Assembly: GCA_010015805.1 (NCBI GenBank)
Contig: ML978147.1
Span: 1-64,000 of the forward strand
From: Rhizodiscina lignyota
Lineage: Eukaryota
Direction of reading: 5' to 3'
Length of the DNA: 64,000 nucleotides
Shown: piece after piece, positions 1 to 64,000 of the stretch
How positions within the stretch are numbered: the first letter of the stretch is position 1
Layout: each line of letters begins with the position of its first letter
Program-made: the position numbers and the translations under genes
Notes under the pieces: generated by a model
Database searches by the model: none
Told to the model about the DNA's origin: nothing
What the model saw: only the letters and a program-made list of their open reading frames with translations

Positions 1-16
1 GTTAGCAGGTTCAAAT

Positions 17-33
17 CGGTTCGACTCGAACCG
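17..33. other. Perfect inverted repeat/hairpin CGGTTCGA-C-TCGAACCG near the putative element 3' end
   Basis: 8-bp arms (17-24 and 26-33). On the minus strand it is followed by 11 nt (ATTTGAACCTG) and then CTAA. Confidence 0.7.
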
Positions 34-91
34 GTCGTGTGGCACGAGTTAGACTCTATCTATCTATTAACAAGGTCTTATATCCTTTCCT

Positions 92-343
92 AGGGAGTGC
101 GCTCGGTGCGTGAGCTTATATGCAACGCTCCTCGGGCGCTCTTTTGAGAGCGTGCACTTAGTAAACCAGCTTTAATCTAGCGCTCTCTCAGCGCCTCTCT
201 GGAGGGGTGTGCTCGGTGCGCGAGCTTGCATGCAACGCTCTTCGGGCGCTCTTTTAGGAGCGTGTACTTAGTGAATTAGCCTTGATCTAGCGCTCTTTAG
301 GCGCCTCTCTGGAAGGGTGTACTCGGTGTACGAGCGTTGATGC
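92..343. repeat. 110-bp tandem repeat (2 full copies plus 1 partial; degenerate copy near 686-775)
   Basis: GCTCGGTGCG at 101 and 211, ACTCGGTGTA at 321. Copies differ mostly by transitions. Confidence 0.85.
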
Positions 344-370
344 GGTGCGTCCTCGCTGCCCCCCTCCTCA

Positions 371-935
371 GGGAGGATCCTACCTCGGCCTTCACTGGCT
401 TTCGACCCTTTTAGGTCCTCTGCCGGATCTGGAGGGCCTGGGAGGCGCGCCTTAGCCACCTCTCCTCTCTCGGAGAGGATTCGACCTCGGTCTTCACTGG
501 CTTCCAGGCCATTTCAGGTGCTTTACTGTATTTAGAAGGCCTTAGGGCTATAAATAAGGAGGTATATATATAGCCCTGCTCGGAGAGGATTCGACCTCGG
601 TCCTCACTAGCTTCCGGCTTTTGAGATACTTTGCTGGACTTTAAGCTGGGTGGAGGGTTGCGATCTAGATATACTCAAGGAACTTAGAAGCGTACTCGAC
701 GCACGAGCTTGTATTCAACCTTCTCTAGGCGCCCCTTTGAGAAGGTACGCGCAGCGCGCGAGCTGATCTCTGCTAGACTGGATAGAGTCACCACCATTAT
801 GCTTCTCAGTCATCCTGCTATCTTCACGCGATTTTACAGGAAAGAACAGTAGGCTTTATTAAGGGAGATATATATAGCCTTGCTCGGAGAGGATTCGACC
901 TCGGTCTTTACTGGCTTCCGGCCTTTGAGGTACCT
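371..935. repeat. Second subterminal repeat family, core GGAGAGGATTCGACCTCGGTCTTCACTGGCTTCC, 4 copies
   Basis: Copies at about 371, 472, 582 and 886. The last two are preceded by GG(A)G.TATATATAGCC.TGCTC. Confidence 0.85.
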
Positions 936-1006
936 AGCCGGCCTCTTCTATATAGGGTATGCTGCTACTACTAGCAAAGCAGTGAAGCGATCGTTTGCTG
1001 CTGGGG

Positions 1007-4000
1007 CTATTCTTCTGTACCTTGCACTAGTGCTCTACCATGCCGCCTGTAGTGACGATCGCTCCTAGCGATCCACTCCTCCCACTCTACCTTACTCCAG
1101 CTCGTCCAGGGCGGCAGCGCCGGAGGCCTACCCGGCCGGTGCCTCTTCCGCAGCCACGCCCAGTGGTTACGTAGCTCCTCGTCGCCTGCTGTCTCAGCTG
1201 GAGCTGCTGCCACTACCATCCCCCTCGTCCGTGGCGGCCGCGCTGCTGTAGCTCCCCTCGCTGCTCGCGCGTCTATATCGAGGCCGATGACACCGATCGA
1301 GTACCACATCCGCCCTCTGCCCTCACTCTTCTTCCCTGTGCCTGACAGGCCCGACTACTTATCCGCGTACGGGAGCAGCCAGTGGAACCTAAGCAGGTAC
1401 CTGCGTAGGCACTGGTCGAACACCCTCCCCAGCTCTACCTCTCCTCTTTCGCGCGGGAGGAGCTCGAGGCCGGCCCTCACCACGCTAAGAAGGGCGCGGT
1501 ACGACTTCCTCTCGTGCGCACCCGAGCGCGCGTAGCCGTCATCGCCCCCACCAGGGCTGAGCAAGACAGCAGCGACGTCTAAGGGGTGCGGGGTCCCGGT
1601 CTTGTTGCCTAATACGAGGTAGAGGTCGTCGCGCATAATCTCGGACAGGTACTCGTAGCAGAACGGCTGTAGGCCCTGGACCGCGCGCTCGTAGTGCTCC
1701 TCCAGCACCTGCTTACGGGCCATGCTGATAACGTCGGCGCGGAGCTGCTGCAAGCAGATGTGCGCCAGCCAGCGTACCATGCGTCCTACTATCTCCTCGT
1801 TGCGCCGGTGCTCTCTAGCCCACGATAGCGCCAGCTCCGCCTGTACACGCGCGTTGAAGAAGTCCTATACGCGGCCGCCGCGCTAGAGGTACTTCCCACG
1901 CAGCATGCTGCCGCCGAACAGCACATAGTCCGTCACGTCCGACCGGAAGGCTAGACTAGCCCACTTGAACCGTGGCTCCAGCCAGCAGTAGCCGTATTGC
2001 GGCAGCGTATTGCAGAAGCCCAGCCCTACCCACACCCTCTGCCGCCTGTTCTGCTCATCGCCCACCACCCGCTCACGGCGGCTCCACCATAGCGACGACT
2101 CCCTCCGCAGTTGGTAGCCGCCGAGCACGAAGCGGAGGCAGCGTAGGAACATAGTCATCATCTTCGTCTGTTCCCACGGTATCGACCTACCGTAGTGCTG
2201 CGCTAGGACTATTTCGAAGCCGGCGGCGAACTTATTAGCGCAGTGTCGGACGAAGCCTAGGTAGACGTCGGTCCTGATCGGCCACGCGTACGGCGGGCAG
2301 TCTGCAAGCAGGAGCTCTCCCTCTTGCTGCTGCTGCTGCTGCCGCTGCTCCCTCTCCTCTTGTAGCTGGGGGCCTTGTACGGCCTCGTGGAGCTCCAGGC
2401 GGTCGATGAGGCCCTGGAACAGCGACCAGCGTATCCGGTGCTCTTCGCGGATGCCGAAAGACTTTTGCGCAGAGTCTCGAAGCGCGGTGTCGGTACGGTG
2501 CTTGCTGGCGCAGTACGCATCCCTCAGCACAGCTGCGTCCCTGGAACGGCCTCCTGTGGCGCTACGGGCCCCCTGGAGGACTGCTGGGTCTATGGCCAGG
2601 TCCTCGAGGTCGCTGTTGGCGAATGGCATCTGCTTTGCAGCGTCCCACACCTCCTTCACCGACGCGTAGAACTGGCTGTAGACAAGGCCTCCCTGGCGGA
2701 GCTTAGAGCGCGCTGGCGGCACGCTTGTGAGGCTGCAGGCATCGCGGAGCATGTTCAGCTCAAAGTACTGCTGCCCACTGGTCCCAGTGGCCGGAGGGCG
2801 GCCGTCGTACATCCAGTGCGTGTAGCGCTCTAGGCAGCACCGCTTCCAGCAGTATACCTGCGCCTCATCGTCGATGTGCCGCCGCTGTAACCGAAGCAGG
2901 CTCACTTCTGGGCAGATCTCCTTCGCGAGGTCGACATAGAAGCGGTCCCTGTATACGAAGGCGAGGTCGAGGGCGCGCTCGATGTATGCCTCGAAGTGGC
3001 GCATCGCGTCTAGTAGTGCAGGCTGCGCCGCGCTTGTCTTAAAGCGTAGCTTTGTCCCCTTTGCAGAGAAGAAGAGCTGTGGATCGCGGAAGTTGCTAAG
3101 CTGCGGCGAGCCTCTGATGGTGTCCTGGACAGTAGCCCAGATGCGGTCGAGGTACAGTGGCTGGATATAGTAGCTGATACTCTGCTGCGTCCGGTACCCC
3201 TTCCCTCTCACGCTTCGGGCCTCTGTCTGGTGGGCCCGCGCGCTCGCTCGCGAGTGCGCGGCGCTGGCGGGCAGGTGCTGGACGTAGTGTGCACTGCAGT
3301 GCTCGTGAACTGCGGGAAGAAGGACGTCGTCGAGCCAGAGCGAGTACTGGCTGCTAGTCAGCGACGTAAACTTCCCCTCGTACGCGTGCTGCATATATGG
3401 GAACAGTATATGCACGGTAATCTCATCTGCGCCAGATACGCGGCCAAGCTGGAAGTGGGGGACGTCGCGGAGCATGGCGAGATGGGACTGTGGAGCGTAG
3501 GCAGTGTCGTGCTCGTCCTGCTGCCCTGTGAATACAGGCGTCTTTAAATGGATATCGGTAGTAATGTTCTGCGTTGGCATTAGTGCTAGCTGTAGCAGAA
3601 GCCCACCACGGGCTGCAGCGAGGCTACTACCGAATCCCAGGAAGCTATCAATGTCAAAGGCAACCTGGGCGCCGACAGCGCGTGTCTCCTCTGCGTGCAG
3701 GCAGACGCGCGCTGGGAGGGCCGGACGGCGCCGGCTACGTCCCTGGCGGATCCGCTGGAGGCCTACGAGCTGCTGCTGCTGGTCCTGTTGCGATATGATG
3801 CCGCAGAAGGTAGCCTGCCACTGCGCTTCTGTCGGCTGCTCCTGCTGCGCGAGGCGGTCTGGCGTGATGATATCGGGCAGCGAGAGCACGTTAGGAAAGG
3901 CCCCGTCGTTGGATAGGTCCCTTAGGCTGTAGTGCTCGCTGCCGACAGCTGCTACTGCTGCTTCGTGCTTGCGGCGCTCGTCTGCGTGCTCCTCTTCTGT

Positions 4001-4850
4001 GCAGCCGTAGAAGCCGTGTTGTAGCTGGTCGTATAGCTTCTAGACTGTATGATCGTGTGCTGGGAGCTCCTCGTCCCCCTCCTCTTCTCCTCTCTCCTGT
4101 ATACTACCTGCCAGTATACCAAGATCCGCGCCTAACGCTACGTTTGCGGCGTCTGCGGCGTCTGCGGCTGCTGCAACCGCTGCTGCTGCACTAGTATTAG
4201 CATCTTGACCTAAAGCTACGTCTGCTACTGCCGCCCTAGGATCTTCCGCTGGTACTACTGGCCCCGCCGCTGCTACAACCTGTACTGTATCTGCTGCTAC
4301 ACCCCATTCATCTACTACGCGTGTGTTAAGGTCTGTATCTACTAGTATATCGTCGGTACCCGGTGCGTCTACTACGCCTGACACGTCTGATATCCTAGTT
4401 TGTGGCGGGCTAGCGGAGCTAGTGACTTCGGCGGTAGGGGGAGGGCGCTGTAGCGTGTAGGGTGCAGTTGGGACGGTGAGGTTTGGTCGACGCGAAGGTA
4501 GGTTAGGTAGAGGAGAGATCTGTAGCGTAGGGAGGATGCTAGCGGCTATACTTGTAGCTGTACTCACAGCTGGTAGTAGTAATGGTGCTAGTGGTGGTGC
4601 TGGTAGTGGTGCTGGTGGTGGTGCTGGTGGTATAGTAGACGAGGACGCTACAGCGGGTGAGAGGGCTTGGAAGAACTGGCGGATACTATGCTGTCCTACC
4701 GTCGGTGGGGACTTTGACTTTGACTTTAACTTTGACCTCGACTTTGACTCTAGCCTCGGCTTTTCCCTAGCTTTAGCCCCAGTCTCGGTTCTAACGGGCC
4801 CACGCGCCGCCGCCACTTCTGAGTGTGGTGGGTTTGGGTAAGTAGAGAGG

Positions 4851-4893
<43 letters not shown>

Positions 4894-5495
4894 ACTTCTT
4901 CCTCTGCTACTGTTGTTAATGACGACGGTAATAATGACGACGGCGATGGCCACCGTCGCCGGTACAGCTGGCTGTGCTCCTCTACCTCCTCTGCCTCCTC
5001 CCTCCCATCCTGCTGCCGCTGCTCCTGCGCATCGAGGCTAAGGCCGAGGCCTTGTAGCTGCTGGCCGACGCCGGCAATGCTACTAAGCGTACGCGCAGCG
5101 TCTAGTTCGTTGAACGGGCGCTCAGCGATAGCATCGGCCTGCTGCGACTGCTCTATGGTCTGGTGTAGCTGTTGCGCCTCCTCCTCCCGTTGTAGCTCCC
5201 TCTTCTCCCTCTGGCGCGCCCGGTGCCGCCGTACGCGCTCTGCGACACCCCTACGCAGACTGAGGGCGTACGGGTCAGTGGTATCGGTCGATAGGGGCCG
5301 TCCCCTCTTAGGGCCTGAGGCTGGTGGCGCTACTGCTGGTGCTAGTACTGGTACTAGTGCTGGTGCTGCTGGTACTGCTGGTGCTGCTGGTGCTGCTAGT
5401 GCTGCTAGTGCTGCTGGTGCCGCTGGTACTGGTGGTGCTAGTGGTGCTAGTGCTAGTAGTGGTGGTGGTGGTAGTGGTACTAGCGGTGGCACCAT
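1007..5495 (-). pseudogene. Large (~1,500 aa) putative DNA-binding protein of unknown family, inactivated
   Basis: ORFs 4040-4816, 1883-3889, 1355-1780 and 1007-1309 share one frame. Manual translation across the gaps shows only TAG stops at 4040-4042, 1883-1885, 1865-1867 and 1355-1357. The N-terminal ORF 4791-5495 (AT-hook PKRGRP, basic helix ERVRRHRARQR) is in another frame, implying a frameshift near 4790-4900. Confidence 0.8.
4851..4892. repeat. (TGC)14 microsatellite inside the element ORF
   Basis: Read directly; encodes poly-Ala in the minus-strand frame, next to the inferred frameshift. Confidence 0.9.
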
Positions 5496-5674
5496 CTCTC
5501 CTCTTATAGCTGCCCTGCTCCCCTCCTACCCTCTATATGTATGGCGTCTCTAACCCTCTATCTGTCTATAGCGTATAGCGTAATAAAAGAGATAGTAGAG
5601 GACGAGCGATTGAAGAGGGGAGAGAGAGGATAGGAGACGGGTGGATGGCTACTACTACTACTGCTGCTATACTC

Positions 5675-6387
5675 GTCACGTGGGTGTTACAATCTAAAAT
5701 TGGATTAGAGCGCCTACCCCTGCTACCCTGCTCTGCAAGCAGCGTAGTAGCAGCGTCGCAGCAGTAGTAGCAGCAGCAACGGGCGATAGAAGGCTGAGAA
5801 ATGCTACGTTAAAATCAGAAGAGAGGGAGGCGGAGGAGGGCGTAGAGTAGCTGCTCACGCCTTTATTTCCGCTCTGTTAACGCTGCGCGCGCGTGCTAGC
5901 GAGACTTTGCGCTCTACTACAGCGCTTATCACGTAGGCGTTACAATTCAGCGCTAGCCCTCCGCCCTTCTACTCTACGAGCGGCGAAAGCAGCGCTAGGC
6001 GGCGCGAGCCCTTGGATAGAGCGAGAATAAAAGGCGCGCGCAGCTACTCTACGCCCTCCCCTACTCTTCTCTCTAATTATTATATAGTATATACTATCTC
6101 TCTCTCGCGCGCGCGCGCGCACAGCGAGCTACACTCTCAACCCTAGCTTATAGTCACGTGGGCGTTACAATTCAGCGCTAGACCTCTGCCCTGAAAGCAG
6201 CGCTAGGCGGCGCGAGGCCTTGGATAGAGCGAGAATTAAAGGCGCGCGTAGCTGCTCTACACCCTCCCCTACTCTTCTCTCTAATTATTATATAGTATAT
6301 ACCATCCCTCTCGCGCGCGCGCGCGCGTGTAGCGAGCTGCACTCTCGTCTCGACCCCTAGCTCGTAGTCACGTGGGTGTTACAATTC
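5675..6387. repeat. ~215-250 bp tandem units delimited by TCACGTGGGYGTTACAAT
   Basis: Motif at 5675, 5928, 6153 and 6367. Units 5928-6152 and 6153-6366 are closely similar (shared CTACTCTTCTCTCTAATTATTATATAGTATATAC and (CG)n tract). Confidence 0.9.
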
Positions 6388-6709
6388 ACCCCCTACGCCT
6401 CGCCCTCTCCCGCTAGCGACCTCTCCAACTTTGCCATACTTACTACACTACCACGCCGCGAGCTATTTAGTAAACAAGACCTACCCTCTGCTGCCTGTGC
6501 CCGCCGCTCGCCGTCCCGCTCTTTTTTCCCCCCTATTTAGGCCCGCCACGCGCCTGAGCCCTAACCCGAATCCGAGCCATAGAAAGTGCGGACGGGCGCG
6601 CAGCGCACAGGCCATACAAGCCCAGATTCAGGGGGAGAGGGATTCGCGACGGGTTCCCAGAGGGCAGTGAATCGCGACGCGATCCGTGCGCGTAACATGG
6701 GGGGCAGGC

Positions 6710-6791
6710 GGGTGAAATTGGGAAGGCGACGCGTTCCTAGGTGTCAACAAGGGGGTGAAATGGGGCAAGTTGCGGGAAGGCGACGCGTTCC
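6710..6791. repeat. Short direct repeats GGGAAGGCGACGCGTTCC x2 and GGGTGAAAT x2 near the putative element 5' end
   Basis: 18-bp exact repeat at 6720-6737 and 6774-6791; GGGTGAAAT at 6710 and 6753. Confidence 0.75.
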
Positions 6792-7727
6792 GGAGTAGAA
6801 TACTTGAGTAAACCCTAAATTATTCCCCTCTCGGTCAAAAGTCTCTCCTGGCTTTCCTGGCTTGGTCAAAGAGCGACTACGAATACTCGGACCTCGGGTA
6901 GAAATTTTACTCCAAGCCTCATGACGCTATTGTCGGTCCAGGCGTGTCTATGCTCAACCTTCTCTTGTTCGGCTCCATTATCTTTGACCGCATCGACGAA
7001 AGCCCTCCTTTGGTGCGAATACAGTCAAGGTTAGAATAGGGCTACTTGCCAATTGGCAGGCATTATTTGGCTCGGCGAAAGAGTTTGGATAACAACCTAT
7101 ATTTTATAGCTCTTTAGGCCTTGCCAAAGCCTACCTGTAGAATGATACTTCGGGCCCTGACGCAGGGTAGAAAGGCTACCTACGGGCCTCGCGGGAATTA
7201 TTCTTGAAATTATTCCCTGAATGGTCATGGCATATCAGAGAATGGGAGACCGTGGAGAAGGAGGGAACATGAGTCGCGGGCTAGTATCTATATACAGGGA
7301 ATGAGTTGAGGACATGCCGGCAAGGTTCAAGATATTTCGAGTACTGATTGGTCCCAAATCATATGGTCCCATCCCTTTGGGTTGCTTGCATGGGTTGGCA
7401 GAGTTCATTGGAGCCATCAGCGACGAAGAGAAGACTAATGCCTCGCGCCGACAATGTGGATGCGCTTGTTGCATGCAGGGCCTTTCCTTGCGGTCTCATT
7501 CCCCGTACCGTCTTCTCCACCTTCCCCCGCATGCTGTGGAGTATCCGGGGTATACCGAGAGTCTAATGGCTCGTCCAGCTGGGGAATATATCTGGGGTGG
7601 AGTCGAGCTGACAAGGTGGAGATTCGCCGGACAATCTTGATGTTCTAGCCGCGTCTTGATTGTACCTCGTCAATACTCGCCTTCGTTGCTGTCCAGAGCT
7701 GTAGTACATTCATCTCCTTTTGTAAAG

Positions 7728-9467
7728 ATGGGTCTCTTAACAAGCGATCGCATCCGCTTCATCAATGTGGCTGTGAGTAAACAGAGCCTTGATCCACCTG
7801 TACATTCTCTAATTGGGACATAGATCACAGTGTTCGTCTCACTGGGCTCATTCACATACGGCTACTGCAGTTCGATCATTGCGACTACGTTGGGCCAGCC
7901 ACAGTTCTATGAGTACCTCCATTTGGCTCAGACGGGCCCGGGGCTCAGTCATACCAACGACATAACTGGTGCGATGAATGGACTGTTCCAGGGCGGAGGC
8001 GTTTTTGGAAGCCTTGCTGTGGGGCCAATAGCCGACAAGTTCTCTCGACGTGGCTCTATTGCGATTGCGGCATCGATTTGCCTTCTCGGTGGTGCATTGC
8101 AATGTGGTGCTGTGAACGTGGGAATGTTCCTTGCAGCAAGATTCATCACAGGTACATCTGCCAGGCCCTAGCTTTCGACTCAGTCTAACACATGGCAGGA
8201 TTCGGTACTGGAATGATCTTGTGCAGCGTCCCACTGTACCAGAGTGAACTCGCACCACCCCATTCTCGAGGCGTGTTGGTTGGCATCCACGGAGTGTGGA
8301 TTTGCTGCGGTTATTCCACTGCCGGCTGGGTTGGTTATGGTTGCTTCTACTACACAACAGCCTTCCAGTGGCGGTTTCCCCTCGCAGTGCAATGTTTCGC
8401 TCCAATCATGCTGCTTATCGGACTATTCTTCTTGCCTGAAAGTCCTCGGTGGCGTGAGTATTGATAACAGCCCTTACCGCGGAAAGCTAACTTGACCGTA
8501 GTGGCTCTCCAAGACCGGCCCGACGCTGCATACAAAGTCATCAAATATCTACACAATGACCCGAATGATCCGCAGCAAATCCTTGCAAAGGAAGAGTATT
8601 ACGCAATGCAGAAACAAATCGAGCTGGACAAGTCCAAAGGCACTGGATCATACTATGAGCTATTCACCGTCCCGGCGAATCGAAAACGCGTCCTACTTGG
8701 ATTCATGACTCTGTTCGGTGCACAATGCACCGCAACAATTGTCATCAACAACTATGGCATCATCCTTTACACCGCCCTTGGTTACCAGGCGCCTACCACA
8801 CTTGCCTTCACAGCTGGCTGGGTCACAGTCTGTATTGGTGGAAATGCCGTAACAGCCTTGTTTGTGGATCGAGTTGGACGTGTTAGATTCCTTCGTGAGT
8901 CTCTCCTCTAGACACTACATTGTCGTGTGGAAATGGTCTAACCTTTGGACAGTCATTGGCTTCGCTGGTTGCCTGCTTGCCCTCATCATGGAGATGTGGC
9001 TACTAGCTGTCTACGAACATTCATCGAATAAATCGGGCCAGGCAGCCGCCGTAGCCTTCCTCTTCATCCACGTCGGCTTCTTCAGTGTATGTATTGACGC
9101 CACCACTTACATATACTGCACCGAGATTTTCCCAAACTATCTTCGTTCCAGAGGCTCTTCGATGTCCGTGAGTGGCTTGTTCTTCGCAACCGTCATTTTC
9201 ACCTGCGCTGCACCGGCTGGGTTTGGTGCAATCGGATGGAAGTACTATCTCGTCTTTGCCATCCTAACATTCTTCATGATCATTGGCATCTGGTTCTACT
9301 GGCCGGAAACCAAGGGATTGTCCTTGGATGAGATTAATGCGCTATTCGGAGATGACGTTGCAATTGATATCTCCCATCTTACTGAGGAAGACAGAAAGGC
9401 ACTTGATCAGCAAATCCTGTCAGAGAAGTCTCAAGTTGAGAAGGTCGAAGATATGGACGCAGTCTAA
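7728..9467 (+). CDS. MFS sugar-porter family transporter (multi-exon, apparently intact)
   Basis: ATG at 7728 (MGLLTSDRIRFINVA, then a GTGAGT intron). Motifs ADKFSRR, YQSELAPPHSRG, PESPRW, VDRVGR, EIFPNYLR, PETKG; about 12 TM segments. Confidence 0.92.
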
Positions 9468-10216
9468 GGCGAAAAGCTGGGCATGGAGTGCTGTAATCGG
9501 GCGGCATTGGATTGCATTCTTGGACGGTAGTCTGTAGGGAGAGGGTTGAAAGTTATCGAATGTTTGTCCCAACAAAATGTCATCAAAGACAAATTGCTCG
9601 TTCCTTAAATGACCGGAAGGCCGTGAACTTTTTTGGACTGCTTCATTTCCCTACCTCTCTAAAGATAGACCTGCGTCTCTGTCGTGACGCTCTTATCTAA
9701 GTAGCAGCCTCACTTCGAACCCAGATACTCCTCTTCTCTTCGTTAATTATTTAAATTTAGCTATTTAGTATTCAGTTTGCTTTTAATACCGTGAATTAAT
9801 AGCTACTGTATGTACCCCGCTTAGTTAAACCCCGCCACCTTTACCGGTAAGGTAGTTATCGCCTGGCCATTTTCCGAGTTAGATTCTTCTGCTTTACATA
9901 ACTAATGAGACTCGACCAGTGACTGGCTGTCTTTCCTCACTCGCATGACCCCTGAGACTGCGATTGGGATAAGCGGCCTGAGATGACTTCTCATTCTATC
10001 GTATCTCTCGATTCTCCGAGAGACCAGGGCATGGAACTTCCCAAGGAGAACGTATTGAACGAGTCAGTCAACTGGCACGGCTCGGAGTCGCCGTGGGCTT
10101 CGGAGTCCTAATTTCCGATGCCTTTCTCCTTATTTTAGTGTATATAATCGGTCAGGGAGCCCTCTCCTCCCTTAGCCCTCTCAATCCTTTAATTCACAAG
10201 CTTTCTAAGCCTTTTC

Positions 10217-12439
10217 GAGAATGCTCACTATTTTCAACGATTTGATGTGAGATTCGTTCGACAGAACGGGGCTCAGATTATCGAGCTTTATCGGCGTAGA
10301 CGCCGCCAGAGAGCTGGCCGCGCGTGTCTGCGTTGCCATGAGAAAAAGGTGTTTATCGGTCATTGATGTATCACGCAACTCGTATTTGTACATGGGCTGA
10401 CACAGAATTAGATCAAGTGTGATCTTCTAGAACGGACAAAATACGCACCTGCGAGATGTCAGAATTGTATCACTGCAAGTGCTTTCTGCCAGTGCGTTAA
10501 TACCGATATGTTTCTATTGTAGTCTCTGATAGCCATAGGTTTCGAACGTCCCATCGTGGAAAGCGAAAACGTCTCCCACCGCCTCCTCTTCTCGGAGCAG
10601 AGCTTCCTACACGACTGAGCATTGGAAACTTGATCGACCAGTCAGAGAATCTGCAGAAGTCATACAACCATCGCGGTGAACATCCACGCGGCAAAGCTAA
10701 CAGCAGTACCGTCTTGATGCCATATTCGATCTCAAATGAGTCTGTCGACTATACGCCACGTCAGCTTGACACAATACCTGGGCAAGACTCGCTGGCACAG
10801 CCGTCCTCAAGCATACTAGACCATATAGAAGATGCAAGTCAGTCCCCTCTTGTGGATAACACCAGTACAGAGTCTTTGCTTTCACATGATATTAGCCATC
10901 CGCCTCACAATCTCCGAAGCTACCTGGGCGATACCGGATGTATGCAGATATTCAGCGCCGACAATGCCCACAGCACATCTGCAGCTACTTTACTGATGGA
11001 ACGACATCATGATATGGACAGCATTTCATATGGACTCATGCAGAGCTATCTCGAAACTTATTTCAACTACATCTACCTATGGTGCCCAATCCTGGACAGC
11101 CAGACAGTCCAGGCAGCTTCAGGGGCACTTTCTTCGCCAATGCTGAGACACGAACTTGCTCTTTGTGGGGCACATCTCAGACCTCCTTTGCTGCCTCATA
11201 CTTCTTGTATCGACCATTATAGGCGTGCTAAAGGCCTTTTCTACGCGAATCATCCGGATAATCCAATCTCGCAATTGTGCTCGATCATGTTGTTCCACTG
11301 GTATCGTTTGGACCAACCAAATCTAATCAGCGCAGATAGCAACTGGTGGTGGATTGGTACATCGATTCGTCTGGCCCAACAGATTGGCTTGCATCAGAAA
11401 ATGGGTAGGGGTCAAAGCGTACGTCCCGGATAGACTCCGAGTCTAAGACGCAGAATATGGTGGACACTATTTGTGAGTATAGCAAGACATTCACCGGGGC
11501 TGAGTCTGATATCTTATAAAGGCCAGGGATCGCATTGCAGCCTTAGCGCAAGGTATGCCACTTATTATTGATGCAGACTCCTGCGAACTGGAGATGGTTA
11601 CGCTAGACGATTTTCCTGATCCGACCGATCTTGGAGCGACGATTTTCATGCATTGGGTGCAATTATGGGATATTGCTGGCCAAATAACGAAAGAACTGTC
11701 TCGAAGAAGAGGCCTCCAAAGCAATGCACCCCTTGCCCGAAAATTGATTGGCTGGGTGCGATCCCTACCCAGATCTTTGCAACTACCGATTGGCGACCTT
11801 TCAGCAGCTGGCTTCAACCGAGATGTGTATTATCTCCATCTCGGCTACCTTGTCGTCGTGATCCTGATTCACTTAACAACGGGTCCAAAATCGATTAGAA
11901 ACACATCCATGCCCGCGATTGCAGCAGCCTCCTGCATCGCAGGTATCTACAAAGTATATCTCAGGCGTGGCATTGTCTGTGGGTTAGGTCCGGAAGCTTC
12001 CTGGTATGCTAGTGTGGCCATTCTAGCCCTTCTACACGCCCGTCGGGTGCAAGGCCTTGCCTCGAGCCTTAATGACGATATCGCCACGTTACAGCTTGCT
12101 TTGAAAGAGCTTTCTGCGTGGTTAAACACTAACAGAATGTTTAAAATCGGCATAGATAGGCTGCTGAAAGCGAAATCCGCAACACCGAACAAACATTCCA
12201 GTGACCACGATGACATTACAGGCTTCTACTTACCCGAAGATCCTAGCCACGGCATCACCAGCGAGAGTTCACAGTGGATGGATTATTTCCCGTCTGTCAC
12301 AGGTCAGACAAGTGCACTCCTCGCTTCTCTAATGGTCAAAGATTGCGTGTGGATGCCTTTTCCTGAGATGGATTGGCCATACGACGTCGCGCTGCACCTT
12401 CAAGAGCTGTTTGAAGACTTAGATGCTCATGTTCTATAG
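10217..12439 (+). pseudogene. Zn(II)2Cys6 transcription factor with fungal-specific TF domain, disrupted
   Basis: Spliced zinc cluster RACLRCHEKK/IKCD...RCQNCITASAFC and middle homology region IRLAQQIGLH...RRRIWWTLF. In-frame TAG at 11431-11433; no in-frame ATG found upstream of the zinc cluster. Confidence 0.8.
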
Positions 12440-13295
12440 CACACGTGCTGTTAGAATCAGGTCTACATTCTTGAGCAGCTTGCTTCTGTTGATATTGACG
12501 GCGCCTCCACACCCACATTTCTTGCGCTGACGCTTGATTTCGTCAAACGAATTTCTCGTTAATGCAATTGCCGAAAGTACCGCAGCTTGACGCATATGTA
12601 TGGGATGATGTTAGTCGAACAATTAAAAACAACAACAATTCGGCCGGAAGGGACTTCGTTTCGGAAAGCAACGTGTGAGGGGTTGACATATCAAGCAACC
12701 ATCTTCCATGGCATACTAGAAAGGATTTCTTTTAGTGGAGATCCTTTAGAAATTTGCTCATCTCGTATAGTCGTACACCCCGAGCTTCATATTTGGACAC
12801 CTTGGGCTCATCTTGCCTGATGGTCTAGAAGGGACTAAGCCATCTTTGCAGAGCCTGGCAGCCTAGTCTAACCCCAAAGGTGAGCGTGATAGAATAGAAT
12901 AGCTACCACAAAAGCTACAGTGCAGGTAATCGACCACATACACCGAATATAGTGCTCGTTTGATCTAGTAAGGCAGTCGTCGGCATACGTAGATCCGGAG
13001 CTGAATTGACAAAGCCGATTCGGTGGTTGGCGGCCAAAAAGGGGAGGGGGAACGCCAGAGTAGCCGGAGAAGTGAACCAATAGCAGCTAACTTTAGGCCG
13101 AGCTCAGTGCGGAGGTGCTTAGTTTTATATGAGCCGGAACTGAATCAGTTATTGGCCGCTCCGGAATAACAGTGCTTCGTGGGAGCGTAAATAATCACGA
13201 CTTACAAAGTCCCTCATAATATCTCTTTGCACATTATCGTCTTTTCTATCATTTGACCCGTAAAACTTCCAATTTCTTGAAGGCCAGTCCTAATC

Positions 13296-14188
13296 ATGAG
13301 TGTCGAAGGAAAGGTTTTTGCCGTTACTGGTGGAGGGTCGGGTAAGTCTCAGGCCTCCGACCCGGCCGTACATTAATGGTATCGTTTTCTGAGACCCCAT
13401 CAGGTATGGGTGCTGCTATTTGTCGCCTCCTGGCTGAGCGAGGTGCGCGAGCCGTTTGTGCCTGCGACATCTCCTCAAAAGGGTTCGAAGATCTGAAAGC
13501 ATCCATTGCGAAAATCAGTCCGTCTGCAAAGGTTCACACTACAGTCTTGGATGTGACAAAGTCGAATGACGTCGACACCTGGATTACAGACATTGTCAAG
13601 ACCTTTGGTGATTTACATGGCGCAGCCAACGTTGCAGGCCTGCCGCAAGCACTCGGAATGAGAACACCCCCAAACGTCATCGAAGAAACCAACGAGATGT
13701 GGTCTCGGATTATGGGAGTCAACTTGACGGCGTTTTTTACTGCAATCGAGCAGAGATTCGCGCAATGAAGGACCTTCCGAAAGTGGATCGTGCCATCGTA
13801 AATATCAGCAGTATGGCATCGCTGAAGCACGATCCCGACATCTACGCCTACTGAACCTCCAAGGCCGCATGCGCTCATTTCTCCCAAAGTGTGGCGAAAG
13901 ATACACAGAAGTTCGGCATCCGTGTTAACTGCGTCTCGCCAGGCGAGTCTCCCATCTTCTTGGTACGCAAAGTCTTACCGGCTAACTCTTAGATTTCCAG
14001 CATCCACTCAAACGCCCATGATGAAGGAGTTCATTGGTGGAAATGAAGCGCAGCTAGAGGATTGGAAGCAGAGAGGATGGGAAATGATGGAGCCTGAAGA
14101 TATCGCACGTGTGGTCGTCTGGTTACTGAGCGAAGACTCTAGATCAGTGTTTGGTGCCAACATCAACGTCGGCGCTGGTCTACCGTGA
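13296..14188 (+). pseudogene. Short-chain dehydrogenase/reductase, disrupted
   Basis: MSVEGKVFAVTGGGSGMG Rossmann motif. A 1-nt frameshift near 13725 (VNL[D]GVFYC) and a TGA at 13852-13854 inside the catalytic YxxxK motif (Y*TSK). Confidence 0.85.
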
Positions 14189-14617
14189 TCTCGGAATGCT
14201 CAGATCTTCAGCTCATTGTCGTACACTGCAGAGCTCAAACTTTCGACTCGGAAATGAGAGAGACATGTGGTTTCTGCCATATCTTTACGATTTCCAAGTG
14301 CAATAAAGTTGTAACAAAAGCTGTCAAAAGGATCCCTTGGGTGAAGTATACAACTGTAATCTTGCGGTCAACGAATGGCCAAACTCTCACGTTGTCATTA
14401 GTAGAGTCTCAACAATTGTGTGCAATGTTTCAATTCCCGTAGAGACGAGAAACCTTTCGGGCCGATGAAATTTCCTAGTACCCAGAGAATTGAGAGAAAC
14501 TGACTTAAATTTGTGGAAACACAATACCTCAGTAGACTAGAATTAAAAAGACGCTAAGACCGCAGCCTGCTTGGTATTGCCAAACTACACGCGAAGAGCA
14601 TTGTGAAGCGTTGGTGC

Positions 14618-16258
14618 CTATTTGGCGCTGAGCTTCAGACCTTGATACTGATCTTGGGCCTCCTGGTCACAACGTGCGCGGTATGAAGGACAACTGCCGC
14701 TGTAGCGAGCAACGATCCTCTTTTGTCTGCCCTCCACGTTGCTGTTCACTCCAGTCATCCAGGAGTCCACATCATTCGAGAGTAAGCCTTTCGCTGCCTC
14801 GTGTACGGTGTCTGTCCATTCCTCGACACTCTCACCTTTAGGCTCGATATAGTTGATGCCATTCTTGGTGGAATAATCAAGGAGCTCGGATATCCACTCA
14901 ACACCATATTGAATGCTGATTGGAATGTTGCGCAACGCTGCGTGTGGACCCATGACCATCATCATATTAGGAAATGCTTCCACCATCAGACCGAGGTACG
15001 TCCGTGGTCCGTTATTCTAAGCCTCTTTCAATCGCAGTCCTCCCAAGCCCCTAATATCGATCCGATCAAACGCTCCCATGACGGGGTCGAACCCGGTCGC
15101 GTAGATAATTACGTCGAATTCGTATTCCTTATTGTGGGCGGTCATGATTCCATCAACGGTTATCCGATCGATTGGGGTCTCTGTCAGGTCTACCAACTCC
15201 ACGTTGTCTTGGTTGTAGACCTCGTAGTACTTGGTCTCAAGCGGTACTCGGCGAGTACCAAACCCATGATCTCGAGAGATCAGTTTCTCAGCAACCGCCT
15301 GGTTCTTGACCCTTTCGCGAATCTTCTTCGCGATGAATTCGCTGAGGAGACTATTCGCTGTTCGATCGACCAGTACGTCCTTGTAGTTGCCCATCCAAAT
15401 TCCGAAACCCGGTGAGTCGTAGAGGGTCTGCCAGAACTTTTCTCGTTCTTCTGGCGGTGTTTCAAGGGCGGCTTTGGGGCTCGCTCGATGGATGGAACCG
15501 CCAAAAGATCCACGACAGTGTTCAAATAGCTCCGGATAACCCTTCTTAATCTTCTCCATCTCTTCGGGAGAGACTTTGCTATTGTGGAGCGGCTCGCACC
15601 AGTTGGGCCTTCGCTGGAAAACCGATAGATGGGCTGCCGTCTTTGAGACTTCTTGAATCGTCTGAACGCCGGTTGCACCGGTACCGATGACTGCTACCCG
15701 TTTGCCGGCGAAATCAATACCAGACTTTGGCCAGCGAGCAGTATGGCATGACTGTCCCTTGAACTCATCCAGCCCAGGGTATCTAGGGAGCGTAAAGGCA
15801 GACAGCGGACCAAGACAGGTTACGAAGAATCGAGAGCGGAAGCTTTGTTTGTCGTCGCTGGCCAGAACCCAGGTATTGCTGCTCTCATCGAAGTGTGCCG
15901 ATGCTACACGCGTGGAGAACTGAATGTAATGACGAACGTCGAATTTATCTACCATGTAGTTGATGTATTTCTCTGTTTCCGGCTGGGGAGCGAAATGTTC
16001 TGACCAGTTCCATTCTTGTTGGAGTTCCGGTGAGAAGCTGAAGCCGTAGGTATAGCTTTCAGAGTCAAAGCGGCATCCTGGATAGCGATTCCAGTACCAC
16101 GTACCGCCTACATTCGTTCCAGCCTCCAGGCACTTGACCCGCAACTCCAACTGGAGGATTTTGATGAGAGCAAGACAGCCCGAAAGCCCTGCCCCAACAA
16201 TGATCACGTCGTATTCTGGGGACGATGTCTCGTTGACTTGAACGCTGTTCTGCGTCAT
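14618..16258 (-). pseudogene. Type I Baeyer-Villiger monooxygenase (cyclohexanone/phenylacetone monooxygenase-like), one premature stop
   Basis: GAGLSG, GGTWYWNRYPG, BVMO fingerprint FKGQSCHTARWP, GTGATG, ATGF. TAG at 15017-15019 replaces the usual Trp of W..GPRTYLG; the downstream ORF continues in frame. Confidence 0.9.
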
Positions 16259-17441
16259 CGCAGGCGTACTTGAGCGATTCTTCTTGGCTGAGAGCGGATA
16301 TACTTTGTCTTTCTGCGCTTTCAAGGGAGTCACTATTTGATTCTGCGTAAGTCTGATTGTGGGATAACTGGGTAAATTTCAGACAGGTCATTTATATTGC
16401 CGAGGGTCTCCATCCTCGGTTGCCTGTACGGAGGCCATTTCACCTCCACGACTAGTATGGCCAACCCGACGGAAAGGTCGGTATTCGGGTTGATTCTCCG
16501 CCTACAGTGACATGTATGCTCAGTGCTGGAAGCCAAACGAGGTTTCTCGGCAATTAAAAGGCAGAGCAGAAGCCGAGAGCTTCGATATTGCGGGTGACCG
16601 AATATGCATCTTCCGGCTATATGCAAGCTTAACGAACACTACCCCATGAAAGCCAAGTCCGGGGCAAATCAGTTGTTCCACAGACCTCCGGGGTTCAGCC
16701 CCATGCTGCCGCATGTGCAGAATAGGTCAGTCAAATTTACAGAGCCTCTGTAATCCACGGAGATGCCAGAGGGACATTGAAGGGAATAGATATTGAAGGG
16801 AATAGTGATGGGACTGCATGCAAACTCTCATAACCCGAATTGGATCTGTGCAACTCACAGGATGTCATCGCGGTACTTAAACAATCTCTGGAATGCAGAG
16901 CTCGGGGGTTCTAGCCGTTTTGAGACAGACCAAACTCCGATGGTCCATCATCGACCTCCGTTCACCTTTCAATGCAGCACCAAAAGGAAACAGAATCATT
17001 GTCGGAAGTCGGAAGATTCAACGCCAGAGGTGAGGGATGCAAAGGCGGGAGCTGGTGTCGGCCTTTAGGAGATGACCTTTGGTGCGGAAGATGAAGGTGA
17101 TCAGGCAGACGCTAAAACCAGAAGAGATGCAGCAAAAGCATCAAGTGGCTCTAGTGGTGTCATGGCGAGCGCAGGGATGGAGCAGCTGTAGCAATCGCCA
17201 AGTAAACATCTCCCAAATATGATGTTGTTGATAATTATATCACTTTAAGCCAATGTCCATCTCTTCCACAGCGGTCGGATAACGCACTTCTCATTGGCTA
17301 AAACCTTTGCCATTATCGTGATAAATTACGAGTCGAAATTGAATGGCAGGAACAGCATAGAGCAACCTCCTGTTGGAAGGATGCGGAATCGATACCTTGG
17401 AAATCCCAATTGTACTCTGAAACGATGAACAGTAACATCCA

Positions 17442-18749
17442 TCAAGGGCCGCTGGCAATAACCCATTCCTCTCTGTTATGATCAAATCTCAGCGAGGTGC
17501 GCTCATTGTACTTGTCGAATCCCACGACTGTCACGTCTGCCTTCGGAAACAGATCGTCGATATTTCTCTTCCTAAAAGCCTTCCAACCCTTCTTTCGCAA
17601 GAACGCCAGGTCTTTGCCTTTCGTATGTGCAGTGACTGGCGAATCTCTAAAACCCCTTGCATCATTGCCTCGTCTCGCAATGATCAAAGCTGCCCTGTCA
17701 AGTCCAAATTGCATGCCAACAAACTGCCGCTTATTCTCCACGTCGTACCATGGCTGCACACGTTCGTTCGTCATGTTCGGAGATGTAAGCTCATATGGTT
17801 CCCAGAGACTTGGATTCTCGGAATTGAAGCAGGAAGAGGAATAAGCTGGCGGGACCCCTGGTACCGAGAGCGAAGCATATTCGTTGCGCTTTGCGAGATA
17901 CAACTCAAGCCTGGCTCCAGATTCAGCACCATCACGGTCGAGAAGCAATTCCTTACATCCAGAAGGATGCAGCAGAGGCAGAGAAATATGAGGCCAGGTC
18001 CAAGTGACTCCCTTAACATCTGTCGTACTCAAAGAACAGCTCAGCCTTTGGCTTGAACTGATCATTCGCAGCTCTTTCCAACCACCACTCCACGAGATTA
18101 ATTGCGCCATATTCGTAAGCGAATGAAGACCGCCGAGGCCAAAGTCATTGCCGTCGGGTGCGAGGACTGTGAGGGTGTCGAGGCGAAGATCTGGCAGCAA
18201 TTCCAACACATGGAACAGCGGCAGGTTATCCTCTTCTGATGGTGGTGAACAAGAACCATAATACAATGTCAATTCACTGCTGACTTGATCAGGCCTCTCT
18301 TCCAGTATTTTCTTCCGACGGCGCTCGATAGATCGCTTTGTTGCTGGCGAAACACTAGAGTTCACTGCAACGCAAACATGACGGATCTGTACGATTAGGA
18401 TGCTCCGCGGTGCAGAGGCAAGGAGCCCAAGCATACTCAAGGTACTGTCGAAATTGAACAGCGTATGCTTAAGCCAGAGACGTCTAGCTACGTTTCGAAG
18501 TTGTCGACAAGTATGCAGAAGAGCAAACGAATCTGCCCTCGGTTTGGTGACATCTCTCACCCAGACGACTTCTCCTCTTTCAATCCAGGCACCCTCATCT
18601 CTACGAAATCGTTCCCCAAAGGTAACTCGAGTTGACGAAAAGACGTCGATGAATACAAACTCCTGGAGTTCGACTGGTAGCTTGAGTAATCCTGAAACCC
18701 CTCGAGCCGACGCGGTTTGTTTGGGTGTCGTCTGTCGTGCCAAAGCCAT
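17442..18749 (-). CDS. Hypothetical protein with F-box-like N-terminus
   Basis: Uninterrupted ~435-aa ORF; LLKLPVELQEFVF and LLHTCRQLR are typical of fungal F-box-like hypotheticals. Confidence 0.7.
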   Translation of the reverse strand: MALARQTTPKQTASARGVSGLLKLPVELQEFVFIDVFSSTRVTFGERFRRDEGAWIERGEVVWVRDVTKPRADSFALLHTCRQLRNVARRLWLKHTLFNFDSTLSMLGLLASAPRSILIVQIRHVCVAVNSSVSPATKRSIERRRKKILEERPDQVSSELTLYYGSCSPPSEEDNLPLFHVLELLPDLRLDTLTVLAPDGNDFGLGGLHSLTNMAQLISWSGGWKELRMISSSQRLSCSLSTTDVKGVTWTWPHISLPLLHPSGCKELLLDRDGAESGARLELYLAKRNEYASLSVPGVPPAYSSSCFNSENPSLWEPYELTSPNMTNERVQPWYDVENKRQFVGMQFGLDRAALIIARRGNDARGFRDSPVTAHTKGKDLAFLRKKGWKAFRKRNIDDLFPKADVTVVGFDKYNERTSLRFDHNREEWVIASGP

Positions 18750-21675
18750 GATAGTGGTTTCCAATTGCGAAATACGAAATTTGACTTATTCGAAGAGTTC
18801 CGAGACCTCTACGAGTCTCAATTGCGTGGTTGAATAAGAGAAAAGTGGATTTGCGGATGGAAGGCCAACTCTCTCATCCCTCGAAAGACAAGAATGAGGG
18901 TAAGACAGGGCAGGCGCAGCTGAGATTTGAAGAGAAGGATGCGATTGAGAAATACATCTCTATATAGAGGAGCATGATCAGTCAGCAGCTGAATGTATTT
19001 CATTGTCTTCTTCAAGAGCATGCTTAGATGAGTCAGCTGCTACTTAAAGCCACAAAGCGATGCCGTATCATGATACTGATACGGAGTAGATGACCGACAA
19101 ATACCTTGCATATGAAGGGAAAGGTAACCCCAGGATATGCCAGGTTGAAGCCGACATCCGGTGAAATATTAAGCAGCTGGGAGGTGATGGCAGTCGGTGA
19201 GGCGGAGGCGGAGGTTTAATGTCATTTCTGGAATAGCGCTCTCCGCAGCAACATCCTTTTCCGTCGTCCTTCAGGAGAGTTCGACACGGATCGAAATATG
19301 ATGGCGCTTCGATGGCGCTGCACCTCACAAGGCAGATATCGTAGCAATGCCTTCGGATCGTTTGGCCGAATGCCAGCTCGAGCACAATCGTCAACTGCCT
19401 CATTTAATAGCATCTTGTAAAGGAGTACAGGACGATCTCCTCCTCTCGACAAGTCCTCCCATTCATCAAGCTGCCGAGCAGTTACTACGATCAAACGAGA
19501 CCACAGGATCCCACAATCCAGCCTTTCCGCGACAGTATGCCCGACAAATATTTCCACTCCCACGCTGAAGCCTTTCCGTAATCCCTTTCGCTTTTCCACA
19601 ACCTCCGTCCAATCGAATCGAATCTCGCCATCGTTCGGACTTCCAACCGCAATTCCGAGTCTTCCCATGCGGGCTACAATGAAGGATGACACACCAGGGA
19701 TTAGAGCATACAGCTTGGAGAGAAGTGCTCGGTGGCACGCTGACTGGAATTCTCAGCCCAGCCAATGTTGTCTGGAAAGGCTCCAGCACGGCAGAGAGTC
19801 AACGATCCGAAGATTCGCAATTCACGTATGTTATATATTGATGAAAGACGAGAAGCGACCCAACAGAGTAAGTTGTGCAAGGATCACGGCCGATATCGTA
19901 GACAATGTATTGACAACCATGGCGTATGAGTGCAACGCACGTCTGATTCGTAAAGGTTTACTCGCGATGGAAAGGTACAAGGAACTTCTACCATCACAGC
20001 AGGACCGGTTCTGGAGCCAACTGGTGACAGATGAGAGATTCCGTCAGAACACCCATCTTCATCCGAAACAAACATTTTGGGATTAACTGTACAGCGACAA
20101 GTCTTCCTCCCAGTCAGATTCCATATCCCAAAAAGAACGTGAGGAGTGTAGGTATGCTCTGGACAGCCATCATTCCGATAGATGTGTGCTTGGCGATCGG
20201 CGCTCCGCGCGGGTTACAAGACAGGATTGTCGACGAAACAGCGGTGCTCAAAACTCGCAGCCTCCAAGAGAAAACAACCGACTACAATACATGAATCCAA
20301 CTTCACCGATCAGTCAGCAAGGCAACGTGCTAATGAGTGCTTCTTCGAGAATCCGAGAAGAATCATCGCCCACTTTACCAACTATCCGTCCCACCGAAAG
20401 AGTCCCAGTTCGTGCCTACGCTCACGGCGGCCCCAGGACAACCTCCGCACCCACAACTCCTTATCCTACAGGGTATGGTTAAATGCGGACGAGGTCTGAT
20501 TGCATATGAAGAGAGAGTTGGGGACCGAGTTGAAGGGGAACTTGACGCGAGTATCTGAGAGGAGGAAGTCCGTGTTGCGGCGCTAGAGCAGAGATTCGGG
20601 GACGTATGGACAGAGCGGTATAACAACGAGCGGAGAGCCAGGAGGACAAACTGTCGTAAATATACATGAGATATTTGAGAGGATAATTGCAGCAAAGGAT
20701 TTGGTGGCGTACCATGTGAGCGTGTCTTTGGAGCTCGTGCCGATGCAGTTTCAGCTGATCGAGCGCGGGCAGAATGAGAGGTAAAGCCATAAAGTCACAG
20801 CCATTATTGACACTCCGCCAACGCTTGAACACGTAGTCATGTTGCATTGTGCTTCCCAGAATTTTCATGAAAATGACTTCGGAATTACGTTTAAATTCCG
20901 TTTCCAGTCTCCAACCTCGATGTTCTCTGAGTAAAGGCCAACCTCAAACGCTTCGCATAGCACACTACATCCAATGCAAAACTTACAGCATCACCAGCAT
21001 ATTTGACCCACTGGTTGCATTAATGGGTATTTCGAACCCAGTTGATATTCTCTGATATGGAAACAGCTCAGCGAAAAGAATCTAAATCGCTGTTGGCGTA
21101 GGTTTTCAATTCGCCTAGTCTGAAGCACTCTGAAACCCAACTGTTAGATCCTACGCTAGCTGCATAGACCACCAAAAAGGTAACAATGTCTGAATATCTA
21201 ATATTCAGACGTTAGAAGGCGTATATATACGACCCTAACACCAACCGTCGACAAATTATTCCAGACCTGGAACTGAGACTCGGCCATGAACGCTGTATTG
21301 CTTATTCTGTGATATCTTGAAATTAGACTACGAGCACTGCAAAATAAATCGCTTGACTTTGACTGTTGAGATGCTTCAGAGTTCAGACTCATCCAGCAGA
21401 AACATTCGGACCAGTCAGACCAATATGTCCTGCCATTTTGCTCGCTGCGTCCCAATCAGTATTCTCCTATGTATCCCTTGCCACTCATTGAGCAAAGTAA
21501 CGCCCCTGTCTTTGAGAGCTTAGATTCCGCTATCAACGCCGCTAAAACATCGCGAGCTCCGAATTCTGGAATCAGTTGAAATCAACCACTAGATTTGCAA
21601 ACGTACCATTTGCGCTCCGAAGTTCCATTGCAAAGTCGAGAATTTCGAGACTGTCGTCTGCGGATCGCCTGATGC

Positions 21676-22275
21676 TCAACGCTCCGACTGAGAATGGAGT
21701 GTGTCTCCCACTGTCCGCTCAATCTCTTCAACACACTGCTGGCTCACACCTGGGTACCGCTTATGCTGAAGTACTTTGATACTCTTATGGACTTTTAATG
21801 CTTTAAACTTCTGCAGAGCGTCATCAAAAGTCCCCAAACCCGTTTTGTGCTGAGCCGAGACGTTGATCGTGAGATTCTCGAGTCGAGTGATGTGTGAAAT
21901 TGACCGAATAACAGCATCAGTGTCGAGTTTCAGTCCAAAACTATAACCTAACAGATCTGTATAGTAGACTTCAACGTTTCTCATATGCTGAATGAGCCGA
22001 GCAGCAGGTCGTCGAGGCAAGAATGCGGAAGCCGTCCGAATCGTGTAGACCAAAATTGGAGCCTCCAAAGGAACGTCGCGAGCTTCAAAATAAATGCGCT
22101 TGCATATCGAGAGGAATTTGAAAATTTCAGGCATCTTCTCTTTCCAAGCTCTTGAATTTGCATGAATTTCCATTGAGCAAGCGTGACGATAGATATCGTA
22201 GCGGAGCTCGAGAGGCAGCTTCGTAAAAAATGCGCTCATGTCCTGCGCCTTCAGGTTTGAAATAGTAACCGACAT
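21676..22275 (-). CDS. Hypothetical protein with F-box-like N-terminus
   Basis: 199-aa ORF with FFTKLPLELRYDIY and FLSICKRIYFEA. Confidence 0.6.
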   Translation of the reverse strand: MSVTISNLKAQDMSAFFTKLPLELRYDIYRHACSMEIHANSRAWKEKMPEIFKFLSICKRIYFEARDVPLEAPILVYTIRTASAFLPRRPAARLIQHMRNVEVYYTDLLGYSFGLKLDTDAVIRSISHITRLENLTINVSAQHKTGLGTFDDALQKFKALKVHKSIKVLQHKRYPGVSQQCVEEIERTVGDTLHSQSER

Positions 22276-22668
22276 CTTAGTTCTTCATCAAGCCTAGTTG
22301 AAATGGGAAGTGTGAAAATGTGAAGAGAGTTGTGCTAGGCTAAAGCTTTAGAGTATTTGAGATCAAGTGTTACGATAATAATAACTCGAGTCTCGGAGAC
22401 ATCTGCAGTCATCTGGACACATCCGCGCCGCTGGTGCCTTGAGGCAATGCTCATAACTTAATAAGCAAGTAGAAGCTCAGTAGCTGCATTACAATATTCC
22501 ACTACTCAAACATCTCATTTGCTAAATAGAAAAACTCTTCGTGGCTACCGCAAAGCTGTCTACGACATAGAGTATTCGCCACTACCGGTCGCGACTTAAG
22601 AAGCATTCAGAACACGGCATTTTCCAAACCGTCTAATCGCTATCCTCTCCAAGCGTCCAATGGTAGTA

Positions 22669-23160
22669 TCATTTTATCTTGTCAATCAGCATCGCAAAAT
22701 CAGCATCGCAAAAGCAGCATGCTGTCCTTGGGACGCTACCTTCTCCCCCTCGACGCCGAAACAGCCTGGCGATATATGCGGCAGTGTATCCATCTTGATT
22801 CTTCTCGCCGACTTCGAACCCTTTCATGTTGACGCTAATGAAAATTTTCACTGTATCGAGATCTGCATACATGGTACCAAATGAAGAACCAAGTCACCGT
22901 GCTTCATTGTTCGCCGATAGTCAGCGCCGTAATGAAGAAGAAGGGGAATATAACCTGGCATTGAGGAATATAGAACAGAGTAAAGAAGTATTCCCATCAT
23001 CTCCAGTTGTGTTTACACCCGCTCCATGCTCCAGAAGACTCTGGGTGTTCTCTTTGCAACCGCACATGACGGCAGGAAAGAGTGGAGTCTGACTTAACGG
23101 AGGTTTGCTTCGCGCATCAACATTTGCTTCAGTGAAGAAGGAGTAGAAGACACCTGTTTC
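22669..23160 (-). pseudogene. Ankyrin-repeat gene relic
   Basis: Fragments ANVDARS..QTPLFPAV..G....QSLLEHGAGVNTTGDDGNTSL and KNQDGYTAAYIA lie in separate broken ORFs. Confidence 0.65.
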
Positions 23161-23979
23161 CATCATGAGTACGTGCAACCTCATGAAGCGGAGTATGTAT
23201 GGCTTTCTCGACCAAATTTTTCGAAGCACTAAAATGACAAGGCGTCGGACGTTGATTCAAGGACCAATTTCGTAGTAACTGGCATTCTTGAGGTTCACTT
23301 GGAAATCGTGCCTTCCTCGAAAGAAATTATCCCAGCGCCTCCAATCCTGTTACAACACCATGCAATGCCAATGTTGGAACTGGCAATTCTTCTTCAAGTC
23401 TCATTATGAATTCCAATAGCGCCATCTCCGATACCGACGGCGTGCCAAAGTGTTCCGCAACTGATTAGTCCTGTTTCGATGAAACAGTGTCGCAGACGTT
23501 CGCATTGTTACTAGTAGCTTTTGCAAAGAAAGACTCTCAGCACGCTTTTTATTCTTCTTCATATCCAAATGGGTATTACGAGTCGAGACTGTCGTGCATT
23601 TCCCCAAATCAGCTTCAGTCCGGAAGTCGAGTCGTAGAGTCAGCAGCACGTTCTTTGGCTGGGATAAATGGAGTGCTTTTGCTGATCAGTGGTCTTGTAT
23701 TCTCGCAGTGTAAATTGCGTAAGCTCTCAGCACGTTGAGGGTGAGAAGTGATTCATTTTGATTACACAATATGAGCATCCAAACAAGCATTCTGGAACAT
23801 AAAAGCAATAACAGATCATCGTTAAGGAAACAAGGGTTGAATTCCCCATACCGTGAATAAGCCATGTGTAAGACAAAAGTCACTACGAGCATGATAAAGC
23901 AAGCATGGGAACATATGGCAAATACATTCACAGGCTTAGCGGGACTCTGATATTAGGGCCAGCTGCCTATTGGTTGGCT

Positions 23980-26417
23980 TCATTGACCATTGCCGCTTCC
24001 GCCTTCACGCTCAGCTTGGAATTGCCACGGAAGAGGAGGCACGCTAGGAGCCTTGGTAGACATGCGAGAAAGCGAATCCACTGATCCTTGCCTGGTCCAG
24101 GAGCCTTCCGAGTGAACATCCTCCAAAGTACGGGTTGTATTGGACGGGAACTTCTGCAATCTGCTTGGATAGCCATTCTGCGGAGCTTGGAATCTCAAAT
24201 GTTCCGTGCCAGACAAGTCCAGCACGCCAAGTTGCTCGCCAGGACTCGTAACAGGTACGTTGCCAACTTTCCGCGTCCAGGTCCCGAGACCAAGCTCCTC
24301 ATGAACAAGGCTCTGAAGCTGTAATGTGTCGTTCATAGACCATTCGAGAAGTGCATAGTTGTCCCATTTAAATCTTCGTCCTGCCCATTGCAACAGCGGT
24401 TCGATAGCGTACGAGAGTACAATGAAGAGTAGGCCGAGTGCGAGAGTGAGTCCAAGGCCAAGGCTCGAGAAGGACGTGTAGTTTGTGCTCACGATTTTCT
24501 AAAACAACCAAGAGAGTCAGCAATCGGGACACGGTGTAATGGGTATGTGCATTCAGCTTGATCAATCATCGTCCAATCATTTGTGGGATCTGCTCTCATG
24601 GTCAATTTGTTCGAGGCATCTGCTCCAGTTCGGAGCCTGGAGAGCACTGTGAGAACGCGAAACTGACCTGAATATGACAGTACATACGATCCCATTGGTC
24701 CGCAGGCCCCGACACGTACTTCCGGATCCCGGGGAATCTCGGTCCATTCGCCCATTCAATGAATTGTCGCTGGATGCTCGCCATGTAAATAGCCACAAGA
24801 TTCTCCATATCGGATTGCCACTGATTGTTTGGAAGTGCTCCTTGAATTCCATTTTGGAGGCTATTCCGAGAGGTCAAGGCGGCGGCGCCGATAGAGTCAA
24901 CGATGGTAGATATTGGCAACACATTATTGACGTTCGACATGAATTCATAAAATGATTCCGCTTGTATCTCGCTCCGCCACATGGATTGATCCGTATTGTT
25001 AAAGTCTGCCGCCAACTGAATCAAGCTCATGAGTGGACTGCAGCTCGCGTTGAAAGGCAAGTTGGGATTGCAATACTGGACTTGATTCGCGCAGCCTAGG
25101 ACGTTGACAGGATTATCGGCATACCAAACTGTAAAGTTCTCATTCCCGTCGCTGGCAGTTGGATTCGGGAGGCTGGTAATATTGAAAGGTCCGCGATGAG
25201 CTGAATACCATGGATCGTCGGTTGGAGCGCTGAAGATGATACTGTTTGCAGACAAGAAGAGCAACATTGTGTCCGCATCGCCTCTCACGAGCTCATCGAT
25301 GGCAATGTATCCGGTCGTCCCGGGAAAGCTGTTATTGTAGTATGCAAAGTCCGCCCTGAATGTGTCAGCTCGACATGTTGAATCGTGATTGCAAGGCTCA
25401 CCCAATTGTATAATCAAGACCGTATTTGGTCGGATAAAGCCCATGTTCTGTCAAGTTCGCCGCATTGAATGGATATTGGTATGTCAAGTTGGTAGATTGT
25501 TCCGGTGCCGTCTTTCCATAAAAGTATTGCATCACCCTTGCGCTATCTCCAGATTCGAAGAATGCATTTTTCTGTGTGTTCGTGAGGTTTGTCAATTTGC
25601 TGTAAGCATCCAGTCGCAAAGGTGCACACTCCAAGACATTCCGCCAGATGATTCTTTCGCTGGATGGCGCATTAACTCCAAAGTCGAAATGGCTGTTTAG
25701 ATATCCAGTGTCGATGACAACATTCATCGACTCAGTTTGGCATACCTTCTGCTGGAAAGGGCAAGTAGCATTCCTCGTGACGTAAAGAGGGAAACTCGGC
25801 TTGACGAACGTTGGGCAGTTCTCGGTCGGGTTGGTAGCGTTTCGAGCAAAACATTGCTGGGCTCGCTGATCAGCCGCTTCATGCAACTCGGCCATGTATG
25901 GTCCATACACCGTGTCTAGAGCTTTGGCACTCAAGCTGTCTGCATCGACCCAGCCGCATTGTTTGCCGCTCAAGAGAACCTCGTTGCCCATGGAAGCTGA
26001 GATCTGAGCAGAAAGGATTCCGGAACCCACAAAAGCTATACCGAGAAGCAGAGCGGTAATCATAAAGGGAACGATGCGACGCCAGACATAGTCTTGTTGT
26101 CTGGGACTCCGCCATGCCCATGCTACAGTCCCCAGGTTCCATGACGTTGACAGGGCATCAGAAGCGTTGCGCAGTATCGCCTGACGTTGGTGATAGACAC
26201 CGTCTTGAGGAGTCTTCTTGGAAAGGTAGAGGTGTATTCCAAATGTGACAAGGCTCCAGATTCGGGTCCCGGCAAAGGTGACGAAGACGGCGAGAGCAGC
26301 AGTGAGCAAGGCCCCGTTGTTGCTGCTCAGCGTGATTGTTGACCCCCGGATGCTGCCATAAGACCAATTGATCCAGTGTCCAAGATGAACATCTGTTGTG
26401 TCAACCGTGGTCGACAT
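23980..26417 (-). CDS. Conserved fungal membrane protein of unknown function (3 exons)
   Basis: N-terminus VHLGHWINWSYGSIRGSTITLS..G.LL.A.LA.FV, DGVYHQRQAILRN, TM segments, a Cys/N-glycan-rich lumenal part, C-terminal TM and EW...TLQLQ. Introns at about 25356-25401 and 24501-24666 restore the frame. Confidence 0.8.
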
Positions 26418-28519
26418 CTGAAACAGCGAGATTCCCGTTCAGGACCGGCCAGACGGTAGCGATGAAATGAGTGCACGAATGAAATGGGAGCACTCAATGC
26501 TGGAAGAAAATAAACGAAAGAAATTTTGACTACCAGAGTCGCTGCATACAGAAAGGGAAAAAAGAGAACATCTCGTGTCCAAATAGTACAGCTCTCTTCA
26601 AAACACATGTCGTTGACTTGGCAATACCAGACTGACTCTTCAGCCGCTGTCGGTGAAGCTCGTCAGCCAGGAATAACTCATGTGCGTGCTTCGACGATCA
26701 TTATGGTCATGAAACAAGATGCAGGAGATTCTGAACAGCTTCAGGGCTTTGAGAGCGAATTGAGCGCAACGCGATAGCGCGGGCGCTTAAAACGGTCGCA
26801 TCATCCACTTACTGCTCGCGGAACAGTTCAATTGCACGAGGACTGAAGGGCTCGGATTAAAGGGCTGCATCTTTCAAAACTTCAAGCTCCAATAATGGGT
26901 TAGATCGCACGAGATTAGAGCGTTGCTGCCATTGTCGTCGTGCTTGGTGTTGTAGAGAGCAATCCAGACGCGCCCAGCGCGGCTATCGCTAGGCATTCAG
27001 GAACGACGATGAGAGCTTATCAAATAGACAAGTCTACAACATTATGAAGGAATAGTATTCCAAGCCAGAGATACTGTACAGTCGTGAAGGTTGTGGCTTA
27101 GCTTGAGTGGATAGGAGTGTCGTGTCTACAATATAGGTACAAGACGAAGACGAATGACCCCACGAAGTGAACTCTACAAAGCCGAAGAAATGGCGAATAT
27201 TGCAAGTTATCCGAAGAAACGCCGAGTTCGTTTACGTCGCGCGGTGTTGAGCGCGTCAACGCATGCAAAACAACTTTCATCTAACATCTTCTTTCGCCAG
27301 TTTATTTTTTCTGTCGTTACTTCTATCAGTGCTGTGCGAGTCCTTGGAGTCGCCTCTCATATGCAACAACCATGTTGTCTATTGGGAGAATTGTGAATTG
27401 ACGGACCTCGCAGGACAAGCTCATTTTTTTTATAGAGGGGAATTGTAGGCGCTGTTTGGCTTTGTGCTATAGGTATACATGTCTTGTGTATTATGTCCAT
27501 CGAAAGTATCATGGCCGTCCTCGATTCATGAACCAATTCCATGCTAACTCCGCGACCAGTTTTGCTTTCCCCTCAAATAATCTCGAACGACCCAGCCACG
27601 ACACCACCTTTCATCAACGCCTCATAGGGTATGCAGGCCTCCTGAGGGCTACTCTTAGGAGGCTCATCCTCGTGAAATGATATCCCAGCCTGATCGTCAA
27701 GCCCGTCAAGTTCCTTCTTGACCACTTCCAAAAACGCGATCAGTCATTAGAATCTCTGATCCTGGGGAGGACATGGCGGGATACCAGTCACAATGTTGTG
27801 AAAGCCTGTACCACTCTATGATGCCGCGATGACTGCTCGACGATGAGCTGCTTTCAATATCCAAGCCTTGCTCTACATGGCATGTTTCGGTATCAAATGA
27901 GAGGTTGAGTTTAGCGGAGAATGAAGACACAACACTGTCTTCTTCAGATTAGGGATGCTAAGGCGTTACATCGCAGGTTTATGCTTTCAGAACACGCGGG
28001 GGAAAGTAAGCTTCATCGAAGCCGGTCCGGTCCGGATTTTGCATCGACGGTACGCTGTGACAAGCCGTGCCCACATGCTGAAAGCCAGCTACTTGGACTT
28101 GTCATCAGCGCTTGAAGGAAAGCAGAAAGCTTGACATCGGATAATTGTGGCTGACCTTTGCATCTTGCGTGAAAGTGCAGTACAATTCTGATCGGCGTGT
28201 GGAATCAATGGGAATTTTTAGCTACAGTCAATGAACAACACTTCCACACCAATCAAAGCAAAGGTTGAGTCCGCGCGGCACCAAAGTTCGCTCCTGTGTA
28301 ACCCAGTCTCGCGTGTCGACTCTGGATCTGCAATCCGGGCATGCCAGAAATGCAGATCGATAGCCTGATGCAAACATGGGTCAGGTCCGCCGCTCCTCCA
28401 AACTGTTCGAAATACTTGTAGATTGTAGTCGAAAGAAATGTCAGGCAATCTCGACAGGTATGTTGAGGCGGGTGTGGCGGAGAAGTTGAGGAAGGAATTC
28501 GTGGAGACCTGCCGTCTTC

Positions 28520-29459
28520 GACAATCCAACTGTCAATCATCTTCATCGCCTTGGATAGTGCGAAGGGAGTTGATCCACACGAATGGAACGCTCAAATGCC
28601 CAACTACATCGATGATGTCTTCGAGGATGGGCGAATAGTAGTCCAACAAGATTCCAGTTCATTGGTATCAATCAATTTGAAATGAGGACGGAGAGGTGTT
28701 GACTCAGATGGAATGCAACGCGGATAGGAGGAACCCAGGGGAATGGAGACAGGTCTAGAGAGTGGAGTGCGTAAATAAAGACGTTGAGATCCATCAACGC
28801 ACAAGATCTCACCTCTTTCGCTCAAAGGCTTCCACGTGAGGCTTCCACGTGGAATGGATAACATCTCAAGAACCGCTTGCCTACGTTGTTGCTATGTCGG
28901 TCGAAGGTGAACGTTTGCCAGCATTCATGGGTAGACCGTACTGGCCTCGGGTCTGAAGGATGTAGCTGTATTTCTTGAGATCAAGCCCGAAAGGTGAGTT
29001 GAGAGCGAATTACAGCAAACGTGTGTCAGGTCTGACCAGACAGCCAGGAAAGTCATCGGCAGTCTCGCGGATTGACTGGAAGTTTCCAGGGTACAGGTAG
29101 AAATACGCCATGAGGTTCGGAATAGGGTTGCTTAGGGTGACATGTTGCCATTATGTCGTCGAGGGTGCTGTTGAGGGGTTCCGTGCAGGAAGACTGGCAT
29201 CTGTTAAGATGTTGTGTTCCGCGGCATACTGCCAAGGTGTCTTCTCCATGAAAACATATCTCCACAGGTCGATACAGACAGGGCATCCATGCAGAGCTGA
29301 CTTGCAGAGGTCCGGAATGCAGCGAACGCTCGTGGAATGGGGCTTTCGACGGCCTGGATGTTTGACTATGACATTGGTGGCGTCTGCATCTTGAGGCACA
29401 TCCACGATGGGCGCGTAGACGACCTTCTGATCCGGGGGTTGATATTCGCCTTTCGCCAT
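28520..29459 (-). pseudogene. HET-domain (heterokaryon incompatibility) gene relic
   Basis: SALHGCPVCIDLW near the N-terminus and LEDIIDVVGHLSVPFVWINSLRTIQGDEDD* (about 28533-28628), resembling the HET motif WIDSLCIIQD..DW. Several stops and frameshifts. Confidence 0.65.
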
Positions 29460-30071
29460 GGTGATAAGTCCTAAGAATGAAAGGGAATGAATCACTTTGC
29501 TGTAGATGCTCTGTTGGCGACCGCAGCAATTCAAGATGAGAGGATAAGGAGAGATTGTGGAACTGATGTAAGGGTTGCTTTGAGGATAAGATGATTGGTT
29601 CCGTAAAACCTTCCAGTAGAAAGGCAAGCGGAGAAATAATGTCGTTGATGGAAAATCTCTCTGCGACCGCTTGTGGTTTCGACTCAGGCGCCGGAAGATG
29701 TGGAAAGAGCGATGTGGCAGGCACGATAATCGGAGCCGAGTTGCTGGGCAACAGCGAGAGTCATCAAGGAAATGTAGAGCCAATTGATTCAAGAAAAGCA
29801 ATCACGAACCGAAGCCGCGCTCTGCCTTTCCATTTAAATGAGGATGCTCGGTTGCACACCATCCGCCACGCTCTTCGCCGCATACGCAGTCCGGACAAAC
29901 TCTGAGGCCTTTTTGCTAGCCAAATTCTTCATCCATTCGCATTGTGAGCATCATCACCTTTCTCTCGAAACTGGGTAAACCGGAACTCAAAATATGAACT
30001 GCAGTGAATGGCCGAGACTCGGACTTGTCGAATAACACAAGAACGACATCGGAGGAAGATGGGTGCCGGAT

Positions 30072-31064
30072 TTACACTTGAATACCTGCTACAGTCTTCT
30101 CCAGTCTCATCGGATTGAGAAATTCTTCTGAGGACTTGGTGAACAGCGTCTCCAGTCCCAATTCCATCGGACTCTTGAATTCAACAAATCCACAATGACT
30201 ACTGCTCGCCTCATATCCAATCAAAGCTTGCATATCCTTCGACATCTTCAGCACAACTTCTCTCGGGATGCTGACCAACATATTCTCTTCTTGCCGCAGA
30301 TAGCCTTTGGCGAAGAAATAGCTGAACATCACTCTTCTCGCTAGATCACTGTTTAGATCCTGTACCACGTTCGCTCCACCAGCATGCCGTGTCGATGACA
30401 GAAAGATGAGCGCATCGCCAGGTTCCATCTCCGCATACACTGCTTCGCCGACAGAAGGCAGTCGCGTATCATCCCACTTGTGGCTCCCTGGAATAACGAG
30501 CGTCGCGCCATTCTCTTTCACAGACTTCGTGCCGGCAATCAGGACACCAATCTGACGAATGTCTTCTCTTCGCCACTTCCTTTCATGCGTGGTTCCCCAA
30601 ACATCTTCATCCCGGTGTAATGGCTGCTGTCTCGCTCCGGGTCTCATGTCAAATGCCACACTCACCGATAGTCGAGGCGGGATATCGGCAGTTGTGGATT
30701 GCATGTCTTGAGTTCCGGAATTGTTGGGTCGGGTGATGTGCATGTGTAGGAGTTCAGAACGTAGCCTGGCAAGTAAGGGATGGAAGCAGACATCGTGTCC
30801 GCAGCATGGATCACGGCCGGCGAGGGACCAAAGGACCTTGGTCTCGCGCGGAAAGAATGTCCCCGGCGTTTCATATTCAAAATCGTGCTCAGGAGGATGA
30901 TATTTGTTGAGAACCCTCATCATGCGAGAGATGTGGCTTGCAGAGAGGAGATTTTGGACGATTAGACCACCATCGCGAAGTAATGCATCTTCGATCTCTT
31001 GGTACGGCGCGTCGCAGGGAAGGCGGGTCAGCTCTGGCGTTGGAACCGGGTTTAAGGATCCCAT
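30072..31064 (-). CDS. Phytanoyl-CoA dioxygenase (PhyH) family Fe(II)/2-oxoglutarate dioxygenase
   Basis: QPLHRDE (HxD), NGATLVIPGSHKW, GDALIF...RHAGGAN, YLRQEEN; single exon, 330 aa. Confidence 0.9.
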   Translation of the reverse strand: MGSLNPVPTPELTRLPCDAPYQEIEDALLRDGGLIVQNLLSASHISRMMRVLNKYHPPEHDFEYETPGTFFPRETKVLWSLAGRDPCCGHDVCFHPLLARLRSELLHMHITRPNNSGTQDMQSTTADIPPRLSVSVAFDMRPGARQQPLHRDEDVWGTTHERKWRREDIRQIGVLIAGTKSVKENGATLVIPGSHKWDDTRLPSVGEAVYAEMEPGDALIFLSSTRHAGGANVVQDLNSDLARRVMFSYFFAKGYLRQEENMLVSIPREVVLKMSKDMQALIGYEASSSHCGFVEFKSPMELGLETLFTKSSEEFLNPMRLEKTVAGIQV

Positions 31065-31948
31065 GATGATGGCTTTTTGGTTCAGTAGTATTTGATCTGA
31101 GAAGCAAATTTAATCAAACATTGATGGGTACAGAAAGAAAAGTAGACGACAGAGATAACGGGAGATGATGTCGAAGATAAGCTACGGTATGCGGGGTCAT
31201 CATATAAGAAACATCTTTGGGCCGAAGCTCAAGACAATCCAGTCCAGACACCAATTGAGATGCCAGAGATGAACGACATGTTCATTGCCATCTAGCTCCA
31301 TTCCCTGATGGGCTTCGGCGGATTGTAGGATGTAACTACTCTCGAAGAGCGACAATCTGATCTCGGACCAGACGGGATTGGGAGAATGCCGATTGTTTTA
31401 GCTGAGACCCTTTTTGAGCAGAGCACTCTGCGGTGTTTGACAGATCATATGTCCCGCAAAATGAATGAATATATTTTTGGACCACAAAACGGCTCTTAGT
31501 AGTTTCCAAAGTGGTATCGACATTGACTGTCAAAAGGTGAGATTTAAGGAGAGAGGAGACGGAGCTTGGCGCCAAGACCAGAAATACTACGATGTTAAGA
31601 TCCTGGACTAGCGCGTAATTATGTCTCTAACCATTACCGCCATGCCGACCGACAGCAAATGCCTTCTCTCGCATTCTACAAATCGACTCAGCTGCAAAGT
31701 AGAACCCGTCTCAGGCACGACAAGATATGATCTACACCACGACGTATTTTCCGTAGTACAAATGCCGTGAGGAGTCATGCAACCGGCAAAAAGAAATATG
31801 ACGAGCGGGGCCAATCATAAGGTTAAAGTCAACCTTGTTCCTGAGCTACATTCGGAGCTTTAGTGTATGCAAGATCTCCTCTTTCCTTAAATCATTTTTC
31901 TCTTGACAACGATCGGTATTCATTCCGGAGATTCAAATTCAAAGGAAA

Positions 31949-32974
31949 ATGTACAACTCCATTGTTGCCATATTCACAATCTCATTGCTACTTATTTCAG
32001 TGCAAGCTGCTTGTCCTTCAGGACCGCCATCCGTCGATACTACGTCAGGAGGGTTCGAATACACATATCCTTATCCAATCCACTACCATGAACTGCAGAC
32101 ACAGCACCAAACGCTCTGTCAAGCGTACATGGACGTCCCTCCACATGGACCCACCAACAGCAGCAAAACAATCATGATGCTACACGGCAAAAACTTCTGC
32201 GGAGTGACCTGGAACGCTACCATCGAAGTCATGCGCTCCCAAGGATACCGAGTCATTGTTCCAGATCAGATTGGCTTCTGCAAGTCTGACAAACCGACAG
32301 CGTATCAATTCAGTCTGCAGCAACTGGCATTGAATACCAAGTCAATTCTCGACAGCCTCGACATCAAGTCTCTTGTCGTGATGGGCCATTCCATGGGTGG
32401 AATGCTTTCAACGCGCTTCACACTCATGTATCCAAATACCGTTGAGCGTCTCATTCTCGTTGATCCGATCGGATTGGAGGACTGGAAAGCAAAGGGCGTG
32501 CCATACCTGTCAATCGACAACATCTATCTCCAGGAGCGAGCCTCGAACTATACTTCGATCAGGACGTACGAACAGAGCACATACTACGCCGGAACTTGGT
32601 CTCCAGCTTATGACGTTTGGGTAAACATGCTCGTGCACGTGTACAACGGCTCCATGGCAGATCAATACGCCTTCGACCAGGCTCTGATTACCGATGCAGT
32701 GATCACACAGCCAATTGCATACGAGTTTCCGTTACTAGCGAACAAGACGACGCTGCTTATTGTTGGCCAAAAGGATAACACGGCGATCGGAAAACAATGG
32801 TCTCCGCCAAACGTTCAAGCCATCTTGGGCGACTATCGTGTACTCGGATATCAGGTCGCCGGAGCCATTGGGGCTAATTGCACGTTGGTCGAGTATCCTG
32901 ATCTAGGTCATGCGCCGCAGATTTCGGCTCCAGATCGATTTCATAAGACAGTGTTGGACTGGCTGGGTGAGTGA
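31949..32974 (+). CDS. Secreted alpha/beta-fold hydrolase
   Basis: Signal peptide, LHGKNF, PDQIGFCKS, nucleophile elbow GHSMGG, C-terminal LGHAPQ; intronless. Confidence 0.9.
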   Translation: MYNSIVAIFTISLLLISVQAACPSGPPSVDTTSGGFEYTYPYPIHYHELQTQHQTLCQAYMDVPPHGPTNSSKTIMMLHGKNFCGVTWNATIEVMRSQGYRVIVPDQIGFCKSDKPTAYQFSLQQLALNTKSILDSLDIKSLVVMGHSMGGMLSTRFTLMYPNTVERLILVDPIGLEDWKAKGVPYLSIDNIYLQERASNYTSIRTYEQSTYYAGTWSPAYDVWVNMLVHVYNGSMADQYAFDQALITDAVITQPIAYEFPLLANKTTLLIVGQKDNTAIGKQWSPPNVQAILGDYRVLGYQVAGAIGANCTLVEYPDLGHAPQISAPDRFHKTVLDWLGE

Positions 32975-33682
32975 ACGAGATTCGAGAAAAGTCTTGTCGG
33001 AATTGCGCTGCCGGTCTTCATTCGCTCTCTCATTAGCTTTGTGTACGTAGAAGCAACAGTCGCATAGGTCTTGACTCTTTGTATGGTGACTTGAGAGCAA
33101 ATATTGAGACGTAAATAGAACACTGCAGAAGGTTCGAAGAGAGTGAGAATGTCGATGATGGCTTGGTGAAAAAGCTTGGCGCGGATCAGCAATTTCCGTG
33201 AAAGGCCACTGTCGATCGAAGAAGCATGCCTGAAAACTCTCAATACAGTACCATCTTTCGCCATGACTTGAATGAGTGCTCAAAGGTCAAACTTGTGGTG
33301 AAAGCCCTCCCTATTTCGCCTCTGGAAGTTGTCTTGGAAAGATCGCTGTTGGTAGCTCTTGCTTCGACGACTCCCTCCTCTTCACATCGTCGAGCTCCAA
33401 CATCCAGCAGAAGATGATTGAGCAACCTTCATCAGGTGTTCAGGTTCAATCGGAACCACTCATGAACCGTACAAGTAATTTTTCCGGCCAAGATTTCTTC
33501 GTCATCCGGCGCCCTCCTGGCGTTCGCAGATCTTCTGCAATCAACTCCGCTTTGTGCGGAGATGCATACGACGTTACATCCTGCCAACTTTGACATAATA
33601 ATTAGCATTTAGACGCTGTTATACATGAAGGTCGAGTATTTTCTATTATTCTCCTGTTTCTTCACCGCCTTCAGCGTTGTAA

Positions 33683-35086
33683 ATGTGGCTCATGATGCAG
33701 CTCGCATTGCTCTTCTGTGTTTCTGCGCTGCTTGATATTGTGTCTAGCTTGAATCTTCCTGGCGCCCTTTACGATGAGAATATACTCGCTCGTCAATGGC
33801 GCATAGCACTGACTGGACCTCCAACTCTGAATGACAATACTGGTTGGCCACAGTATACTCAAGGTAGCTACAACAACACACCTCCTTCCAACACTACCCC
33901 CGGCGTCTACGTCAACACTGGAGCATCAGGATGGACAGCGGGATTCTTCCCAAATATGCTCTGGGAGAGCTACAAACGGAGGAAATACCTCCAGTCTTCT
34001 GCAAAGTATCAAGGGGAGCCCTCTTTGGATAGCTGGCTTCAGCAAGCCCGAGCATGGACAGATCCGTTGATCACGAATGTCAATTTGACCAACACGCATG
34101 ATGTTGGATTTCTCTCTTTTCCCTTTGATGCGGCCCTGGAACTGGATCCGGACAGATCTCGTGCAAATACATGGCTTCCGGTGCTGCAGCAAATGTCGTA
34201 CAATCTTGCCGCCCGCTTTGTGCCTGCTCCTGGCGTTATCCGCAGCTGGGACACGAACAACAACAGCGCTGCCATGCGCGGGAGCCACGAAGACAGTGTA
34301 CTTGTCATCATAGATAACATGATGAATCTTGCTTTGCTCGCTCGTTCAGCATTTGAGTACACTCGCAACCACACTCTTCTTGAAATCGCCATCTCGCACG
34401 CAAACAGGACGAGAGATCATCACATACGGCCAGACGGCTCATCATTCCACGTTTGTGACTACAGCGCCGATACTGGACAGCTATACCTCTGCCGCACTGC
34501 GCAAGGCCTTGCGGACAATTCGACATGGGCTCGCGGACAAGCCTGGGCAATCTACGGCTTCGTGCAGATGTATTCTTACACAAAGGATCCTTCATATCTC
34601 GCGACTAGCTTGAAATGCGCGGACTGGTTCTTGGATCGCCTTCCTGCGGACGGTGTACCATTCTGGGACTTTGACGCGCCATATCTCCCTGATCAGACAC
34701 CCAGAGACACCAGCGCAGCCACGATCGCTGCAAGCGGGCTGATCCTTCTGCAGGAGCAACTGGCCGGGACGGGCTTCAAGTACGCAGGAAATCGAAACTA
34801 CCAATCAGCCGCAATCAGACTTCTCCGAGATGCCATTTCCCTCGCATTAGCGGGCGAAATCTCCTTTGCTGATGCCAATCCTTCAACTCTTGGTGCAGTG
34901 ACGGAAATAACAACACCAGCGAATACGAGCGTCTCGAAGGGCTTCGAGGGAATCCTCATGCATGCCACAGCAAACGACAACCCGCAAACCGTAGCGAACG
35001 GAGGAGGCCAGTGGGATATCGGACTGATATATGCGGACTATTATTTGCTGGAAGCCGGGGATAAGCTGCTAGATTCTGCTAAATGA
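33683..35086 (+). CDS. Secreted GH88 unsaturated glucuronyl hydrolase
   Basis: Signal peptide; WTAGFF, HDVGF and VIIDNMMN (the two catalytic Asp motifs), TAQG...STWARGQAW, PFWDF, RDTSA, YADYY. Confidence 0.9.
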   Translation: MWLMMQLALLFCVSALLDIVSSLNLPGALYDENILARQWRIALTGPPTLNDNTGWPQYTQGSYNNTPPSNTTPGVYVNTGASGWTAGFFPNMLWESYKRRKYLQSSAKYQGEPSLDSWLQQARAWTDPLITNVNLTNTHDVGFLSFPFDAALELDPDRSRANTWLPVLQQMSYNLAARFVPAPGVIRSWDTNNNSAAMRGSHEDSVLVIIDNMMNLALLARSAFEYTRNHTLLEIAISHANRTRDHHIRPDGSSFHVCDYSADTGQLYLCRTAQGLADNSTWARGQAWAIYGFVQMYSYTKDPSYLATSLKCADWFLDRLPADGVPFWDFDAPYLPDQTPRDTSAATIAASGLILLQEQLAGTGFKYAGNRNYQSAAIRLLRDAISLALAGEISFADANPSTLGAVTEITTPANTSVSKGFEGILMHATANDNPQTVANGGGQWDIGLIYADYYLLEAGDKLLDSAK

Positions 35087-35230
35087 AAGAACACATGGAC
35101 ATATAGTATAATTCAGGATTCTCACATGCTAGCGTCACAAGACTCTTGTCGAGAATGCTGCCGCCGTGTTGAAGGAGGGAGTGAATGTCACACGAAGGAG
35201 CCTTCAGAGCCGTATGATTGAACAACACAC

Positions 35231-36912
35231 TTATCGCCCACACACTCCAGTTCCTCCCGAGCGAGCTGATGGATACAGAACCTGTGGCATGCCATCGGCC
35301 AGTGCCACACGGAGATCACCAGCATTGCCCACAGTGACAGTCTCACAGCTGAGGACTTCCACTAATTCCGTCCCCTCGGCGTATCCATGCGCTGTCCCAA
35401 GATCGAGCTGAGCTTGACCAGTGCCGGAGCCGACATTGGAGATTGCGATTACAATCTGGGTTCCATTCGGACCTTTGCGGAACCCAATGCTGTGACCGTC
35501 ATAGTAAAAGTACTGCGCCTGCGACTGGCTGTAAGCTCCTGCAGATGCTGCACTGATCGCCGATCGCCGAATTTGATTGAGCCATTTGATGAGCTGCACA
35601 AGTGGTGTCTGCTCATTGTATCCAGAAAGCCAAGTAGCTTCGCGATCATCATCAATGCTACCATTGTAATGCTGCTCTTGGCCGGCGTAAACGATTGGAA
35701 TTCCGTCAGTCAAGATGGTAAAAGTAAGAACATTCTTCGCAAGCGCAAGATCTTCGTTGAAATATGCAAACCGAGGTTGATCATGATTTTCTGTGAAACT
35801 CCCCAACAAGGTTGGATCGCCGCACTCTGAATTGATGCTGTTGATCGTTGAGAGGAAGTTAGCAGTAACGTTGTGTGGATTTTGGAAGAATTGTGTTGCT
35901 GCGTTATATGTTGGGTAATTAAGCACAGCATCGAGAATTTTGCTGGAGCTGTTTGATTGGTAGGGACACACTATTTCCACTCGGTTATCGGCCACCTCGC
36001 CCACTGCGTAAACGTCTGCTGCATCCTGGAATCCGCTCTAGAACCGCATTTCGACATGCTTCACAGTATCGATTCGAAGACCATCGATTGAGTAATTGCC
36101 AATGATATCCTTGATCCACTGGTTGAAGACATCACGAACATCCTGTTGAGTGGTATTGACGTCCGGAAGCGGGTATTGGACATCTCCAAGCCAACAAATC
36201 CTCACATTGTTGTCATTAGCGGTGAAATCATTAATGGTAATCCAACAGACATCGTGGAAGTAGTCAGAGGAATTGAAAGGATGTATGCTCGAGAAATTGA
36301 CTTCGGATTTGTTGTCGGCTGGTCCTGACGCCCCAAAGTCATTGGCAACCACATCGACCATCAGATACTAGACACGTGAGACGCAGTCCGGAATACTATT
36401 GCGCAGGGGATCACACCATCTGTCTATCATGAAGAGCTTGAGAGAGCTGCCGAAGATCATCGGGAGTTCCAAAATTGCTGTTCGTCCCATAGAGATTTGT
36501 TTGCGTGTAGCTGCCGCATAATAAGTCAACATATGCAATTCACGCTGTGTTTATCCGACATACCCGTGATATGCTCTACTCGGGTCTAAAACTTGCTCCG
36601 TAATGGGAGAGATCCAGATGGCATCAAAGCCCATGTCCTAAGAAAATGAGATCGTGGAGCGTAGCAGTGGTCGGAAATCAGTACCTATATGTAGTCAAGA
36701 TGATTTATGATGCCAACATAACTGCCACCGCAGAAACCAGCAAAGCCCGGAGGACAGGATGCGGTGGTGCTGTTGTCCAATCTCCCAATTCGGTCAGTTA
36801 GTAGCTGGTAGATCGACCGATCACGCCAGGCAGAAGCATCGGCAGCATGAGCAGTGCCAACGAAGGCTACGAATGTTGTGGTAATCGTGATAATAGATGA
36901 TCGAAGATTCAT
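35231..36912 (-). pseudogene. GH13 fungal alpha-amylase (Taka-amylase type), two premature stops
   Basis: WRDRSIYQLLTDR, MGFDAIWISP, DGLRIDTVKHV, GEV, FTENHD. TAG at 36685-36687 (LDYI[Q], end of exon 1) and at 36038-36040 (F[W]); DVVAND replaces the conserved DVVANH. Confidence 0.88.
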
Positions 36913-38247
36913 ATTTGCGAAAAGAAATTATGGCTGGACTTGTTGTAGAGGTCGATGAGCACAGCAAGGACAATCGGCTCTCTATGAATTTGTTGCCGGC
37001 GAAGAAGAGGCGCGCTGTCGTTCCTTATATAGGCGGCAGATGTCACTGAGGAAAGCGCGCTCCCATCAAGGAGGGCCCAGTGCCGTGCTGCTCCGACGTA
37101 AGCCTTCAGATGACAGGTCCCACCAGCAGAATTCTCAAAGACACGAACGCAGAAAGCGCACGGATCCTGTGGTTGTGGTTAATGACTCTAAAGTCGCCGA
37201 TGTTGGGGTGCCCAACAACGGTATGCTGACGATTGAGAATTCGGCATGATCCAAGTCTGATCAGTGGTCCGTGGTTATTGTATTGGTAGTGGGTGCGGGG
37301 GCAATGCGGAATAGAAAAATGGAATGAGACGAAAGCTTTGTGAGCGAGCGTTCATCAGAAAAGTGAGAGGACAGATGAAGAGGGCATACAGTTGTCTACA
37401 TATGCTCTGGAGAACGACTTTTACCTTCCAATTTCCAGGTACTCTCGGAAATTAATTGGGATAATATGAAAATGGCCGATTTCTGGAATCGAGCAACGAA
37501 AGTTTTCTGGCATCTCAATTTCATAGACAAAATAGACGTCTCCACACCGTGCCCATGCTAGGAGATTGGGTGATTATAATTTCTCCAGAGGTACTGAGTA
37601 TGGTACGGGAAGTAAGAAGACCATTGATGAATAGCCATGCCGGGCACGGGATTGCAGGAAGATCTTGATGAAGTACAAACGTGCGGGAAGGATCGATGAC
37701 CGCCAAGACTCTCATCGGCCCGACTTCATTCCCCGCCTGACGCCGCATTTGTGGAGTCCTTTCCAGGGGCAATACAACAGTGGATCCATCCTCGAACAGA
37801 GATCACAGTTTCCTTCCTCTTTCTTTATGTCGATGCTGTGAGAGTTTGAAGGTGATGAGAAGCAGTTCTCAGTCTGCACGACTCTAGAATATCAATGGTT
37901 GTAAGGACGAAGTAGATTGCGATCGGTTATCCTTCGCATGTTCGGAAGAAGAACGTGCAACCGAACTCCGTATATCGTATCCTTTACAGCATATCTGTAA
38001 GTTCCGGTATCGTATTACCGGAGATGATATTTCCTGGATATGAATTCACCTCGTCTCGTTCAACACGGATTTTTACTCACAGATCCAGAATCGTTCCAAG
38101 GCTTGCTCAGGAAATCGATACCCGTTGGACCAAAAGGCTACTACGCACAGTAGGGTATTCAAAGGTCATGATATAACTTCAAAAAATCAAAGGCTTTTCC
38201 AAGAAAGTTCAGCATTTCTGAGACCTTCGACGCAATACTTGGACAAG

Positions 38248-39243
38248 ATGGTTGACGCTCTCAAAGATCCGCTGATCCATGATTTCCATAGACACAATCG
38301 TCATTCCGGTAAGAGCTCAAGCACAGTACAGTACACCTAGCTTGGGCTAACTCGATCAGGCGGACTATTCACGAAGACGTCCCGGCATGATACGTATGAC
38401 TTTATATGTCCAGCTCAGTTTGACCTATCTGGCCGTACTGCCTTGATCACTGGTGCTTCAAAGGGCATCGGCCGAACCATGGCTGTGTCGTATGCGCAAG
38501 CTCGTATATCTGGAATCTGCCTTGCCGCAAGAAGTGATATGTCGTCGACGATCTCAGCAATCCAGGGTGTAGCACACGAATTTGGCCTTCCCGTTCCAAA
38601 GATTGTTGCCTTGACTGTCGATGTTACGGATCAAGCCTCCGTTGAGGCCGGAGCGAAGAAGTTCAGCGAAGAATTCCCAGAAGGACTCGACATACTTATC
38701 TCGAACGCAGGCTATCTAGAGCCCGAGAAGCCCGTCTCCGAGAGCGATCCCGTCGAATGGTGGAAAAGCATGGAGATCAATCTCAAAGGCCCATATCTGG
38801 TCGCTCGCTCATTCATTCCGTTCTTAATGCAAAAGCCAAATGGACTCAAGGTACTCTGCAATACAGTCTCCATTGGCGCACACATGCTCTTCCCTGGAAT
38901 GTCAGCATACAACACTGCCAAGCTGGCTGTATGCCGGCTTACCGAGTATGAGGATGTAGAGTATGCAGATCAAGGCCTGATCTCCTTCTCCATTCATCCA
39001 GGCGGCGTTCCCACGGATATGGCTTTCAAGCTTCCGAAAGAGAAACAGGTCATGTTAACGGAGACACATGAGCTTGTAAGCGACACAACAGTCTGGTTGA
39101 CTGCACAGAGGAGAGAATGGCTGAAAGCGCGATATGTCAGTGTCCAATGGGACATGCAGGAGCTGGAAGAGCATTCAAAGGAAGTTGTGGAACAGGACTT
39201 ATTGAAAGTCAAACTCATGGTAGGGAATGGCTTTCTAAAATAA
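38248..39243 (+). CDS. Short-chain dehydrogenase/reductase (2 exons)
   Basis: ITGASKGIG, SNAG, YNTAK, HPGGV; a phase-1 intron at about 38309-38359 joins the exons in frame. Confidence 0.9.
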
Positions 39244-39550
39244 TCTCACTCGTGTGCTCAACAGATTTGAGATAAATTTAAAAGTTTCTAGATTGCCTGA
39301 CACCTCCCGCTAGTTTATACCCAGACAAAAGGACAACGCTGAAGACCGCGCTTATTCTGAATGAAGAACCCAGGCACCCTGAAGTCTTCAAGTTGAGCCC
39401 GCGGCATGATAAAATTGAATGGGGCACTTGCTTTGTTAAATTTTGTCACGAAAGTTTAATGTACAACTGAAACCCAATAGACTGTCTCTCCTTAGAATTC
39501 TGTCCTTTTTTGTAGAGTGGCTTGTATATCCTCCTCACGCTAATGGGCGC

Positions 39551-39952
39551 TCAAGGGCAGTCGATGCTCAAACCCATAATATTATATCCTGGAGTAGTAC
39601 ATTGTCCCTCCGGAGCAACTACGGGATCGCTGGAACACTGATCGGAGTACACAGTCACTATAATTATCAGCTACCGCGAGACCTTCTCACCATGGGTACC
39701 GAACTCACTCTGACAATTCCCCGTCACGAAATTCGGAAAGACGCTCACGGCCGAGTTCGCAGGTTCGCCAGAGCCAGGACTGTTGAGGGCGAAGCATTGG
39801 TCGGTATTAAAGTTTAGATTTCCAGTCATACCACATGTACCGCAGCCGCATCCAGCTTGATTGCTGAAAGATACTTGGAAGCCAACTGATTCACCTTGCG
39901 CTGCCGTGAACGGTAGCAAGACGAGAGCGGATGCAACTGCGAGAACGTGCAT
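39551..39952 (-). CDS. Small secreted cysteine-rich protein (116 aa, 8 Cys)
   Basis: Signal peptide MHVLAVASALVLLPFTAA. Intron 39658-39708 (GTGAGT..CTGAT..TAG). Exon 2 adds MTVYSDQCSSDPVVAPEGQCTTPGYNIMGLSIDCP*. TATA-like TATTTATATA upstream. Confidence 0.8.
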
Positions 39953-41155
39953 ATTTTCAGTAATGTGTGAATCGAGTTTGAAGAGAAGGATGCAACTATG
40001 CTCAGCGAGTACGGCCTGAGTATATAAATAGTCAACCGAAGCTCCTCATTTCGCGTGTGAACGCAGGAACAAGACGTTGATCGACTTCTTCTCCTCCATA
40101 TTCGTCATTATTTGGCAACATCTTTGCGAAATGTTCAACTGCTAGTAGGAACTGTAGGAAGTGGGACAAGGGCAGAAAGAACTGCACAGAATTGTGATAA
40201 CGCTCACGTCAGCAACACTGTCTTCGCATTTACCCTGACTACCCTCTGTATCAAATTAAAGTAACTTCAATATTATTGCCTTACCTATCTTACCTGATAC
40301 AATGTCCTGTTCGTAGCCCGAGGCTGCTTTCGCTCTTCCACTTATCCAGATGTGTGCCCGATCTTCGCTTCGTAAGCGCTACCACCATTCAATTCAACAA
40401 TATATGTCATATCTCGTATTCTTCTAGAGCATATGCTTACCCTCTGATTCAACAGTCTCCTTAATCTACTTTGCATGCCCAATCCTGATCATCGACGGTA
40501 TTCCACAAAGCCGGGAGGACCGATCCGGGTTTCTGATAGAGCGTCTTTTGCGCCGCGCGTCGGTAGCGAGGGACGATTAGGAGTCATGCAGTTAGCTATT
40601 TTAGTGAATTTGAAGAGAATTGCCCAGGGATATGAAACTGTTCCCCGAAAAGTGAACTTGATGAAATTCAAGGTTGGAAGGGAAGAGAAGAGACGGGGAG
40701 ACGAGAGGAAGACGTAGACTGTAGAGCTCTCTCCTTAGCTGGTCTCATTCAAGCTTACTTTGTTGAAGTCGTTTTGCTAGTAGACCTGCCGAAGGATGTC
40801 CATCACGAAGCAGCAGCATGGGCGTTATCTCGCGTGTGAGGCCGAAATCATATAAAGAGTGCAGTTGGGATGCAGATGGACGGAGTTAGTTAAGCCCACG
40901 ACGGCACGGACGGGTATCGCAGCACACGCCACAGCGGCCCGAAGTCCAGCCATTTCCGAAACTCGGGGATTTTCTCAGGGCCCTTGGGCCTTGACAAGTC
41001 TCGTCTGCAGTTCTTTCCCTTTATGTACGCGAGCTCAAGATCTCCAGCTGCATCACATGGATGTTGAGAGCCGGAAACTGCAAACCCTAACAGTCCATCT
41101 ATCTCCCAAAGCTACATGACCTGTTGTACATATTTCCAGTCTCGTCCATATCATT

Positions 41156-43238
41156 TCAATCGTACTCATTTTTCTTCAGAGGAGGCAGCCGTCGGCCGCT
41201 ACCATCGAACGGAGCTACAGGCCTCCATCCACCCTGTTGGTCGGGTATTGGCTCTACGTAAATGGAGCTTCGTGTATGAATTGAGCTGTCGTGACTCGAC
41301 GATGATATCACCGAGTCTCTCATATCAGATTTGCGATACACCCGCCGTAGAGAAGGCGGTTTATCTTCTTCGCTCTGGTTTCTCCCTGAGCTAGTGGCGC
41401 TCACTGTCGGAGATGATCTTGCGCCCATGTCTCGCTTTGAAGCTTCTCTCGATTTGTCCTCGACCTCTTCCGTTCTGGCAGGGGTTTTCTTGGTCAGTCC
41501 CTCCCAAATCTCCATTGGATTGCTAATAGATGCTCTCTGGCTTCTGTATCGTTTTATTTGGCTAGCATGAGACACTGGCAAGCTGCTTCCTGACCCTCTT
41601 GGAGTACGGAATTCTACAATTGGCGGTCCATCGTCGTTTAGGAGATGCACGACTGGTCCGCGAGGTCTCTTCAAACGTCTTGCTGAATTATGCCCCTCAA
41701 GGTCATCAATAACCTCAGTGTCTCTCGGCTCTCCAGTATCTTCAGACTCTTGGATAACTTCAACGAGCTCATGATTTTCGAGATTTCGGCCTTCTTCGAT
41801 AACTCCGACCACTTCTTCATCGACAGCTTCATGCTCATCGACTATTCCACGATCCATAATTCCATTACGCTCTTCGGGATTCTCGCCTTCTTCAATAGAC
41901 TCCTCTTTAACAAGCTCATGTTCTTGAGCAATTTCATGCTTTTCGCTGAACTGACACTCTTGAGGAACTTTATGTTCTCCAATGACGTTACACCTTTCGA
42001 GTTGACCTTTGCGCTCTGTGGGAACTTCAAGCTCTTCGACAACTCTATACTCCGTGGCAGCTTCAGACTCTTTGAAAAGTTCAGGCCTTGCAGGACCTCC
42101 GAGCTGTCGAAGAGCCTGAGGTATCTCAAGAGGCTGAACCTTTTCAGCACCTTCAGACCTTTCCGAAGCTGCAAGCTCTCTAACATCCCCTACCGGCTCA
42201 TCATCTTCAACTTCCCCATGATTCTGGAATTCCCTGACAATTCCCACGAGATCTTCAGGCGCTGGCCGATCCTTTGTCTTTCCATGTGGACTTGACGTAC
42301 GCTGCTCTCTCGTCTTTCCCCACCGCAGCGGATTAACATGGTCTGCTGAAAGCTGACTTCCTCGTTCAGACCTATTCCGATGTTCGCGAAGCGCTCTGCT
42401 TGCTTTTCCACTTATGATTTTCTCCTCTTGCGTGAGAGTTGCCATGATCTTTTGTGTAGTCCGAAACACGTCGTTCCGGCGTCCCGTTCCAGGGTAGTCT
42501 TCTGCGACTTGTTCATCATACGCTCTTGCATACATTCTCGAGTGATTCCTTTCGTGGTTCGTCAGCTGGTCTTTCAGATCTTGACACTGCTCGGTTTGCT
42601 CCCGCAGAAGTCTTCGCAGCACTTTCCTGGACGCGCAAACCGTGAGCATAATTTATCAACCAAGTGCACTCACTGCTTGCAACTTACAGCTCCACTCGCA
42701 ATCCCTCAGGATTCTCGCGGGCGCGTTTTAGTTCTGCGACTTTGTCTAAGATGCTTGTGCAAGTCTGGAAGGCTGATACCGCGGAGTACGTGAGACTGAG
42801 GTGCAGAGTCTGGCTTGCTAGTCTCGGTCGGAGCAGGTACCAGTAAATACTCTCGCGGAGACGCTCTCCCAGCTTTTTGTGGCACTGCGACTTCACATCT
42901 CTCAGCTTCCTCCTCAGGACGTTCAGCTGACGCGTGGCCGCCTCGCATTGTGTATATACGTCCCTCGCCATATTGATCATGCGATCATATGAATCAGTCT
43001 CTTGGGCATCGTGCGGCTCCATTCGCTTTTGAACTTTCTTGACAACATCATCAAATAAGACCAGAAAGCTGGAAAAGGTCCTTGACGTGGCGTGGAGGTT
43101 TGCTACTTCCTTTGGAACATGGCGCATTGTTTTCCGTATATTCTCAAAATCTCGAGCACACTTCATAGCTGTGTCAGAGAGTTCGAGGATTGTTGTAGCG
43201 CCCTTGAGGCCAATTGGCCCTACCATGATGTCCGCCAT
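41156..43238 (-). CDS. Protein with helical N-terminal (HeLo-like/fungal N-terminal) domain and long acidic low-complexity C-terminus
   Basis: Amphipathic N-terminus (MADIMVGPIG...MRHVPKEVANLHATSRTFSSFL...RESIYWYL), a short intron near 42640-42686, then an E-rich region with ~6/12-residue periodicity. Confidence 0.65.
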
Positions 43239-44110
43239 GGAGAAAAGTCGAGTGAACGATCAATATTTCGACGCCAAGGTCCAGAAAAGACTTTCGATAG
43301 AGCAATTGAATCATTCTGATGACTCTGTGATATAAGTCTTCATTATCAGCACGAAATCTTCTTACAGCCTTGCGCATTTCTCTTCACCGGTCACCATTTG
43401 CAGGACAATCGCGGGGCTTAGTAAATGCTATCCAATGATCTACCTGGACTCTCCATTTCTCGAAAATACCACTGACAGTCATGCTGCATGTGTCAGTGGC
43501 TGGATGATGCACCGGTCCGACCCTTTCGCCTCTCTGCATATGCAGCAGTCGAGATACTGACCGTTGAACTAATGGAGTGTATCCATTTCTTATTGTGGCG
43601 CCCTTGGTCCGATATCAAGCCCATGTCTTGCTTTCCTTCGTCATATCATCTAAGCATCAAAAGATTGCCATCAGCAAATACCGTTGACTCTGCCGATGTT
43701 GCTTAGGAACCGTTGAGACTCCTCCATATGATCATGGCGGGCAGAGCCACTTCTGCTTTGAGCGCCACCAAGGATCTCTTGGGCGACAATTCAGAGAGGC
43801 TCGATAACTCCATACAATAATTTCTAGGTAAGCTCAACTCACGGATTTCGCGGAGTTTAAATATTTATGAGGCAGTCAATACGTACGGAGTAAGGAGTAT
43901 AAGGCTTGTTCCCGTTGAGATAAAGGGGCGGACGACGGAATTCGCGTGAAATTCGTCGGAAATCACAAGGCCCGTTCATCACCGCGTAACTCCACGCAAG
44001 GCTCCTTTTGGCAAACGCGCGCACGCGACATATAAGTCCAGTTACAATCTTCACTCTTCTAACAGGATGTAGAGCCAAAATTCGACGCGTTCGCGTTTAA
44101 TATCGACCCA

Positions 44111-45216
44111 ATGCACGTCATTTTGACCGGCGCTACAGGCCTTGTCGGCTCTGGAGTGCTGAACCAACTCCTCGCGCAGCCTGCTGGACGCGTTTCTCAC
44201 ATTTCCATTCTTGGACGCAACAATTCACCATTGGCTGAAGGAAAGCCAAATGTTACGTTCATCAAGCACGATGACTTCCTGAGCTATCCGCCGGAGCTGC
44301 TGGAAAGGCTGAAGGGCGCCGAGGCATGTATCTGGGCGTTAGGGATCAGTCAGACGCAGGTTAGCAAAGAGTATGTCCCTCTCGTCATTTCGGCATGTTT
44401 TACAGTATGCCTCGGCGGATGGAATCGTCAAATGACGCGTAAGAGGACTACCTCTTTTGCAGCGAAAGTCACGCGACTCATCCGATCGGAGATACTTTGG
44501 GATTTCGGTTGTGGCAGATGCTGATTGGACACACCTTAGGGAATATGTCGAGATCACAGAGGGTTATTCTATTGCTGCTGCAAAGGCATTTTCGACGCTG
44601 AGCGACAAGTTCACATTCGTCTACGTATCAGGTTGGTCTCTCTCCGCTTGCGTTATTCTAAACCCCGGCACTTTCGTCTCTTTTCTCCACATTGGGCGCT
44701 TATTAACCTCCAAATGGCGAATGAAGATCCAAGCTAACACTCTTCAACAGGGGAAGGCGTATGCAATTCATCTTGCATCTTTCCGTCTTTGCATGAGACT
44801 AACGCTGATATATCCAGGCAACCCCAAATCCGGGACCGTTCAGCGCCTACTTTGCGGGAGTCAAAGGACGCACGGAATTGGAACTGAACGCGCTCATGAA
44901 AGAATACCCGTCTCTTCGCACATATTCTATGCGCCCTGGCATGGTAGATCCCAGAGGTGATCCGGCTGTGCTTGCTGCTCAAAAAGATCGACGAGGAGCC
45001 GCTTTCAAGACTATGGAGGCAGTCATGAGCCCAATCATTCGGGCAACATACGCTAGCATGCACTCTCCAACGCCATGGCTGGGGGAATTCCTGGTAGGCC
45101 TAGCCACTGGCGATGGAGAGCCATTCAAGGGAGATGATATGGAAGGAGACGGCAGGATACTGCCCAATAAGGCAGCGAGGAGAATCTCGAAGCAGTGGAA
45201 GAAAGAAGGCAAGTAG
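44111..45216 (+). CDS. Atypical NAD(P)-binding Rossmann protein (epimerase/SDR-like), multi-exon
   Basis: MHVILTGATGLVGSGVL, ACIWALG, FVYVSG, KGRTE, MRPGMV; GT-AG introns. Confidence 0.85.
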
Positions 45217-45710
45217 TGTTGGAGAGGTGTATCGGGTGCATGTGGCTCGATATGGAAGAATGCACGGTGTTGGGCGTTTGCGAGCTTCGGTTACGGTTAA
45301 GACCGGCTTCCTCACCACCTCACCAGCGAAATGCCCAAGTGATGAGGCTCAAGTGGTGGTAATCGGCGGGAGCCTTTTGTCGGCCGGCATGGGACTCCAG
45401 TCGTGATCCAACTACCGCGTGACGATGATTCTTTACATGTGTCACGTTCTTCTCATCAACACGAGGATATATTTTCTGGCCCTCTTGTCTTCTTTTTGAT
45501 GTCGCGCGCTAGAACTTTGCCGCTTTACGTTGTGTGCAGCAGGTGGTTTCCTGATTGGGAAGAATCACACTCTCGTGCTTTCCTCAAGTGTGTTTTGACT
45601 GTGCAGAACGACATCTCCATTTTTCAACCTTAACACCTCGTTGCACTCTCTTTATCCTTCTCTCCACCTTCATCCTCCACCTCTACCGAACCATTCACTA
45701 TAGCGTCACG

Positions 45711-47485
45711 ATGGGTCCGTTTCTGCTTTTCGCAGGACTCGGCGCGATACTGCTGCTTGTCCTCTGTGCTCGGCGGATACAACTACTTCGATTCCCTGGG
45801 CCGATTGTAGCGAAAGTGTCTGACTCATGGCGGTTCAATGATGTCTTAAACGGTCATGCTCATGAGACTGCCCTCAAATTGCACAACAGGCTCGGTACAG
45901 CGGTTCGAATGGGCCCGAACACTCTCAGCCTGAGCGATCCGGAGGTGGTCAAGACGGTATATTCAATGAAAGTACCGTGGAAGAAGGTATGTGAGGACTT
46001 CATCTGATCCCTTCACGATGCACGCATACTCTCGTCAGTCAATACAGGTTATACAGCCAATATTCAGTTGAGCTGTGTATTTTGGACATGCTGCCCGATG
46101 TATCCAATCAAGCTCTCAGAGATGTTCTCGTTTTCTTTGAGGGTCAAGACTCGTTACTTCGATGCTAACTACGTTACAGAGCAATTTCTACAGTGTAGCA
46201 GACATAGTGGCCAATGGAAACCCCATGCATAACCTGTTCAGCTCACGAGACGAGGAATGGCACGAACATGCGGTACGGCCAATACGTCCACTGTATTCGA
46301 TGACGAAGGTTCTTGAACTGGAACCGAGATTTGATCAAACGATCAATCTGCTTCTTCAGTGCTTCGACCAAGCCGCTCTCGTGTGCAAGAATGCGCCTTG
46401 TCCACTCGACTTGTGGGTTGGCGCATTCACTTTGGACCTGAACAGCAATGCCACCTTCGGCAAGCATGGGGACTTCCTCCGCCAGGAGTCTGACCTGAGA
46501 GATATCAACACCAACGAACGCTGTCACCTTTTCTTCGACGCCTCTAAGCGGCAGTTTCAGGGCGTCGCTTCCCTAGGCCAGATGCCCATGATGGACTATG
46601 TAATTGGACAGAAGGCGTTCTGGCGTAAAACCAAGGAGATGCCAGATGATCCGTTACCGCGACTAGTGGCACCAGCTGTACGAGGCCGTCAGATGGAGAA
46701 GCCGACAGAAATGGATGATGATCAGCCGCCAGACCTGCTGTCGAGATTCATAGGACTCATGTCTACTCATCCGCAAGTCGTCTATCCAAGCATGGTGTTC
46801 GGCTACAGCATGTCACAGCTCGTGGCGGGCAGCGACACTACTGCAAGCGCCATCTTGTCTACTGTCTACCACACCCTGAAGCACCCTCAAGTGAAAGAGA
46901 AGTTGCAGGTCGAACTGTGTGCGGCGGACCTCTCAACTCCAGCACAGTGGTATCAAGTCCGCAATCTGAAATACCTCAACGCGGTCATCAGCGAAGCAAT
47001 GCGCATGACTCCGGGCGTCGGCCTTGTGTTAGAGCGCGTCGTTCCGGCGGGCGGCTTCACGCTTCCAGATGGCCGATACGTTCCCGCCGGCACGATTGTG
47101 GGCATGAATCCTTGGGTTCTGAGTCGCACCAAGGCCGTGTACGGCGAGGATGCAGATCACTTCAATCCGGAGCGCTGGCTGCAGCGCGAAGGTGAGAGTA
47201 CTGAGAGGTTCAAGGAGCGAGAGCGCCGCATGCGGGACAGTGATCTGGGTTTCGGTCATGGACCGAGGAGCTGCATCGGAAAGAGCTTCGCGCTTTTGGT
47301 TGTACACAAGCTGATCGCGACGCTGTTTTCAGTTTACGATGTAAGTTGGCTCTCGTAGAGAGATGATTATCTTGCTAATAATGTACCAGATGGAGTTGTT
47401 GGACCCAGACAAGGAGTGGAAGATCCAGTGCTGGTGGTTCGTCTACGTGTCTGATGTCAATGTGACCTTGCAGCGAAGGAAATAA
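45711..47485 (+). CDS. Cytochrome P450 (3 exons)
   Basis: N-terminal TM plus FPGP, I-helix AGSDTT, EAMR (ExxR), FNPERW, heme motif FGHGPRSCIG. Confidence 0.93.
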
Positions 47486-48294
47486 TCAAACCGCTCGAAG
47501 ATTTCTGGGAACAAGCGACGGAGTCTAAGTCTAACAAATGCGGGATTTTGTAGCTCGCGGGGGTCAGATGGAGTAACAGTAACTCTTATTTGCTCTTTTT
47601 GCTAGACCCATGGTGGCATTGCTGTCCTAATAATTCCAATCCTGTTTTTCATCTGTAAATATTCTGTTTCATTATATGCAACCTATCTTGCTTTCTGGAG
47701 CATTGGCCACGTTGTGGAACCTGGAAGTGGGTGGCACAAAAGTTGAGTCGTGGCTACAATATGTCGAACCAGAAAGATGCGGATCCTCTTTGAATAATAC
47801 GAATCATATAGACCATGGTTACGCATTTTCGACAATTACTGCCTGGTACATATTTAATCGAGCTTTCAGAGATGCTCCCATTCGTGTTGAAGAATAAAAC
47901 GTGTCCTTACTGCAGCCTTTCAATGAAGCTTGCTCAACTACTTTATCACACTCATGGACCTGTTTGAGCATGAGGAGCATCACCATGATGCGCCGCCTAC
48001 TGCTAATTCGTCTCGTCACATTCGGGCAAGTCAGCATCTTAAAGCACAATAATGTCATCAGGCAAGAATAGTCGCGCTGTCCCACCATCAGGCGGTGGTG
48101 AGTGCGTTGCATCTCTATGAATTGGCTGTATCTCCACAGGAAGAGGTCTGCCGTTTGGGCCTGTTTGATTCGCTGGCGCTGTCCCAGTAGGCTCTGGCGG
48201 CTGCTCTGAAATCGGGACAAGCGGAGGAGAGCGGTCGGGATGCGGTGGTCGTTGGTCCGTCGCTGTGTTCGGTGGCGGAGCGATAGCATCTCCT

Positions 48295-49252
48295 TCACGG
48301 TGTGTAGCTTCTACATGTCCTCGGTCCTAATACGGGGTGTGTCGGGTCGATACTACCAGTTCGAGTGCACGTGTAATTCGTTCTCATCTTGACAAGGCGC
48401 AGTACTCCCTCCCCTTGCTGTCCATATGCTTCTGTCATCTTCCAAAAAGAAAATTCCCATGCAAACAAGCAAATTGCCACGACCCATATGAAAACCGCTC
48501 CAACCCATGCTTGTAGCAACGCCTGCTTGCCGACTTTGGCTTCAATAGTGCCGCTGCAGGCCTCTTAGCCGATGTTGCTGATGAACAGCCGCCCCTACGA
48601 GGGCCAAGACCCGAGACAAGTGTTGCCCCAAAGATCGTAATCGAAAGTGCTTTAGATAAGGCAACTCTCAACTTTCGATCAGAACTGTGATCGTATGAGA
48701 TGCGGCGATAGTCATAATTTTTGATAGACCGCATAGATAGTCCAACGATAGGGACGACGAGAAGGACGAGCGCGATAAGGAAACATACAGCAGCGCAGGT
48801 TACATGTTGCGATCGAAATCGGTCGAAAGTGCTGAAGAGATCAAGCGAATCAAGGCCAGGTGCCGCCCATGGGTGCCTGAAGTTACCAATGAGAAAGTTG
48901 ACAGAATTTTCGTGGCACCACCATAGTTAAGGGCAGGAAGGCTCGTAGTGGAAATAATCCCGACATATCTATGGATGATGGTATGACAGGCCATTAGGTT
49001 CAACGACAGTCGAGTGATTGTTGGACGGAGAGTATCAGGGTGACATAGATATTTGCGGCCTGGACACTGGGCGTCACGGAGCATGGAGAGAAGAACGGCC
49101 GCGGGCATGAAACCGAATGTTAGGACAAACAGCAGTGAAAGCACGTAGGAAACTAGACTCAAAATCAAGCAGAGTGCAACAAATGGACACAGCGATGTAA
49201 TTACACTGAAAAATCTGGCAGTTCTGGCTCTTGTAGATGATTGCACCCACAT
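48295..49252 (-). other. Possible multi-exon or degraded membrane-protein gene
   Basis: Several hydrophobic ORF pieces on the minus strand (PFVALCLILSLVSYVLSLLFVL; AWVGAVFIWVVAICLFAW); gene model not resolved. Confidence 0.3.
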
Positions 49253-50070
49253 TGCGGCGCGGAAGCGAGCAACAGTTTGGCGTTGGGAGAGTGCCTATCG
49301 CGAGAGAATTACCTCCGGTATCACTTAGAGTTTCAGACCAAAGTTCATACTGATCGCGCCAAGTTCGAGGCATCGAGCTATGTATGTCGGTCGCGTTTGT
49401 GAGGTTTGGTGGATCGTGAAAGACTTTCCTCGCGCGTGGTGAAATCCTTGGCATGGGTTCCTGCGCCCTAAATTTTTGGTAGTAAACCCCTTGCGCGCTG
49501 GAGACTGGGAGGGGCCGAGATTACCCAAATTTAGGTGGGGCAACACCCAGACCTAGGTCGGCTGGTTGGCTCGTTCGTTCATAAGGAACTGGCCTCTCAT
49601 GAACGGCAGCTCCTTATCCGTTCGCGATCAGAAGCAAAGTTTTCCCCACGAATTCAAACTTCGAGTGCTATGCACATCCGACTTTGATATCTCCGTCCGA
49701 CACCCATTGGTTTGTCACATTTCAGGTTCATTTGCGACCTCAGATTACCAATTCGGGCTTGGCTCTCGGCGAATCACTTTCATACAGGAGTATCTACCGA
49801 GTTGCCGAGGGCACTAAATTGTGCTTATCTAACGGGAGATGAAAGTCGCCAGTCAAGATCAGAGTATCTCCATTTTCCATAAACGAATATTGTTTAATCG
49901 GATCGGAATCTGGTCGGGTCAAGCTAGAGGTTGTTCAACGCTGACAAATAATGGGAGCTAATCTTCCATGCACGAGTATCATTTAACCTATAAGTCCATT
50001 CCAAGCTCGGGTCTGTTTACCACTCATTCAAACATCTCTCCGTTTCTGATTTTCAATTCACACTTGCATC

Positions 50071-51166
50071 ATGAAGGAAGCTCTTGTCGGTCCAGACCTG
50101 GACGCAGAAGTCCACGATGTGCCAATCCCCAAGCCAGGACCGGGGGAAGTACTCATCAAAGTGGAGGTTGCTGGCAGCAACCCGAAAGACTGGAAATATC
50201 CGCACGGGGGAGGTACCAAAGTCAATTCAGGAGATGATATGGCAGGAACTGTCGAGGATGTCGGAGAGGGTGTGCTTGAATTTAGGAAGGGAGATCGAGT
50301 TGCGGCAATGCACAGAATGAGGACGCCAGCCGGGAGCTTTGCGGAATACAGCATCGCACCAGCCATCACGGCATTTCACATGCCCGCGAATGTCTCTGCT
50401 GAAGAGGTAAATTCAGATCCAATCCATTTGGAGGAAGCGTACGCTGATCCGCTGATAGGCTGCAACGATCCCACTTGCGGCGCTCACTGCAGTCCTTGGG
50501 CTGTTTTATAACCTCAACTTACCGCAACCCTGGACGCCCGCTCAAGAGCCACTACCGCTGCTCATATATGGAGCATCGAGTGCCGTTGGAGCATTCGCAG
50601 TAAAGCTAGCTCGGAGATCCAACATTCATCCCATCATTGCCATCGCTGGTAAGGCCAAGGGCTTTGTCGAAAGCCTGATTGATCCATCCAAGGGCGACGT
50701 GGTTCTCGACTACAGAGACGGCGAGGAATCTGTGATCCAGAGCGTCCGGCAGACCCTCGGCAATCTCAAGATACCCCGAATAAAGTACGCGTTTGACGCG
50801 ATTGGTGAAGATTTCGGTCTTCTGTTGGCGTCAAAACTCCTACTACCTGATGGCCATCTCTGTGCAATTAGTCCTTCAAGAGAGTTTTCGATCATTCCAA
50901 AATCACTTACCATATCCTGCACGTACGTTGGCGATATCCACGGCGATTTCCGGCCAGTCAAGACGGTCAACTACGTGTCGACGGCGAACGCAGCAGACTT
51001 TGGATATATATATTCGAGGCTCTTCACTCGTGGTCTCCAAGAGGGATGGCTCACAGGGCATCCGTATGAGGTGGTGGCTGGGGGTTTAGCTGGCGTTTCC
51101 ACCGCTCTTAAAGATCTGAAAGATGGCAAGGCCAGTGGTAAGAAGTTTGTCTTCAGGGTTTCTTGA
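50071..51166 (+). CDS. MDR-family NADPH oxidoreductase (trans-enoyl reductase/zeta-crystallin-like)
   Basis: GSNPKDWK, GDDMAGTV, GSFAEY, intron at about 50407-50459, LIYGASSAVG, GKASGKKFVFR. Confidence 0.9.
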
Positions 51167-52215
51167 GCAGATGATGGAAGATAATGTGGAGATGTTTCCG
51201 GTGTATCCCGCTGCGAATCAGCTCACAGCTACATGAGCCGGCTGGCATTTGCTTTGTAGAGTAGTCAGCAAGCAGGTAAGACGGAATGCTCGCAGAAATG
51301 CCGTATTCCGTTGACGCATGAGACAACTAAGAATTTTGTTCATGGATTCCCGAGTGTCAGCCACAGAGGTAGGAAGTGTAGTCTGTGGATTTGATAAGCG
51401 GAGTGGCAGTGGCAGTGAAACTACAGAACTCATGCCGAGTCGACTGCTGGGCCCAGTAGTTCCCAGACGCCCCCCAATGAGAGGCTCTTCAGCGTCATCA
51501 CGACTGGGAGGCATCCAGGGCCTTGTGTCGATTGCATTTAGGCGAGCATGCAGCGCGCTTGCGCAAGAGCTTGGCACACGCAGCTGGCCGTGTTCAAGCG
51601 AGCGATTGCACTGCAGAATAGCAGCCAGCCACGTCGGATGGCGAGCTGTGGCAAGAGCAGGCCGTCAATTGACCCACGATCGTAGCTGGGACGCGGACGC
51701 GTGGTGCTCTGCGGGAGGTGCAGTGCTGTCGACTGCAAATTAGGCACTCCAGCCACTTCGCCCACGCAAGCGGGCAGCCCAAGCAAGCAGATCGATCGGC
51801 GCACCGGGCAGGCGTGGCAGGGCAGAAGAAGCACGACGAGCGGGAGCAGCTTCTCATTGCTGTGCGTCCAGCATCCCCACCATCGCCAGCAGCTAAATCC
51901 TGTGTGCTCGGTGGCCTAGCCTCTTCCCCAATAACTTGCTGCCGCCCAGCTTCTCGCACTTTCTCTCCTTCCGCTCTTTATTTCATTCCTTCAAGCTTCA
52001 TTTCTCCCCCGTCGACTCCGCCGCAATAGCTTGGGCGCCAGGACCTCATTACGCACGTCCGTGCTGCGCTACCCTGCGCGTAACCTCACTTTACCCCCAG
52101 CTTTCCAACTTCTCGTACCGCCGGCCTGACTCTCCTCTCTCCACTCTCCCTCTACCTACCTTCTAAACACCATACCACCGATTGAGCGCCCTCCCTCCTA
52201 CCACGCTCATTCAAC

Positions 52216-55200
52216 ATGAGCGCTCCCGGCCGAGAGTCCGAGCTTAAGCAGCAGGGCGCTCTCGAAGCTGCGCGCGACCCGAACTCCACGGTGACTGCTG
52301 AGGACGCGGAGCGCAAGGTCGTCGACGAGGCGCGAGCTGCCGGCAGCGCAGCATACCAGTTCGATCCAAACGCAACTGCGCAAGAAAAGGCTGCTGCAAT
52401 AGCCAGCGTGAGTTTTGACCATCTTCCGGAGCAATTGACGAGCTCCATACTCGACTGAGTGCTGGCTGTGGCGCACGTCTGATATGTGGCTGACGTATGC
52501 TTGCGCGTTTTAGCATGTCCCCACCGACTTTCACCACGTCAGGAAACCAAAGGCGGCGGGTCTGGCGACCGATGTCGTAAGTCTTTCTTGCTAATGCTTA
52601 CGAATTTGGCTGTTGCTGGAAGATTAAAGGCTAATGCGTTCGGTGCAGGACGACGGAGCTCCTCCAGACTACGACCTCCCTCCCCCCTCCAGAGCCGGTG
52701 CCATCTCACGCGCAGATACGGCGAGCAGAAGCAGCAAGGGCGCGAATGGTAAGGCGCCAGAGGATGAGGAGTGGGAGCGTATGGGTTGGGCACCAAGATT
52801 TGGAGTCCCGAAGCTGAGAGAGGAAGATGATGGCACAATGCTAGATCATCAAACGTGGTTAGAAGGCAAGATTGACGACAAATTTTTCGGTGGTACGATG
52901 GAACATATTCCGAATATATACGGAGCTAGTACTCACGAACACAGATTGGTATCACAATGCCGGAATCATCATATTCGCATGTCTCATGTCATGGACCATC
53001 GCTGTGTTAGGCGGCGGCCTTGCGTGGGTCTTCATCATCATGGCTACTTGTGGAACTTACTACCGCACATCAATTCGACGTGTACGGCGCAACTTCCGTG
53101 ACGATGTCAACCGCGAATTGGCGAAGAACAGACTGGAGACGGACAACGAGAGCTTGGAATGGATCAACAGCTTCTTGGTCAAGTTCTGGCCTATATACGC
53201 ACCAGTGCTGTGTAAGACCATCGTCAGCTCGGTCGATCAGGTCCTGTCGACAAGCACTCCAGCGTTCTTGGACAGTTTAAGACTGAAAACATTCACCTTG
53301 GGCACAAAACCGCCCAGATTAGAGCATGTCAAGACGTACCCAAAGAGCGAGGATGACATTGTGCTCATGGACTGGAAATTCAGCTTCAATCCGAACGACG
53401 TAGCGGATTTAACTGCAAGACAAATCAAGATCAAGCAGAATCCCAAGGTCGTCTTGGAAGTGCGCATTGGCAAGGCCATGGTCAGCAAGGGCTTGGATGT
53501 CATTGTTGAAGACATGGCATTCTCCGGATTGATGAGAGTCAAGGTGAAGCTGCAGCTTCCCTTCCCCCACATCGACCGGGTAGAGATTAGTTTCCTCGGT
53601 AAGCCTGACATTGACTACGTCTGCAAACCCCTCGGTGGAGATTCATTTGGCTTCGATATCAACTTCATTCCTGGCCTGCAGGAGTTCATCATGAACCAGA
53701 TTCATAACAACCTTGGACCGATGATGTACGATCCCAACGTCTTTCCCATCGAGGTCGCAAAGATGCTTGCAGGAACTCCAGTCGATCAGGCCATCGGTGT
53801 TCTCCAAGTTACCTTCCACGGTGCGCAAGGTCTCAAAAATCCAGACAAGTTCTCTGGAACGCCAGATCCGTACGCCGTTGTTTCGATCAATCAACGCAAC
53901 GAGCTTGGCCGCACAAAGACTGTTCACGAAAGTGCAAACCCCAGATGGGGCGAGACTGTCAACGTCATTATTACTTCGCTCAAGGATTCCCTTACTCTGC
54001 AGGTTTTCGACTACAACGAATACCGCAAGGACAAGGAACTTGGTGTTGCGACCTTCCCACTTGAAAAGTTTGAAGAGGATGATGAATGGGAGAACCAGGA
54101 ACTTGAGGTCACGGCAAATGGTCGATCACGTGGACTGATCTCGGCCGATATTCGATTCTTCCCTGTTCTGGAAAGCGCCCATCTAGAAGATGGCACGGTC
54201 GAACCACCGCCCGAGTCCATGACTGGTATCGCGAAATTCACGGTCGAGCAAGCTAAGGATCTTGATGGTACGAAGAGTTTAATTGGTGAGCTCAACCCGT
54301 ACGCTGTGCTATTGCTCAATGGCAAGGAAGTCCACACCTCGAAGAAGCTGAAGAGGACGAACAACCCCATCTGGCCTGATGCTACCAAGGAGCTGCTCAT
54401 CACAAATCGCAAGACAGCCAAGCTGGGTCTCGTCTTGAAGGACGACCGTGAACTGTCTGCTGATCCAATCATTGGCACCTACCAAATCAGACTGGACGAT
54501 ATGCTCGAGCTTACGGAGAAGGGCCAGGAGTGGTACAATGTCGCTGGAGTCAAATCAGGACGTGTGAAAATGGCGCTGCAATGGAAGCCTGTCGCGCTCA
54601 GAGGTGCGCTTGCTGGCGGTGGGTATATCACACCCATCGGTGTCATCCGCATCCACTTCCAGAACGCGCGTAATCTGCGCAATGTCGAAGCGATGGGCAA
54701 ATCCGATCCTTATGCACGCGTCCTCCTCTCTGGTATCGAGAAAGGCAGAACTGTCACTTGGAAGAACAATCTGAATCCCGACTTTGACGAAGTGATCTAC
54801 GTCCCGATGCACTCCGACAGAGAGAAGCTGGTCCTCGAAGTCATGGACCAGGAGAATTTTGGCAAGGACAGGACTCTCGGGTATGTTGAGCTCGCAGCCT
54901 CTGACTACATTCATCAAGAGAGCACTGGCGAATATGCCGTGCACGAAGAGAAGAAGACTCAGTCCCGCGGCCTACGCATGGGCCGCGGCCCGGAAAAGGG
55001 CATACTCAATTTCACATGCAGCTTCTATCCCACGATACCCGTGGTGGATCCTGACGAAGAGGAGCGGGAGCGAGAGAGAGCCAGCATGGAGACTGTGCCG
55101 ACGCCGACTGGAAGGAAGAGCATAGAGAGCGGGCGTCCGAGCACAGCAAATGAGACACGTAGCAGAAGTGGAACGATTGGCAGTCTTAGAAGCCACAAGA

Positions 55201-57077
55201 CTAACGGAAGCATAGACATGAAGAAGCAGCTTGCGGCAGGCGAGCAAGAGCAGGAGGAGGTGAAGGAGATTAAGCCAGAGGTGCCGAAGATTCGACTCAC
55301 TGCAGACGACTTGTTGAACTACGGTACGTGGATCATTACAAGAACAGACACAAGATTTGAAGCTGATTGTGGCGCAGAGTCGGGCTTGATCATTTTCACG
55401 CTCATCGATGGCGAGTTCTCGAACCAGGGATGTCATCTTGAAGTTGTGATGGATGACCATCTTTTCCCTTCGTACACTAGTTCGAAAGTCAAGCAGAGAC
55501 ACGCATCATTCAACGAAAGTAGGCTTTCCCCTTTTGCAAAGCATCCCTATCGCAGCAACTGACCTGGGTTTACAGTTGGCGATGCCATGGTCCGTGAACT
55601 CGACATGTCAAGAATTACTCTCCGCCTTGTCCAGCGTGCGAGCAAAGACGACGAGAAAAAGGATAATAATGTCATCGCCAAACTAACAGGCCAAACCCTC
55701 GAGATCCTCCGACGCGCTCTCGTAAGTTCTGATATATAGGTAACCAATCTCCTGACTAACGAAACGTAGTACACACCCACCCAGCTCGTTCTGCGCGATG
55801 GTGCAGGTGAAAACAAAGTTACCGTTTCTCTCAAATATCTCCCTATCAAGATGCAGCTCGATCCATCCGAGTCCTTCAATAACCAAGGCAACCTGCGTGT
55901 CGAGGTTCTTGATGCTGCCGATCTGCCCGCAGCAGACCGCAACGGCTACTCTGATCCATACTGCAAGTTCATCCTCAACGACAAGTCGATCTACAAGACG
56001 GCCATACAGAAGAAGACGCTGCATCCAGCATGGAATGAGTTTTTTGAAACGCCAATCAAGAGCAGAACTGCCGCTGAGTTCAGAGTTGAAGTGTACGACT
56101 GGGACTTCGGCGACAAGGCAGACTTTTTGGGCAAGGCAGATATCAACTTGGACATCTTGGAACCGATGCAGCAGCAAGAGGTTGTGCTGGGCCTGGATGG
56201 GAAGAGTGGAACCATTAGACTGAAGATGCTGTTTAGACCAGACTTTGTTCAGAGGTCAAGGCAGGGCTCTTCGACGTTCCATGGCACATTCGATACCCCT
56301 GGCAAGATCATCGGCGCACCCGTGAAGGGAGTCGGCAAGGGAGCAGTCCTAGTTGGCGGTGGTGTCATCAAGGGAGCGAGCTTCCTCGGCAAAGGCTTCA
56401 GGAGGAGAAAGAGCCGTGCTGCAGCCGATGAAGATGCAGGTGAAGACTCGCCCAGCGTGAACGGCGATGGCTCACCAATGACACCCAACGTTACCGTTGA
56501 GAGTCCCTCCGCTCCCGGAACACCCAGCCCACATGCCAGAACGAAGAGCTGGGGTGCGGCGTCGACAGCCGGGCTCAACGTTGGCGGTGCAGACCAGGGC
56601 ATGGCGAGCATCACAATCGCGAGCGCGCACGACTTCCCACCTTCCGCTAACCTGCGCATCCACATCAAGATGGAGAGCAGCAAGGGCGCAAAGGAAGTCT
56701 TCAAGACAAAGGCCGTCAAGATTGGCGAGAAGGGCTTCGTCTGGTCCGGAGAGGAGAGCAACACGCGCGTACCATGCGGTGCGGACACGCAGTTCCGCAT
56801 TGTCGCGAAGGACCATGGGCACTTTGGCATGGACGACGATCTGGGCGAAGGCGTGTTCTTCGTCGATGACCAGGGGAAGGGCGGCGAGAAGGAAGTCAAG
56901 GTGGGGAGTGGGAGGGTCGTGGTGAGGAGTAGCTTTACGCCTGCGGATGCGGCGAGTAGTGCTACGGGACGGGGGCTGAAGGAGAGCCCGAGAGGCCTGA
57001 GGAGGGGAGTGTTTGGTACGAAGAGAGAGAGTAGGGAAACTGGGAGAGAGAGAAGCGTCACGCCGAGTGGGGTGTGA
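52216..57077 (+). CDS. TCB: Tricalbin (ER-plasma membrane tether; TM hairpin, SMP domain, multiple C2 domains)
   Basis: ESLEWINSFLVKFW SMP start; C2 motifs GTPDPYA, GELNPYA, GKSDPYA, ADRNGYSDPYC; multi-exon. Confidence 0.95.
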
Positions 57078-57718
57078 GATGCTTTTTCCTTTGTTTGGCT
57101 TTCGCTTTCTTAGGGAATTCGCGTTCGGCCTACGTATGGTGTTTGGGGGACTCAGCGCGAGCAATCAGGATGGATACCACGGATGCTCGCTTTTCTTCTG
57201 TCCTTTGCGGGTTTATCTCCTTTCGTCAGGTCTCGTATACCTTTATTTTCTTGTGCCCCTGCTTCGTGGAAGAGGCATAGATTAAGACCTATAGGTAACC
57301 TAATAAACAAAAGCGATACTATCTGTATATTTGTGTCAAGTCCTGTGAAGATTTAGATTCAAACTTCAATTCAAGAGTTCTTTACAGCACTGCGGAGTAG
57401 TCTACGGCCAGTCCTGTCCAGAAAGGGACCGCAATGCTCATATCTGTGAAGAATGAGTCTCGCCTGACCTCGAGCAATCTCTTTGTCTCTTTCTACTTCT
57501 CTCCAATGTTGTAGGCGTGACGATGCCTAATTTCATTACCAATCTATACATAACTTGTCTACAAAACAATTCCAAAATGTAGTTCAGCAGCAGAGGCTTG
57601 CTGTGTACTAGACATACCAAATATTGAATATTCCGAGACAGCTGCAAAAATTTGTCCTCCAAATGCTACACGAAGACAAAGATTGGATATCGGAAAAAGC
57701 ATGAGCGGCTCCACCTCC

Positions 57719-58402
57719 TCATCCCTCTGCATTTCCAATCATAACCTGATCAACAACCTTAAAACGATCCTTGAAGCCATGGCGTTCAATCACATAGACA
57801 CGATCCACGTTCCACTTTAACTCCCATGCGCCATTTGAACAAAGTGACCTTCCAGACCTTCCATCAGAGTTTTCATCTCTTTCCTGCACTGCAAAATCTC
57901 TCATGGCCCGACCAACCTCCTCTTCCAGCGCCCACGCACTTCTCTCGCTCCTCGCTTGGCCCACAGACAAATGCGGCGTGAACCCGCGCTGATCCGCATC
58001 ACACTCTGAAAACGCAGCTTGGAGGTTAGCTTGCAGGTCTAAAAGCCTTGGACATGCCGAATCATTGCCATCAGCATCACTTTGGCATTCCTCCGGGTTG
58101 AGCCAAACTGTTGCGCTGGACTTGCTGTGGAGGAAATGCTTCGCGGATGTCAAACGCAGCTCAATCGGAGTTATTCTACAGAGAGCGTCTCTGATACGGG
58201 GCGTTATTGTCTCGGGAGACGTAGATGGTTGATTGAGAAATGGATAGATGAGGTTGATGTGTGGTGGCCAGCGGTGGAAGTTGCGGTCGTGCTTCCGCCG
58301 CAAGTCTTCTATTGGCGGATGTAGAGATGCCGGCGGTAAAAGCACAAGTGCAGACTTGTAAGAGAAATGTGGAGGAAGTTTGGTTGGAGAGTCTTTGGGC
58401 AT
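57719..58402 (-). CDS. 2H phosphoesterase / 2'-5' RNA ligase (LigT-like) family protein
   Basis: Two His motifs, WPPHINLIYPF and FTPHLSVGQ; 227 aa. Confidence 0.85.
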   Translation of the reverse strand: MPKDSPTKLPPHFSYKSALVLLPPASLHPPIEDLRRKHDRNFHRWPPHINLIYPFLNQPSTSPETITPRIRDALCRITPIELRLTSAKHFLHSKSSATVWLNPEECQSDADGNDSACPRLLDLQANLQAAFSECDADQRGFTPHLSVGQARSERSAWALEEEVGRAMRDFAVQERDENSDGRSGRSLCSNGAWELKWNVDRVYVIERHGFKDRFKVVDQVMIGNAEG

Positions 58403-58878
58403 ATCGAGGAATTGTGGTAGTTGATGTGAGGAGAAGGCAATTTTTGAAATGTTGAAGTTTGGGGATTTGCACGTGGCCGGTGGTGAGGAAATCTGTCACC
58501 CTTCAACAGAAAGACGTTCGGCAGATCAACTATCACATACTCGCGAATATTATGTGGTTGGAGTTTGTTTATAACTCTACTTAGATGCTATTCACGATCT
58601 GCCTGTTTTGTTCGAGAATGGTGTTATCACAGTACGATGACAGCCTGTGGTTCGATAGTTCAGAAGCCACTTCTCTCTCCTTGTCTCGCCCGAAACGTGT
58701 TCAAAGGCTGCATGCTACATTCATAAGACCGAGTAATGATTGGAGCGCAGTACCAATGTTATTAGGATCGCATTGAGACCACCACGCTTGCTATGCAAAA
58801 CACTATCGAAGTAAAGTAAAGATTACACCCTACGTACTCCAAGCCGTAGAATTTTTGTGAACCTGGTGTACTTTTCAC

Positions 58879-60893
58879 CTATCGTCCCAAGCGAATGACG
58901 CCAGCTGCGATGAGCTTTTGAATGGACGCCCTGACTTGGGGATTCTTCATGTGCTCCTGGAGGGCAGCAGGGTTATCTTTCGCCTGCTGCAGAATGCTCT
59001 GCATGACCGGGTCTTGGAGAAGGCCGATGATCTGTGTACGAGTCAGCAATCGCTTTATAGCTGCTAACGAGCAAAAGCATACCTCAGGATCTCTCTGTAT
59101 CCTCGCCATAGTCTCCTCCTCCGTCTCGCCCTCTCTCGAGCTATACATCGCCTGCACGGCCTTCTGCTGCTGCTGCTCAATCTCCCTCATATTCTTGCCG
59201 CCCTCATCATGAGTCGCTGCCTCCGTGCAGACATCAAGACACTTGCTGTACTCTCTCATGGCGAAGTACGCTTGGGCCTTCCTCAGATAGGCGCGGATGA
59301 ATTTCACGTCGCGCTTGATCGCCTCGTCGCAGTCCTGCACGGCACTCGGAAAGCCGAGCAGCTTGATGAAGCACGCAGCGCGATTGGAGTAGCCACGCGG
59401 GTCGTCGGGTGCGCGCTTGATCATCTCGCTGTACGCATCGACAGCGGCGGGCCAGTCTGCCTCTTTGAACTTCTGGTTGCCGAGTTCACGAGCTTTCTCG
59501 GCTTCTTCGGGATTGACGTACGCGTTCTTGTCTGATATGATCTTGGCCTTCTCAGCGGCACGGAGCTTGGTGAGGATTTCGGGAGTGCGGTGTTCGGTGA
59601 GAGAGCGTTGGTAGTTGTCGATGGCGTTTGCGAGATCACCCAGCTTCTCGTAGGCACTGCCGATACGGCCAAATGCTCTGAATAACTTTGTTAGAAGCAC
59701 GTTCCAAGGTAGATATATAGCCGCAGATAGATCCTGTCCAGCCTTTGACGGGAATATGGAAAACTTACTTGGCGATGAGCTTGAAGTCTGCCAACACTTC
59801 TCTGCCGTGTTCGACAGCCTCCTTGCAAGCATCGATGGCACCTTGATAATCGCCCTTCTCAAACTTGGCAGCACCCAGATTCGTGAGGTATGTAATGTCC
59901 TTGTGTAGCTCCCACGCCTTGCTATAGTGCTCAATTGCGGCATCGAATTGGCGCTTCTTGTAGCTCTCCGTACCAAGTGACTTCTCCTTGTCCGCCTCTT
60001 CCTTTGCCTTCTTCTTCGCGATGGCCTCGTCGTCCTCCGGCTCAGGCTCATCTACCTCCATCTCCTCCGGTTCGGTTGGCTTTGCACCGGCTGATGCAGA
60101 TGCAGATGCGGATGCGGAAGCGTTTGGCACAGAAGCAGACAGATGCTCCTCCGCTTCTGTTGCCTTTGGCGTCTCCTCACCTGCTCCAGCATCTCCCATA
60201 TCCGGCAAACCCATGAGGACACTCATGACTGTGAGAATGCGCTGATCACCGATGTGCTGCATTATCGTGGAGGGGTTCTGCTGGATCTGCTGCATCGTAG
60301 CCATGAAGGAGGGGTCGGCGATGAACTGGCTGGTCTTCGGGTTGTTCGCGAGCTTCTGGAACAGCGCAGGGTCTTTGAAGACATTTCCAAGTCCACCGAG
60401 AGGATCATTTCCACCAGGGCCTCGCGCTTCGTTTTGTATTGCTCGCTTCACCGAATCGAGGCCAGACTTTGCTTGCGCGTTTGTAGGTTCGAGCTCGAGA
60501 GCTTTCTCGTACGCATCGTTTGCCCCAACTGCGAATGGTCAGTCAAATCTCCCTGATGATGGCCAAATATACATACGAAGATCGCCTTGTCCGTGAAGCG
60601 CAGCGCCTTTCCTTCCCCAGCCCTTCGCCCAGTCAGGCTTGATCTCAGTCACTTTGTTTGCATCTTCAAGAGCTTTGTCAAAGTCCTTCAGGGACGCATA
60701 TGCACCAGATCTGTTCGAATAGAGAACATGATTCTCCGAATCGAGCTTGATAGCTTCGGTGAACTTTTCACTACTGATGTATCAGAACCATAACAAATAA
60801 ATGGTGGCGGGGCAAGGCTATGACCTACATTGCTTCGGGGAACTGCTTCGCAGCGAAGAATTTATTGCCCTCAGCCTTCAGAGCGTCGGCCAT
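58879..60893 (-). CDS. STI1: Hsp70/Hsp90 organising co-chaperone Sti1 (Hop)
   Basis: [16 protein letters not shown]1, DP1, TPR2A ([15 protein letters not shown]), TPR2B ([10 protein letters not shown]), DP2 ending [12 protein letters not shown]. Confidence 0.96.
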
Positions 60894-61439
60894 TGTGAGC
60901 GCGTGTACTGTAGTTTTTTCAGCGATGAGGACGATATATAAGGTGCAGAAGTCGAAGAAGAGGGCGAAGGGCGGAGGGCCAGAAAGCTCTAGAAAGTTTG
61001 AAGCTTCAACGGATCGACGCCAAGCCAAAGCTCCCTGCTCGCGTGGTGATGGTCCATGCTCCCCCTCAAAGCGATACCTTTTAACAAACTCCCCTGACCT
61101 TCTTGGATCATACTCTCGACATGAATATCACCGGAGCGGGGCTCTCCAAGAATCTCGTCTAGATCCCTTTCAGGCGCACATGAATCGATCTCCCCGACCT
61201 GCGATAGCGGAGAGAGCGCGGAAGAAACAGAAAAATTGCTTAAAACCCTGAACTTGATTCATTGTCTCGAAATGCAAATGGTTTGATTCGCCGTCAGTCA
61301 TGTCAAATCTCAAAAGAAAAGCCAGTGTTTTCCGAAGCTAAATCAAAGTCCTGCATCAAATCATACCCAGCAAATCCTCATATCATCCGAAGCACCGCTT
61401 CAAAGCCAGAAAGAGACCTGAAATTTCATTCATTCATCG

Positions 61440-62059
61440 TTATGGTTCAAGAGCAATTTCATCGTCGCCATGAACCGATTTGACGACTTCTGCCACCTCG
61501 CATATGGTGCTGTTAGCTCCAGCCATGTTCACGGGCGGCCGGTGCATCGTTTTCGCGTGCCCAGAGATCAGGCTCGTTTGACTGCCGAGGCCTTTTCCTC
61601 AAGCCGTGGGATGAGTCTGTCTTGGGGGTGCTTGATGTCTTCGAGTTGCATTTTGACCCAAGGCTTGACAAGACGCAAAGTGCTTGTGTCAGCGTCACTA
61701 CAACGATACATCAACGCATGGATGCGAAAGATCTGTAACTAGTTGCTTACCGTTGGCGGAGTGTATTTTGAAAAGATTCCAAGAGCCCCATGCTCCCTTT
61801 GATCTTTTGGTCGAGTTCGCTGAATGCAATGCAGTGCATTGCTGTCATGTGTGACCTTTCGACGCCAGGTGCGGTGCGATAAGGACAGACCTACCGAAGA
61901 CAGGCCTACCGCGTCGACGAGGAGGAAGGGTCGACCGTCCGCGAACGTGATGCGGAAGTTTGTGGTGAAAGTCTCGCGTTCCATTCGGAGCGTCGTTGGC
62001 GATGAGGATACGTACTCCGGGAAGATGGCTACGTTTGGTGAAAGTGATTTGAGCGCCAT
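61440..62059 (-). pseudogene. LURP-one/Tubby-C-like (DUF567) gene, probably degraded or truncated
   Basis: N-terminus LSPNVAIFPEYVSSSPTTLRM...NFRITFADGRPFLLVD...LSLSHR resembles the family; downstream frame unclear. Confidence 0.45.
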
Positions 62060-62884
62060 GGTGGAGATCCTGTCCGAGAGATATAAATAAAGATATGTAA
62101 GAAGAAGGCGATAGATCCGAAGAGGACTGTTTGCAAGAGATATTGTAGTCTTTTAGAATAATGGAGGTGGGTGTGAGGTGATACAAGATAGCACGCGGAG
62201 TGATTTTGGCATTACCCAGTGCCGAATGTTGGATGCTCAAGGAAGATTCCAATGAAATGAGCAAAGTATATGGTCGAGCTAATAGAATGATATGGAGTTT
62301 TGATCGTCAAGCTGGAAGCAATATTTGTACCTTCAAACCCACCGCATCACCAGCTCGACACTGACATCATCGAACGAGCTCGAGAAAGCCTTCGCTGCTA
62401 TTGTCAATCCAAGAGCCTGCGCTCGACGACTCCGTAGCAGCCAATTCTTGCATCAGAACGGTATTTTTCTCACTCCGTCGCAGCATGGCTCCAGTTCGGG
62501 GAAAGATGACTTATGGGTAACAAGGGAAAAGCTTGAAATCGGCAAGTTGCAAGGCTGAGCAGGTGGCGATTACAACCACAATAGGCATAGTTTCGCAATT
62601 TGGGTTGATAGAGAGGAGAGGGAGACGTTTACTGAGAAAGGGACATTACGGCGGACCAATTGGCAGTATTTCGTGTTCTTCACAGCTTCAGCTCGTCCGA
62701 CCAACCCAAGGAACCCCTCACCATGTATGATAGCCGAAAGGACTACCAGTCGACTAAGATGCGTTTCCGAAGGATTTCAGTCATGCTTGATACAGTGTTA
62801 CCGTGCAGTACGAGTAGGCTCATAGGAGAGAGAATTGAGGTATCGTAAAAGTCTACATCTTTGCCCACCATTTGTACTTTCATC

Positions 62885-63708
62885 ATGTCTCATCCGGGCC
62901 GCCTCGAAGGCAAGATCGCAATCGTCACAGGCGGCGCTCTGGGTCTTGGAGAAGGTATTGTCCGCAAATTCATCCACGAAGGAGCCAAAGTCGTCATCTT
63001 TGACATCAATTCCGCGAATGGCGAGAAGGTGGCGTCAAGTTTACCGAGCGAGTCGGTAGCATTTATTCAGGGCGACGCGACGAAAGACGAGGACTGGGAA
63101 AAGGCTCTCAAACTCACCCTTGACAAGTTTGGCGGTTTGACGACAGTCGTCAACAATGCAGGTGTTGTGCACAACGCTACGGTAAGTACCTGTGCCGGGG
63201 ACAGCTGAGGTTGAGACGCTGATGTTTAATATCACAGCCATCATACGAAGTCTCAGAAACGGAGTACAACCGCATCATGCACATCAACGTCAAGCCGCTT
63301 TACGCCTCTTCCAAGGTCATTGCGCCGTACTTCAAGAAGCAGGGCCACGGCGCATTTGTCAACATCTCATCCATCAGCGCTCCCCGACCGCGGCCGTTCC
63401 TTGTATGGTACGCTGGCAGCAAAGGTGCAGTTTCTGCAGTCTCCAAGGGCTTGGCCGCGGAGTTCGCGGCCTTTGGTGTACGAGTCAATGCCATCTGTCC
63501 TGTCGTGGCAGACACGGGTATGCTGCCGGCCGTTCTTGGTGGTACTGACTCATCCGAAGGGAGAGCGCTCCTGACGAAAGGAATACCCCTCGGCAGAGTT
63601 GGGACACCAAAAGACATTGCAAATGCAGCAGCTTTCTTGGCGTCCGATGAAGCAGATTTCATCACAGGGATCGAATTGCCTGTTGACGGTGGGAGAGCGC
63701 TGAATTAG
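62885..63708 (+). CDS. FabG-like short-chain dehydrogenase/reductase (2 exons)
   Basis: GRLEGKIAIVTGGALGLG, VNNAG, YAGSK, GVRVNAICP, ITGIELPVDGG; intron at about 63182-63237. Confidence 0.93.
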
Positions 63709-64000
63709 TCAAGACGCTCGCTTCAGACATAGAGATTCAATTGATTAGAACACGCAGAAACTTCGAATTTCGACACTCTCCCTTGGTGCCTCTTGTTCCG
63801 TTCCAGGATCCACAAAGCTCGTATGTGCCACACCATGGCTTCTCTTACCGTCCCCTACCACGCTCTTTCCATCAATCCCACCATCCAGACGCGTATCGAA
63901 GATTCTGAAAACGTACGCCTCATGAGGCTCCTGACCTCTCAGATATGCAAATGCATGATTACCGTCCTCCTTTGGTGGCCGAATAGCAAAATTCTCAATC

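Follow-up and report, generated by a model that had tools for sequence, protein, structure and literature searches.

The Y' elements of Saccharomyces cerevisiae subtelomeres are multicopy units of 5-7 kb that contain one long open reading frame (ORF), encode a helicase, and are located inside the terminal telomere repeats. To our knowledge, Y' elements are confined to Saccharomyces, and helicases and reverse transcriptases are the only enzyme types known from telomere-associated elements. Y' elements are described in the accessible part of PMC4522978. Families of telomere-linked RecQ helicases (TLH) have been described in Magnaporthe, Ustilago, Zymoseptoria, and Fusarium (PMC4522978 and 10.1101/2024.02.27.582403, accessible parts of both). 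The DNA analyzed here, referred to as the window, is a stretch of 64,000 nucleotides of contig ML978147.1 of Rhizodiscina lignyota. A previous reading of the letters alone (the sequence-only reading) had proposed that the window begins with a ~6.8-kb unit containing one giant ORF. The analysis confirmed a repeat unit at 1-6811, with a single minus-strand ORF and repeat arrays on both sides (Table 1).

The right border of the unit is defined, at ~6781-6811: a single-copy contig begins at 6781, and the RIP indices change at about 6811. The outer left end either coincides with the window edge or falls outside the window; a boundary in this region is hinted at by one contig that breaks at 23 and by a loose end at 52. 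The arrays reported on both flanks were recovered as tandem or dispersed units at 92-919 on the 3' side and at 5675-6388 on the 5' side, the latter comprising a 208-bp unit (1.9 copies, 5985-6388) and a 19-nt core present four times (5675-6385). The repeat search of the window detected neither LTRs nor long inverted repeats bracketing the unit. The 3' hairpin followed by CTAA, also part of the sequence-only reading, is present, as on the gene strand CTAAC comes 12 nt after the hairpin, at window base 1. However, CTAA coincides with the first bases of the window and cannot therefore be claimed as a terminus. Rfam returned no match for window 1-7300 (E ≤ 0.1) or for five related loci (gathering score). 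A tRNA candidate at 8-19 (GGTTCAAATC) was rejected by eye, the flanking bases showing no T-arm pairing.

Table 1. Features of the repeat unit at the left edge of the window.
Feature	Position	Strand	Remarks
3' flank, downstream of the ORF	1..1006	-	non-coding, repeat-rich; longest ORF ≤87 aa; TpA/ApT 1.51
Perfect 8-bp hairpin, CGGTTCGA c TCGAACCG	17..33 (arms 17-24, 26-33)	.	read directly
Tandem array, 3' flank	92..343	.	110-bp unit x2.3
42-nt unit of CTCGGAGAGGATTCGACCTCGGTCTTCACTGGCTTCC type, four dispersed copies, 3' flank	362..919	.	repeat comparison
Giant ORF, now a pseudogene	1007..5495	-	ATG at 5495, terminal TAG 1007-1009
Conserved beta-rich core domain	2615..3715	-	invariant acidic residues in FDIDS and YVDxGKE motifs
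Frameshift zone, N-terminal frame versus main frame	4794..4891	-	holds (TGC)14 run at 4851-4893
Pro/Ala-rich N-terminal extension, microsatellite-encoded	5329..5488	-	absent from relatives, which begin M-P-x-KRGRP
5' flank, upstream of the ORF	5496..6811	-	carries repeated motif; contig copy number above that of the ORF
GYGTKACAATTC, three exact copies	5937-5948, 6162-6173, 6376-6387	+	within 208-225-bp units; variant at 5675-5693
Telomere-like unit CCCTAACCC in the 5' flank	6559..6567	+	loose end common to 5 contigs at 6584
Telomere-like unit AACCCTAAA, coinciding exactly with the inner repeat boundary	6811..6820	+	gene orientation reads TTTAGGGTT

The ORF of ~1,500 residues reconstructed in the sequence-only reading corresponds to a stop-to-stop span of 1506 codons. 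Reading through it requires suppression of four internal in-frame TAG codons (4040-4042, 1883-1885, 1865-1867, and 1355-1357) and one frameshift, at which ORFs 4791..5525 and 4040..4891 overlap in different frames. Alignment by tblastn of an intact relative of 1176 residues, P0001, placed residues 4-95 on 5309-5004 and residues 148-1171 on 4504-1064, the two segments falling in frames -3 and -1. The window ORF thus aligned belongs with a family of proteins of ~1,150-1,230 residues, its closest relatives displaying 57% identity over 718 residues. A metagenome scan with the window protein as the query found no relative.

Copies were read from the contigs of X1, a DNA run and the only sequencing run found to contain this sequence, in which 240 contig pieces were placed on window 1-20000 at 80% likeness. 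Against a baseline of 153-159, summed contig depth, which is not equivalent to copy number, was 506 in bin 1-667, 224-314 over the ORF (~1.5-2 times the baseline), and 566, 1177, and 492 in the three bins spanning 5337-7337. The value over the ORF indicates that few copies are alike enough to align at 80% likeness. Elevated depth was confined to 1-7337 and to one small repeat near 10053-10264. In the 5' flank, one contig joint leads from 6810 to 5594, going back 1217. Of the 713 places at which other copies in the same organism differed from the window copy, 700 showed C>T (310) or G>A (390), and 38 of 40 listed differences were at CpA/TpG or CpG. The TpA/ApT ratio was 1.5-2.0 within the unit versus 0.57-0.70 in the flanks, and (CpA+TpG)/(ApC+GpT) was 0.84-1.06 within versus 1.31-1.35 outside. 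The unit is therefore multicopy and its copies were hit by RIP in their own genome, as had been suspected from RIP-like changes in the window. Since its G+C content is 0.56-0.63, the window copy is only lightly mutated.

The single-gene architecture recurred in 33 related metagenome loci with differing neighbor genes (MFS, SNF2, OrsD, dynamin, DUF6604, a PIF1 fragment, and BTB). The common plan consists of a 5' region with two to six copies of a motif, an intronless ORF of ~1,200 codons, and lineage-specific tandem arrays at the 3' side. This 16-nt motif, AAGAGCGTnACAATTC, occurs repeatedly upstream of the ORF even in relatives at only ~50% protein identity. With up to three mismatches, 45 matches were obtained in the 33 loci and the window stretch, versus 1-7 in 20 shuffles, and the motif lay upstream of the ORF in 11 of the 16 loci that include the start of the gene and ≥150 nt of preceding sequence. 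In the window, the motif takes the form of GYGTKACAATTC (Table 1), a core also present upstream of the ORF in related loci; four matches were found versus 1.08 expected, in reverse orientation relative to the gene. Three loci (L015, L016, and L017) have a common 5' end, TCACG...TTAGGGTTAGAC, and a common 3' end, ...TAGGGTTATACCCTAACCTCT, beyond which the flanks are unlike; for L015 and L016 these flanks are those of metagenome contigs, whose ends may be chimeric. Comparison of L015 and L017 revealed strong purifying selection on the ORF (dN/dS of 0.11). In-frame stops in the core domain were present in L002, L024, L025, L031 (16 stops), L009, L030, and the second copy in L021. The proposal of an autonomous mobile element stood in part: the multicopy state, RIP, the recurrent plan, exact termini, and selection agree with it, but the family yielded no empty site, target-site duplication, or presence/absence polymorphism.

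The 33 loci also provided a link to telomeres. Arrays of (TTAGGG)n were present 3' of the gene, on its sense strand, and extended to the contig end in 3 of the 33 loci (L003, L016, and L031), which is the position of Y' and TLH inside the terminal telomere array. This position was not observed in L010, L018, and L022, in which 2-10 kb of ordinary DNA without a telomere follows the gene. In addition, TTAGGGTTAGGG was found 3' of the gene in L013 and degenerate TTAGGG arrays upstream of it in L001. The window contains no telomere array, and its left side, on which one would be expected, ends at base 1. A 10-mer, GTGAAATGGG, common to window 6752-6769 and the telomere-side flank of L015 and L016, was attributed to chance, its orientation being opposite. 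New in this analysis are the upstream 16-nt motif, the (TTAGGG)n arrays downstream of the gene in three of the 33 loci, and the telomere-like units at the borders. Together, the telomere arrays and the telomere-like border units argue for a Y'-like terminal element over a generic transposon.

The likeness to Y' comprises a multicopy unit of 5-7 kb with one long ORF directly inside terminal repeats, telomere tracts at the inner border or between copies, and, as we read it, spread among chromosome ends. Unlike Y', the family ORF has no helicase or any known family, occurs in Eurotiomycetes and Sordariomycetes, and is not terminal in every copy. As portrayed in the accessible parts of the sources on TLH, both families have a large intronless ORF (~3.5 kb) that is multicopy, telomere-adjacent, and often RIP-hit or truncated; the present protein differs from TLH by the absence of a RecQ or SF2 helicase domain and by an unrecognized fold. 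Chromosome-end location, fixed orientation, and telomere units at the border are also features of MoTeR, FoTeR, telomeric Penelope-like elements, and HeT-A/TART, as far as the accessible sources describe them. Unlike these retrotransposons, the family showed no reverse transcriptase in Pfam and no polymerase fold in structure searches. According to the accessible part of PMC4522978, the repeat-bearing 3' end of telomeric retrotransposons points away from the telomere; the 5' end of the present family is the inner one, so its orientation is opposite.

Our preferred explanation, which we consider about equally likely to prove right or wrong, is that window 1-6811 is a copy of a multicopy, single-gene, Y'-like telomere-associated selfish element that spreads between chromosome ends as DNA. 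The window copy would be a lightly RIP-mutated and no longer translatable representative. The element would tend to be the outermost unit of the chromosome arm, with its ORF transcribed toward the telomere, and telomere-repeat remnants would mark its inner boundary. From the border units we infer a route of terminal copying: in the manner of the yeast Y', the element may spread as DNA by being copied onto an eroded or broken end via the telomere-like units at its borders. The protein may be an enzyme that acts on nucleic acids in a metal-dependent manner and has a basic DNA-binding helix at its N-terminus; it would bind the 16-nt repeats and promote or prime end copying. Counted against the preferred reading are the telomeric location of only 3 of 33 loci, the reversed orientation of the motif in the window, and the lack of a helicase, unlike Y' and TLH.

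The protein family comprised 955 clusters at 50% identity (E ≤ 0.001), and 109 near-length relatives were obtained. It spans Eurotiomycetes and Sordariomycetes, the named members being from Exophiala spinifera, Cladophialophora immunda, and Fusarium mundagurra. As far as Pfam goes, the sequence-only reading was correct in finding no recognizable transposase, since none of the five window pieces matched any family at E ≤ 1. Across the window ORF, 16 relatives, and 11 longer relatives, Pfam detected no reverse transcriptase, HUH/PIF1, DDE, tyrosine-recombinase, DUF3435, or helicase family, and precomputed Pfam assignments gave no domain for the 11 longer ones. The sole Pfam rows among relatives were a below-cutoff TetR in P0230 and a UBA-like domain in P0177. 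Profile search of the PDB returned only rows with E of 0.3-0.9, in the low-complexity N-terminus, and the best score in the ESM Atlas, 0.79, was under the lead level of 0.9. Eight residues were invariant (D381, D383, K578, D618, Y706, R779, E781, and R783 in P0001), and the AlphaFold model was confident, with a pLDDT >90 in the core. Based on these residues and on the core model, the protein looks like an enzyme. Foldseek detected no significant match in the PDB of the full model (best E of 0.22) or of the domain model (best E of 0.5), and BFVD contained no significant match of the full model (best E of 0.13). Neither Foldseek nor VIA-align listed an RNase-H-like chain for either model. The C-terminal half (about 874-1176) is predicted to be helical. 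We tentatively propose, as a possibility well short of probable, that the core is a ~900-residue enzyme with a fold absent from the PDB, perhaps a very remote, expanded relative of Rep_trans tyrosine nucleases, and that the family is a new class of autonomous eukaryotic element that recognizes the 16-nt repeats of its 5' region as iterons and joins its own copies to chromosome ends. Such an element would be the DNA-based equivalent of telomeric retrotransposons.

The literature listings searched and the accessible part of PMC4522978 contained no description of the giant-ORF family, which could represent a novel type of selfish DNA. If the preferred explanation holds, it would constitute a widespread, unannotated family of chromosome-end elements in Pezizomycotina, with at least 955 clusters, none of which has a Pfam domain. 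Its protein, neither a helicase nor a reverse transcriptase, would offer a new enzyme family for study. The element would provide a marker for poorly assembled fungal subtelomeres and would be relevant to the rebuilding or parasitism of chromosome ends. On the most modest reading, the family accounts for recurrent 'hypothetical protein' contigs in soil metagenomes and provides annotators with a defined repeat whose cis motif is conserved.

An unlikely but serious alternative is a host subtelomeric gene family, in which a fast-evolving gene was duplicated among chromosome ends by ectopic recombination, like many other subtelomeric genes, and subsequently hit by RIP, the 16-nt motif being a promoter element for a host factor. 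The strong purifying selection is compatible with this alternative, as are the many intact ORFs, the presence of some copies beside telomeres, and a conserved promoter-proximal block: L015 and L017 share 98% identity over the 200 nt preceding the ATG. There is also a precedent in another fungus, in which a host DNA methyltransferase gene underwent amplification among telomeres, followed by RIP (accessible part of PMC4522978). However, the non-coding 3' flank of L015 and L017 is ~90% identical and is thus better conserved than the synonymous sites (~79%). The close copies have exact termini rather than ragged duplication edges, and the flanking genes differ at every locus examined. Divergence within the family is very large, as judged from the 955 clusters, and only three fungal species are named; distribution over annotated genomes appears patchy, since an NCBI source is available for only 5 of the 109 near-length relatives.

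Helitrons encode an HUH endonuclease with a PIF1-like SF1 helicase, begin with 5'-TC, end with CTRR-3', have a hairpin at 10-12 nt from the 3' terminus, and insert into AT without target-site duplication. The unit resembles them by the absence of long terminal inverted repeats, by its one giant ORF, and by a short hairpin near the 3' end, located at 17-33 in the window and reading TAGGGT-tat-ACCCTA in L015-L017. Unlike Helitrons, it has no HUH Rep and no PIF1. The loci L015-L017 begin with TCACG, end with ...CCCTAACCTCT rather than CTRR, and have no constant A|T target in their flanks. The Helitron-like character assigned by the sequence-only reading, which was based on the hairpin at the window edge, was not supported, no Helitron protein having been detected. 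No tyrosine recombinase or DUF3435 captain of Crypton or Starship type was found in the window ORF, 16 relatives, or 21 flank ORFs, and retroelements are disfavored by the absence of Pfam reverse transcriptase families and of LTRs. Cut-and-paste transposons of the DDE/RNase-H fold (hAT, Mutator, CACTA/KDZ/Plavaka, Tc1, PIF, and others) are characterized by a DDE transposase domain, terminal inverted repeats, and target-site duplications. There was no Pfam transposase, no listed RNase-H-like chain, and no long inverted repeat to indicate such an element, a very diverged fold being possible. In our reading, the unit is not a Helitron, Crypton, Starship, or recognizable DDE element.

It is rather improbable, in our view, that the family is a new class of DNA transposon relying on nicking and rolling-circle-like copying, whose core would be related to Rep_trans proteins of the pT181 RepC/RepD type but enormously expanded and whose proximity to telomeres would reflect a safe haven or a survival bias caused by RIP. 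Rep_trans proteins (PF02486) contain an RxDxAxD strand, an ETxYxG...RxYxK motif with the catalytic tyrosine, and a WRxE strand. The order of the acidic-strand, tyrosine, and R-x-E motifs and the iterated sites upstream of the gene recall RepC and RepD of pT181; the acidic residues would be metal ligands acting with the tyrosine, and the 16-nt repeats would serve as iterons beside an origin-like hairpin. Rep_trans proteins were also the top two rows in structural comparisons, both weak. Unlike Rep_trans proteins, which have ~300 residues, the family has a core of ~900 residues, and its host is a eukaryote in which the element is chromosomal. Profile comparison by hhalign gave no significant match in two tests, with a Rep_trans profile of 10 sequences; the profile was limited to this number because all of the 120 matches listed in the Rep_trans protein search were at least 86% identical.

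Finally, the unit is very unlikely to be cargo or a piece of some larger element of a known kind, such as a Starship, Helitron, or LTR element, extending to the left of base 1: although the left end is outside the view and L032, a family fragment inside a 115-kb contig, has a PIF1-helicase fragment 1 kb downstream, the 21 flank ORFs of related loci contained no DUF3435, reverse transcriptase, integrase, or Helitron Rep, neighbors vary by locus, and complete units of 4.4-5.3 kb occur by themselves on contigs, with unrelated DNA or telomere arrays at their borders.

Within window positions 1-6811, a single long minus-strand frame opens with an ATG at 5495 and closes with a TAG at 1007-1009. Comparison by tblastn with P0001, an intact relative of 1176 residues, placed residues 4-95 at 5309-5004 and residues 148-1171 at 4504-1064, in two segments that are collinear but in different frames; the same search detected no second copy of the ORF within the 64-kb window. 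The sequence-only reading was thus correct in proposing a reconstructable ORF of about 1,500 residues, which requires passage through TAG codons and one frame change. Relatives have Q at the position of the first internal TAG, a codon that is also the terminal stop of the ORF. Since the frame contains four internal TAG codons and a frame change, the window copy is a pseudogene. Repeat arrays had been proposed on both flanks and were found on either side of the ORF. The proposed 3' hairpin followed by CTAA is also present, but its status as a terminus was not retained because it is located at the window edge.

Features of the repeat unit in the window
Feature	Position	Location	Remark
Hairpin, 8 bp	17-33		Gene strand of the window then ends ...CTAAC
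Tandem array, 110 bp x2.3	92-343	Flank downstream of ORF	
42-nt unit x4	362-919	Flank downstream of ORF	
In-frame TAG codons	4040-4042, 1883-1885, 1865-1867, 1355-1357		n=4, main frame
Frame change	4794-4891		Coincides with (TGC)14 run
19-nt core x4	5675-6385	Flank upstream of ORF	
Tandem array, 208 bp x1.9	5985-6388	Flank upstream of ORF	
Telomere-like unit CCCTAACCC	6559-6567	Window	
Telomere-like unit AACCCTAAA	6811-6820	Window	Exactly at repeat end

X1, the sole public run containing window DNA (available as contigs only), was compared with positions 1-20000 at a likeness of at least 80%, yielding 240 matching contig pieces. Differences from the window comprised 310 C>T, 390 G>A, and 13 of all other kinds; 38 of the 40 differences listed, beyond which 673 more exist, were in a CpA/TpG or CpG context. 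Summed contig depth, which is not equivalent to copy number, was 153-159 in the flank from 7338 onward, 224-314 across the ORF, 506 in 1-667, and 566, 1177, and 492 in three bins spanning 5337-7337. A 3.3-kb contig free of differences begins at 6781. TpA/ApT was 1.5-2.0 within the unit versus 0.57-0.70 in the rest of the window, and (CpA+TpG)/(ApC+GpT) was 0.84-1.06 versus 1.31-1.35; both RIP indices switch at about 6811. G+C was 0.56-0.63 in the unit versus about 0.49 outside. The differences (700 of 713 being C>T or G>A), the raised contig depth, and the shifted indices therefore indicate, as had been proposed, that the unit is repeated in its own genome and targeted by RIP, which is heavier in the other genomic copies, the window copy being only lightly hit. 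One X1 contig joins 6810 back to 5594, and the 5' region (1.2 kb) thus appears to be tandemly repeated elsewhere in the genome. Separately, a small dispersed repeat of about 210 bp (10053-10264) lies within otherwise single-copy DNA, with a summed contig depth of 1007 against a baseline near 155 and loose ends on either side; a search of 9900-10450 revealed no inverted repeats.

The 718-residue stop-free piece of the ORF (1886-4039) had 109 relatives of similar length, with a top identity of 57%. Only two were named by organism (Exophiala spinifera PV08_03722 and Cladophialophora immunda PV07_12538). When cluster representatives were scanned exhaustively with HMMER, 955 were retrieved at E ≤0.001 and 263 at ≤1e-30. 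No precomputed Pfam domain was present in any of the 109 relatives or in any of 11 longer ones, including one from Fusarium mundagurra. The absence of a recognisable transposase noted from the sequence was upheld by Pfam searches, which returned nothing for all five window pieces and nothing relevant for 16 relatives. Alignment of 43 diverse members revealed invariant residues (P0001 numbering) D381, D383, G448, P463, K578, D618, C649, G699, Q704, Y706, R779, E781, R783, G900, and R1072. The structures predicted by AlphaFold were confident, with a pLDDT of 79 for the full family protein (mostly >90 in the core, 270-1176) and of 88.5 for the window's own domain (2615-3715).

A metagenome scan identified 33 loci (L-numbered below) encoding relatives at 41-67% identity. 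Each harbored one family gene except L021, a 4.3-kb contig with copies at 203-3154 and 3542-4258, the second beginning at protein residue 480 and containing stop codons, and thus a nested or truncated tandem arrangement. In-frame stops also marked decayed copies in L002, L009, L024, L025, L030, and L031 (16 stops). ORFs in the flanks varied among loci (MFS, SNF2, OrsD, dynamin, DUF6604, PIF1 fragment, BTB), as did the tandem arrays of the downstream flanks among lineages. The gene next to the unit in the window encodes an MFS sugar transporter. Between L015 and L017 (92% identical), dN/dS was 0.11, and identity was 98% in the 200 nt before the ATG and about 90% in the 3' flank versus about 79% at synonymous sites. 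Because dN/dS is low and flank identity exceeds that of synonymous sites, constraint acts on the ORF as well as on portions of its non-coding flanks.

Upstream of the ORF, a conserved 16-nt motif, AAGAGCGT[T/G/C]ACAATTC, occurs in 2-6 forward copies. Allowing ≤3 mismatches, 45 matches were found versus 1-7 in 20 shuffles. The motif was present in 11 of the 16 loci that include the start of the gene with ≥150 nt of sequence before it; L008 carries a variant. Several loci are near-duplicates of one another. Within 5937-6387, the window contains three exact copies of GYGTKACAATTC (5937, 6162, and 6376), inverted with respect to the gene; the orientation is forward in all related loci having the motif. 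L018 contains two more forward copies (13836-13893) about 550 nt past the ORF stop; downstream of these copies, no second ORF was detected.

Three loci (L015, L016, and L017) have a shared 5' limit, TCACG...TTAGGGTTAGAC, and a shared 3' limit, ...CATAGGGTTATACCCTAACCTCT, between which they align and outside which their contigs are unlike. Past the 3' limit, L016 displays (ATGTGG)n at about 5370-5415 and then (TTAGGG)n at the contig end. L003 harbors (TATGTGG)n at 5290-5500, scattered TTAGGG-like units, and a terminal (TTAGGG)n, and in L031, which represents one end of a 373-kb contig, a RIP-hit copy and a terminal (TTAGGG)n array are 9.5 kb apart. In all three cases (L003, L016, and L031), the telomere array is located 3' of the gene, on its sense strand. 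In L013, TTAGGGTTAGGG occurs 2.5 kb past the gene on its downstream side, and L001 carries a degenerate TTAGGG array upstream. The two telomere-like units of the window are oriented as would be expected were the chromosome end to the left, where the ORF points. No telomere array was found downstream of the gene in 2-10 kb of ordinary DNA in L010, L018, and L022, and L032 is an internal fragment, which counts against a strict chromosome-end rule. The variant short-repeat arrays preceding canonical (TTAGGG)n in L003 and L016 belong to two distant lineages.

The unit fits a selfish single-gene repeat, often the most distal unit of its chromosome arm and placed past the remnant of an earlier telomere, and we describe it as a telomere-associated repeat element built on an uncharacterised protein family. 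Yeast Y' elements share this arrangement, and fungal TLH genes and telomeric retrotransposons resemble the unit in position; its protein, however, belongs to neither the helicases nor the reverse transcriptases. Because of this arrangement and of these properties of the protein, we favor terminal copying, although with evenly balanced confidence: the element would be copied from one chromosome end to another with the assistance of its own putative DNA-binding enzyme. It is unlikely that the unit belongs to a host subtelomeric gene family, and less likely still that it is a general rolling-circle-type transposon encoding an enzyme remotely similar to Rep_trans initiators. That it forms part of some larger known element is highly improbable. 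The anatomy, multicopy state, RIP, selection, conserved motif, and, in some loci, the telomere link are shown by the data; movement and enzymology are inferred. The unit is oriented the other way round from telomeric Penelope-like elements as described in PMC4522978, and the literature searched yielded no description of the giant-ORF family. It is doubtful that the unit represents an entirely new class of mobile element.

One and the same 15-nt satellite (GTGCATCTCACAGGC type) is present on either side of the unit in L005 (1-164 and 4545-4776) and L006 (1-282 and 4669-4914), and a related 15-mer (CAGGTGCACGGCCAG) 3' of the ORF in L022 (4463-4886) and L028. This placement could reflect head-to-tail tandem units separated by satellite. 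In L032, the family gene is represented by a C-terminal fragment, with an ORF bearing PIF1-helicase fragments (Pif1_2B_dom, PIF1; 12334-13608) 1 kb downstream of it and a stretch of 18-39% G+C after that ORF; this region could be a graveyard of repeats that includes a Helitron remnant.
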